Source: Oopsacas minuta
Taxonomy: Eukaryota > Animalia > Porifera
Reading direction: 5' to 3'
Assembly (NCBI GenBank): GCA_024704765.1
Contig: JAKMXF010000356.1
Location: 1-64,000, forward strand
Length of the DNA: 64,000 nt
Part shown: positions 1-64,000 of the stretch, one piece after another
Layout of the letters: every line of letters starts with the position of its first letter
How positions within the stretch are numbered: position 1 is the stretch's first letter
Notes under the pieces: generated by a model
What the model was told of the DNA's origin: nothing
Seen by the model: the letters and a program-made list of their open reading frames with translations, nothing else
The model's database searches: none
Translations under genes and position numbers: made by a program

Positions 1-331
1 GTACCTTCGGTAAAAAGACCTCAGATAGTTTAGAAATTAATCACTTTCAAAATATATGTTTTCCAGAGAAATCAGCCAAAAAAGTGAAAAATTTTAGTTA
101 TCTGAGATTTTCCCAGGAAAATTAAGTTGTTTGAATTCAAGGTTGAAACTTCTCCGACCGAATAGATAGTCGATCAGCCAAATATATTCAGTCAACCGAA
201 TACCGAATACTGATACTCGGCAGCAGCCAATATTGGACTATTCAGTTGCAACATTGCCTGAAGTGCATTGCTAAAAGTATCTTTTGTGACAGTATAATCT
301 GAATTCATTAGTAGTAAACATAGTTTGTTAC

Positions 332-1613
332 CTGTATACAGAGTTGGCGCAAGAATTACAGTATATATACTTTTGGTTCCATCATTAAGTGTCGCTTCAC
401 AGCTGTATGAACCTGGATTAGCAGTGTTTATATACAAAGCACTAACTCCCTTGCTGGTACCCATTACATGAGGTAAGGTTGTTGCAATACCGTCTGCATT
501 AATGTACACCCAGTTAAATCTCAAGGTATCTTCTGTGCTCGCGAGGCAGTATATAGTTTGGCTTGTAGTTAGGATAGTGTTGTCACTTAAAGCTTGGAAA
601 AATGAGTTAATCACATCTTCTCCGAATGGGTCCACTAAATGATCATACATAACACTTTAACAATAATAGGAATTTTCAGCAAATTTTTTGATGCATTGAA
701 ATATTATATAATTCCTGGTTTAGTGCGTTCATATAAAACTGCGAATAGTATTTGTTTAGAATAGATTAAGGACCTTCTAGGTGCTACAGACTTGAATTTT
801 GATTACCTTGATAGATTCCAGATTTCAATAATGCTACTGTATACATCTTAGGTATCCCATTGTTTATCGTAGCCTCACACATATAGTAGCCCGGCTCATC
901 CAGCGGATATCTAACTCACTTTCACCGTGCGTATTAGGAGTGGGAATAATGATAATGTCACTATATCCACCTATGAAAGTAGAGCGCCAGGTTAAAGAGT
1001 ATGTTCCCTCCTCAATGCAGTATAGTGTAGTGTCTTTGGTTAAGATTGTAAAATCTCCCAAGCCTACTTCTGGATCAACACGTCCAAATCTGTCAACTAG
1101 AAATTGATATAATGATTAAAATATCAGGAATAATGCATCTAATAATATTAAATATTTTACCTTCAGAACTGCAAAATAAGCAGTGCTTAATGTCTTCACA
1201 TGAAATATCATACCAATAAGAGTCTGGAGTTATTTGTACACAGTCTTCATCTCCTGATCCCTCATTTGGCTGACCATAGCCCCAGTTTGTATAGCTAACT
1301 GAGCTGTCGTCAACCCACCCAAATGAATTCTCTGTAATTATGTCATTAAATCCTATCCAGCAATCTACGTAGCCAGTAGATACATCAGTGAGGCTGTACA
1401 ACACATCATTCTCTTCGCTGGAAGAAATAGAAGCTATTGTTTGAGGTGCTGTGCATAGAGCTTTAGAATTCTCCCAATTTATTCCGATCGCATTATTAAC
1501 ATAGTTTATACACTTTCCACTAGATGTAATTCCTTGGCATCCATTATCTGGAAGTCCAAAATTTGCACCTGGATATGAAAGAGTGTAATTAAGAGAATTT
1601 AGTTCTATGTTTC
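332..1613 (-). CDS. C-type lectin domain + tandem Ig-like domain protein (partial; 5' exons not found, 3' end probably beyond the left edge; 1-nt frameshift in first Ig exon)
   Basis: Phase-1 GT-AG exons 1161-1613 (CTLD: CWIGFND...YTNWGYGQPNEGSGDEDCVQITPDSYWYDISC), 807-1096 and 332-634 (two related Ig-like modules starting VDRFG/VDPFG with LYC...W...PG(Y/S)Y(M/S)CEAT). Confidence 0.75.
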
Positions 1614-3200
1614 CTGCAATATATTAGCGAAGCAAAGTATGATTTATACATTATACAGAACTTCCATGTATGAGTAACGCTTTGGTGTATAGTTAATATC
1701 CTGATGAACGAACTGTATTACACCGAACGTAACCTGTAATTCTATTCGTTGTTGATGTTCGTCAGGTGTATACATACGTATACTTATTTATCATATAATT
1801 AATCAATTTTTCACACCTTTTCGACAATAATTCAAATGTGTTCTAGATTTTGATTCAACGGTTAATCCGGGGAATATCTCCCCCTGGAAAAGGCGTTATT
1901 ATACAAAAAGGTTGAAAATCACTTCGTAGCAAACTTCCTGAGAAAACCACTATACAGGAAACATTATTTTTATTAGCTACAGAGCATTAAGTGCTCCTCA
2001 TTTTTTGTAATGTAGCTGTTTCATACTTATGCAAAACAAGTGACAAAGTTCAAGGATATTTCCGCCCGTCCCGCAGGGACCTAGCCAGCGAAGCGCGCTA
2101 GTTGTGTTTATAAACATATTTATGACTTGCATCCATTTGTATAAGGTAATTTTCGAATAATTACGTTACGTATAACCGTCCGTAGATTGATACAATATTC
2201 ATATATTATTGAGGTTAATATGCGAGCAAAGAGAGCTTAAGATTTACGGTTTGCAAACTGGGCCAATATTTCAGTGTATTGACATGATTTTCCAATACCA
2301 TTATGATTCCATATCATGCAATATATCCTGATGGAGGGATACGTCCCCCCCCCCCTGGATCTGCCAAGGGTCGCGTCTTGCCCGATTTCCATTATACAAT
2401 ATTATATCTAGTGAATACTCTACTGCGAAAAATTATCTACAAAATATATTACCTGAACATATTATCTGTGGAAGATGCAAAGTTAACAGCAAGATTGAGA
2501 AAATTAGCGATTTCATTCCACAGTTAGAATACTATCAGTACTATTCTAGTCTCAATGTATGTGAAATGAAGCGATCTATTCGATGGATTTGCTTACTTAT
2601 ATAGCTCATTCTAGCTCTGTGCACATATCAGGAGTCCAAAAGTTTTTAGGATCGAGAGTCATAAGCATCCCCAACTGAGTCAGAGTCACCAAATTCGAGG
2701 AAATATAGCGATTTAAGGGCCTCCGAGGACGTGGACTGAAATAGGAGTGCATATTTTTGTAAAATTATCTTGAAAAACATTACTGACTAGAAAGAATTTG
2801 ATGCTCCACAGGGCGGCAAAATGACTTTCATTTCTATTTTTGAAATACGTGTATTCATTAAGGGAATCAATTGTCCAAGTAAATACTCAAAGAGTCACAT
2901 CTGGCTAGTGATTCACACTTTGGGTACACGTATCAAGTTTTGTGTGTCAATCCCACTGTCTCATCAAGATTATACAATCGAATGTATATTGTATAAATGA
3001 CCTAACTCCTCCACTGCCCAGTTTTGCCCCCAATTATCAGCGCCTTGGTCCGCCCATGATGTTTGTTAATAATTCTGGATGAATAGAGGAATTTTCTTCG
3101 CCAGCTATTACTATTGCTATAGCGATTATTTCTATTGATTTATTGAAGAAACATATTTTCTGCTGAAAAATCCCTAGAAGGTAAAATTATGTGCTATTCG

Positions 3201-3326
3201 CAGGGACGGTGCCAGGATTTCAAACCGAGGACAAAATCTTATTATATAATTGGCAGTGGTGGTCTGAGGATCTGTCAGACCCGGGGCAAATGCCCCGTTT
3301 TTCCTCTCCTCCTGGCACTGCCACTG
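3201..3326. mobile_element. hAT-like MITE
   Basis: Imperfect terminal inverted repeats cagggacggtgccagg / cctggcactgccactg; flanks gctattcg / gctatacc resemble a decayed 8-bp TSD. Confidence 0.4.
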
Positions 3327-4199
3327 GCTATACCCCTAAAGTATACTATCAGATCCCAATTTTAAAGCTAGTAAAATATGTCAACACGGGTATGGAATAA
3401 AGGAGAGATCTAATAGGAATATCCGCATCCCGAGCTAGTGCAAATAAAACCTTCCACAACATAGTTTTGATATTTTAAACACTATAATTCGATATAATCA
3501 TACTTGTGTTTGCGTTATATGTATTTATCCTTACAAACCAATATATAGAGGAGCTTCAGGGGTGGATATTATTCAAGGTAATATGAAATATTAATTAGCC
3601 ACGTATATCTGTTCATAGAGATATCCAAGTGAGCAAAGTCTAATTACCTTAACTCTTAAGACCAAACTCGATATGATTAATTCACTAATCATATCAGTAG
3701 TAATTATATATGTTCTAGCTTTCCAACAGCCAATTTGATGTAGCAATATTCGTAATATTTCTTAATTTCATGTAGCTAAATAGGGATGTGCTGAAGTAGG
3801 ACATTTGTCTGTCTATGATTAATCTAGCAGTCCAATAGGTGGTGGCGTTAAAATTGGAAAATATGGGAGAATTTGTTAAATTTTTCATTCCATTTTAGTG
3901 ATTTTCACGCCATTCAACTTTAATTCATAATTGTCGATAATATTCGCTCGCCATAATATGAGTATTCGTAATAGTAGCATAACTTTACAAAACACAGAAT
4001 AAATACATAATTCAGAGATCAGTAAGGTTGATACATTGTGTGAAGTTGTAGATAGACAGCGTGGGATGAAGAAATCGATAATTTTCTAAATTGATATCTT
4101 AACTCATATGATGTTGATTTCCACAATTCATACTTAGTTGCTAAAAGGATTTCTGTATTAATTGCCTTAGTTTGAATTTATGTATATGTTGTGGAGGAT

Positions 4200-4770
4200 G
4201 TTGTCAATTCGCCAACATCGGGATGTTCTTTGGACTTCAGCTGCGTCCAACTTACTGATATTTTGTTCGATATAATAATAGTTATGCTACAGTTCATTAT
4301 TGCATGAAAAGAAGGCCGGCATGTTTATGATAATTTCTCTTATATTCCTAAACAAATTTCCAGAGAAGTGTACCTGTGGCTTTACAAATTATAATTCATT
4401 AGAAAAGCATTCATATTGTTGAGTGTAAGAATTTCTCACAAACATTAAAAGTCTACATACAATGTGCAATTTACTGCAGATGTTGAATTCCTGTGTTTTA
4501 ACGTGAAGACAACTATTAAGATTGCTAAGTTCACATGTAATTATTCATAAAGTTTTTTGAGTCAGAATTACCGACCGTGAAACACAAATTTATGAGAATC
4601 AATATGTTACCATCCAAAAAAGTGATAATGTTTATGCTCAAGAAGGTGTCTTAATTACAGTAATAGTATTCTTATTGCTCGTTATTGCTGCGATTTTAGC
4701 TGTTGCAATAATTGCAGTGTTCTGTATCAAGAGAAATCTCGCTAGGAATTCGGATAAAAGTCAAATCTGA
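4200..4770 (+). pseudogene. Degenerate 3' end of a single-pass membrane protein gene
   Basis: Open frame 4561-4770 (VRITDRETQ...GVLITVIVFLLLVIAAILAVAIIAVFCIKRN...SQI*) has a clear TM helix plus basic stop-transfer; upstream frames are protein-like but broken by stops; no start codon or convincing acceptor. Confidence 0.3.
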
Positions 4771-5246
4771 TAATTACAAGACTAACTCCCTCTCTGACTG
4801 TTAATCTACTAATCCTATTTACTCTCCTATACTCATAAACTCTTTTAACTTTCTTTCTGTTTTCTTGTATTACTCAATATGCTATCAACAGTGTAACCTC
4901 GTAAATACGAACACCAACGAACAATCAAAATTTGTTCGCTTTTACTGTAATTCATATTAACCAGAGGAATATGAGCCAATTTTGAATAATCATTATAGGA
5001 ACCTGATTTGTGTAAATATTGTTATCATATCTGGATATTCGTATTAAGGAAGTTCTACTGTATTCACTAGTGAAAGTGTTGACGTATGATTATCCATATT
5101 ATTTACCTTTTACACGCAATAATTTGTACTATTTATGGCCCAAATATTGAATTACATTTTAAACACTTAATAGGCAAATATCTGAAATTCTATAATAACA
5201 AAATCCTACAAATTTGATGGACTTACTTATCATTGAATTAAGAACC

Positions 5247-5987
5247 ATGGGTAATGCTGTTACACAGGACAATTTACAGCCAGGAGATGTTATATACAGA
5301 GACAATAAAGTCTTTGAATTAGCTAATCATTACGGCGTTTATATAGGAGATGAAGGGGTAATACATTTCTCATCAGATGGTATCAAATTAATGAGCTATG
5401 ATGAGTTCGCTAGTGGATATGAAGTGTCTCTTAAAAGGTAAATACAGTGGAACTTCGTTAATAAGAATTTCCGGGTATGAAGTCAGGTAAACCTCAAAGC
5501 AGCAGTTCTGAAACACGACAACCTCTGAAGACCCGGTACAAGTGCTGTTCCCAAGAGTGCAGCATTTCGGAGGTTTACCTGTACTCTGGTTATTACAAAT
5601 TCAGGATAAAGAGAACAAATTTGACCCGCCCGTTGATCTTGGTATTAACGAGGTTCCAAATAAAACCTGTGTCTTGTTGACGTTTACTGTATTTACATAT
5701 TTAGATATGATGCCACACACCCCAGAGAACAAATAGTAGAAGTAGCAAGATACTATCTTAAACACCCAGAAAAATGGGACGACTACAGCCTAGTTTTTAA
5801 TAATTGTGAACATTTCGCTTCATTTTGTGCTACTGGTAAGAAGAAATCTGGTCAGGTTCAAAAAGCAGTTGTGGCAGGAGCAGTAGGTGTTGGTGTCGGA
5901 GTGGCACTCACAGTGGTGGCAGGTGGGCTCTTTATAGCAGCGAACGGAAAAGAAGACAACGATAAGAAAAAGGAAAATTATGTTTGA
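5247..5987 (+). CDS. PLAAT/HRASLS-LRAT family (permuted NlpC/P60) phospholipase/acyltransferase
   Basis: Exons 5247-5437 and 5705-5987 join in frame; motifs LQPGDVI, HYGVYIG, VIHF and NNCEHFASFC (catalytic His/His/Cys); Gly-rich hydrophobic C-terminal segment. Confidence 0.9.
5443..5658. mobile_element. Tc1/mariner-like MITE with a second inverted-repeat element nested inside (PLAAT intron)
   Basis: Outer TIR tggaacttcgttaata / tattaacgaggttcca, preceded by TA-CAG; inner perfect 12-bp inverted repeat caggtaaacctc (5484) / gaggtttacctg (5581). Confidence 0.55.
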
Positions 5988-6171
5988 GAACTTTTCAGAG
6001 TATTTTGCAATTTTGCTTTTGTGTCAATATAATAATCACATTACATACAAATAGCTCAAATATAATACTAATCTTATAATGCCAGAAGGAATATAAACAA
6101 CAACAAAGCCTGTTAATAGATATATACATTCAAAATGAAGGACAATAAATACACCAGTTAGCAGGGGGCAG

Positions 6172-9100
6172 TTAATGAGGGGGGTTTAGGGTGTGAATCC
6201 AAGAAATGGGTACCCATTGAGGCTCATTCTTCAAACGAACTGAAATTTGGTAAATATGATCAGCTGTTTTTTCTGATACTAAATTAGTTATGACCTCATC
6301 AAAATACCCGCCAAATTCCTGGGATATTTCGAGACTAGCGGATATAATGGAGGTTATTTGTTTGTCTTTTGAACCTTGGTCCGAACGGACGCGTCTGAAA
6401 GCTCCCTTTTGTGTCTGTTTAAGCTGTTCACGTAGTATCGCAGGCTGGGGAGCTGCCAGGAATATAACATAGGGCATTAGATTGGTTTGATTTCGTATGA
6501 ATCGCATAGAATCAGGGGTTAAAGCTTGTATACAATACTTTCCACTCTCCACAACGACCTGCATGGAGGTAGCGGCTACACCGTACATATGAGACCCGGT
6601 CTCCCATGGGTCCAAGATTATTTTCTGACCAGCGGACTGTTCGAAGACCCTCCGGCTCGTGAAATGATACTCGATTCCTTTCTTCTCATGAGATTTCGCC
6701 GGGCGAGACGTATGATAAATTGGGAGACAAAATATATGCGGGTATTTATCCAACACGGACTGTATCACACGTTTATGTCCAACACCCGAGGCGCCAACCA
6801 CGATTATGGGACGGGGTTTAGAGTTCGCAGTAGGTGTCAAAAGTCCCACTTCTTCATAAGTCACAACGTCCTGTGTCAATTGTATATTACTGGAGTCAAT
6901 ATTCAAATCTGATTTCTTTTTTTTCTTCGACTTTGGCCATCTGATCTTTTTCTTAGACTTGCCGCCTGGTTCGGGGACCTCTCCAGGGAGGAGATCATTC
7001 GGGTCTTCCTTCTTTTTCGCAGGAATGAGGCCTGGGACTGCTTCGGGGGCATCGGCCAGCTGTTTGGCTTCCCACCATTCATCATCGTGACAGGACAATA
7101 ATCTTAAAATCTCTCCCTTATTAAAGGGTAACAAGACATCAATAAAGGAACAATCCGGTACTTGCTGAGCTGAAAAATCATAAAATGGACGGATAAATAT
7201 CTCCTTTTTGTCAGCCCCCAAACAAGGAACAATTAAGAACACAATCATTGGACCAGTCTGCGATAAAATGAAGTTCATCACATGTTCAGAAGATCGCCCC
7301 CTAACTGTCTTCCCATTCACCTCAAGGATCTCATCTCCCGGATGTAGCCGGCCACATTTCTCAGCATCTGAGTGTTTCAGTGTCCCTGTCACAATTATAG
7401 AGTCTCCGACCTTATTAACAGTACAACCCATCTGTTTATGGGACTTACGGACCAATACGATACGCGCATTGATACCCTTGCCCCCATAAACTGTCCTACT
7501 TATGGGTCGTTGGTACACAGAGGAGCTGCGAGAATTCTCCCGTGTGTGCAGGTCAATAAGTTGCAGGGCAGAGGCTACAGACCCTGATCTAGCCGCACTG
7601 TCGATTCGGAATTCTCTAGAATTTGTTCCTTCTAACAAACCTGAACTTGAGACACTTCTGGAAATATTCGGGGATAATTTGCCAGGAGAGTGAAGAGGAG
7701 TTAGCCCGCTATGTGGATATAAAGGAGACGGGAAAGGTGTGAAGAAATCAATAGTAGCAATTCTATCGTGTGACACAAGAGTATGAGTTAGATTGAGAGA
7801 TGAGAGGAGATATATTAGCTCGGTTCGATCAGGGTCTGAACCAAATTTGTTCCTCAAGTCTTTGATACAGTCCCCGAGGAGGTGAGCACTGTTGGTGATT
7901 TTCGGGAAAGGGTCTTCTGATCGTTTTAGGGATTCTCTTGCTCTGTTCATTCTTTTACATATCTTATAAGCGGGAATGATATCTGGGTCAGATAGGAAGC
8001 TGTCCAACACCTGTAGCTCCCTCTGTTCCAATTCGGGACCGTATTTGTCTCGTAACTGTCTCATTGTCTCTAGGACCTTAAAAGAATAAAATGATAACAA
8101 GACCTAATCTGATAGGTCAAACTTTAACTACTAAAAGGTGTGAAATTATTAACTTCACAACATTCCATAGCTGAGGTACATATCTACACACCAAAATGTA
8201 TCCATGTACCAATTTTCATGTCAATTGGACCAAGAGATTCCTCAGGACAGCGCGGACGGATATCGCCCCTCCTATAGAGCATATCCCAATAGGACCTCAC
8301 TCATACTATTACATACACTCCGCCAGAATCAATAGAAAGCTAGTATGCTCAACCAAAATGGCTAAAATGAAATTTTATGATATGTGTGAAAATATCAAGG
8401 TTGCAAACAGAATAGTTCAATGTTCGGTTAGGTTGCTATTCATGAATACTGATATTCAATCTGATCGGTTTCAACCTTGGAAAAGTTTCTAATGTCAGGT
8501 GTACAACTAGAGGTAACTACGAGTATACATGCGAAATTTGGTGTCTCAATCTCTAAAGGTGTGAACAGGATATTGTCGCTAATTTATTATATAGTGACTA
8601 TACTACACACAGTAATACTTACCATCTGCATAGAGTTAACATGTTGCTTCCTTGGTACTTCATGAATTGTACTAAGCATTGAATCCTCTTGCAACTGAGA
8701 AACATCAGATATCCCCGAGTACAGCTGATGAGCCGCTAGCTCGTCACGAGGCTGATATCTGATTGGTTGAGGGCCGGTTGCAGCTGGGATGATCGGACAA
8801 TGAGGCCAGGAATGTCTCCCCTGTGATGAATCGTCAGTATGTGGAGCAAGGTGTCGACAACTCAAGTAGCGGATAGGTGGCGCGTAGGAAGAGTGATTCA
8901 TGTATGGGGGCTGTGAGATACGTATCGACCCTAGAGGTAGATCTGTGTATGTACGGTGTAGTTCAGGTGCTACGGGCCTTGTCACACGACTAATATTAAG
9001 AGTCACACTTCTATATCGAGCAGCCTCTGTTAATAACTCCTTCAGCTGATTGCGGGACAGCTGATCACATGCTCTGCCATTTATAGAGGACACTTTATCA

Positions 9101-10382
9101 CCTACTTGTATGTCCTCGTTTATAGCAGGTGCTCCGTCTACCTGTGTGACGAATATGATTAATTAACACCTTTCAAATACAGGCCCACATGACCTCGGTC
9201 CCAAATCTTCACCAATGGCTCCATAGACTACATGGCAGGTATTTGTTAACCGTTGTAATAGGGTCAACAAAAACAAACAAATAAACAAATAAACAAATAC
9301 CTTCTCCACAATAGCACCTTCCCCTAGTATTAATCCAAAGGTGTATTGAGTTGGTCTTAAGCTTAGTTTGATAGGGAACTCTATCCTACTCGAGGAGGGC
9401 AGATTAGAGGACCGTTGTCTTTGAGCTGAAAGGTGTTTCTGCTGGTACATGTACTCTACTGTTGGTTGAGGTGCTGTGGAGTTCCTTGGACGGAATGAGG
9501 GGTCAATGAGTTGGATAGGGGGACCCTCAGATGAGTTGTCAGGAGTACGACTTAAGCCTATTGGAATGTATTAATCAACCAATAGAATATCAGCCTCAAA
9601 ACTAGATAAACCCTCAAATCTGATAGGCCGGACACATTAGTCACCTTTACTCATAGATATGTGAATATTTCAATTAGATATTTATACATTTTCCTAGATT
9701 TATCACATTCCACAAGCATGCCAAATTTCTAGTTTGTAACTATGGTATTCTTACCAGAATCTCCACTTTCCGGAATTGATACTTGTTCAATCTGATCGTA
9801 GTCATTAGGAGGTAGAAAATGTTCCTCTCGTGAAAAGGAACCCATGTACCCCCTAGAGTCACTATTCGAGAATATGTCCTGTCTATCATTTGGAGAGGGT
9901 GGCTCTATGTCTCTTGTGTCGATATTTATGGCATGACCACTTGACACGTGTGTTAGAGTTACTGGACTCACAAATACTCGGTTTTGGAGATGGTTAGGAT
10001 GATGAAAATTCTAAAAGGATATTTTTAACTTCCAAATTCTACAAGAAACCCAAGGAAGAGTTTGAAAATCGGGGAAATATTTGAAAACGATAAGCCCATA
10101 ATTACTATCTTTGATATCTAGAAAAGTTGATGACAATCCCTGACATAGCAAATAAAATCCCGGTAAGCGTTTGACCGACGATTAGTCACTCACAGTTTGA
10201 TAGATGTTGCTAGGTGGATTGGTATTCACTATATCTCCAATTTGGTATCTAGGGCTAGGGAAGGGTCTATTTTGGGGTATCTGTCCTTGAAGAGAATCAG
10301 GCCTCTGGAAATTATTGGCTTTATTAAGACTGAATCTTAGTTGTGTCTGGGCAGTAACATCTCTTCCATATATTGAATCCAT
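6172..10382 (-). CDS. p55-family MAGUK (MPP5/PALS1/Stardust- or MPP7-like): PDZ-L27-L27-PDZ-SH3-HOOK-GK; 5' end uncertain
   Basis: Last exon 6172-8076 encodes two L27-like helical segments, PDZ (KQMGCTV...GRLHPGDEILEVNG), SH3 (LPFNKGEILRLLSCHDDEWWEA), basic HOOK and GK (IIVVGASGVG...HTSRPAKSHEKKGIEYHF). In-frame upstream exons 8623-9141, 9301-9557, 9755-9961; phase of the 10182-10382 exon not resolved. Confidence 0.85.
8440..8568. repeat. Dispersed unclassified repeat family (probable non-autonomous DNA transposon)
   Basis: Alignable by eye with 35830-35985 and 57690-57846 (all end ...aaaggtgtgaacag); related fragments near 15480-15560 and 37715-37790 (ttctaatatccaagcgata...gacctatca.atttgagggtt). 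Confidence 0.6.
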
Positions 10383-11362
10383 CCCATCAAACCTGTGTGA
10401 TAAATATACGCACAGTCAACTTCCGGTTATATCGAAAGACCAGCTAATATCCAAGTGTGAAATCGTATAAATATGGTTCAATAACATACAGTCAACTCCT
10501 GTTGTATCTAAGCTTAAGGGACTGTGATAATTACTTTGATTTAATATAGTTCGAACTGGAAGTGTTGGGAACATATTTTCCAATTTCTAACTTCGATATA
10601 ATGGGAGTTGACTGGCTATTCATTAACATTCCTATCTCCTATATCGTTGCCAAGAATATGATAAACCTCACTTTCAAATCGTGTACAACAAACAAACCTA
10701 AAAACGTGTAAAATGAAGTTAGAAATCCAAAAATATAAATTCTAATGAATTATAAGTGACTTATAGGCTCTGAATAATTTCTCATAATTGTGTAAGTATT
10801 CACACGAATATTTATGTAACTATTACGAAGAAGATTGCTATGTGGTGAGATACAAAATTGGAATCAGAAATTGGACATATTGTAAGATGGCATTACTTCA
10901 TAATTAGGTACAGATTGGGCTTCGTATGGCTTAGAAATAGTATTAATAATACAAATAACAAATATACAAGTCAACAACATACATACAAGAATGTGTTAAA
11001 GAAAATAATAGAAATATAGAAACTGCATTCTGGGGCTATTGGAACAGGCACAGACGGAACTAGGGACATTTTGGGTTGGCATTTGTCCACTCAGATTGAC
11101 TCATCTCCACCCACTTTCGGCGTCCCTGGAGATGAAAACTGCTGAATTGTCCCTTTGTTTTATAGCCATTGCTAAGTCGCGCGGAGACCCGCTAATTGGT
11201 ACCCTCCTCCAGCTTTTTTGTTCAATTTCACCCACGTGTCACCCTATTACACCGTTTTGTAATACAAAAAGAATCGGGTTGTGCCACTTTGCATACCACC
11301 CTCTCCTTGTAGAGTTACGTAACCGTATGAACGATACGTAACCTCTCTTATTGTCCACCAGT

Positions 11363-12940
11363 TAACACTTAAACTGCAAATAAATGTAAACAACAAGTAT
11401 AATATGTGAATAATATCAATAAGGGAAATATTATAATAAATAACACAAACAACAAACTAAAATGCTTGTAAACAGAAATTAGTATTCCAAAATATAACAT
11501 AAATAGTCCCTAATACTGAAATACTAATACCAGATGGATATCTAAATTCTCCTCTCCCATGTCCTCTCCTCCCTATGGTGTGTATTAGCTCTCCTGATGG
11601 AGATAGTATCTTGATATTGTTACGCGTATAATCAGTAATGAGAATATTCCCTACTACATCCAAACAAAAGAATAAGGGACCATACACCACACCATCCTCC
11701 CCACTAGTAATACATGAGTTTATAAGGTGTCCACTTCTCGAGTAGAAGTGGACACAATTAGGACTTAGAGCTAGCACTACAATGCTAGTGGGAGTAACTT
11801 TAATATCCTGAGGGGATTGTAGCTGTTGAGTACCCAAACAATTAACAAATTCAAGAGCTTTGGAGAATATAGAAACTCTGTGATTGCGATTATCAGTAAC
11901 ATACACGTCTCCATTGTAGTCAACACAGAGTCCTTGTGGTTCATTTAGCTCTCCATCTCCTGATCCCTTGTTACCAGTCCTCTTCATTAGTTTGCAATCC
12001 TTCTTGTTGAACTGTAATAAAGCGTGGATTTCTGTGTCCGTAATGAAGACGTTATCTTCTGTCACAGCTATTCCCCATGGTCTCTTGAGTATGTCTTGCC
12101 CAAATCCTTTCAAGAATTTTCCTTCAAAAGACACAACTTGAATACGACTGTTATCACAATCAGCTATGTAAATTATCTGATTTGGTTCATCCAGAGATAG
12201 ACCTGTAGCACTTAATTCATTGTTACCTTTCCCTACCTTCCCAACAGCTAGGATAGGTTCTTTCTTCAGAGAGTAGTCTAGCTCCCATTCTTTCACCTCT
12301 CCGAACTCAGCGATCTGAGTATGTAGTTGGGATAGCATCATATAGGAGAAGAAGGGCTGCTGGAGTTTTGTGGGAGTCTCCAGCTGTTTGATGCGCTGTT
12401 GATAGAGGTCAGTGGCCTGTTGATGGAGATCTTTGTTCTCATTCACTTTCAGACTTAGCTCCTCCATGTGTCGTTGAGTATTGGCCAGTTCCTCCATGGC
12501 TGACTTACGGGTGCTCTCTTTTGATAAATATTCCTCTTTCATATCTTTGAGTTTCCCCAGGAGAGCGTCCCTCCTCGCGATCAGCTGCTGAATTAGGAGA
12601 TCGAACGTATTCATGATTTGAGTAGCGACACAATCGAATTGTGCCACTTCATTAAGTGGCACAATTATGGGCTGATTTGTTGCCATTTTATTGTTTAGAT
12701 TTGAGTTTGTTAGAAATAATATTTTTAACTATTACAGACTCTATCTTATACTTGTGTAACTTGGGAATACCAATGTACGTCAATGGTTGCTATAGTAATT
12801 ACTGTAAAGTTAGGGAATGTTTCTTGGTTAGAGTTATGTCTGTTATACAATTACACAATTAGTGTATGTAGTGCAGGTGTCTTATGGTTAGTTTCAGTTC
12901 CAATTTAGTTATTCTTCCAATAATTTTAATTATCAAAAGT
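11363..12940. repeat. Inverted segmental duplication, copy 1 (partner 32174-33749)
   Basis: Reverse complement matches 32174-33749 across the upstream flank, whole NHL ORF and about 90 bp downstream. Confidence 0.95.
11457..12686 (-). CDS. Intronless coiled-coil + NHL-repeat protein (TRIM-NHL-like, lacking RING/B-box), copy 1
   Basis: 409-aa ORF; N-terminal coiled coil (FDLLIQQLIARRDALL), then NHL repeats (IYIADCDNSRIQVVS, PWGIAV, LNEPQGLCVDYNGDVYVTDNRNHRVSIF, FRYPSGISIS). Confidence 0.9.
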   Translation of the reverse strand: MATNQPIIVPLNEVAQFDCVATQIMNTFDLLIQQLIARRDALLGKLKDMKEEYLSKESTRKSAMEELANTQRHMEELSLKVNENKDLHQQATDLYQQRIKQLETPTKLQQPFFSYMMLSQLHTQIAEFGEVKEWELDYSLKKEPILAVGKVGKGNNELSATGLSLDEPNQIIYIADCDNSRIQVVSFEGKFLKGFGQDILKRPWGIAVTEDNVFITDTEIHALLQFNKKDCKLMKRTGNKGSGDGELNEPQGLCVDYNGDVYVTDNRNHRVSIFSKALEFVNCLGTQQLQSPQDIKVTPTSIVVLALSPNCVHFYSRSGHLINSCITSGEDGVVYGPLFFCLDVVGNILITDYTRNNIKILSPSGELIHTIGRRGHGRGEFRYPSGISISVLGTIYVIFWNTNFCLQAF

Positions 12941-13084
12941 CTGTTGTCTCTTCGATTATCCTCTATCATCAGGATTGTGTCCACTAATATTCGAAAGATC
13001 ACCTCTTTAGTATAACACTTCTTGTTTACAAATATTATCAATTCTATTTATAGTTATAGTCCCCTAGCTTTATAGACGTTTCAA

Positions 13085-14477
13085 ATGTCACATCGTCCAG
13101 AACACACTGGACCAGCTGAGCTATACTATAACAGTGTTGAAGCAAGGAAATACACACAGAATGGTAGAATAATAGAAGTTCAATTGACTATGACACAGAG
13201 GGCAGTGGAAATACTCAATTTACCAGCAGATTGTCCGCAGTTACTGCTAGATATTGGATGTGGTTCTGGCCTAAGCGGGGAATATATAACTGAACAGGTA
13301 GATATACAAATACCTAACATTTTACCCCGTGCACGCCCTACTATTGTCCGTGGATATAACCATCCCCTATATATAGTGTGTTACTCCTTGGCGACACAAT
13401 AGAGCAACAAAAATGTCAGTGAATCTAGAAAATTCTAATTCGAATACAACACTGATTACTTGGAAAAATATTCGTATTATGTAATTTTACCCCTTAGGGT
13501 CACCATTGGGTTGGTTTAGATATCAGCCAAGCTATGCTCGATGTTGCTAGAGAGAGAGAGGTCGATGGAGACTTGTTACTAGGGGACATGGGTCAAGGTG
13601 TACCATTTAGACCTGGCGTATTCGATGGTGCTATTAGTATATCAGCTGTTCAATGGCTATGCAATGCTGATACTAAACAACATAATCCTGTCAAAAGAAT
13701 GTATACTTTGTTTTCAACTTTATACTCAGCACTACGGAGAGGAGCTAAAGCTGTATTGCAAGTATATCCAGAAAATTCTGAGCAAATGGAATTGCTTACA
13801 TTCCAGGTTAGTTGCCTAGCAACCAGGAATATTTATGCAAAAAATATTCACAAATCTGTGGGGAGAAGTACTAATTGTGTCGCCAATCAGATTAGAGGGT
13901 TTATCAGTATGTATAGATTGATATTCTATTTGGTTAAATCAGCTGTTCCCAACCTGGTGTCCATTAACCTCTTGGTGGTCCACGGACGACAGCAAGGGGG
14001 GTCCACGCCTCTTAGGGTGAAAAGTTGGGAGAGCGCGGGGTTAAATGAATGTTTATATGACTTTTTAACACCTAACGATTATTGTACTCCATTGGTTTGG
14101 TATCCTTACTATCCTCTAGGCAACAAAAGTGGGATTCACAGGTGGACTGGTAATAGATTTTCCACATAGTAGTAAAGCTAAGAAGCTCTATCTATGTTTG
14201 TTCACTGGTGGAGCCCCTGTACATATGCCTGTACCGCTAGGAATAGACAATACCTTACAGGTAATGTTGTAAATTTTAAAGGTGTTAAGATTAATCATAT
14301 GTATATATATAGGCTGCCTACACCCAGAAGAAACAATTAACCTCATCTGGTCACAAAAATTTATTCAAAAGCAAGTCTTGGATTCTAGCTAAGAAGGAAC
14401 GGAGGAGAAAGCAAGGAGGTAGAACTGTCAGGCCTGATACTAAATACACAGGAAGGAGAAGGAAAGGAAAGTTCTAG
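13085..14477 (+). CDS. BUD23: 18S rRNA (guanine-N7)-methyltransferase BUD23/WBSCR22
   Basis: Exons 13085-13297, 13498-13806, 14120-14260, 14313-14477, all multiples of 3; [55 protein letters not shown]-terminal [12 protein letters not shown]. Confidence 0.97.
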
Positions 14478-14677
14478 AATATTCTATGTTGATTTAGTAA
14501 ATTATTAAATTTTGTATGCGAGTTATGCCACAGAGGTGTTAAGATGTTATTAACAGAATGGGGTGAGTGTAAGAATAGTTGATTTGTATGTAGGTGGGTT
14601 TTGAAATTTCACATTTGGTGATTAATCATATTTTACACCTTTGCTATTATTTCGATTTTATTTAGCATAAACTAGAA

Positions 14678-17600
14678 ATGAATTTAGAACTTCTCCAGTC
14701 GACCGGTCAGATGTATCCTGACCAGTTAGATGGTACTTTGGAATGTGGTAGTGAGGCTATAACATGTTGCTGTAACAGAAGAGGGACATTATTAGCAGTT
14801 GGTTGTAATGATGGGAGAATAGCTGTGTTTGATTTTCTAACACGAGTTGTTGCTAAGATTTATACAGGACATGTACATCCTGTAACTTCACTATCCTGGA
14901 GTCGAGATGGGTTAGTTTGTAACTGTAAGGATACTGTTAATTATAAACTTGTTTCAGCTCCACAAGATGTCCATCTAAGGATACGGGCAGATGGCACAAA
15001 GTGTCCAATTCATGGAAATATTTCAATGACTGTTAAAGGAGGTCTGTGTAGATATAATCACTACTATTCACCCGTTAGTTAGTAATATATTGTGTAGTTG
15101 TATAATGACAATATTCATGTGGCAGGTGGTGGAGCTGAAACAAGTTTACAACTAACATATGTGTATAGTGTTTGTTAATTCAATTATCTATTTTAGATTT
15201 AAAATACTAAGCACTAGCACAGATAATAACGTGTCTATCTGGGATGTAATTACTGGAGAGTGTGAGCAGAGATATCATTTCTCATCGCCAATACTCAGAG
15301 CTCAGTTTCATCCTAGAGACAAACTGGTATGTATAAAATAGAGTCTGCCACATGTAGATTACAGCCACTTAAGAGACACTATTTCTATTTAAGTCTGAAT
15401 TGATTGTGGAACTGGTAAGAGCTACAAACATGAAATTTGACACTCGTGTAGAATAGGGTGTGTCTTAGTACCCTTTCTAATATCCAAGCGATAACATTCA
15501 AACTCTCTTAGAAAGGTGTCAAATACCTTGACCTATCAGATTTGAGGGTTACACAGTCATGTATACCGTTATATTGGTTAATTTGGATATACAAGTTACG
15601 TAGAAGTTTATATTCATATTCTTGACACCTATTGATATGGTGACAAAATTGTGTCGCTATCCTAATATTTATTATAACCTTTTGTCTACTCTCTTTCATA
15701 TTCTACCATCAATCAGTAGAATTTATCCATAGTAACACACACGTTTAGGTAGTACTCGTATGTCCTATTTGGAATGCGCCAGTCCTCGTTAAGATGGCAG
15801 ATCAACACAAACACACCTCTCTCCCAACAGATGGTGAAAGCGAGCAGAATATCGTAGCATCTTTCACGCATAAAGGAGACTACATTTATATGGGCATAGC
15901 AAGAGGAAGGATTATTATAATACAATATGATGATTTACAAATTATTAAGTTAGTTACCGTCATTCTTAACACCAATGAACCCAGTCAGTAACTAGGTTTG
16001 TACCTCTAGGTCCTTTCGTGTAAGCACTGGCACTACAGCGATAAAATCTTTCGAATTTGCAAGGAGAGGAAGGTCCTTTCTTGTGAACTGTGCGGACAGA
16101 ATAATTCGAGTTTATTCACAAGATGTTGTAATGCTAACTCCGCAAGGAAGTGATCCAGAGCCTGAACAAAAATTACAAGATTTAGTAAACAGGTTAGATT
16201 TCCTTAGTTACCTTTAGGGTTAATTGGAATGTAAGCTTGTTTTATACTTGCGGAGTGAAGAAGGGGATTTGACCTCTGATCACGCCCCAGGGTGAGTTTT
16301 TAGAAAGTTCCATTCCTTAATTAACATAAGACCGGGACAACAAACTCGATCTAACACCCTCCTTGACAACTACAGGAATGCAGAATAAACCGCGTATGTC
16401 TAACCATTATCAAAACTAATTTATACATATAGCACTATTTTAAGGAATCTAATTGCCCTAACGGCGATTAGCACGCAAGATATTATTTACAAATCTCAAA
16501 TCCAATAATTCAGCCTTTGGAATGTGAACTAATCACTGTCATCAGTGTCACTAACTTCTAGCATGTTTTCATCCAAAAAACAGTATTCACCTGGTCGAAG
16601 TTTCTTGGAGAACAAGCCTAGCATTTCCCTTTCGCATTCTTCAGGAATTAAACCCATGATTGAGTATTCTCTCATAAATATTGTAGCAATTGCGCCAGCA
16701 TCCAAGAGACTCTCCACTATATTTATGTGGCCGTGTGCGACAGCTAGATGGAGTGGTGTAGCTTCATCTGGGGCCTGTTCGTTAATATCGATCTCTTCGT
16801 CCTTTTTATTCAGTAGCATATCGACCAGAAATTCGTTACCCTTCTCTGCAGACATGTGGAGAAGTGTGTACCCTTTCTTCTTGTCCTTCTGGTACAATTG
16901 GTCCCCACCGATATTATAGAAGTAATGGAATGCTTCCATGTTACCCTCCAGGACCGCGAGTTGGATTGGCGTAACCCCCTCCTTATCCCAAATTTTCAGA
17001 ACCTGCGAGGTTTCGTTTGTCGGGAAAGTAAATTCTTTAAAAATTTTACTCGCATAATATTCAGCATTCCTTTCAGCCAAATAATGGAATATTGTTCTTC
17101 TCTCGTTGTCCACTTGGTTGATGGGTGCGCCGTTTCTAAGGAGAGCCAGAGTGGACGTTAAATTCCTTGCTAGGATGGAAACGAAGAGTAGAGAATGTCC
17201 ATGAAGGTTCTGGAAGCTGATATCTGGCTTAAAAGAATTCCCATTTTTAAGTGTTTCTATGGCTCTATTAATTATATCCTGGTTAGTGATCTCTAGCAAC
17301 ATCTTCTGCAGATTGGTATTCCAATAGCGATCTACGTTACGCATTAACGCGTTCCTGTTCTCCACGATGGAATTAATGGAATTTTCATGGCTGATTCGCT
17401 TAGGTGAAATTTCCTTAGCCTTGTTTACCCCTTTTGTCGCTGGAATACCATCTGGTTCGATTATGTGGCCTTTTTCATTTTGGGGGCAACTCCCTCCATC
17501 ATATTTATGCAGTTGTGAATTACCTTTCCTTGAACAATACCTTTCCTTGGTATTGTCACAAGTTTGTTTCTCCATTGAGTCAAGGTATTTGTCACACATT

Positions 17601-20600
17601 GTTCAATTGGCACAGATGTCTTATTTTAGAGAATTAGATTTTTATATTTCCCTATTTATAGTTACGATTTCATTGTATACACCATATGAAATTGGATTAT
17701 TTAACCGATTACGGCCGAAGTGTTACATTCTTAACGAAAAGGAACACGTTAATTTTATCACTTCGTTTTAATCAATTCTCACACCCAAATCGAGATTACA
17801 GCACCATTTTGACGTCATAACATGACACATTTTCTCAGCAGTATTCGGTTAAAAAGGTGATTTACTCACAAGTGACAGAAAAATAGTAATAATTAAACTA
17901 TCAAATGACGTAGTTAGCAAGTATATCGAATATAAGATGGTAGTTCGTGTTTGTGCGGCAACGCGCGCATAGTTGAGCAATCCAAACACTATATACAGGG
18001 CCGGTCCTTGAGGAGGTTTCAATATTTGCCGCCCTAGTTCACCTAGTGGAAGGACAATTTTTAAACGAATATTGGGTAGTTTCCAGGTAAATAATATTAT
18101 GCAAAATAACACAGAAATTATATACATATCGTACTTATTCGAATTTAATTTGTACTACAAATATTTGATTCTATTTTAAGATACACGTGCCTAGAGAATG
18201 TCTATATTTAACACCTTTTGCTGATTGTATATAATTATCTTATCTCAGCTGTCAGCTAATTATCTTATCTCAGCTGTCAGCTATTAATCACTACTCTTCC
18301 AAATTAACTCTAAATACCCCTAAAATACATTTCTTATTTTCACATAGCTAACCAAGGATTTCTCAACCTGTGGCCATATGACCAAAAGGCCAACATGTCC
18401 GAACGTGTCCAAACATGATCGAACTTGGCTGTGGTCATGATAAGGTTTGTCGGTGCTTGGCGGGAACCTAAAAGTATCAGTTAAGCAGCCATGTAGGACA
18501 CAAAGTGTCGACCGTGAATCTCTAATTAGTACTGGATCAATATGTTACCGTCCAAAAAAGTGGCATTCCAAGAGAGTCACTTTAAGTAAAAGTGGCCGGG
18601 GCCCAGAACTCCAAGAAACACCTCGTCATGATACATAATTTATACGAAGTGTAGCCATAGCCTATGAGAGTACCCTGCCTTATGCATTCTTGCCCTTCTA
18701 GCTATCTGCTGACATATCACATATTCCTTATAATTCTATCTTTTAATAATAGATTTATCAAAAATGGATGACTCTCCATTAATAATATTTCATCAAAACC
18801 AAAATAGAATCGTAAATATGATTAATGATCATTCCAGGAAAATGTAAGGTATATTCCAGTTGCCCATGTGTTTGAACTAATAGACTCTACTTCTACTATA
18901 ATTACTGATCATGTAGATATATTGAATTGATGTATTTCCTTTATCGTCACAGTTTTAATGCTGTAATAACTGACTGTAATTTACTAACAATAAACTACCT
19001 TTTTGGTTTTTACTGTATCTTTAAGACAGAAAATAATTATCCCACATTTTATTTGAAGAATTTAATTCTACTTCATTTGAATTGTTGTTGTTTGAGGTAA
19101 TTTCTGTATACGCAGTGTTTCCCGTAAGGCGGGTTACGCGGGTTATTTTACGCGCTTATCTTCATTAGGCGGGTTAAATTCGCAATGTATACATACAGAT
19201 TATTAATGCAAGTATTTATTGTAAGAAAGATCGCTAATTATGGGACGCGATATATCGTAAGAGAGCTAATGCATTGTAAAACCGAATATGAACATTATGT
19301 AAATAATAAATAAGAGTATCCTTCAAAGTGTTTACATTCCCTAGGTAACCATAGTTACGTCTATCAAATATTTATAATGCTTTTTGAGATTACTACCCCA
19401 GACTATCATACCAATTAGCTAAATGGATTCGGATACCCAGAATTGCACCGTGATAATACACTGGGATTCTCCCTAGATGATGTCCAAATGGATTATACAT
19501 ATTGGTTATACTCTTGTTGGTTTGTTTGTTGATTTAATCACAGAATATTAATCCTCTTAAAGAGTGCTATGAATATTACCACAATTCTGAATAATCTCGT
19601 TATTACGGAATCGTATTAGACTTACATTTATCAGTTCTGTTTCAATACAGTGTTATCCAGCTAATACATCTACGTTCCCTTGTGAGAAGTAGAGATATAT
19701 GTAATACGTCCCGGTTGGTGTAGGTACATATGAGTTATAGTAGAGTAGTACCAAGCAATCTCTTATATTTATAGCACACAGGTTTAGCCCAAATTCCAAT
19801 ACTCTATGATAAATGTATTGATAGGATTGTGAGGTTTAGAAATATATAAATGCGAGGTTTCAGTTATTTTTTGGGATATAGAATATTACATTACCGATTA
19901 TTGTTACGTTAGAGCAGACGTTGCGGGACAACTTCCGAAAAACTGGTGCTCTGGCCGAGACCACTCTGTAGTCGAGGGCCTAGGAGAGACCAGGGGAACA
20001 AAATGGGGGTGAAATCAAGTTATAGAAAATGCAATGTTTTGATTATGAAGTGCTATTTACTTCAGTAAACAAATAAGATACATTTATTTAATTAAGAGAG
20101 CAAAGAATTCGACACACATAAGCAAATATTAATAATAATACTCACTCTGTTCTTGACTTTCCCAGTCTATTCTAGAATTCAGGAATATCCATTTATCTGT
20201 ATCTCGGTCAACAGAGTCAAACAACACATTTCTCATTTTTGTATCGTTATTTACCTGTGTGTAGCTCAATATTGAATTCCCATCACGTAATATCATTGGA
20301 TCTGCTTTATGTTTCGTCAGGAGTTGGACAGCGATGAGGTGATTATTGCTGACTGCTAGGAACAGGGCTGTTAGTCCATCGGGGCTCTGATAGTTGATAT
20401 CTCCGTAATCACAACTAGTCAGCATATATTGGAGGATGTCTATATTTCCAACGCGTGCTGCGTATTGTAATGGAGTGTATTGTCCCTTTTGATCCCAAAT
20501 TTTCAAATTAGCGCCCATTTCTGCATAGGATTGGAACATATTTACGTTCTCCTTCTCAATGGCGATTTGTATTGGCGTTTGTCCTTCGCTGTCATGGAAA

Positions 20601-23600
20601 TTCAGGGCATTAACAGAGAATTCGTAATAACGGAGTCTATCTGGGAGTTTGAATTTGGTTTCTGGCAGATAATGGAATATTGTTCTTAGCTTCGCATCGT
20701 AAGCATCAATTTTCACGGCATTTGTATTCAATATTGAATTGAATATAGCTTCATTTTGTGAGAGTAGCCCCAAATGGATTGCGCTTCTCCCTTGGATATT
20801 TTTAATGTTTAAGTATCTTGCGACTTGTTGTTTAGGGACTGAGTGATTGAATAAAAGTTTTAGGAAATCGTAAAATGCGTTTGCTGCACCTGTTATAAGT
20901 GAGATGTACAGCGGGGTGTTTTTATATTTATCGAGTGTGAAGAGTGAATTCAATTTCAAATCAATAGGCAATTGATTGAAATAACTGCTATCGTTCGTGC
21001 GGGCATATTTGCCAATAATCTGAGAAGCATCTTCGAAAGTGTATTGCCGTATTTCTGTTTGCATTGGTGACGTGTGCGGACGGTTCTCATTTCGTTTTTC
21101 CTCCTGTTTGGGAACACTGAATCCATCAAAATGGATTTCAGCTTTCGCTATTGATTTTTGATCAGATCTTCTTTGGTTTGATGAAAATATGGAATCCGCT
21201 TCAAAAGTTTCATTTTGCTGACGGTCGGAATGTGGTCTACGAGCCATTTTATTCTATTTGTATTTCAGGTGGTTTATTTTAGTTTCTTATATGAATTATT
21301 ATTCTCTCTGATTTATATAAGTATATACAGTCAGATATCTTACTGGAATTTCCTATATGGTTTCACTGTATTGTGCCTAAGTACAGAGAAAAGCCAGAAT
21401 TACAAGGTGAAATTCCTGAATCTTATTTAAAAAACATTTTCGGAATTTGTTCTTAATTTTGTATATAATTATTTTCCAAACTAACCCCCCGGTTTTCCCT
21501 AAAACACCGGCTTTAGTTTTGTAACATAATCTTAAACCCATGTTTATAATGTTATGATAACTATAATAGTTATGCGAGATAGCCTTCAACGGACACGGAT
21601 TGTTCGCAAACCGTGTCGCTCAGCGTTAGAAGCTCTTAAACATTATGAAATTATAATTCATGTAATGCTAACTAATATTTTGTAAACTATGCCACCTTGA
21701 AATTGTATGAACTTTCAAATTGTGGTTTATCTTACATAATATGATTGAGTGAAATTCCACATATTTCTCTGGTAATTACTTTGCGGGAGGAAATTCCAGG
21801 AATACCAGAAGTATAGTATGTAACTATGTTTTCAATAGCGTCGGTTTTGACCAATAAAAAGTGTCTCTTACATCACAATAGGAATTACTGTCATTTTAGG
21901 CGGGTTAATTCTCTGCCAAAATTCCCTTGCACATTCCACGTGATTTTAGTTTCAAATTCCAATTGTCCTTTTGATTGTCACCTTGTGATATTTCTTCCAG
22001 ACACGAATCGAATTTCCCTTTTAATAATTAGCTAATATTATGACGTCATGATTTTGTTAATAACCACTCCGCCTATATTCCTTCATGATAATATAGTAGT
22101 CTTAAGGTGTCGTTTGATCGCAATAATTAAACAATCAATATTTTTAATCAAATTAGTTAGGCAATAATATTTTCTGTGACAGGCAATGAGGAAGATTTTC
22201 CAAAAAATATTAGCTTAACGTTTAAGGCTATAATTATAATTATTTTTGGAAATTCATATTTGACAATAAAGTATAACAATTAATGCGAATGCTAATTTTC
22301 CTTCAGACAATTACGTTTAAGCTAAATAATATTAACTACATTATGATAATAATTATCTGTAAATACCCTCACAAAAATAATAGAACATAAATATGTTGTA
22401 TACTAAAAATTTAAGGATTTGTCCCTCGGGGCTGTTTTGATATATTTGGTATTACAAATCTTAATTAATTTGTGTTACAAATCAGAGTAAAGTCATTCTG
22501 GCGAGATTATAGAAACTGAATCATATTTTTGTAATTTCCATTATTAAAGGTCAACTTCCGTTCTGTGAATGAAACACTTGTTTCAAATACACATGATGTC
22601 GATCTAAGGATGTGGACATTTCATTATTTATTACGTTTCATAATATACAGCTTCAATGACTCTGAGAGGCATAAAGTACAAACTCAGTTATCCGAACGAC
22701 CTGCCAAAGCGTTCGGTTACTCGAGGTCGTTGATGCATAATGGAATAGGAACTGGGCTGGTGGAATATTCGAATAATCGAGTTTGTACTGATATTAGAGA
22801 CATAACTTCACTACTTCTTGTTTGTTGTTTCAGTTCCAATAGCTAGTATACGTAAATAATACAATACAATTTGTCCTTACTACAGAACTGAAATCATATT
22901 AATTATTCCTATGAAACCTATATACACATAAACATATTGTTGTTGTTACATAACGTAAACAAGCAACCCAAAATATTCACAACGTAAACATTTATTCAGG
23001 AATTTACCTTATGAACCAATTTATGCTTAATCACCTCTCTGGTAATTACCAATAATAACCTGTTCTAATCATTATCAGGAATTGTACGTGTAATTATTTA
23101 TGGAAGTGGCTAGAGTGTCAGCAATAGGGTGCAAGACATGGCCAGTCCTATGCACTAACATTTGGAGGAGCAAACATAGGGTGTGGAGGTGTTAGGTCCT
23201 GAACACAATATATATATTTGATTGTACAATTGAAAAAGTCGAACTTTGGAGGGTAATACACCCCGTGCAGCCTCCTAGATCCGCCTATGGACTGTTGGAT
23301 GTGGTTATTTGTCATTTTGAGGCAGGCCTCGAGTTGTTGGAGTGGGAATTTATACTTTACCCTTTCTGTTACTTTAACCGAATACGGCCGGGAAAATGTG
23401 TGATTTTATGACATCACAAAGGTGCTGAATTCTCGTTTTTGGTGTGAGAATTAGTTTCAATGAATTAGTAAAATTTTAGTGTTCCTTTTCATTACGAACG
23501 TAAAACTTCAGCTGTAATCGTTTAAGAGAAAATATTCTTCCACTTTTCCGGAATTCTCCTCACAGCTTGTATTTATACATCCAATTTCGACAGGACCTTA

Positions 23601-26600
23601 TGGAAGAAATGCTGTTTTTCAGGGGACGGTGAGTACATAGTAGCCGGTAGCTACCAAGAACATGCTCTATATATTTGGGATAAGAGCAATGGATCACTTG
23701 TAAAGATTCTGTCTGGACAAAAGGGTGAGAATATGCTAGATGTTGTATGGCATCCTATTCGACCAATTATTACTTCTATTTCTAATGGAATGGTACATAT
23801 ATGGGATCAGAATCAGGTAATTCATTTGTTTGTTTGTTTGTTTATTACAATATAAACACATTCCATCTTACCTAAGGCGTTGTCAGGGTGTAGTCTACCA
23901 CAACTTCTGCAACTGTCCATTTATCTCTTCCCTATTAAACAAGCAAGGATATTATATAGTTGTGATTAATTGTGTTTACTCATTGTTTATTAACTAATTA
24001 AGTGCTGAAAATATTTACTTTTTAATCATAAAGTGAGCGAATATCATCTTTTGTGCATAATACCAAAACATATGTCTCTTGGATCGACACATGTTAGTTC
24101 CATAAATAATAAAAAGCTTTGTAACAGTTGCAATTACGTAGGAATTAATGTTATTATTATATTAGAGTTATGAAGCCACAGAAAAACTACCTGAATTTCC
24201 AGGATTTTCTCCTTTCAGTAAAGGAATGTCGTAATCCTTAAACCTCATTAGAATATTAATTACATAATATTGAAGATTATATTCCAATGGATATACTATT
24301 ATATGATTTGAATTACTTTGTGGCAATGTGAGCATACTATGGATATATTACGTCCTATATTCCTAGTGCAGGTTGAGCTAGGGCCCAGTACTTTACCCTA
24401 TGGTGTGTTTAGATATCAATATGCAAGTATGGTGTATGAATCCTTATCCTTATACAGGGACATATTCTTTCGACCCCCTCCTTCAGTTCGGACTAGGGGA
24501 GGTGATAATCAGGGATGTAACGGTCATTGAGGCAGAAGAGCAGCTGCTGTATCGATTTTTCACATATCGCCTTATTTTCCTATTGTGATCACCGTTTTAT
24601 TCATTTACTAAGGGAATATTTATCCCCCGATTTCTAGTTAATCCCTCAGTTAATGCAATTAATAAGTTCTACAGTTTATCCTCCACAAACGGGTGTCAGG
24701 CGCCGCTACCACGTTTCCCCGTTTATAGAGGTTCATTTGTATGGGACTAAGAATTCGCTATTTATTCACTCCGTTTCTAGTAGTTACTCGTCTCCACAGT
24801 CTCCATTTGTGTAGGTTTCACTATAATTCTCTGTTGATATAGCAATAATAACTCAAGATTAGTTAACTGATTACCGCGATCTGTTACATTCGTAACGAAA
24901 AGGAACAATTCCCACACCCAAATCGAGATTTAGCACCTTTTTGACGTCATAAAAGCACTCATTTTCCCTGCTGTATTCGGTTAATCTTGAATCCCCCTGC
25001 TATATGAAAAGGAATCCCTCTAATTATAATTCAAAAGAAGCCTCAATCTTTGACACAACCTAATTCATCCAAGACAGGTCAAATAGGTTGTACTCATGTG
25101 TGATTTATTAATTAGGCTGTGTTGAGTATTTATAATTCAGAATTTGGTAAATAATAAATTGTTGATTTAAGTCTACCCTAGTTACACCAGGGGTGTAGAG
25201 TTATGTCTTCATTATCCTGTGTATAACTGTACATGTTAGGTCCAGTTTCATCCAGAAGTTCTAGAGATGGATATGTCAGATGATTTATCATAGAAATCGT
25301 CCCTCACAACCATTAGTAGACTTTCAATTTCATAATTATTCTATAATCATAGTCCCTTGGTACACCCCCATGGTACTAAAAATATTCTTCATAATGCTCC
25401 CCTGTCTGCATTTTTTGATAAATCCTTTAAAACCTATTTTGCAAATCACGATTAGTAATCTAATCTCTCATTAATTAGGCAAATGTATTTGTATAAATAT
25501 CCACGCAGAGGTTTGTATAGTATTGTTGGCGCCAGAGCTCCAATGGCAAAATTACCTGAAAATGAAGAATATGTGAAAAATATCCAAAATGATGAATGGG
25601 ACGTATTCGATACGAAAGTCTGCAAAATTCTGGGGAATGACTTTATCCCAGAAGATGAGATCGATAACGATTCCAAACTTCTAAATACGTCACTATTCAA
25701 ACCTCTCAATAAACAGCACTCACAAACCTCTTCCAATGACTTTTATCAGGAAGATTTTATGATGCAACTATTGCACGTTAAGGAAAAAATAAAGAAGAAA
25801 TTCGATCATTTGCTGTTTATTGTCGAACAGCGTAGACTAACGCTTCTTAGTCATGTTGAGAGATTAGCAGAGGATTATACAAGGAAAAATGAGGCATTTG
25901 AAAAGGAAAGAAGTAAAATTAGCGACGTCATTAGCATGGCAGATGAGTTGGGGAATGAGAGTGCTGATCTTCGAGATAATATTAGGCGATCATCGAAGCG
26001 AAGGATGAGCCAGTTGTCCTGCTCAAACGCGATTACATGGAACATACGGTTTAAGTGGAAAGAGTACTCAGAACTAATTGAAGACCTGGGGAAGGTGGAG
26101 GTCACTCATAATCCAAACTATTTACTTCGAAATGAATCATTTCCTACCTCTATTCACCACGGAAGCAGGGACAATGAAATTAAGTGGGCTACCGGACTAG
26201 CACTGGCGAATAACAATATCTACGTAGCAGATTCTGAGGACAATCGTGTGCAGATTTACACCCAAGATGGCGAACACGTTACTCAACTCACCTCTCCTAA
26301 AATGAACTGGCCTTTCGGCGTATGTGTAAAGGGTGAAATGATATATGTTACTCAATGTGGTACCCACACTGTCGGTTTATATAACTCGCGAGGAGTTTGT
26401 TTTGCTACCTGTGGTGGAAAAGGTAACGGAAGTGACAAGCTGAATAGACCATCTGGACTGGCCGTGGATGAATCGGATTTATTTGTATGTGATCAGGATA
26501 ATCACAGGATACAAGTATTCGATTCTAAAAAGTTGTCTCATAAACGGAAAATTTCTTCGCAATCATTCAACCACCCAAATGATTGTTCTGTGTGTTCCAA

Positions 26601-29334
26601 GGAACTGCTAGTTCTGACCTTGTCTGACCCGTGTATGCATTCGTTCACCTTAAGAGGCCAGTTATTGAGACAATTCCTGAGTTGGGGTCCTGGAAAAGAG
26701 GTCACATCGTCCACTTTTTTCACAGTTGATCATCTTGGAAATATTATAATCTCTGATTTAGGCGGGAATTGTTTGAAAGTTTTTTCTTATGAAGGTGCAT
26801 TCCTTTCTAAGATTACCTGTAACGGAGCTCTGAATCAACCCCGTGGTATCGGTCTAGACTCTAGTGGACAAATATATGTGTCACATCGTGGGAAAGTCGG
26901 TAATCCTAGCGTTATATTAATGTGTTGAATATACATACGATTATCTGATGAGTAGAGTAACTCCCCTTAATATAATTGTTGTTAAATGATCTTTGTTGAT
27001 ATATATCATTCTATTTATTATTTGTTAATTCTTAGTGTTAAGTAAATTTTCCAAATAGTTACGGAGAGTCAGGGTCGCTTAACGTGTACTCCCACGGGAC
27101 CAAAATATTGTTCATAATAGAGAGACATCAAATGAAGCGAAGGGACTTTACTTTCATTGTTTCATAATTATTAAGAGAATGCTGATGATAACCTACACAG
27201 GTGTTTGATTTATCATAATTTTACCCTCAAATGTGTGGCGGAGTTAGTTAAAATAGCTTACAACTTATAAGAATAAACTGTAGGTGTTAGTATTATTGGA
27301 ATTCTATCATTTGCATTATATTTAAATTACATACATTTATTCACATAGTTTGTCTTAACATTAGTTTGTTATTCAGTTTGTGTTACATATTTGGCGATGT
27401 TAAATATTTATGAACAATACACGAGTACTTGCTAAATCATTCATTCCTCACAAGAAGTAGTAATTGGCAAGAATTCACCTGCTATTAGTAGAGGAATTAT
27501 TTCCAATGCATAATGGACTCTTTGAGAAATCTTGGCGAATATTGCTAATAGTCGAATACCACTGTATACCGTATACTGCATCATATTTCTTCGATCCCCC
27601 CCAGTCGTATAAGGACTGGCCAAAAGTAATGGTTATCTGCAGGTAGTGAATATTGGACCATAAGAGCCCGTATGTACTCGTTATGTAAGTTTAATAGCTA
27701 AAGATGGTTGTTATGTATGCGCTATTTACAGGTAGAGAATTGGAGTGCATTTGCTCCAGACTTCAAAGAACTAGAAGAGAATGAAGAGTACGAGGAGAGA
27801 GAATCAGAATTTGATATAGAAGATGAGGATAAATCAATTGGGAGTGTAGAGATAGATGGGAAGAGCGGAGATGAGTCTGTTGATATTTCTACAGTGCAAC
27901 CTATACCTGCTTTCTGTTCTAGTGATGAAGATCCTTTCAATGTGGGTGGTATTCAAAGTGTGACAGCCAATTCTTTTGGAGGGGAGGGGTCAACAATTTA
28001 GGGAATTGTGCGTTACGTAACGTTCAAAAGGTCCCTAAAGCAGTCAAAACCCGTTATAAAGTACACGGATATATTGAAATATCCGCATATATCGAAGTAT
28101 GAATTGTACAAATATGGTCCCAAACTGTCAAAGTAACATGTATATATTCGGTTATATCCAAGTAATTATCATGGCCCCTTGTGCTTCGATATAACGGGAA
28201 ATGAATGTAAATATAATTGTGCCATAGCATTGAACATAATATTAAAATCCAACCATAACAATATCCTTTACAGATTGTATGACTTATATATTACTAACTT
28301 GTAACTAATACATGTGGTAAGCTATAAAATACAACAGCGACAATGTAGAGAAAATCTACTTGTTATTGTTATTATTTGTTGTTCTAGGATGAAGATGGAC
28401 TCTACTGGCTTCCAACAGCTCCTGAAGTGGATGATCCAGAGGACGGACCTGGATGGGGACAACTTGAACCCTCTCTGTCTAATTTAGAGAATTTAGAAAA
28501 TATCTCTAAACGTCCTCTAGAATCACCTCCTTCTCCTGATATACCCGCTAAGAAAATGAGGACTATTGGTGAGTTTGTTTGTTTGTTGTTTGTTTGTTTG
28601 TTAATTTGTTTGTTTGTTTGTTTATTTGTTTGTTTGTTTAGACATTCCTCTTCCTATCAACTTTGAACACAAACAAGCAAACTTTAAGAAAGCAAAAAAG
28701 CCTCCTCCTGCCCCAATAAGCTCCAGCAAGCGATCAGCTGTTCGGAAAGGAAAAAGCAATAGAAATGCTGTCAGGAAGAAGTTGGAAAAGAAATCTGGAT
28801 TACCAACCAAGTTTGAGATAAGAAAATCTGCAGAATTGGTTTGTTAAATATTCAATATGGGGCAGGAACCTGAGGACATAGAATACACAAGGACTAGTAT
28901 TGTACAATGGAAACCGGTTATAATAACACCCTTGGGAGTAGCAATACATATTCTTATAACCGGTATAACTATACAGGAATATATGATAACTGTTTCCAGA
29001 GGATGGTGCTTATATCCGGCATCTACTGTAACCCTGATTGTCTATAGTTCCATATTCTAATCATTTTCTATATATCTACCATGAGTGTTTCAAAATATAG
29101 AACACACAACCAGACACATCAAAAGACACACAATCTAATCCTACATCTAGTTACACCAATCAGAATCCTGGGTTGATAGAAGTGTTAGATTATGGATCAG
29201 TTTTTAAAGATTTGGACACTTCAACCTCAGAATCTGACTATTCGTCTGACAGAATTTCTAACTCTAGGCCTGACTCTAACGGAGCTATAAGTAAGAGTTC
29301 TAGTTGTTCATCATCTGACGATTCTGATTCATAA
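14678..29334 (+). CDS. RBBP5: Retinoblastoma-binding protein 5 (COMPASS/MLL WD40 subunit, Swd1)
   Basis: Frame-consistent exons 14678-14910, 15197-15326, 15749-15948, 16010-16192, 23594-23816, 27732-27941, 28388-28568, 28642-28838 (or to stop 28847), 29101-29334. Motifs MNLELL, GTLLAVGCNDGRI, NCADRIIRVY, WKKCCFSGDGEYIVAGS, VENWSAFAPDFKELEENEEYEERESEFD. Confidence 0.95.
14945..15147. mobile_element. MITE, TIR family AAACTTGTTTCAGCTCCAC (RBBP5 intron 1)
   Basis: Perfect 19-bp TIR aaacttgtttcagctccac / gtggagctgaaacaagttt; internal sequence nearly identical to 41551-41745. Confidence 0.85.
16529..17599 (-). CDS. Intronless ankyrin-repeat protein 1, nested antisense in RBBP5 intron 4
   Basis: 356-aa ORF; ANK repeats (GVTPIQLAVLEGN, GYTLLHMSAEKGN, ATPLHLAVAHGH); acidic tail; TATAAATA 54 bp upstream (17653-17660). 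Confidence 0.9.
   Translation of the reverse strand: MCDKYLDSMEKQTCDNTKERYCSRKGNSQLHKYDGGSCPQNEKGHIIEPDGIPATKGVNKAKEISPKRISHENSINSIVENRNALMRNVDRYWNTNLQKMLLEITNQDIINRAIETLKNGNSFKPDISFQNLHGHSLLFVSILARNLTSTLALLRNGAPINQVDNERRTIFHYLAERNAEYYASKIFKEFTFPTNETSQVLKIWDKEGVTPIQLAVLEGNMEAFHYFYNIGGDQLYQKDKKKGYTLLHMSAEKGNEFLVDMLLNKKDEEIDINEQAPDEATPLHLAVAHGHINIVESLLDAGAIATIFMREYSIMGLIPEECEREMLGLFSKKLRPGEYCFLDENMLEVSDTDDSD
17701..17852. mobile_element. TTAA-bounded (piggyBac-like) MITE, copy 1
   Basis: ttaaccgattac...gtattcggttaa termini; homologous to 23374-23525 (opposite orientation) and 24863-24984. Confidence 0.75.
18232..18281. repeat. 25-bp direct tandem duplication
   Basis: taattatcttatctcagctgtcagc x2. 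Confidence 0.9.
20129..21247 (-). CDS. Intronless ankyrin-repeat protein 2 (paralog of 16529-17599), nested antisense in RBBP5 intron 4
   Basis: 372-aa ORF; RTIFHYL shared with the paralog; GQTPIQIAIEKEN, YTPLQYAARVGN, LTALFLAVSNNH; TATATAAAT about 65 bp upstream (21311-21319). Confidence 0.9.
   Translation of the reverse strand: MARRPHSDRQQNETFEADSIFSSNQRRSDQKSIAKAEIHFDGFSVPKQEEKRNENRPHTSPMQTEIRQYTFEDASQIIGKYARTNDSSYFNQLPIDLKLNSLFTLDKYKNTPLYISLITGAANAFYDFLKLLFNHSVPKQQVARYLNIKNIQGRSAIHLGLLSQNEAIFNSILNTNAVKIDAYDAKLRTIFHYLPETKFKLPDRLRYYEFSVNALNFHDSEGQTPIQIAIEKENVNMFQSYAEMGANLKIWDQKGQYTPLQYAARVGNIDILQYMLTSCDYGDINYQSPDGLTALFLAVSNNHLIAVQLLTKHKADPMILRDGNSILSYTQVNNDTKMRNVLFDSVDRDTDKWIFLNSRIDWESQEQSEYYY
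23374..23525. mobile_element. TTAA-bounded MITE, copy 2
   Basis: ttaaccgaatac...gtaatcgtttaa; reverse-complement homolog of 17701-17852. Confidence 0.7.
24863..24984. mobile_element. TTAA-bounded MITE, copy 3 (about 30-bp internal deletion)
   Basis: ttaactgattac...gtattcggttaa; shares cacacccaaatcgagatt and ttttgacgtcataa with copy 1. Confidence 0.7.
25543..26928 (+). CDS. Intronless coiled-coil + NHL-repeat protein nested on the same strand in RBBP5 intron 5
   Basis: ORF 25483-26928; likely start MAKLP at 25543 because TATAAATA lies at 25492-25499; coiled coil (IKKKFDHLLFIVEQRRLTLL), then NHL repeats (IYVADSEDNRVQIY, LNRPSGLAVD, LNQPRGIGLDSSGQIYVS). Confidence 0.88.
   Translation: MAKLPENEEYVKNIQNDEWDVFDTKVCKILGNDFIPEDEIDNDSKLLNTSLFKPLNKQHSQTSSNDFYQEDFMMQLLHVKEKIKKKFDHLLFIVEQRRLTLLSHVERLAEDYTRKNEAFEKERSKISDVISMADELGNESADLRDNIRRSSKRRMSQLSCSNAITWNIRFKWKEYSELIEDLGKVEVTHNPNYLLRNESFPTSIHHGSRDNEIKWATGLALANNNIYVADSEDNRVQIYTQDGEHVTQLTSPKMNWPFGVCVKGEMIYVTQCGTHTVGLYNSRGVCFATCGGKGNGSDKLNRPSGLAVDESDLFVCDQDNHRIQVFDSKKLSHKRKISSQSFNHPNDCSVCSKELLVLTLSDPCMHSFTLRGQLLRQFLSWGPGKEVTSSTFFTVDHLGNIIISDLGGNCLKVFSYEGAFLSKITCNGALNQPRGIGLDSSGQIYVSHRGKVGNPSVILMC
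28569..28641 (+). repeat. 73-bp RBBP5 intron made almost entirely of (GTTT)n
   Basis: gtgagtttgtttgtttg...tttgtttgtttag, between in-frame exons. Confidence 0.85.
28903..29030. mobile_element. Tc1/mariner-like MITE
   Basis: TA-bounded; ends ttatatccggcatctactgta; reverse-complement homolog at about 42502-42630. Confidence 0.65.
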
Positions 29335-29609
29335 TTATTCATATTGTTGCTATTAATAGTATCATTTATTTGTTACCATATATGGCCATTAACTGCTGGT
29401 ATAATTTGCACACATCATTCAATGGGTTAATCTCCTTATATGGTATTGAAATGATTCACTCATTTGATATATATGCAAATTAGCATCTTATCGCCTAGAA
29501 TAGTAGCAGGGGTGATTATTCATATGTTAGCACTACCAATAATCATAGCATTGTATACATGAATATTCTCTCAAATATTCTCTGAATCTAAGTTTGAATT
29601 AGCTATTGA

Positions 29610-31649
29610 ATGGATAAGCTAAACAGTGTGGTGGACCGTCTGGAAGCTGTGACAAACAAACTAGAGGGGATAGCTGACAAGGGGACGTTAAGGGGTACAG
29701 GAGGAGCCGGAGAGACCCCAGAATTTGTGGGGGCGTTTGATAAAGTTCTAGCCAGTCTAAGCGAATTCGACAGACTCTCAAATCTGATTGGTGGAGACGT
29801 AGCAGAGATAAGAGGGCTTGTCAGTAATGCTATGAATGAGGTTAAGGCATTTATTGTATTAGCAGGACAACATAAGAAACCCGCAGATGTTGTCATAGCT
29901 AAACTGTTGGTGAATGTTAATAGTGCTAGCGAAAAGGTAAATGCTATTACGATAATATTCTGTGTAACTTCCACTAATATGCTGCCTAGGGACAACGCTA
30001 CCCTGTTTCCACGTTTCTGACAAATTCCCAGTTTGTGGAGGTTTCACTGTATTTACATTATTTGTGTTTGTGTGTTTTTTGCTATTATTGATTGAGGAAC
30101 TAGTTAGTGAGGGCTAGAAACTTGAAGTGGCATGCGTGGGGAATGTGATAAATCTAGGAACAAGTTCTAATATCTAAATTAGTGGTTCCCAACCTCTTTC
30201 ATCCATAGAACCCCCTGATGTCTTCCGTGGATTTCAGGTTGGGAACAGCTGATCTAAACGATATCTCAAAATCTGAGATAGGTGATAAATGCCTTGTCAT
30301 ATCAGATTTTATTCATTTTATTCCTTATATAGCTTGTGGAATTTGCAGAGAGTAAAAGAGCTGACAAATCAATGAATAATATGTTTGCTGTAAAGGAATT
30401 ATTTCCTTACTCATTTGGATTCTTAATCCAAATGAAACCAAAGAAAATACCCAAACAGGCCCTTGATCAGGGAATGTTCTACTCTAACAGGTGAGGCACT
30501 AACTCGGTAACACGATATACAATTAAAGCGTACCATTTTCGGGACTATACTGGACAGTAGAACCTCCTAAAGTTGTGGGATACGAATTGACCCTTCGTAC
30601 GTGCCATTTGTAGGGCAACCGCCTATCTTGGAGGCTATAATGCATTTTATGGAAATATGCTATATTCCTGGATATTTTCTGGGTGTATATCTTTGGTTCT
30701 CACCTTTCCCCCCTTGGTACCAGTTTAACACATTCTGTGGACCCCTGCTGTCGTCCATTGACGAACCTCTTGTTATATTTACAATATTTTCTGTTATAGA
30801 GTGCTGAAGGAATTCAAAGATAAAGATTCAAATCAAGTAGATTGGTGTCGCTCATTAGCTAAGTACACCACAGCTCTGACAACCTATATCGAGGAGTATC
30901 TACCTGGTGGAATGGAATGGAATCCAGAAGGCTCCCCAATCACGTCTGACACATCAGCGCCCCCACCGGCGGCCTCGAAAGCTCCAGCGACCCAAGAGAG
31001 TTCCACCGCTTCGATCGCAGATGCGTTTCAAGGTGGAAACGTGACAGAAGGTCTTAAAAAAGTTGATCGTAGTCAAATGACCCATAAAAATCCGGAATTG
31101 AAAGCTTCGTCTCTTGTCAAGGCCAAGGAAAGTGGACTAGATAAACCAATGAAGGGGGATGTTACCATTCCAAAAAAGGACCCTCTACTCCGTTTGGAAA
31201 AGAAGAGATGGAGAATTGAGCATTTTGAGGGCAAGAACGATCTTACAATTACCCCCACTGAGAATTCTCATACTCTATACGTGTTTAATTGCAGTAAATG
31301 TACGATTTCTGTTACCCAAAAGATAAACTCGATAACTCTTGATAAATGCTTTCAAGTTGCTATCGTTTTTGAGGATGTTATCTCTCAATTTGAGACGATT
31401 AATTGTCAGAGGATCGAAGCACAGTCTAACGGACAATTACCTCTTATCAACATCGACAAAACAGACCAAGTTTCGATATATCTGAGCGAGAATTCGAAAA
31501 ATGCTGAGATCGTCCAAGCCAAATCGTCCGCTATGAATATTCTTCTACCTCAAGCTGATGGAGAGTTCAAGGAAGTGGCTTTACCAGAACAATTCAAGTC
31601 CATACTTCGAGGTAGCAGATATGTAACTACACCAACTGACTCTATATGA
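29610..31649 (+). CDS. CAP1: Adenylyl cyclase-associated protein (CAP/Srv2)
   Basis: Exons 29610-29936, 30333-30490, 30800-31649; N-terminal VDRLEAVTNKLE (RLE motif), helical domain FYSNRVLKEFK, Pro-rich APPPA, WH2-like GLKKVDRSQMTHKNPEL, CARP beta-helix ending PEQFKS. Confidence 0.95.
30180..30251. mobile_element. 72-bp hAT-type MITE in CAP intron 1
   Basis: TIR tagtggttcccaacct / aggttgggaacagctg with 8-bp TSD atctaaat / atctaaac. Confidence 0.8.
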
Positions 31650-32173
31650 GTGGCTTAATGTGGCATAGATTATTAGTAGTGTGTGATATATTAGTTATGT
31701 ATTGTTAGAAGACAGAGTGTGTATTTATAATTCGTATGAAATGTAGCGAGTGATTTGTTTACTCTATTTATTATAATTAACAAAAACAACAAAGCTTAAT
31801 GCTCCACATACGTAATTATTTATCACCTGATTCATCATATTTGAATCTTGTATTAATTGTATTTTAAGATTATTTTGTAGAAGACATACTTCGGTTAGTA
31901 CTTGAGAATTTTGTTACCCGAGGCATACGTCTTCTCCCACCATCATAGACATACATTTTCAAGAAATCTTGAGGGAGTCCCAGACCTTATTGCCCTTTAC
32001 ACCTATACCCACCATAATGGAAGCTAGATAAGACTCTATTGCTTCTTAAATACGAACTAATCCCTGGTTGAAGCTATCGAGGTTATAAACATAGAAAATA
32101 TAAATAATACAAACAATAAAATCTCATTTTTAACGAATAACTAAGAATAAATATTTGCAGATTTCAAACAAAT

Positions 32174-33749
32174 ACTTTTGATAATTCCAATTATTGGAAG
32201 AATAACTAATTGGAACTGAAACTAACCATAAGACACCTGCACTACATACACTAATTGTGTAATTGTATAACAGACATAACTCTAACCAAGAAACATTCCC
32301 TAACTTTACAGTAATTACTATAGCAACCATTGACGTACATTGGTATTCTCAAGTTACACAAGTATAAGATAGAGTCTGTAATAGTTAAAAATATTATTTC
32401 TAACAAACTCAAATCTAAACAATAAAATAGCAACAAATCAGCCCATAATTGTGCCACTTAATGAAGTGGCACAATTCGATTGTGTCGCTACTCAAATCAT
32501 GAATACGTTCGATCTCCTAATTCAGCAGCTGATCGCGAGGAGGGACGCTCTCCTGGGGAAACTCAAAGATATGAAAGATGCATATTTATCAAAAGAGAGC
32601 ACCCGTAAGTCAGCCATGGAGGAACTGGCCAATACTCAACGACACATGGAGGAGCTAAGTCTGAAAGTGAATGAGAACAAAGATCTCCATCAACTGACCA
32701 CTGACCTCTATCAACAGCGCATCAAACAGCTGGAGACTCCCACAAAACTCCAGCAGCCCTTCTTCTCCTATACGATGCTGTCTCAACTACATACTCAGAT
32801 CGCTGAGTTCGGAGAGGTGAAAGAATGGGAGCTAGACTACTCTCTGAAGAAAGAACCTATCCTAGCTGTTGGGAAGGTAGGGAAAGGTAACAATGAATTA
32901 AGTGCTGTAGGTCTATCTCTAGATGAACCAAATCAGATAATTTACATAGCTGATTGGGATAACAGTCGTATTCAAGTTGTGTCTTTTGAAAGAAAATTCT
33001 TGAAAAGATTCGGACATAACATACTCAAGCAACCATGGGGAATAGCTGTGACAGAAGATAACGTCTTCATTACGGACAGAGAACTCCACGCTTTATTACA
33101 GTTCAACAAGAAGGATTACAAACTAATGAAGAGGAGTGGTAACAAAGGAGCAGGAGATGGAGAGCTAAATGAACCACAAGGACTCTGTGTTGACTACAAT
33201 GGAGACGTGTATGTTACTGATAATCGCAATCACAGAGTTTCTATATTCTCCAAAGCTCTTGAATTTGTTAATTGTTTGGGTACTCAACAGCTACAATCCC
33301 CTCAGGATATTAAAGTTACTCCCACTAGCATTGTAGTGCTAGCTCTAAGTCCTAATTGTGTCCACTTCTACTCGAGAAGTGGACACCTTATAAACTCATG
33401 TATTACTAGTGGGGAGGATGGTGTGGTGTATGGTCCCTTATTCTTTTGTTTGGATGTAGTAGGGAATATTCTCATTACTGATTATACACGTAACAATATC
33501 AAGATACTATCTCCATCAGGAGAGATAATACACACCATAGGGAGGAGAGGACATGGGAGAGGAGAATTTAGATATCCATCTGGTATTAGTATTTCAGTAT
33601 TAGGAACTATTTATGTTATATTTTGGAATACTAATTTCTGTTTACAAGCATTTTAGTTTGTTGTTTGTGTTATTTATTATAATATTTCCCTTATTGATAT
33701 TATTCACATATTATACTTGTTGTTTACATTTATTTGCAGTTTAGTGTTA
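32174..33749. repeat. Inverted segmental duplication, copy 2 (partner 11363-12940)
   Basis: Reverse complement of 11363-12940. Confidence 0.95.
32427..33656 (+). CDS. Coiled-coil + NHL protein, copy 2; ancestral start codon mutated (ATG to ATA), next in-frame ATG at 32499
   Basis: Same 1230-nt frame length as copy 1, no internal stop; aaataaaATAgcaaca versus aaataaaATGgcaaca in copy 1. Confidence 0.75.
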   Translation: MATNQPIIVPLNEVAQFDCVATQIMNTFDLLIQQLIARRDALLGKLKDMKDAYLSKESTRKSAMEELANTQRHMEELSLKVNENKDLHQLTTDLYQQRIKQLETPTKLQQPFFSYTMLSQLHTQIAEFGEVKEWELDYSLKKEPILAVGKVGKGNNELSAVGLSLDEPNQIIYIADWDNSRIQVVSFERKFLKRFGHNILKQPWGIAVTEDNVFITDRELHALLQFNKKDYKLMKRSGNKGAGDGELNEPQGLCVDYNGDVYVTDNRNHRVSIFSKALEFVNCLGTQQLQSPQDIKVTPTSIVVLALSPNCVHFYSRSGHLINSCITSGEDGVVYGPLFFCLDVVGNILITDYTRNNIKILSPSGEIIHTIGRRGHGRGEFRYPSGISISVLGTIYVIFWNTNFCLQAF

Positions 33750-33990
33750 GTCATTGATAACTTTGATGAAAGGAGATTCATTTATTAAACATTTCCGTAA
33801 TTCTTTCTCTGAGAAGTGGACATATCCTTATAAATAGACAAATCCACTTCCCAATCTGTCCTCTCTTCTGTATTTTGTAAAGCTTAACTAATTATATACG
33901 AATAACTTTCCATAAATAGATACTTATTTCTTACTAATACTATTTGTGATTACGAAATCTATCTGAGACAGCTGTCTGTTTCCCGCGCGT

Positions 33991-36900
33991 ATGTCTCAAG
34001 ATTTCCCCGCCCGAATCCAGATATCATACAAAGAGCTTACTGCTGCGAAACAGTTTCTTGACAACCAACCGATGGTTAGGAATGTCCCCCATAATGGATT
34101 GAAACATGGAAATGAGAGAATTCGACTACTCAGTGACGAAACTCAACGAATACTAATTCGTGAAATAACCCCGCCTAAAAAGCAACAAACGAGACATTCC
34201 AAAGACACTGCTTCGTATCCTAGCAACCATGGAATGCTACGAATTCCCAAGGAAATCAATTCAATATTGAGGTGTGAAAATTCTAAACAGACAACCAAAG
34301 ATTCTCAGAATTCGAACACGCAGGATTTGTGGGAGAAATTCAATCGATGTTCTTCTCAGTTAACAGAAATAAATAAGCACAAAGAAACTGGAAAATATTC
34401 TGCAAGAGATATTGACAGAGCTAAGATGTTATGGTGAGTTCATGGGGGAAATGGTTGTCATTTGTCAAACCGAATATTTATACAATCATAGTGTCATATA
34501 ACGAAGTAAACACAAGATTGATACTTCATCCAAATTACAAATTGAGCATTAGGCAATCATGGAGACGTGTCATAAGTCAGTCAATGGTCATGGGTCGAAC
34601 CATTCCGATCTGATATGGTCTTGTTTTAGCTGTTCATTATTTACCAATATTCTTATCTTCTTTAGTGATGAAATGTGTCAAATCACTGCTAATATAATAA
34701 ACACAGATATAGAATTCTGTATATCTCATCCTATTGAAAATGAATTGTGGTATACTGGGGTATATTTGGTGATAGAGTTTCTCAGAGATAGGTCAAGACA
34801 CAATCATGGTAAGTTACCAGAAATACACACCTACAGTTACATAGTTAACGACCCATTGTAGCTAATTCACATGAACTTTCCCTGTATTTCTATTTGTATA
34901 TTCATAATTACATGTAATGTGTATTTTTTGCTCTTTTCTGAGAAAAGCTTGGACTACACACTACTTTCCTTTGTTCTAGAATGTTCCAGAGAATTCTTGT
35001 CATTTCTTACATCAACCATGGAATATTATACTGCATTGATTAGTTCTATTCAATCTAATTACAGATTTTCTCTGTCTTCTGTTGATAATATTAACTCTAT
35101 TCAATCTGAATTTGAGCAGAAGAAGGTATTTAGCAAATTCCAATTGACAATTCTGTTACTATGTTATGTGAGATGTATTTATAGATTCTACGGGCAGTTC
35201 AATGCTGTCATTTCTTGTATTTATCCCTTGGTGATATCCTTAGATATCAAGTTGTACTGAGGGGTACAAGTCCAGATAGCGTTTGTGTGGAGTATGATTG
35301 GTCTACTGTAACTGTGTAAGTACACAAATAAACAACAAACAAACAAACAAACAATATTCCTTTAATCTAGCTATTACCAGAAAGCTATGCAACTAGCACC
35401 AAATAGTGGAAGAGTCTATAATCAGCTGGCTATTGTATCAGCCAGTCAGGTTAGAGAATTTTTATGCAATTAACACCTGTATTTCTCTGTACCCACAGTC
35501 TGGGGGTGAATGTCTCAAATCCCCTCCCACAGGGATCTTACTCTTAGCCAGGGGTTTATCCCGTAATTTCAGGGTCTCTCTTTTGTGTCCACCAAACACC
35601 TTATAAATACACCCCTGTAATTCAATTTGTCCTATTTGATGTATGTTCTATTTCACAGTTCAGATATTTGGATACAGTATACTATTACATCAGATGTCTT
35701 AGTACACATAATCCTGTTACGACGGTTAGGGAATCTCTGCTACACACATTTCATCATATTGATAAACAGGTGATTATTTTACAAATATGCAAATTTATTG
35801 ACAAATAGAATTACAGTCTATTTACCTTATTTCAAACCCTACAATCTGATTGGGCTAAATGAAAAGGAGTGGAAAGGTGTGAAAATATACATATTAGAAA
35901 ATTTCAAATGTCAGATGCATATCTAGAGGTTACTACGAGTGTACATACCAAATTTAATATCTTAATCTCTAAAGGTGTGAACAGTAGATAGAAATATACA
36001 TATAACATATATACAGAGTTATTACGCATTGTCTGTAAAGTAAAAATCTCAAATAACAATCCTTACTAAGTCAGCATATAGAAAATAAGCTTTAAACTTA
36101 CCCGTTTTGAAGTATTGGATTCCATTATGATATCCATTCGATGTTCCATCAGGTGTGTCCAGCTCAATTCCGACAATTGGAATCTTCCCTCCTGTAACGA
36201 CACATCTTAATATCCCTGAGACCTCTTTTGATTTGTCCCATCGAGATGTCACAGTAACCCTTTTGGTGAGTTGTTTGTGGACTTTCAATTCGGATAATTT
36301 ATAAGACGCACCCTGAAGAGTGTTTAATCTCTGTTTCTTTGGGAAAGATCTACTAAATAGTCCTTTTGTTGATGCTCTTAGAGATCTCTTTATTCGTTTT
36401 TCCTTTCGATATTCTAAAACAGGTGTTTCTTGGTGTTTATTTGACAGTGTGAATGTTTTCATATTCTTTGGTTTAGTTGTGATAAAAGAGTCATCTAGCG
36501 CTTTGAAATATTTTATTCCTATTTCTGGTTTTGACACCGCTGCGTTGAGTTCAATACAAGATATCGATCTGGAGAGGTTGTAGATTTTTTCATCAGGTTG
36601 TTTTGGAGGTATTTCTGTTTGACCTGGAAAAACTGGGGCTCTTCCTACAATTTCTAGTAAGTTTTTCGCTTCGGACTTTTCGCGATATATTTCTGGAGAA
36701 ATTGAGCATAGAAACTCGCCATAGATTTCTTCAGGGTCGGTTTTATCTATACCAAAGCTATTTTTAGTATCAAACGTGTCAAATTGCATTTCCCGCTCGA
36801 TTTTCTTTATTTGCTTCATAGTTAACTCCCCATATTTGGAAATACTTTCATTAATTGAATAATCAAATGCGCATTCCACGTCAAAAATTGGTTTTGAGAT

Positions 36901-39900
36901 TTCTAATAATTTCAGTTCCTCCCTCGCCTCTTTTATAAGTTTGAACCCCCAACTATTGTCCCGTATTTCCTTTTTTGCATGTGAGATAGTATGATTGACG
37001 TCTTCAATACTTTTCTCCCATTGCTTCATCTTTGATATAATATTGCTGCGAATTTCATCGAGCTCATACAGGATCTCAGATTCCCGTTCATCCAGAGTGA
37101 CATGTAAATATTGGAATTCTTGTTGAATTGTTGTCTTAATTGTGTCGACTTTCGAGAGGTTTGTTTCGTGTATACGACTAGCCATTATTCAATAATGTAT
37201 ATAATTAGCTCTACAATTTCCTTAATATATATATATATATATGACAGTTATGAATTTGTATTATCATATTTTCATTATTCATGAGCCTTTCTCCTATTTG
37301 TGAATTTGATATCTTAGATTTGTCCTTATTACTTTCCAACTGACTAATATTCATATCTTACCGCGTTCGTTACTCCCTGCTTTCTAATTTTAAACACGTC
37401 TTTATCATATTTTTAATAAAGGCATATTTCTTGCTATATTTGAGATTAATATTTTGCTTTGGAAGCATAATACGAAACATCTGAATGATTGATCTGTTAA
37501 CAACCTTACACATTTTAATTTGGCAGGTGTGTGGAATGTGATTAATCATATTCTAATAGTAAAGCACATAATTCGCATATCTCTGAGAAAAGTTACAAAA
37601 TCAGTCCTTATGAAAATGTATATTTTTCGAATTTATAGAAAAATTGGTAACAGCTACAAGCTTTATATTTTGTCAGCTTGTAAAGTATGCTATATCTATG
37701 AACTATTTCTAATATCCAAGCGATACCTCTCAAACTAACTGAGAAAAGGTAACACATTTGTTGACCTATCAAATTTGAGGGTTTCCGAGTTCATAGTTTA
37801 TATTCATATTTTCACACCTAACTGATACTGTAAATTGATTGGATTAGAGATATTTATTGTATGTAAGTAAAATATTTTTTCTAAAATAAGATATATTATT
37901 GAATTGCTTGAATTGTATTATACATTCCTATTCAGCATTTACGTAACTAGGCATTTGCTTAATTATAATTACATTTTCTAATTGAATAATTGAATTAGAA
38001 TTACGTAAATACACTTTTGAGTACGATTGGAATATCGTAACCTGAGAATGTGATTTGTTTGTTTGTTTGTTTGTTTGTTAGTTAGTTAGTTTGCTTGGTT
38101 GTTTGTGTGTTTGTGTGTTTGTGTGTGTGTTTGTTTGTTTGTTAGTTTGTTGTTCGATTTCCAAGGTAGTGTACATATTTATTGCAAACATCAACAAACA
38201 TTTTTACTCTAAAAATTCCAAAAATAATATTATTAATTCATTTATAACAAATATTTTTTAACAAAATATATCATAAATATGATATTTGCATTATTTGTGT
38301 ATTGTCTGATCTGTAAATGATTTTGATTACTTTTGAATTAAGTAAGTATAAATACGAATTTCCTAACAAATAAATTCAAAAATGGATCCGTACAGAAGGC
38401 CAGAACGATTCTTAGACGAATTAAATCGGACTAGAATTATAATTCTCCATCGATTCTCCGAAATGAAGACGGTACTGTTTGAAAGGGAGCGCCGACTTTT
38501 GAAGGAACTTGATATCATACAAAGTAACTTTGAAATTCAACTTAATATTTATCAAAAACGGTCACAAACAAGCAAGGAATATTTCGCCAGTATGGAAGAT
38601 ATCAAAATTGACTCGAGTTTTGAGAATATCTACCCAAAACTTGTAGTTGAAGATCGAAAAAATGTTGAGAACCTCCTCCCGATGAAAAAAATCCAATTCC
38701 GAATACCTCATAATATTTTTAGCACCCTGGAACGACTTGGTTCCATAAAGGTAATGGATGACAACCCAAATACCAGACGTAAGCCTACATATGGTGAAGA
38801 GAGAGAAAGCCACCTGTTCCAACTTACAAGGAGAAAGTCCAAAGACGACTTTGAGGTTACTCAAGTCAATAAACCTTACATTCTTCCTATTAAGCCCACG
38901 AATTCGGCGCCCATTTCCGGCCGTCCGCCCGCCACAAATGAATATCACCCCATGAAGAAAAACCTGATTCAGTCAAAATTGAGTAAAATGACTTTTCCAT
39001 CTAAACATAGCAGTCCAAGTGCTTTATGAATTCCTTCATTCCTGCTAATATTTACTACTTATATTGATGTGTATTAATTGCTCTATTAAAGAATAATTAT
39101 GCTTTATTTTCAAAAAGTATCACCAATTTAGAGTGGCCGTTTTTGGCACCTAATGAGGGCCAGTGACCTTGGGTGTGCGGACTCCCAGGAACTGTTGTAT
39201 TCATATTTATTTGTAGGATGTAGAACCTGTTGTGAAAAACACAAAAGAGAAAATACAACCGAATAAACGCAAACTGAAGGTAATTTGATTAGAATATATT
39301 AAATGATACTCTTGACCCCTATGGGACCTAAAATGACACCTCAATATCTTTGTGATATATTCTTGTAGTGTGAAAATGAAATTTGGATTATTCCCGAAAA
39401 TTCTCTGAAAAAAGTTAAGAATAATTCTGAAGCAAATCAAACGGAAGAAATTCCAATTCAGTTTTCCAGGAAACTTAGCCCCGCCAGTTTCCAAAAGGTA
39501 GTTAACGCATTTCCTTTATTCGAGGAAATACGACATCTCCGCATTTATGAGTGTTTATTTTGATGTTGTTATTGTTATTTGTAGTTATGTAAAGATGCAT
39601 ATTTATCATTCCTCACAATACAAGCAAAATTCTTTACTAATATTGGGTAGGTTGTTTATATATTGAAACAAACAACTCCACTTGATTGACATAAACACCC
39701 TCTGGACAGAGAATGGCCCAATTAAGTCGAGTGAGAATTTCAAGATGAATATTCCACAATTTTTAGGATTGATGAGGTTTCTGATTGGCTGATAATATAT
39801 GAAAATTCTATCACCTCTATTTTGAAAAACAAATTCAACCAATCATTATCTCAGGTTTTATTGAAAATGCAACTAATAGTGCTGTTCTCACTGACCAATC

Positions 39901-42788
39901 AGAATACAGAGTCCAGTGAGTTTAGATAATCTAATTATAATTGTGGGATTATTTGTGGTTATTTTTAGAATCTTCACTTTTCTATAAACTTGATTTTTGT
40001 TTCCTGTTTCATTTCCTAATCTTACAATCTATGCAAAGGAATTTCCAGGTACATCTGTATATTTTTGCTTTTGTAACTGAAAGTTTAATGAAGCTTTGTC
40101 ATTGCTTTGATAACCAAAGGAAGTGGTGTGTACTTCCCCAAGGGTTCCAACCATGAATGACACAAAGTGTCTATCGTGCCGTCAGAAAGTGTCACCTTAG
40201 GAGAGCCCCTGCAAGAACAAGCCCTGCTCTCATACCTTTCAATGCCCTTACAAGTATTGGTATTAATCCACTGTAATCATTTCCTATAGAGTGGCTGTAC
40301 AGCACAAACTAATGTTTTCTACTTACTGCCGTTAGTAAGGATATTAATACAATGGCTGAGGCATTATACTGAAGTATGGAGTGATAATATCCTAGAATTC
40401 TGTCAACATAAGTGAGTTAAAACTCGTTGCTAAGGAACACAGGAGTTCTGTGGAAATTCCTGAGGGCACTTACTGTCTCTAGGACGAAATCATTTGTATA
40501 TTTCTTCAATTATTTTTAGAATCTGGGATGTTATGAAAATGTTGGTAAACAACTTGAAAAGTTTACAATTCAAACCTGACGAAGTGTTGACAACCAACAG
40601 CCAATCATTTTTATGGGAAGATCAACTCCTATCGGGCTGTTTGGTTACTGATAAGTTTATTCAGTCAAGAATGTCTTGGGAAGAACAACAAATAAATATA
40701 CAAGTACATATGTTTGTTGTTTACCATATACCAAATTGTTTATGTATACTTTTAAGGATCAACAGAGTATTGCGTACAGAATTGATTTGATTGTTTCGGA
40801 TTTGAGAATTCTCACAAAATTACCAAATTTTCCTGTTCGTTTTGATGAACAAGATGGTTCTTTCAATTTGACGAATATTCCAAAAATAGAATCTGAAAAT
40901 GCGAAGTCTCAAACAACCTCTTTGGCCTCAGATTTTGTAGTAAGTCTATTCAGTCCTAATGAATTCCAGCCTCAGATGGGTCTTGAGGATATATATTTTA
41001 CGTTTGCAGGTTTCTTATGAGAATACATTTGATGATCATGCTTTAATATCTGATGAAGACGAATAGTCAGTTTATTCTACAGGCAACTCCCGTTATAGCG
41101 AAGCTGGTGGGTCCATGGGTCCGTGATAATTACTTCAATATAAGCGGGTATTTCTATATATCCGTGTGAGATATAGCGGGAGTTTTCATTCTATAGGAGA
41201 ACATGCATTTTCAGAATATTCAGTATACCGCAAAATTTGGAGAAATTCTTTTAGTTTTTATTTACTGATTTGTTATTTAGTTTGTCTGGTGATTCAGATG
41301 ATAATCAAGATGAATTCCATATACTGAAGACAGAGAAGAATCGTTTAGAAGCAGAAGTAAACAAACAAACAATGCAAATAAACAAATACAAACATCAACA
41401 AACAATCATAAGACACGAAATCACTCCTAAATACATTGTCCCTGATACTAATTGTTATTTATCTCACTTCAATTTGATACAACAAATATACCTCAGCTCT
41501 TATTTGCAATTGATCGTCCCCTTAATTGGTAAGTATAACTTGTTAGGAATTTGTTTCAGCTCCACACATGATGTCCACCTAAGCATGCAGGTGAGTGTCG
41601 CAAAGTGTCCAATTCATGGAAATATTTCAATGACTGTTAAAGGAGGTCTGTGTAGATATAATCACTACTATTCACCCGTTAGTTAGTAATATATTGTGTA
41701 GTTGTATAATGACAATATTCATGTGGCAGGTGGTGGAGCTGAAACCACCTATATGCCACTATTTGTGGCATATAGAAATTAGGCTGATATTCTATCGGTT
41801 TTATATTCTTAACACCTTAGTGATACAAGAATTACAACATTTACGGAAACCAATTTCGAAATCTCAAAAACACATTTCTTCCTGTTCGAGAGCTAAGTAA
41901 GTTCATTAGATTTCAGTTAGTCCCCAATGGACCCACTCCCATAGACTGCAATACAAATTTTGAGACCATGTGACCCCCCTACTGTCGCCCGTGGATCACC
42001 AAGGGCAGCTTATTAATATCAACAAAAACTTTATAACGATTCAATTAAATTGCAGAGAGGCTTACGGATGGTTAATGGATGAATTCTCAAATTCTGAAAG
42101 GAAATTATTTGCTCTCACAAATCGAGGAAATTTAGTTGAGAATTGGTATAAACAGGATTTTTCAACAGTCCGAAATGTAAGTAATATTTGAATTTAACAC
42201 CCACGGGGAGACAACCACACCTCTAGGTGTTGGTAAGATCTCCAGAGAGTTTGTCTTCTAAACTTTTTTAATATTTTTAGCAAAGAAATGACGATCTGAT
42301 TTTGCAATCTTGTGTTAAGCTAAATGAGAGTTGGTACAAAGCCTCGGGTAAGCGAATTTATGCACAGTAGACTCGGCTTAATATGGTCACAGTAGCGCGG
42401 GTCCTGGCCAGAAACAGAACCATACAAATGGTGTTAAATTATTCCGGTTAATCTGGTCAAAATGGTCTTGTCCCGATGTGATCCTATTAAGTGGAGTCTA
42501 CTACAGTAGATGCCGGATATAAGAACCATCTTCAGAAAACGGCTCTCATATATTTCCTGTATGTTTTATACCGGTTATAAGAACATTATGTCCAGTTCCC
42601 CACGATGTTCTTATAACCGGCATTAACCCTATATGTGTAAATTGAATTTTTCTGTAGATACAGGTTATATGAAATCTTGCGTAGTGTTACTAACGTCAGA
42701 TAGGAATTTGAGGCTTAAAGCTGTTACACAAAATCTCCCAGCAAAATCTCTGAAAAATTTCTTAAGTTTGATGAACCTGTCTTTATAA
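33991..42788 (+). CDS. SMG6: SMG6/EST1A nonsense-mediated decay PIN endonuclease
   Basis: Multi-exon. EST1/TPR motifs LSLGDILRYQ (35185-35326), YYQKAMQLAPNSGRVYNQLAIV (35371-35447), YYYIRCL, SFLTIQAKFFTNIG (from 39585), FLWEDQLLSG. PIN with three catalytic Asp motifs IVPDTN, RNDDLILQSC, VVLLTSDRNLRLKA; stop 42786-42788. Confidence 0.92.
36049..37185 (-). CDS. Intronless coiled-coil + C-terminal CAP-Gly protein, nested antisense in a SMG6 intron
   Basis: 378-aa ORF; N-terminal coiled coil (IQQEFQYLHVTLDERESEILYEL); C-terminus VGIELDTPDGTSNGYHNGIQYFKT matches the CAP-Gly consensus GVELD.P.GKNDGSV.G.RYF.C. Confidence 0.8.
   Translation of the reverse strand: MASRIHETNLSKVDTIKTTIQQEFQYLHVTLDERESEILYELDEIRSNIISKMKQWEKSIEDVNHTISHAKKEIRDNSWGFKLIKEAREELKLLEISKPIFDVECAFDYSINESISKYGELTMKQIKKIEREMQFDTFDTKNSFGIDKTDPEEIYGEFLCSISPEIYREKSEAKNLLEIVGRAPVFPGQTEIPPKQPDEKIYNLSRSISCIELNAAVSKPEIGIKYFKALDDSFITTKPKNMKTFTLSNKHQETPVLEYRKEKRIKRSLRASTKGLFSRSFPKKQRLNTLQGASYKLSELKVHKQLTKRVTVTSRWDKSKEVSGILRCVVTGGKIPIVGIELDTPDGTSNGYHNGIQYFKTGKFKAYFLYADLVRIVI
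38055..38150. repeat. Compound (GTTT)n/(GTTA)n/(GT)n microsatellite
   Basis: Direct reading. Confidence 0.9.
38382..39029 (+). CDS. Intronless coiled-coil protein with Pro/Tyr-containing disordered tail, nested on the same strand in a SMG6 intron
   Basis: 215-aa ORF; TATAAATA at 38347-38354; coiled coil ILHRFSEMKTVLFERERRLLKEL; no recognisable C-terminal domain. Confidence 0.7.
   Translation: MDPYRRPERFLDELNRTRIIILHRFSEMKTVLFERERRLLKELDIIQSNFEIQLNIYQKRSQTSKEYFASMEDIKIDSSFENIYPKLVVEDRKNVENLLPMKKIQFRIPHNIFSTLERLGSIKVMDDNPNTRRKPTYGEERESHLFQLTRRKSKDDFEVTQVNKPYILPIKPTNSAPISGRPPATNEYHPMKKNLIQSKLSKMTFPSKHSSPSAL
41551..41745. mobile_element. MITE, TIR family ...GTTTCAGCTCCAC (SMG6 intron)
   Basis: Near-identical to 14945-15147 over about 150 bp; outer TIR bases eroded. 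Confidence 0.85.
42362..42630. mobile_element. Two abutting Tc1/mariner-like MITEs (SMG6 last intron)
   Basis: cagtagactc...gagtctact element (relatives near 48075-48195 and 52340-52440) followed by tacagtagatgccggatataag element (relative 28903-29030). Confidence 0.6.
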
Positions 42789-43096
42789 TATTGGCTTGTT
42801 ATGTATTTTGGAAGTATTGTATGATTTGATTATAACAAATAAATATTGTGGCACACACTCTTGAAAAGCTTGCATGCACATCTGGCGGTGATTATCCTTG
42901 TATCCTGAAAGTTTCAACTTCTAATCTGTTATAGTTTTGGCTGTGGACAAAATACGGAGAAGAATATGGTAATATTCACTACATAACTATAATACTGTCT
43001 ACATAATACAGTATCAATTAGCACTGTTACACTACAGCTAAGACCTAGAATACTAAATATTTGTTAGATGATAGAGCGAGCAGTTTATAGTTAAAA

Positions 43097-45048
43097 TTAT
43101 GCCTTCTTTGTCCAGAATGTTATAGATTCATCCTCATGCTTGAAGTTGAATTCTATGTAATATTTTGTAAAGAAAGGAACACCAAATTGCCAGTTAAAAC
43201 TCATCTCTTCATCGTCAACAAATGAACTCCTACACTTATCCTCTTCTTTTTCGATATAAAACTTTGGTTCCAATGTCATCTTTGAATCACCAAACATTAT
43301 TACTACGGTTGGAAAAGTATCTATCTCATCACAGTCTACGTAACCTTCCTCATCAGCCTCTATAAACAAACAATAAGTAAAATATAAACAAACTGCAGCC
43401 AAAACATCGAATTCAGTCTATGCTGACATAGTTTTTACTATCTTAATCACAGTTATTTACTCTTAATGTTGTTTATTATGAAATATAGCCTCACAGTTAC
43501 TACAGACTGAGAATCTGTTCACTTTTCAGAACTCGTCCCGAAATCGAAACTGAAACTAATATCTAGAAATGTACGTTCCTTCTGAACCTGATCGGAATAG
43601 AATCCGAAACGAACCGAATCCTAAGTAATAAACAAACAAACATCAACTGAACTGTTTACAATGCAACTTACTTATTTTTGTGTGTATACTATCCACAAAC
43701 GCCTTCGTACCGTAGATTAATGCACAACCAGAATCTACGAGCACTACACACTTATCCATTCCTTCACCACAGTATACCTCGTCTCCCAATTTGAGACTTG
43801 TCATTTTGACTTTAGTTTCGACATTTGATATCATCTTAGTTTTTATTCCACTGTCGGCTTCCAAAAGGTCAGCATTATGACCTCCGAAGGTTATTTCGCC
43901 TCCGTCTACTGCTGTCTTTCCACCTTTCAGATATAATGAATAGCTTGGTGCATCTATTAGTTCTTTTTCAACCATGTTGTAGAATACAGAAGGATGATTA
44001 TCAGTGGTTTCCATGTTTAAACCTGAGAGATAAATTGTAATAGAAATAAAGTACAGAGTTCTTACAGGTATTTATGCTAATAGCTAATAACAATTTCAAA
44101 GAAAAGGTGATAAATGTGTCGCTCTATCAGATTTGTGGGTTTACACCACATGTGTAATTGATTATCTATTGGCTTAATTGTTTGTATTTATTCTTAACAC
44201 CTATCTGAGACTGTAAATTGATTGGCATTGGAATATTTACAATACCAAACATTCGTATGAAGTAAATATATTTCATACGAAAGCTGGCGAACTACTTTTT
44301 GCTTTGCTTCCACCAGCTCGGCATACATACGAAATAACTGAATCAATGATTAATTAAGAATTCATAACTCACCCATCATCCCATCGAATCCTTCATACTT
44401 CCCTCTAACATATCCTGCTGCCCCGAACAGCTGATCTTCTATAGAAAGTTTGTCTGATAGATGCACTACATCTGTCATCTCAAAACCTAGTGCATTTCCA
44501 TCACCATAAGTGATTTCAAAGTCTTCGTAATCTTTTTCCTCGTCAAATTTGTATTTATTATGTCCAATACAAAACCGATCGCGATCAAGGCAATTCTCTC
44601 CAAATACCCACAACAGGTCTGATCCTGTGTCTATCATCACCTATTTACATGTCTAATCAAATGTAATATATAGACTCTCTACCATATGATATCTAATCAA
44701 AATGTAATATATAGACTCTCTTCCCTATGATATCTAATCAAAATATCATATATAGACTCTCTACCATATGACACTCACTTTAAATGGCTGTTTTGCTTCG
44801 CCGATTTGTATATTCATTACATAAGCCATTCCGTTATCTGCATTTTCAATCGAAATACTGTGAACCTCAGATAGTGTCACTTCGCATTTGCTTTGATTAG
44901 ACATCAATTGACAGTTTTTATCTCTGGGATGGATCACATCGAAATTCACAGAGAATGTTTTGGTATTCTCTTCCACTCCTGCTTTAGAGACCACGTGTCC
45001 CAGAGATGACGTCACAATGAAACAGAGCAAACACACACGAGAATACAT
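43097..45048 (-). CDS. Secreted pepsin-family (A1) aspartic protease AP1
   Basis: Exons 44779-45048, 44373-44640, 43672-44022, 43097-43359 (phases 0,1,1; 383 aa); DTGS / DSGC, flap YGDG, DGMMG. Confidence 0.93.
44653..44770. repeat. About 40-bp minisatellite x3 in AP1 intron 1
   Basis: tctaatcaaa(a)tgtaatatatagactctct.cc.tatgata repeated three times. Confidence 0.85.
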
Positions 45049-45609
45049 CTTGCTTGATATGATGAATATTTTCTTTGATTTTGTCACGTTTTATACATTT
45101 TCTTACCTCTGTCAGAACAATGAGTGTGAAGGTGTCATAATCGGGTGATGGTTACATTCATTGATTGTTAAGTCAGTTGGAAAATTGTTAAAGTGACAGC
45201 CAGTTTTAGAAATGATTTTTTGCTTGAATTCACATTAACAATAAATTCAAAATATTTGGTGAAATGATAAACTATCTACCATTTCTCAAAACCTTGAAGA
45301 TATATCCCCCATCATACAGTTCGGCACAAATGGTCAACCTAGTCAGGCCACTTAACACCCTCCTCGCCCTTGTATGAGTTGTATCATATCTATGATTTCA
45401 CCCTTGAGAGAGGATAATCAGTGATATCATTTAATTACAATACTATCAGTAAATACACTACATAACTATAATACTATCAGTAAATACACTACATAACTAT
45501 AATACTGCCTACATAATACATATCAATTAGCACTGTTACACTACAGCTAGAACCTACAATACTGAATTGTTATTTGTTAGATGATAGAGCGAGCAGTTTG
45601 TAGCTGGAA

Positions 45610-47193
45610 TTATTTCTTTTCCCAGAATACGATGTGTTCCATTTTGGGTGTAAAGTTAAACTCTATATAGAACTTATAAAAGAATGGGGTTCCAAATTGC
45701 CAATCGAATGCTTTAGTTGGATTCTCGAATACTAATGTATAGCATTTACCATTCCCATATATGGCAGTATAATACTCAGATTCCAAAGTCATTCTTTGTT
45801 TACCAAACATTATTTCGATAGTTGGGGCTGCACTTATCTTCTTGCAATCAATTTCATTATCTTTCTCACGTTCTATAATAACAACAATAAAACAAACAAA
45901 TTAATAAATAGATTCTTATATTTGTCATTACCTAGAATTTTGTCGATTATGCTCACAAATTCCGCAGGTGCGAATATTTGAGAACCTCCGCTATCCACGT
46001 TAACACTACATGTTTGTATTTTGTCGCTACAGAAGACCTCTTTCCCAAGACTCAGACTTGTCATGTGTGTAAATGTTCTACCAAGTTTATCTATCATTGG
46101 AGCACTTACTCCTGTCTTATCTACAAACAGTTTTGGATGACGACCTCCGAATGTTATCATTCCTCCATCCTTTGAACTCTTTCCTCCTTTCAAATTCATT
46201 GCGAATATTGGTTCCTTGAGTAGTTTCTGATGAATCATGTTGTAGAATACTGAAGTGTGACCGTCTGAAGTGTCCATGTTTAGTCCTGAATGAATGGAGT
46301 AAAGAAGTAACAATTCGTCTTTACAGACCTGTAGCTGTAAATTACAACACATATACAGAGGAGCAGGAATATTAATGGTGTGATGGATTTGTATTTAGAA
46401 ATTCAAAAATGGAATCTCCAAAGTTTAAAGGAATTCATCAAATCTATTTATGGCGTGTATAAAATATATTTGGATTATGATTGGATCCATTCGGCCCCTC
46501 TGTACCTATGATGTATATTGTCACTTCTATGAGGGAAACGATAAATGTGTTTATGTGTTAATTCACTCGACTTACCCATCACTCCATCAATATCGTCAAT
46601 ATCAAATTTAAGAATCGCAGCAGCACCAAATGTTTGTTTCTTTATGGAAATATATTTTGTTACATGAACATCATCTATAACTTCAAAGCCTGCAACACCT
46701 CCACTACCATATACTAATTTGAATTGCTTGTATTTGTCTAGATTCTTTTTGTCGATAATGTATTGATTATGTTTCTCACAATCCTTCCCCATGTCACTAC
46801 ACACCCATAGCACATTCGATCCTGTGTCCAACTGCACCTACAAAATCGAAGATAGAAAATGAATCGACTTAAAAGTACAAGACATTTGTATTACCTCAGA
46901 TTTAAAATCCCCATCAAATAACTTACCCTGAATGTATCTTTACCGATATATATAATAGTTATATATTTCATCCCATGGTCTATGTTTGCTAACTGAGCAC
47001 TGTCTACAGTCCCAGATAATTCCACTCCACAGTTACTTGTATTACCCATCAGTTCACAGTTTCTATCTCTGGGATTGATTACATCGAAATTCAAAGAGAA
47101 TATTTTGTCTTTCTTCTCCACTCCTGGTTTGGAGGCTACGTATCCCAGAGATAACGTCACAATGATACAGAGTAAACACACACGAGTATACAT
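45610..47193 (-). CDS. Aspartic protease AP2
   Basis: Exons 46927-47193, 46576-46837, 45932-46285, 45610-45872; DTGS / DSGG, flap YGSG. Confidence 0.93.
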
Positions 47194-47230
47194 ATTTTAA
47201 GATAGGTTAGATCTACGAATTCTTTTCTCG

Positions 47231-47238
47231 TATTTATA
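47231..47238 (-). promoter_or_regulatory. TATA box of AP2 (representative)
   Basis: TATAAATA on the sense strand about 40-45 bp upstream of the ATG; the same box precedes AP3 and AP9; TATAAAA at a similar distance precedes AP1, AP4, AP5 (55205-55211) and AP8; AP6 has GATAAATA. Confidence 0.6.
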
Positions 47239-47633
47239 TATTCACTGGAAAAATAGATTTGTGAGTGTTATGATCGGACTTTGAATCCATTGATGTAATG
47301 AAAGACAATCAAAAAAGTGATAATCTGAAGATATTTTTGATTTTTCAAGAAATTCTCGCATCTTTTGTAAACAATTCATCCATTTATGTGTTTTAGAATT
47401 CAAAAAGTACTGATTTGACGTCTCCGTATTTCCATTTACAGTTTACATTCGGAGAGATATCTCGCTTTTGAACTATTGTATAAACAATGAAGCAAGTTCT
47501 ATAAGGGTAGAGTATCTAATTGTTCAAAGAATAGTGCCGGTGAATACACAAATCTCCATCCAAAGCATAAATAGTTAATTGAGAAAATAATTTCTCAAGA
47601 TAATGATTTAAACGTAAGGCCACTGTTAGTTGG

Positions 47634-47953
47634 AAACATGTTTCAGCTCCACCGCCCGCATCTGATTTGGCTACCGCGCTAATATCGTTATTATAGTAAT
47701 TATTGTATTATTTCACCATTTACTCAAAGTTCTTAACTACAAGTTGTATAAACTGGCTAGAGTACAATAAAATACTTTTTTCATAATCTAGCATATTCTC
47801 ATATCAAATTTGACTTTAGTAATTATAATATTTTATGAATCAAGGCAATAACCAATTTTCCAGCTGATAGGTCACAAAATAATGAGATAATGATAATGAA
47901 ACGCCCGCCGCATGAATGTCCATCTGGATCTAATGTGGAGCTGAAACAAGTTT
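47634..47953. mobile_element. MITE, TIR family AAACTTGTTTCAGCTCCAC, different internal sequence
   Basis: aaacatgtttcagctccac / gtggagctgaaacaagttt. Confidence 0.75.
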
Positions 47954-48468
47954 CTCATTAACAGTGACCTAAGCAGCAAGTCATAATTCCATAAATTTGC
48001 AGGTTCGGATAGGGCAAATTAGCTCAAGGCTACAAGTCACACAATTACTATTAGGCTATGCTGACTATACTATATACAGAAGACTCCGCATAGAGTTAAT
48101 CTGGCCCAGAAACAGAACACATACAAACAGTATTATATTACTCAGCTTAATCGGGCCAAAATGCTCTAGTCGCGATGTGACCTGAGTCTACTGTACATGT
48201 ATAGTAGCTCAGTATTCCCTCCATTACACTAAAATGTACATTATCGTGTCAGTATGGAACAATTTCCAAATTGTGTTTGATACTACGTTTATGCTATCGA
48301 ATAGTAATGAGTAGATAGGTTTAATGAATATTCTATCAGTAAATACACTACATAACTATAATACTGTCTACATAATACATATCAATTAGCACTGTTACAC
48401 TACAGCTAGAACCTACAATACTGAATTGTTATTTGTTAGATGATAGAGCAAGCTGTTTGTAGTTAGAA

Positions 48469-50370
48469 TTATGGCTTTTCCCAGAATGTCATTTCTTCGC
48501 GATTATCAGTAAAGTCGAATTGTGTGTAATATTTGTGAAAGAATGGAAGCCCGAATGCCCAATGAGACAATTTGGAAGGATTGGCATAAATTAAGCTATA
48601 GCATTTTCTTTTCGACATATAGGTGTAAAGTTGTGGTTCCAAAGACATCATTTGCTTGCCAAACATTATTTCTATCACTGGAAATTTATTTATACTTTTG
48701 CAGTTGACCTGATTATCCCTTTTAGCTCCTATACATATCAAACAAACAAATAAACACACATACAAATCTAGTGAATTCTGGTGTTATAATACTTCGGTTG
48801 TGATAAATTGTGTTTGATTGATACAAAAATTGGTACCAGATTGAATCTAGATTTGGACATCAGTTATTAAAATGGAAAGTTTTCAGCCTGCTGTAAAAAT
48901 TTCCACAAAAATAGGTTTATTTCTTTGAAACTTACGAAGTACTTTATCCATGAAATCGGCAAAATCAGCTGGTCCTAATATATACGAAGCTCCAGAATCG
49001 ATTAATACTGTACACTCATCTCTTTTCTTGCCACAGAATACATGTTTACCCACATTTAGACCCGTCATTTGAGTAATTGTTTTACCCCCTCTTGCCATTC
49101 TTACACTAATTCCATGGCCTCCCTTAATAAGTTTATCATTATGGCCTCCAAATGTTATCTCTCCTCCCTTCTTTGATGTCGTCCCTCCTATTAAATTCAT
49201 TGAATATACCGGCTCTTTAATCAGTTTATTATATATCATACTGTAGATGACGGATGGCCAGCCTGACTTGGTATTTGTATTTAGACCTAAAGGAAATATT
49301 GAATGTTATTATGAGATATAGCTCAGCTGTAGTATAGTACAGGTTTTTGTAATACAAAACCCAATACCCTCATTCGAAATGTGACTTTCATTTATCCGAA
49401 AAAATGACCTTTCCTCGAAGATACAAAGATTAGATTGTAGCCTGAATTATTGTGTTTCAAAAGGAAAAGCGCTGACTAAACAAAATGTCTTTCACTATTA
49501 ATTATTAAAATTCAAATGGTTACCTATCACTCCATCATACCATGCGAAATCCATAGTTGTGTCGCTAGCCGCACCAAACAGCTGTTTCTCTATGATAATA
49601 TCCTTTGTTAATTGAACTGTATCTTCAACTTTCGAAATTATAACTGCCCCGCTTGCATAGCCAATTTTGAAATCTTTATACTTAATCTTTTTGTCCAGTT
49701 TGTATTTAGTATGTCCACTGCATTTCTTATTTTCGTCTGAGCAATTATCTCCGAATACCCACAATATTTCTGATCCAGTATCCAATTGTACCTAAGATAT
49801 ATATCAGCAATTGATAGATGGAAACACGATCTCTAGGCCTCTGACTGGATCGGAGAGGCCAGAACCGTTTTACTATCTTCTCGAAAATGAGTACTTATTA
49901 CCCAAATATTGTGACATCTGATTATTCGATGAAATATATATTTCTAGAGGCCCTTGGAGCGCGAGGTTCAGGCAAAATGGCCCTCCTGCACCCTATCCCA
50001 GACGGCTGGATGGAAATAAATATGAAATCTGGCAGTGCGGAAAAAAATAATCAGTCAAGTTTGGCGATTTGAATAGTTCGAAAGTAATAATCTACCAATA
50101 ACTCACTTTGAAGGTTTGTTTGTCGATTCCAATTTCCATTATAGACATCAATCCGCCTTGGAAATTTTGAACGTTGGCGCTGTTTCCATTAGAAAGTTCC
50201 ACTTCACACCTGCTTACATTTTTAGATATTTCACAGTCTATGTCTCTTGGATGGATTACTTCTAAAGGCACAGAGAATATTTTGTCATTCTCTTCTACTC
50301 CTGGTTTGGAGGCTACGTATCCCAGAGATAACGTCACAATGATACAGAGTAAACACACACGAGAATACAT
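48469..50370 (-). CDS. Aspartic protease AP3
   Basis: Exons 50107-50370, 49524-49791, 48936-49286, 48469-48728; DTGS / DSGA, flap YASG. Confidence 0.93.
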
Positions 50371-50727
50371 ATTTTAAGATAGGTTAGATCTACGAATTCT
50401 TTTCTCGTATTTATATATTCACTGGAAAAATGGATTTGTGAGTGTTATGATCGGACTTTGAATCCATTGATGTAATGAAAGACAATCAAAAAAGTGATAA
50501 TCTGAAGATATTTTTGAATTTTGGTGAAAATTCTCGCATCTTTTGTAAACAATTCATCCATTTATGTGTTTTAGAATTCAAAAAGTGTTTATTTGGCGTT
50601 TCTACAAATTCTATTCTCGTATTTCTACACATTTATAGATCTGTATTCAACCTATATTGTACCTCTCTGTGGAATATTTCACAAGATAATACTTACATCA
50701 CTTGATTCATTTATATATTTTCTTTTG

Positions 50728-51095
50728 GATATCTTATACATTTGGTTTGTGGTCAGTGAAATGTATTTCAAAACAATACAACTATGCTTTAAGGAAGTAG
50801 AAGACAAGATATACGTACATTATGTGCTCAATTCTCCATCCAACCCATACACAATTCTCGAAATATTTCAACATAAACAGTCTGAGATAATTCCCTAGAT
50901 ATGAAGCTAAGAAGCAAAAGTTTGTCTGCTTATATTGAATTGTAATGAATATACAGTTTTAATGAATATTCTATCAGCAAATACACTACATAACTATAAT
51001 ACTGTCTACATAATACATATCAATTAGCACTGTTACACTACAGCTAGAACCTACAATACTGAATTGTTAGTTGTTAGATGAGAGAGCGAGCAGTT
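50728..51095. repeat. Duplicated spacer (partner 59468-59835)
   Basis: Near-identical from gatatcttataca through the 3' UTR block. Confidence 0.9.
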
Positions 51096-51136
51096 TGTAG
51101 CGAAGAATATTTTGCTTCTTAGAAAGTTACGAGCTA

Positions 51137-52725
51137 TTAGGGTCTGACATTACTCTTTTGATAGAAAGTGATTAATTCATCGCCCAAATTAAATTCTGTA
51201 TAGTATTTAGCTAGAAGTGAATCTCCAAATTGCCAAACCACTGAACTTCCTTCCCTAATTCCACTATAACAAATAGCAACACCTTCACTATCAGTATCTG
51301 AATATGTGTAATATTTGGATTCTAGAGTTAACGGTTTATTATCTATCGTAATCACTATATCAGGAAAATTTGGAATATCTTTACATATTACTCTGTAATG
51401 CAGACCTTTCTCAGTAGTAGCTACAAATCCAAAATATTTAATCACACATTTTTGACATAAAATTTCGAATTTTTGTAATAAACTCACCTAAATGGTCTTT
51501 ATTGAATTTAGCTACAACAGCTTCCGGTCCGTAAATAAGGCTGCATCCTGTATCAATAAGTGCATGACAACTGGCGTCTCCTTCTTTACAGACCTCAACA
51601 CCTCCCAAATCCATTTTTTGCATTCCGATTGTCATAGTACCCTTTCCAACAATTTTTGCAGATATTCCTGTTTTTTCTTTCAAAAGAAGTTTGTTAATGC
51701 CTCCAAAGGTAATCTCGCCAACTCTACCTTCTGCCTGGACGAAAATTCCAAAAATTGGTTTTTTAATCTGTTTTTGTTGGAAGGCATTAATGAATACGGG
51801 GAACTCGTCTTTATTTCTTCCTACTTTTCTCATGTCTAGACCTAAGAAATTCATGCAAATAAATTACAGAAATGCTCTATTCTTTTATTTACTAAAACGT
51901 TTGATGCTATTTTCACACCTTCACATAATTCAATTACAGTGGAAACTCCACAAACGGGCCCTGTGAAAATGAGGTCCTATCTGCACCCCTGACACCTCGT
52001 TTGTGCGGTTCGACTGTTAATTAAGTTAACTTGCCTAGAATTCCATCATACGGAACCTTTTGCTTAATGTAATCGACAGCTCCGAAGATTTGTGCGTGTA
52101 CCACTATTTGGGGTGTCAGATGAATTGTGTCTCTTATTGTCAATCCAGTGACTCTATTACTCTCATAAACAACAGAGAATTCGTTATCAATTATCTTCTT
52201 CTTTTCTGGTACGAATTTGTTGTGACCTTCACAGTTTTTATTCTTTTTACTATCGCAACTTTCACCGAACACCCAGAAGTCATTCGAACCAGTATCCACT
52301 GCAACCTATTTATTAGTTTGTACATGATTTACTGATTAAAGACCCCGCTTAACAGGATCACTGGCTAGAAACAGAACCATACAATAGCTCCAAGTAATCT
52401 AGTCAAAGTGACATAGCACGAAGTGACCCTGTTAATCGGAATGACACGCTATACTTACCCAAAATTCTAGTTTGTCGATACCAATTTCTACACTCATCAT
52501 GTAGATGAAGTCATCATGATTCTTCAATACAACACTAAATGGGTCAGAAAGCTCTGTCTCACATAGATGATGTGTATAGTTCATTTGCTTATACAATTCA
52601 CAGTTTTTCCATGGGCGAAATACATGTAATTTTGCTGAGAATATTTGATCATTCTCTTCCACTACTGCTTTGGAGGCCACGTATCCTAACGTCACAATGA
52701 AGAGTAAGCACACACTAGAATACAT
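51137..52725 (-). CDS. Aspartic protease AP4 (most divergent copy; GC-AG intron 2)
   Basis: Exons 52459-52725, 52035-52305, 51488-51841, 51137-51420; DTGS / DTGC, flap YESN, WQFGDSL. Confidence 0.9.
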
Positions 52726-52989
52726 CTTGAAAATGTAAATATATATATTTACTCCAATGATAACTGTAGCTCTACAATTCTCTCATATTTATACACTTTA
52801 CTGCAACAATTGATATGTAAGTGTATTGATTGCTTGTTGAATCCATTGATGACTGCAATTAGATATTTTTTATTATGAATGCAACCGACCTTTTGATAGA
52901 AGACAATTCACAAGGTCTAGCACCTTTGAATTCATCTAACCATTAAAATGACATTTTCTTTGAAAAATGTAGAGTTTGTGTAGCAATTA

Positions 52990-53115
52990 CAATACTATCA
53001 GTAAATACACTACATAACTATAATACTGTCTACATAATACATATCAATTAGCACCGTAGCACTACAGCTAGAACCTACAATACTGAATTGTTAGTTGTTA
53101 GATGATAGAGCGAGC
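52990..53115 (-). repeat. Orphan copy of the conserved AP 3' UTR block
   Basis: Block present, but no protease exon 4 is recognisable in 53115-53480. Confidence 0.75.
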
Positions 53116-53768
53116 TGTTAGAAGTTCTAATCTGTGTTGGACGATTCTACATTTCTTTTGAGCGGGGTTTTCGAAATTTTTGCATCAATTCACATTTACA
53201 ATAAATATTCTATTCTAACTATAGAAAATCAGTAATCCAAATTGTCTTTGTTATATTTTGTATATTGTAAATCCTCACTACTCTATACTCCATGGTATCA
53301 AACAAAGCGTGCTTACTGCGTATATATTCTGTACACACACCGCTGTTTATTCCAATCTCACCGATTCTTTACTTTTCACTCTATATCAGTTTGAATATCT
53401 CTTAAAAATATGGAATTCCCCTTGAGAAAGTTGAAGCAACCAATAAACATTATGTTAATAGCTATAATTATATAAATCCTCAAGATGTCATGAAGGGTCC
53501 TTTTGGCGGACACAGTGTTCGCAAGCCGAAGAGCACAAGCAAGCAAAGCGACTTTGCTTTCATTAATTCATATACAAATCTTGTTCCAACTATTCCTATA
53601 ATCAAATCCCTTCTGTTATTTAATGAACATACTATCTGCAAATACACTACATAACTATAATACTGCCTACATAATACAGTATCAATTAGCACTGTTACAC
53701 TACAGCTAAGACCTAGAATACTAAATTGTTAGTTGTTAGAAGAGACAGCGAGCAGTTTGTAGCGAGGA

Positions 53769-55161
53769 TTATTTCTTTGTCCAAAAACAAATATGTTCAT
53801 CTTTATCTGTAAAGTCGAATTCAATGTAATACTTAATAAATATTGGAACTCCAAACAACCAGTCATATTCATCTTCATCAGTTTCTACAAATAGACTATA
53901 GCACACCTCTCCATTCACTTCAATATAATACTTGGGTTCTAACGTCAGCGGTGATTCACCAAACATTATTTCGATAGTTGGGAAAGTATCGATCTTCTTG
54001 CAATCAACAAAATCATCTTTATCAGCGTCTATAGATAGAAAACAAACAAATAAACAAACATCAGCTGGATATATGTAAGGCAATACAAAATGTAATTACT
54101 TATGTCTGTGTTTAGTTTCGTTACAAATGCTAACGGTGCGGACATTTCTGTACAGCCTGAATCTATTATCACTCTACATTCATCTTTGTCAGGGCTACAG
54201 TAAAAGTCTTTCCCTAACTTAAGACTTGTCATTTTTGCCATTACTTCATCACCAGGTAGCATTTTTGTCATCACTCCGCTATCTGGAACTACCAGATCTT
54301 CATTGCGGCCTCCGAATGTTATCTCTCCTCCATCTTCCGAAGACTTTCCCCCTTTCAGATAAAGCGCATAAGCAGGTTCAGTGATTAGTTTCTGTGCAAT
54401 CATTTTGTAGATTACAGAAGGGTGTCCATCTGAAATATCCATGTTCAGACCTGAATAGATATATTCAAATTGTTTTGCCAGTTATAATTGGAATTTAGTG
54501 ATTCAAATCAACAACTCACCCATTATTCCATCATAGCCCTCATACTTCTGTCCAACCTTACCAGCTGCACCAAACAGCATATCCTTTATTCCAATTTTGT
54601 CTGTTACATGAACAACATCTGTGACTTCTTTTCCTGATGTCTCCGTACTTTCATATTCAATTGAGAAATCTTCATATTCCTTATCCTTTTCTAGTACGTA
54701 CTTAGGATGTCCTTTACAATAATCGCTTTCTCCATCCAAACAATTACTTCCAAATACCCACAAAAGATCTGATCCTGTGTCTAAAACCACCTAAACATTT
54801 AGCATCTTACAGTAGAATTCGTATAAGACGTAGCCCCTACATTTTATCTGAGTTCTACAGTTCGTACAAATTATGATAGATAACTCACTTTAAATGCTTG
54901 TTTAGCTTCACCGATTTTAATTGTCATTACATACGACATTCCATCTTCCATGTTTGCAACGGTTACACTGTCTACAACCCCAGATAAGTCTACTTCACAT
55001 TTGCTTAAGTTAGACATCAATTTACAGTTCCTATCTCGAGGATTTATTACATCTAAACTTACAGAGAATATTTTCTTATTCTCTTTCACTCCTGGTCTGG
55101 AGGCTACGTATCCCAAAGATATCGTCACAATGATACAGAGTAAACACACACGAGAATACAT
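53769..55161 (-). CDS. Aspartic protease AP5
   Basis: Exons 54889-55161, 54520-54790, 54100-54450, 53769-54028; DTGS / DSGC, flap YEST. Confidence 0.93.
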
Positions 55162-55744
55162 CTTGATAGATAAAGTGAATATGTCTTATAATCTATTCTC
55201 ATGTTTTTATACATTTTTCTTACCTCTGTGAGAACAATGAGTGTGAAGGTGGTTATTTGGGTGTTGAGTCCTTTCATATAGTGTAAAGTCAGTTAGAAAT
55301 ATTCTAATCTGTATTCAACCGTTTTCCATTTCTTTTTGAGCTGATATTTTCTAATGTGCTTGAATTAACATATACATTCCAAACTATTGAAATTCAGTCA
55401 TTCAATTACTCAGATCTTCTTTTGTTGTACTTTTGCGAATTATTGCGTCAAAATATTTGGAATTTGAAAACTTTTCACCATCCGCTTCGCATACCCACGG
55501 CAATTCTGTTTCCAATTCGTAACCATTCTTTTGTGTCGGAACAGAGGAATTCCTGTACACTCTACAAAGTAACAATATAGGACCAGAGGGAGTCACATGA
55601 CAGAATATTCTGCTTCAAAGTAATAGACTATTATTATAGCATTTAATGAATATTCTATCAGCAAATACACTACATAACTATAATACTGTCTACATAATAC
55701 ATATCAATTAGCACTGTTACACTACAGCTAGAACCTACAATACT
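55162..55744. repeat. Duplicated intergenic spacer AP5/AP6 (partner 61821-62404)
   Basis: About 5 differences over about 580 bp by eye. Confidence 0.95.
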
Positions 55745-55775
55745 GAATTGTTATTTGTTAGAAGATAGAGCGAGC
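55640..55775 (-). terminator. Conserved AP 3' UTR block ending in ATTAAA poly(A) signal (representative)
   Basis: Sense strand ...tctaacaaataacaattcagtattgtaggttctagctgtagtgtaacagtgctaattgatatgtattatgtagacagtattatagttatgtagtgtatttgctgatagaatattcATTAAA. Block copies near 42985, 45440, 48335, 50965, 52990, 53630, 55650, 58800, 59710, 62310; the ATTAAA end is seen in only some copies. Confidence 0.7.
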
Positions 55776-55783
55776 TGTTAAAA

Positions 55784-58257
55784 TTATACTTTATTGTAGA
55801 AGATAATTGCTTCCTTCTTAGGCGTAAAGTCGAATTCAATGTAGTATTTGTAGAAGAATGAAACTCCAAAAATAAAGTCTGCTGAACCCTCTCCTAACGG
55901 ATTGAGGACGATTGTTGAGTAACACTCTTTTTCTATCAGAATAATATAATATTCAGGTTCCAAAGTAATCCTCTGTTTACCAAACAATATTTCAATAGTT
56001 GGAGCGATACTTCTTGATTCACACGCGACCATATTTTCATCATCAGGATCTAAATAGAATTACAAGAACAATCAAACAAACATGTATAAATCCTGAATCA
56101 CTAGAACAGTATAATTTCGCAGTTTAGAAATCCCACAGCTTGCCTAGGTTTGAATCTATGAATTTCTATACTTGAGATTTGTACATAAGATCAGCTGAAT
56201 TAAACTATTTTTGAACGAAATGGTAGGTGTACAGGCTACCCATCAAATTGGCGCACTTAATTCATTTCGTTATTGTCCACTGTTATAATTATGGCTAATC
56301 AGAGCACCCTTGAAACTTTGAAGTAGCAACATAAGTTCTTAGAAGCGAAACCAACTGTAACAACTTCCTATTCCAATTGTAGCATGTACGTGTTATTCTA
56401 GTTCAACTTACGAATGATAGCGTTTATTACATCCACAAATGCTTTAGGTGAGTAAACTGCAGGTGCCCCTGAATCAACTTCTACCATGCATGGGCCCATT
56501 CCTTTAATACAGAACTCATCTTTGTTGATGCTAATACTTGTCATCTTGATTATAGTTTGACCACCTGGTAACATATCCACCCCAACAGCGCTTTTGGGCA
56601 CTATGACTTTATCCATGCGACCGCCAAATGTGATCTCTCCTCCAACCTTCTTATTTGGTCCTGCTTCCAGATAAAGTGAATACACTGGGCGCGTAATAAG
56701 TTTCTGTTCAATCATGAAGTAGATTGCTGAAGGTTGATTATATTCTATATTCATGTTTAAACCTATACACAGGATATATAGATGATGTTATATTCTTACC
56801 AGAGTTTCACCCCGCGGCTTAAATATCCGCAGTTAGGAGTGAACCTATGCAACTAAATACGATAGATGCGGAAAATTATCGTAAATATACAAAAATCTCT
56901 CTCTCTCTATAAGAAATACACTGAAGAGCAAACAGTACTTAACTTACCAATTACACCATCGTTACCATCTTGTGCTTCAGAAAGGTCATCAGCTGCTCCA
57001 AACTGCATGTCATGTACAGTAATTAAATCTGTTATATGAACTTCATCATGTACTAAATCACCTTCTACATACTCATCAGCATAGTCTATTCTGAAGCTTT
57101 TATATTTCTGTTTTTTATCTACAACGTATTTTGGATGTCCCGCACAATTTTTATTTTTACCATCCAAGCACTTATCTCCGAATATCCAAAGTAGATCAGA
57201 TCCTGTGTCTAACTGCACCTAAGTACACATAATTATTGTAAATTGTTAAGTTTTTTTGTCCAAGTTGATTAATGAATTCTTTGATACAAGTGTAAAAATC
57301 TCAATCATCGTCTGTGCAGACTTGAAATTACCAAATTACTTTTCGTGGATTATTGGAATAATATTATTCTACTAAATATCTATTTTGGCAAAGAAAGATG
57401 AAATTGAATTTTAATAATCTTATTAGACATTTACAAATGGTAGAATCGAATTCTACGTCCCTGTTTACCCCTATTTAACAAGTGGAAGCTAATCTCTAGG
57501 ATAATTTTGAAATGTTCACCAAAAGGTGTGATAATATGATTAATCATATGATAAATCAGTGTATATCTATACATTTAATAGAATGTATTGAGCAATAGAA
57601 TTGCAGTCAACAATTAATACAAATACATTACAGTTCTAATTATAATACAAACACTCCACCAGAACTAATTCAATGCATTTATGCCTAATTGTAAAACCTT
57701 AAAATCTGATTGGGCTAAAATACAGAGGTGTCAAAAGGTGTGAAAATATACACATTAGAAATTTTTCAAATGTCAGGTCGACAACTAAATGTCAATACGA
57801 GTACACATGTCAAATTTGGTGTCTTAATCACAAAAGGTGTGAACAGCAGAGCGATAACATTTGTGCTGATTTTAAATTGGTATGTTTTGTGGCATTCTTA
57901 AGTTTCGGAATTAAGCTATATTAACCGAATACAGTAAATATATCTACAGAATTGTTCTAGGAATACCTTACATGCAATTCTAATGTAACTCACATTGAAT
58001 ATTTGTTTGGCTATTACTACTTGCATCAAATATACCAGTCCATGACGTATTCTTTGAGCTGGAGCATCATCAACAGTCTCTAAGTCAACTTCACACTTGC
58101 TTTGATTAGACATCAATTTACAGTTCCAATCTCGGGGATGGATTACTTCTAAAGGCACAGAGAATTGTTTGTCATTCTCTTCTACTCCTGACTTGGAGGC
58201 TACGTATCCCAGAGATAACGTCACAATGATACAGAGTAAACACATACGAGAATACAT
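55784..58257 (-). CDS. Aspartic protease AP6
   Basis: Exons 57994-58257, 56948-57218, 56412-56762, 55784-56049; DTGS / DSGA, flap YADE. Confidence 0.93.
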
Positions 58258-58938
58258 CTTATTGAATTCTTTTTTTCTACTTCTGAGTGATAGTTACACA
58301 AATTTTTCCTCGTATTTATCACCCATCTGAAGAATAGATTTGAAAGTGTTTTGATTAGAGGTTTGAGTCTATTGATACAATGAATAGACAATTTGAAAAG
58401 TGGTCTCTTGAATAGAAATTTTCATTTTTGCAGGAAAATTCTCGCATCTTTAGATCATATTTGAACCATTTATGTGATTTTTGTAATTCTAAAACTTTGA
58501 TTTAGCGTCTCTTTATTATATTCCACAATTCTATTCAAATAGAAATCTCGCTTCTAATCTATTACTTAAACTAGATCTTGAGCGTAGAATTTAATTGTTA
58601 AAGAAAAAGTGCCGGTGAACACATGATTCTCTATTCATCTCATAGATAATTCACCGAGAATGAATATATCACACAAGGTGCTTGTAGTATCCCTGTCTAT
58701 TTATCGGGGCAGCTATATTCTCATGTGTCTGCCTTATCTGTTTATTATTTCTATTAATCTCACTCTCATTCTGCTTCGGCATAATACTATATAATTCATT
58801 ACAATACTATCAGCAAATACACTACATAACTATAATACTGTCTACATAATACATATCAATTAGTACTGTTGCACTACAGCTAGAACCTACAATACTAAAT
58901 ATTTGTTAGATGATAGAGCGAGCAGTTGGTAGTTAGAA

Positions 58939-59468
58939 TTATTTCTTTGTCCAGAATGTTATAGATTCGTAATCACGCTTGAAGTAGAACTCTATGCAAT
59001 ACTTGATAAAGAATGGAATTCCAAACATCCAGTCAGTGCCTTCATGGTGATTTATATTAACAAGCCAACGGTACTTTCCTTTTCCTTCTACACGAATATA
59101 ATACTTAGGTTCTAAAGTGAGCTTTAATTTACCAAACATTATTTCAATAGTTGGGAAAGTATGGATCTTCTAGCAATCAACAATACCAAGTTCTTCAACA
59201 TCTATAGATAAAAAACAAACAAATAAACAAACATCAGATTAAGGTTAAACCAAATTCTAAAAGATATTTAATGAATTAGAATCCATTTTTGTAATCTTCA
59301 AAGTACACAGTAAATCGGGCCCACTCCATTCTGGTTCAGTGACCGATCTACTCTATATCAAATTCCGTGACAGTAAAAAACATCTCCTACTTTAAGACTT
59401 GTCATTATTGTCATATAATCTACTGTAATCACCATACCAACTTTAACTCCACTATCAACATCCACAAG
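58939..59468 (-). pseudogene. Aspartic protease remnant AP7
   Basis: Exon 4 (58939-59201) has an in-frame TAG (VDC*KIHTFP); only about 100 bp of exon 3 remains (59369-59468, LVDVDSGVKVGMVITVDYMTIMTSLKVGDVFYC); exons 1-2 and both catalytic Asp motifs are absent. Confidence 0.88.
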
Positions 59469-59847
59469 ATATCTTATACAGTTTGGTTTGTGGTCAGTGA
59501 AATGTATTTCAAAACAATACAACTATGCTTTAAGGAAGTAGAAGACAAGATATACGTACATTATGTGTTCAATTCTCCATCCAACCCCTATACAATTCTC
59601 GAATTATTTCAACACAAACAGTCTGAGATAATTCCCTAGATATGAAGCTAAGAACCAAAAGTTTGTCTGCTTATATTGAATAGTAATGAGTAAATAGGTT
59701 TAATGAATATTCTATCAGCAAATACACTACATAACTATAATACTGTCTACATAATACATATCAATTAGCACTGTTACACTACAGCTAGAACCTACAATAC
59801 TAAATTGTTAGTTGTTAGAAGAGAAAGCGAGCAGTTTGTAGCGAGGA

Positions 59848-61820
59848 TTATTTCTTTGTCCAGAAGTACAGATGTTCATCTTTATCTGTAAAGTCGAATT
59901 CAATGCAATACTTGATAAAAAATGGAATTCCAAATAACCAGTCAATGCCTCTATCGGGATTTTTACCAACACCACATTGGCACGTTTCTCCCATTACAAT
60001 GATATAATATTTGGATTCTAAAGTGATCTTTGATTCACCAAACATTATTTCAATAGTTGGGAACTCAGGGATATTCTTGCAATCAACAATCCCATGTGCA
60101 TCAGCATCTATAGATAGAAAACAAACATCAGATTAGGTTAAACCAAATTCTAAAAGATATTTAATGAATTAGAATCCATTTTTGTATCTTCAAAGTATAT
60201 AGTAAATTGGAACCACTCCATTCTGGTCCAGTGACCGATCTACTCTATATCAAATTCGATAGTTTGGCCCTAGCAAGCGAAGCGTACTTGTATTTATATT
60301 GACATTACAAATATTTGCTTACTTATCTCTTTGAGTAAATCATCTACAAATTCTTTCGGTCCATAGATAGATGCAGATCCTGAATCTACTAATATTTTAC
60401 ATTTGTGTATATCCTCACTACAGTAAAAAACATCTCCTACTTTAAGACTTGTCATTTCTGTCATATAATGTTCCTTAAGTTGAATACCAACTTTAACTCC
60501 GCTGTCTGCCTCCACAAGAGCCTCATTGTGACCTCCAAAAGTTATATCTCCTCCATCCATAGCAGTCTTTGCCTCTTTTACACACAGTGAATAGGCTGGT
60601 TCCGTAATTAGATTCTGTGCTATCATGTTATATATTACAGAAGGTTGATTGTGTTTTGTATCCATATTCAAACCTGAAGATTGTATTGGAATTATTTCCA
60701 ATCATGGTAATATTCATTGTGTACATTTTGAATGTATTCGTAATATGAGGGATACATTCAATTGGTCATATCGTGCATTTGTGGGAAATAATGTTCATAT
60801 ACACTTTCACCCCTGATTAATCACATATTGACACCTTTTTGACAAATTTCAAATTTAAGCTTAAGGATTACTTTCAACGGTTACATTGGAGTAAGAAAGT
60901 ATTCTGAATCCTGGTTCTATTGTTGTTTATGATTATAAAGAAAACAAATTGAGATATCTAAATATGAACTATTGAGTAGAATGTAATTTGAAGGAATTCA
61001 GATCGACAACTAACCCATTACACCATCAGCATATCTAAAGTTCAAAGTAGTGTCATCAGCAGCACCAAACAGCTGTGCTTTTACTGCAATTAAGTCTGTT
61101 ACATGAACATCAACACATGTTACCTCTTTACCTGTTATACGCCCCCCACCTGAATATCCAAGTTTGAAAGGCCTGTATAGCGGAGCTTTGTCAAGAACGA
61201 ACTTAGCATGTCCCTTACAATTGTCGTTTTTATCATCCAAGCACTCATTACTAAATACCCACAGGAGATCTGATCCTGAATCTAGCACAACCTAAGATAG
61301 CGTATTTAGATCTTTTTAGCTTAGAATCGAAGGAACAATTATAGTTACACAAAAGTTGGATAAAACAAATATATTATTTGGTAATATTACAACTCTAATT
61401 TATAAACTGAAAAATATTGTTAAATAATCCATTATTTCCATAAACTTGCAACTTCCCGCTCCTCCAATACACCCCTGCATATAAGCTATCTCTGGATAGA
61501 GCAAGCTATTGACTTACTGCAGTTACTGAAATAAATATATAACTCACTCTGAATGGTTGTTTAGCTGCACCGATTTCAATAATCATTACCAGCCGCAGTC
61601 CATTATTTACAGCTGGCACAGAAAGACTCTCTTTAACCGCAGATAGGTCTACTTCACATTGGCTTTGATTAGACATAAATTTACAGTTCCAATCTCGAGG
61701 ATTTATTACATCTAAACTAACAGAAAATATTTTCTTATTCTCTTCTACTCCTGGTTTGGAGGCTACGTATCCCAGAGATATCGTCACAATGATACAGAGT
61801 AAACACACACGAGAATACAT
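59848..61820 (-). CDS. Aspartic protease AP8
   Basis: Exons 61548-61820, 61015-61291, 60323-60673, 59848-60107; DSGS / DSGS, flap YSGG. Confidence 0.93.
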
Positions 61821-62404
61821 CTTGATAGATAAAGTGAATATGTGTTATACTCTATTCTCACGTTTTTATACATTTTTCTTACCTCTGTGAGAACAATGAG
61901 TGTGAAGGTGGTTATTTGGGTGTTGAGTCCTTTCATATAGTGTAAAGTCAGTTAGAAATATTCTAATCTGTATTCAACCGTTTTCCATTTCTTTTTGAGC
62001 TGATATTTTCTAATGTGCTTGAATTAACATATACATTCCAAACTATTGAAATTCAGTCATTCAATTACTCAGATCTTCTTTTGTTGTACTTTTGCGAATT
62101 ATTGCGTCAAAATATTTGGAATTTGAAAACTTTTCACCATCCCGCTTCGCATACCCACGGCAATTCTGTTTCCAATTCGTAACCATTCTTTTGTGTCGGA
62201 ACAGAGGAATTCCTGTACACTCTACAAAGTAACAATATAGGACCAGAGGGAGTCACATGACAGAATATTCTGCTTCAAAGTAATAGACTATTATTATAGC
62301 ATTTAATGAATATTCTATCAGCAAATACACTACATAACTATAATACTGTCTACATAATACATATCAATTAGCACTGTTGCACTACAGCTAGAACCTACAA
62401 TACT
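61821..62404. repeat. Duplicated intergenic spacer AP8/AP9 (partner 55162-55744)
   Basis: About 99% identical to 55162-55744 by eye. Confidence 0.95.
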
Positions 62405-62430
62405 AGCAACTAGAGCCGAGTAATTATTCC

Positions 62431-63908
62431 TTATAGCTTAGCATAGAAACAGATTGCTTCGTTCTTGGCTTTAAAGTCGAACTGAACATAATACTTCACA
62501 AACAGTGGTACACCGAATGACCAATCGAAGTCCTCGCCAAAATCATTTAACTTGATGGTTGAGAAACACTCCCTGTCATCTTCTTGGATGTAATATTTAG
62601 CTTCCAAAGTAATCAAATGTTTACCAAACATTATTTCAATAGCAGGAGTGGATTCTCTTGTCTTGCAGTCCACTAAACCATCATCACCAGGTTCTATAGG
62701 AATATAATTGAGTGCATAAATCTCAAATATACTCTCTCTCTCTCTCTCTCTCTATTTAATTATGAATCAACATTTCTTGGATGAATAGTGTAAACATATT
62801 GTTATACTCAAAATAGTAAAGTACCAACTTACTCAGAATGGAATTTATTTTATCCAGAAAATTTTTTTGGACATGCATATCAGCATTTCCTGTATCAAGG
62901 AGTGCTATGCATTTATTTATATCTTTGCCACAGAAGAATTCTTCTCCTAACTTAAGACTGGTCATTTTTGTTCTAGTTTTTCCACCAGCTATCATTTTTG
63001 CCTTAACCCCATCTATTTTAAGATTTACAAGCTTTTCATTGTGACCTCCGAATGTAATCTCTCCTCCGTCTACTGCGGTTGCTCCCCCTTTCAAATAAAT
63101 TGAATAGGATGGTTCCTTAATTAGTTTCTGTTTAATCATATAATAGATTATTGACGGTTCTCCATCACCCAGATACATGTTGAGACCTATATTCATGTAA
63201 ACAAGCTAACATTATTCACTAATTAACCGTGTTAGAGCCTCACTTTTGATAGGTTAAGACATTTTGACAGGTTTCGACACAAACCTGACTTAATTGACTT
63301 ACCCATTATTCCATCGTAACCCTCATACTCATCATTAACTTCACCAGCTGCACCAAACATCACATCTTTGACTATAAGTTTTGTTGCCAAATGAATTTCG
63401 TCTGCTACTTTAACACCAGATACTTCTCCATCCGCATACCCTATTTTGAATATTTTATACTCCTTGTCTTCTTCCAGTTCGTATTTAGCATGTCCCTCAC
63501 AATTTTCATCTTCTTCATCCAAGCACTCATCACTAAATACCCATAAGATGTCAGCTCCTGTATCTAAGAGAACCTAAGTGTGTATATATATTGTAAATCA
63601 CGAGACTATATTCTATACTACAAACTTTAACTCACTTTGAATGCTTGTTGTTTTTTACCTATTTTTATCGTTATAATGTATCTCATAGCATCATCCAAAT
63701 TGTTTACAAGTGCAGCATCCATAATCCCAGATAGCTTAACTTCACATTTGCTTTGATTAGACATCAATTTGCAGAATCTATCTCGCGGATGTATTACATC
63801 AAAATTTACAGAAAATATTCTGTCATTTTCTTCCGCTCCTGGTTTGGAGGCTACGTATCCCAGAGATAACGTCACAATGATACAGAGCAAGCACACACGA
63901 GAATACAT
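62431..63908 (-). CDS. Aspartic protease AP9
   Basis: Exons 63636-63908, 63303-63573, 62833-63186, 62431-62693; DTGA / DTGN, flap YADG. Confidence 0.92.
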
Positions 63909-64000
63909 ATTTTAAGATAGGTTAGATCTACGAATTCTTTTCTCGTATTTATATATTCACTGGAAAAATAGATTTGTGAGTGTTATGATCGGACTTTGAA

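Follow-up and report, generated by a model that had tools for sequence, protein, structure and literature searches.

Several well-described groups of aspartic proteases and secreted proteins offer points of comparison for the locus reported here. The invertebrate gut cathepsin D-like proteases (tick IrCD1, Schistosoma mansoni cathepsin D1, housefly digestive cathepsin D) include fly digestive enzymes from which the lysosomal 'proline loop' is absent. The ruminant pregnancy-associated glycoproteins (PAGs) are a large lineage-specific tandem expansion of A1 proteins with fast change around the substrate cleft; many PAGs are without catalytic residues and are thought to be binding proteins, and the nine-exon vertebrate gene structure is kept. 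In conotoxin and snake-venom families, as at the present locus, the mature region is far less conserved than the leader and the non-coding flanks, and duplicates are accelerated; this likeness is one of evolutionary pattern only, the sponge products being enzymes of ~320 aa and not small toxins. Glass sponges are syncytial animals that feed by filtering and have no gut; to our knowledge, the molecular breakdown of food and the handling of microbes in these animals are hardly known.

The window, a stretch of 64,000 nt from the Oopsacas minuta genome, contains on the minus strand at 43097-63908 eight intact four-exon genes encoding products of 380-391 aa with no internal stop (Table 1), which bears out the tandem array of at least eight intact genes described in the initial annotation. 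Intron phases are 0/1/1 in all eight and the splice sites are GT-AG, with the sole exception of a GC-AG intron (intron 2 of gene E). Eight spliced models, seven of them window genes, match deposited GenBank proteins residue for residue, and the proteins of any two window genes are 36-60% identical. The possible continuation of the array past the window edge is also found: it extends 5 kb further with pseudogene I, whose Asp motifs are destroyed, and the intact gene J, both inverted, for a total of ten gene units, nine of them intact. A tetraspanin and a torsin gene come next on C356, beyond J. Two intact copies (K and L) and at least three relics are located elsewhere in the genome, so that the genome as a whole has 11 intact copies, with four or more pseudogenes or relics besides, as expected from the birth-and-death evolution proposed earlier. 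Relic X is absent from the gene list of the initial annotation; open reading frames are seen in it, its segment 58942-59208 is 56% identical to exon 4 of gene D (tblastn), and it adjoins an F-type spacer copy (59468-59853 vs 50728-51112, 96%).

Table 1. Features of the protease array. Positions are those of the window unless a contig is given; spacers and 3'UTR modules are described in the text.
Feature	Position	Strand	Exons	Remarks
Gene A (LOD99_9268)	62431..63908	-	63908-63636, 63573-63303, 63186-62833, 62693-62431	386 aa; identical to P0169; motifs DTGA, DTGN
Gene B	59848..61820	-	61820-61548, 61291-61015, 60673-60323, 60107-59848	386 aa; identical to P0166; PF00026 on exons 2, 3
Relic X	58939..59522	-		part of mid exon 3 plus an exon 4, from a former copy; without exons 1-2
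Gene C	55784..58257	-	58257-57994, 57218-56948, 56762-56412, 56049-55784	383 aa; spliced model
Gene D	53769..55161	-	55161-54889, 54790-54520, 54450-54100, 54028-53769	384 aa; read directly; identical to P0165
Gene E	51137..52725	-	52725-52459, 52305-52035, 51841-51488, 51420-51137	391 aa; identical to P0002; divergent member, 36-40% identity to the rest
Gene F (LOD99_9263)	48469..50370	-	50370-50107, 49791-49524, 49286-48936, 48728-48469	380 aa; identical to P0170; basic mature part, pI ~9
Gene G	45610..47193	-	47193-46927, 46837-46576, 46285-45932, 45872-45610	381 aa; identical to P0171
Gene H (LOD99_9261)	43097..45048	-	45048-44779, 44640-44373, 44022-43672, 43359-43097	383 aa; identical to P0168; last array gene
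Pseudogene I	C356:65145-66919	inverted		TAA at last exon-1 codon; frameshift at first DTG; second motif DLG
Gene J	C356:67562-68977	inverted		intact copy
D-promoter spacer	55162..55641	-		99% to 61821-62301 (upstream of B); 91% to spacer upstream of J
F-promoter spacer (second type)	50371..50957	-		common to genes A, F, G
Family-specific 3'UTR module, gene C	55642..55779	-		ends at ATTAAA ~140 nt after stop codon
3'UTR module, other window copies	42974-43085, 45471-45598, 48320-48457, 50958-51095, 53619-53757
3'UTR module, further window copies	58804-58927, 59699-59836, 62302-62404; orphan 52992-53119

The array genes are members of peptidase family A1 (the pepsin family) with a predicted bilobal fold. 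Every array gene was matched by PF00026 in a genome-wide scan; in an exon-by-exon scan of two genes, B and E, the cut-off of 19.9 bits was exceeded on exons 2 and 3 of gene B and on exons 2, 3, and 4 of gene E. The deposited full-length proteins match both PF00026 and PF14543, and profile matches to solved structures comprise cathepsin D, phytepsin, renin, and pepsin. The AlphaFold2 model of gene D (mean pLDDT 82.5, pTM 0.82) is a predicted bilobal pepsin fold, which Foldseek matches with a probability of 1.00 to pepsin, chymosin, cathepsin D, and renin, the best matches being S. mansoni cathepsin D1, chymosin, pepsin, and tick cathepsin D, with TM scores (by the target's length) of 0.76-0.86 among the top eight. 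As stated in the initial annotation, both catalytic Asp motifs are present, one D[TS]G in exon 2 and one in exon 3 of all eight window genes, and likewise in J, K, and L. The Gly after each motif and Tyr75 are kept in all intact copies, and the Ser35 equivalent is replaced in gene A only (DTGA). The Tyr75 and Trp39 equivalents and six cysteines, forming three disulfide pairs, are invariant and at canonical positions in the family alignment, where the residues directly after Tyr75 are hypervariable. Catalytically dead A1 paralogues of the PAG or Bla g 2 type were considered and rejected on the basis of the two Asp motifs and Tyr75 in all intact copies.

The near-invariant signal peptide also holds: the leader MYSRVCLLCIIVTLSLGYVAS is found exactly or with 1-5 substitutions in seven window genes and is more diverged in gene E. 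This hydrophobic leader has a plausible cleavage site between VAS and K, ~45 residues ahead of the mature N-terminal strand. The intervening putative pro-segment of ~45 aa has a Cys pair that is conserved, and the family's one conserved N-glycosylation sequon (residue 51) lies in it; no conserved glycan sequon was found in the mature part of the family sequences. A pro-segment strand is modelled in gene D at residues 31-39, but pLDDT falls below 50 for residues 44-73. The region of the proline loop is an acidic stretch without prolines, and WILGD is changed to W-x-F-G-[VILT]. Residues aligned with pepsin Thr218 and Asp303/304 are replaced in nearly all members, the Tyr189/Trp190 equivalents are missing, and pI spreads from 4.4 to 9.0 across the family. 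Given the missing proline loop, the mature part without a conserved sequon, and the separation from the canonical cathepsin D encoded on C297, the array proteins are probably of secretory rather than lysosomal type.

In the A1 phylogeny, the family genes form their own 100/100 clade, separate from canonical cathepsin D and not orthologous to it; the canonical O. minuta copy (C297), which is intronless, groups with the A1 proteins of other organisms, and gene E is placed with genes of other assemblies. Lysosomal cathepsin D orthologues were rejected on this separate clade together with the missing proline loop and the absence of a conserved sequon in the mature chain. Relatives occur in tandem arrays in four ENA assemblies, one of these arrays adjoining the same CAP-Gly neighbour, which is orthologous between O. 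minuta and that assembly (42% identity). At least one further sponge assembly has the array locus in synteny. Our searches outside O. minuta gave no full-length relative, and the family seems confined to a few sponge assemblies whose synteny is glass-sponge-like. The claim of a lineage-specific family stands in part: the family is restricted, strongly derived, and a 100/100 clade, yet other assemblies hold relatives and a syntenic locus.

The A1 fold is common to the sponge proteins and the invertebrate gut cathepsin D-like proteases, as the leader and the putative pro-segment would be, S. mansoni CD1 and the tick IrCD zymogen being the best structural matches to the predicted model of gene D, and the proline loop is missing from the sponge proteins as it is from the fly digestive enzymes. 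In contrast to these gut proteases, the sponge proteins are only 20-27% identical, fall in their own clade, and are encoded by four exons; they carry a putative Cys-pair pro-segment, changed Thr218 and Asp303/304 positions, and no Tyr189/Trp190 equivalents, and their genes lie in a tandem array with homogenised flanks. The lineage-specific tandem expansion of A1 genes is shared with the PAGs, but each intact sponge copy, unlike many PAGs, retains both D[TS]G motifs and Tyr75. The Pfam family and the catalytic machinery are shared with canonical lysosomal cathepsin D, including the C297 copy, which matches PF00026 with E = 2.7e-102, compared with ~1e-21 at best when exons of the array genes are scored singly or in pairs.

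Transcripts of genes C, D, and E bear out the splicing in the models. Run X4, which shares its sample and study with the genome, has RNA contigs that show splicing, not expression levels. In gene C, intron 2 of 185 nt and intron 3 of 362 nt are missing from these contigs, as are intron 1 of 98 nt and intron 2 of 69 nt in gene D, and one contig of 1141 nt runs through all four exons of gene E without its introns, which measure 67, 193, and 153 nt. Every intron covered by RNA contigs in these genes is confirmed.

The sequences around and inside the genes follow two different regimes. Signal-peptide codons are on average 95% identical vs 64-66% for exons 2-4, and their dS is 0-0.13 vs ~1 in the remaining coding sequence. 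The tract 54876-55744 is 94.6% identical to 61535-62404, with the entire exon 1 included, and exons 2-4 of genes B and D are 70-80% identical. For the second spacer type, 50243-51051 and 63781-64591 share 95.6% over 811 bp, 47053-47421 and 50230-50599 share 93%, and the 80 nt before the ATG are alike in A, F, and G save one base in F. The TATA promoters of the initial annotation are largely retained, in that seven genes have a TATA-like box that precedes the ATG by 47-68 nt; the eighth, gene C, has none within 120 nt. The 3'UTR modules are 90-99% identical among array copies and occur genome-wide beside family genes only (14 matches on C356, namely 13 full-size and one 46-bp piece, two on C299, and one on C365); none was found in the other species' arrays. 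Since the leader is uniform at synonymous sites and its codons are continuous with spacers that are 90-99% identical, we infer that local gene conversion, not selection on the peptide alone, homogenised these cassettes. Conversion between array neighbours would explain the flank identity, as the dispersed copies K and L are less homogenised (82-89%). On comparative grounds the leader is also under real constraint, a related leader being present in other species. The pattern of a conserved leader and a variable mature region is real, but the uniformity of the leader (dS 0-0.13, homogenised spacers) probably does not come from targeting selection alone. The locus offers a compact natural case of concerted evolution (spacers, leader, 3'UTR) together with divergent, partly accelerated evolution (enzyme body) within gene units of 2 kb.

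The enzyme-coding exons 2-4 have ~65% nucleotide identity and a synonymous divergence of ~1. dN/dS is not uniformly low: M0 omega is 0.36, about half of the sites (~48%) are near omega 1, and young branches reach 1.1-2.1. Site models, in our own implementation, give 2dlnL of 9.1 for M1a/M2a (p 0.011), 11.4 for M7/M8 (p 0.003), and 7.0 for M8a/M8 (p 0.008); such tests are inflated by a long tree (here ~10 substitutions per codon), by hard-to-align loops, and by conversion, which exists at the locus. M7 vs M8 is the comparison put forward in the initial annotation, and support for positive selection is modest (p = 0.003-0.01). Candidate selected sites are partly located in loops aligned with the canonical A1 S1/S3, Tyr189, and 289-297 loops. 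Branch omegas are 2.1 for J, 1.1 (1.06) for B, and 1.2 for L vs 0.44 for D, 0.59 for K, and 0.25 for C, over a background of 0.24 (branch model vs one ratio, p 5e-14). Omega on J is not significantly higher than 1 (2dlnL 2.6), so that relaxed constraint is an equally good explanation for much of the divergence. Of the two copies in each young pair, one is at dN/dS of at least 1 with reading frame and catalytic residues kept; the probability that random substitution would leave a frame free of stops is ~1% for D-J and C-L, which argues that selection keeps the frames.

Based on the above data, we consider a derived array of putative A1 zymogens evolving in two modes, and serving as a diversified digestive or antimicrobial protease battery, to be probably the best explanation. 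The spacer cassette, which takes in a gene's 3'UTR together with the promoter and signal-peptide codons of the gene after it, stays 90-99% identical, probably through local gene conversion, and exons 2-4 have diverged to ~65% nucleotide and 36-60% protein identity; after each recent duplication, one copy remains constrained and the other proceeds at dN/dS of at least 1, and pseudogenes and relics are the traces of gene death. The proteins would enter the secretory pathway as zymogens, could activate themselves once in an acidified compartment or outside the tissue, and may constitute endopeptidases with differing subsite preferences and surface charge (pI 4.4-9.0). Their most likely use would be the breakdown of bacteria and particles after their uptake into the syncytial tissue, through phagosomal or extracellular digestion that may overlap with antimicrobial defence. 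A diversified digestive or defensive protease set is our best guess of function, and the 'secreted arsenal' of the initial annotation is likewise a reading that we infer. As diversified, putative pepsin-like zymogens from transcribed genes at a syntenic locus, these proteins are concrete candidates for the study of glass-sponge feeding biology.

A somewhat unlikely alternative is a mostly neutral birth and death, in which redundant digestive or lysosomal proteases drift under relaxed constraint, many of them headed for pseudogenes, with neither adaptive diversification nor a specialised arsenal. The ~48% of sites fitting omega near 1, the fast-branch omegas not significantly above 1, the four or more dead copies, and site tests that are modestly significant and prone to false positives here are consistent with such drift. 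However, nine array genes at dS ~1 keep their frames, splice sites, both catalytic triads, Tyr75, and disulfide cysteines, remaining stop-free has a chance of ~1% even for the youngest pairs, the background omega is 0.24, at least three genes are transcribed, and another species has kept the array at a syntenic locus. A dedicated 'variable effector' system of glass sponges, in which gene conversion would keep a cassette for expression, targeting, and 3'UTR uniform and diversifying selection would drive the enzyme bodies apart as a repertoire for extracellular digestion or immunity, is unlikely; if it existed, all members would be co-regulated and routed alike, changes at the Thr218, Asp303/304, and Tyr189 positions could shift activity toward near-neutral pH, and the proteases would act outside cells in a gutless syncytial animal.

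Changes at Thr218 and Asp303/304 raise the pH optimum in renin and in chymosin mutants, which would suit extracellular action, and the replacement of the aligned residues in nearly all members, together with the conserved leader on a variable body, the accelerated copies, and the diversification of charge (pI 4.4-9.0), could point to secreted effectors aimed at microbes, symbionts, or fouling organisms and diversifying in an arms race, with microbial protease inhibitors or variable surface proteins as possible opponents. This pH argument is drawn from mutagenesis of distant enzymes, and digestion and defence are hard to tell apart in a bacterivorous filter feeder; such a role as defence effectors appears distinctly unlikely. 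Aspartic proteases are active at acid pH, which would fit the cutting of skeletal-matrix proteins such as pro-glassin in an acidic silica-deposition compartment, as would the apparently narrow range of the family, a few sponge assemblies of glass-sponge-like synteny. The Aphrocallistes genome paper postulates such a processing protease, stating that pro-glassin must be cleaved by an unknown protease, but favours cathepsin L (PMC10282587). Searchable silica-proteome and expression studies mention no aspartic protease, and ten diversifying paralogues exceed the needs of a processing role, making this matrix or biosilica function very improbable.

Returning to the favoured protease battery, the locus represents an expansion, so far undescribed, within an enzyme family that is known, rather than a novel type of system. 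A literature search found no mention of these genes in searchable papers, in line with the 'undescribed system' of the initial annotation as far as the expansion is concerned; the enzyme family itself is known, and GenBank already annotates the genes as 'cathepsin D-like'. The present labels 'cathepsin D' and 'lysosomal aspartic protease' mislead, the array genes not being cathepsin D orthologues. One paralogue is labelled 'gut cathepsin D-like', and the GenBank names of paralogues K and I give Oopsacas minuta as the source organism.

In the ORF map of 43000-64000, a set of four minus-strand ORFs recurs. In gene D, followed base by base, the ATG lies at 55161, the exon-1 donor (GTGAGT) follows codon 91 in phase 0, and the donors after exons 2 and 3 are both in phase 1. 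Transferring these landmarks to all copies produced complete models of eight genes, A to H, which extend from 63908 to 43097 and encode 380-391 residues, with introns of 59-775 nt and GT-AG splice sites throughout, apart from a single GC-AG in gene E. None has an internal stop, and seven (A, B, D, E, F, G and H) are identical to deposited proteins, as is the model of the dispersed copy K; the eight intact four-exon genes of the initial annotation are borne out. So are both of its catalytic Asp motifs, since every window gene has a D[TS]G in each of exons 2 and 3. The TATA promoters it described are present in seven of the eight genes, 47-68 nt upstream of the ATG, the box being absent from gene C. 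Three promoter types are distinguishable (A/F/G; B/D/H; C), and the upstream sequence of gene E, outside all three, is its own. The encoded proteins are 36-60% identical in pairs, with the first 21 residues nearly invariant.

The window occupies positions 1-64000 of contig C356 (JAKMXF010000356.1) in the 61.5-Mb assembly of O. minuta. The 61-Mb genome of this glass sponge (Hexactinellida) was described in a 2023 paper (PMC10280926). The suggestion that the array runs past the window edge proved correct, with a dead gene, I, and an intact one, J, both inverted relative to A-H; tetraspanin and torsin genes lie beyond J. With the dispersed copies K and L, the genome holds 11 intact family genes and at least four dead ones, two of these further broken copies being on C299. 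K has been deposited as KAI6652356.1 under the name 'Gut cathepsin D-like aspartic protease [Oopsacas minuta]'.

Family members outside genes A-H, other A1 genes of O. minuta (genome G000) and the array neighbour. C-numbers are O. minuta contigs.
Feature	Location	Strand	Description
Gene I	C356:65145-66919	+	dead: TAA as last exon-1 codon; frameshift within first DTG; second motif DLG
Gene J	C356:67562-68977		intact; similar to D
Relic X	window 58939-59522		between B and C
K	C299		intact dispersed copy
L	C365		intact dispersed copy
CAP-Gly neighbour	window 36049-37185	-	intronless; coiled-coil + CAP-Gly; adjoins array
Canonical cathepsin D	G000:C297:126379-127323		intronless; 392-aa ORF; E = 2.7e-102 to PF00026
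BACE-like protein	C22:186858-187949		510 aa; membrane anchor at C-terminus
Canonical A1 cluster	C111:464966-468313 and 359226-359519		small; multi-exon genes

The spliced models were searched one exon at a time and their joined coding sequences used for alignment and codon analyses, while full-length protein work relied on the deposited P0001, P0002 and P0165-P0171. Exons 2-4 of the array genes match PF00026, and the exon-2 and exon-3 profiles reach solved phytepsin, cathepsins D and E, cardosin, renin, pepsin and proteinase A (E 1e-8 to 1e-14). The structure that AlphaFold2 predicts for gene D (pLDDT 82.5) aligns with those of S. mansoni cathepsin D1, chymosin, pepsin, tick cathepsin D and yeast proteinase A, with a TM score by the target's length of 0.76-0.86 among the top eight matches. 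Tyr75, Trp39 and six disulfide cysteines are invariant across the family, a hypervariable tip follows Tyr75, and the A1 consensus IGTPPQ has become IGEAKQ. The loop aligning with the S1/S3 loop bears a three-residue deletion, the Tyr189-Trp190 pair and the proline loop are absent, and a single N-glycan sequon, that of the pro-segment, is conserved. At the position of Thr218 the alignment has Cys, Ser, Ala, Asn or Gly, and W-I-L-G-D is replaced by W-x-F-G-[V/I/L/T], the Asp being kept in gene E only. Judging from renin and from chymosin mutants, changes that remove Thr218 and Asp303/304 would raise the pH optimum.

Four public runs from one sample contain the stretch, three of them DNA-like and one, X4, with spliced forms; their contigs were compared with 6,000 letters of it. 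One 1141-nt X4 contig spans all four exons of gene E with the introns of 67, 193 and 153 nt exactly removed, and further joints excise introns 1 (98 nt) and 2 (69 nt) of gene D and introns 2 (185 nt) and 3 (362 nt) of gene C. All X4 splice joints are consistent with the gene models, in a sample that is not independent of the assembly and in contigs that carry no expression-level information. A joint in all four runs (53744>55784) would imply deletion of gene D, but the 20 letters inserted there correspond to the beginning of paralogue L's 3'UTR, which identifies the joint as paralogue cross-mapping. Likewise, a 255-letter loose end in X4 at the gene D ATG, a candidate alternative 5' exon or trans-splice, matches the A/F/G-type 5' flank and results from joining of the graph across the identical leader.

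The leaders and non-coding stretches of the array contrast sharply with the diverging enzyme bodies. Among most array genes, dS over the 21 signal-peptide codons is 0-0.13, as opposed to about 1 in the remainder of the gene; mean nucleotide identity among the eight array genes other than E falls from 95% in these codons to 72% in the rest of exon 1 and 64-66% in exons 2-4. The high-identity tracts begin within exon 1, cross the entire upstream spacer and end in the 3'UTR of the neighbouring gene, as in 54876-55744 vs 61535-62404 (94.6%, with a 480-bp core at 99%) and 50243-51051 vs 63781-64591 (95.6%). A module of about 138 bp, with ATTAAA at its end, immediately follows each stop codon and is 90-99% identical between array copies, including that of gene E, although the E protein shares only 36-40% identity with the rest; in the dispersed K and L it is 82-89% identical.

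Spacer and 3'UTR modules are present only beside family genes, and the 3'UTR module occurs nowhere else in the genome, which rules out a transposon. Constraint on these modules across species is likewise ruled out, as arrays of other species have none; at the nucleotide level, only the opening 100-113 nt of the coding sequence match across species (68-69%). A relative's array, on ENA contig L009, repeats the pattern, with exon-1 starts 95-97% identical vs 84-90% for the gene bodies. We read these similarities as local gene conversion of the spacer cassettes, in addition to real constraint on the leader. Two orphan 3'UTR modules have no gene in front, one in the window (52992-53119) and one just past it (C356:64498-64591), and probably mark where a gene was lost or a spacer cassette was converted.

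Trees of exons 2-4, with exon 1 omitted because it is compressed, all recover the pairs B+K, D+J and C+L; F+G appears for exons 2 and 3, not exon 4, with no well-supported conflict. Goldman-Yang codon models in our own implementation (10 genes, 293 codons) gave an M0 omega of 0.36. The dN/dS ratio is not uniformly low: M1a places 52% of sites at omega 0.15 and 48% at omega 1, and a branch model with background omega 0.24 is preferred to a single ratio (p 5e-14), the young pairs each having a slow and a fast copy (D 0.44 and J 2.1; K 0.59 and B 1.1; C 0.25 and L 1.2), with the J branch not significantly above 1. M2a adds a class of 2.8% of sites at omega 5.1 (2dlnL 9.1, p 0.011). The M7 vs M8 comparison proposed in the initial annotation favours M8 (11.4, p 0.003; vs M8a 7.0, p 0.008), with 6.4% of sites at omega 2.4; the long tree, hard-to-align loops, conversion at the locus and home-made code make the case for positive selection suggestive, not decisive. 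Gene D residues 172, 247, 337 and 379 have posteriors >0.9, and six of the 13 sites with posteriors >0.5 lie in loops aligning with the S1/S3, Tyr189 and 289-297 loops. Under random substitution at the observed level, the D-J and C-L frames stay free of stops in no more than about 1% of trials; the indels that separate the exons of D from those of J are multiples of three, and the second introns of the two genes differ in length by 2 nt.

An exon-3 profile HMM scan of 1.84 billion representatives returned O. minuta paralogues first, then exon-sized ORFs from ENA and then generic A1 proteins, and in word searches with the complete K and E proteins no full-length match from beyond O. minuta exceeded 33% identity. 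The ENA contigs (265 kb to 1.8 Mb, GC 33-38%; assemblies ERZ25072740, ERZ25071281, ERZ25072730 and ERZ26869290) carry genes with the same four-exon layout, in tandem arrays on two of them, and with a homologous leader and Cys-pair pro-segment in exon 1, such as MNSRVSLLAIIVALCLGHVVC... and MYYSKVFLQSIIVLLSLGYVVSKAGVEG... Beside one such array, L009:823-1953 (+) and 2253-3365 (-) encode an orthologue, 42% identical over its full length, and a 34% paralogue of the CAP-Gly gene adjoining the O. minuta array; the former makes the array locus syntenic. Maximum likelihood places the sponge family in one clade (100/100), separate from canonical A1 proteases, O. minuta's own cathepsin D among them. 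Genes A-D, F-H and J-L form a 100/99 clade with one ERZ26869290 gene, and gene E groups with genes of the other assemblies. The family thus predates O. minuta, with a separate expansion in each species. A 4.7-kb ERZ26869290 contig is a near-palindrome, with exons 2-4 of an intact main-clade A1 gene in one arm and a broken mirror copy in the other; either this is an artefact of assembly, or the contig reflects an inverted duplication resembling the D/J pair. The sole family member in ERZ25072730 has, in its exon 1 (L012:8227-8562), a run of 11 Asn directly after the conserved 'SGVEN' pro-segment start.

From the intact catalytic apparatus, the leader and pro-segment, the absence of lysosomal-type features and a mature pI ranging from 4.4 to 9.0, we infer that the products are secretory-pathway zymogens, whose variable loops would give them diversified subsites. 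Judged from sequence, their simplest use in a bacterivorous, gutless, syncytial sponge would be to digest captured particles, a role that overlaps with defence. Involvement in processing the skeletal matrix is possible, though unsupported; aspartic proteases are not mentioned in the two glass-sponge genome papers, the available supplements of the Oopsacas paper or a silica-proteome paper, or in keyword searches. Lineage-specific A1 expansions are well known and the genes were already annotated, so the kind is known. What is new is a sponge subfamily with a gene structure and a sequence signature of its own, the syntenic arrays that it forms, and how sharply the homogenised cassettes differ from the diverging enzyme bodies; the searchable literature holds no published description of this subfamily.

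Elsewhere in the window, ORFs at 1093-1404 (-) and 192-650 (-) show a C-type-lectin-like motif (WIGFND...WNDxxC-type) and an immunoglobulin-like stretch; a single secreted or membrane protein probably has both ORFs among its exons. Two intronless coiled-coil and NHL-repeat genes, 11457-12686 (-; 409 aa) and 32451-33656 (+; 401 aa), encode nearly identical proteins in inverted orientation about 20 kb apart, and a third NHL gene, different from this pair, lies at 25483-26928.
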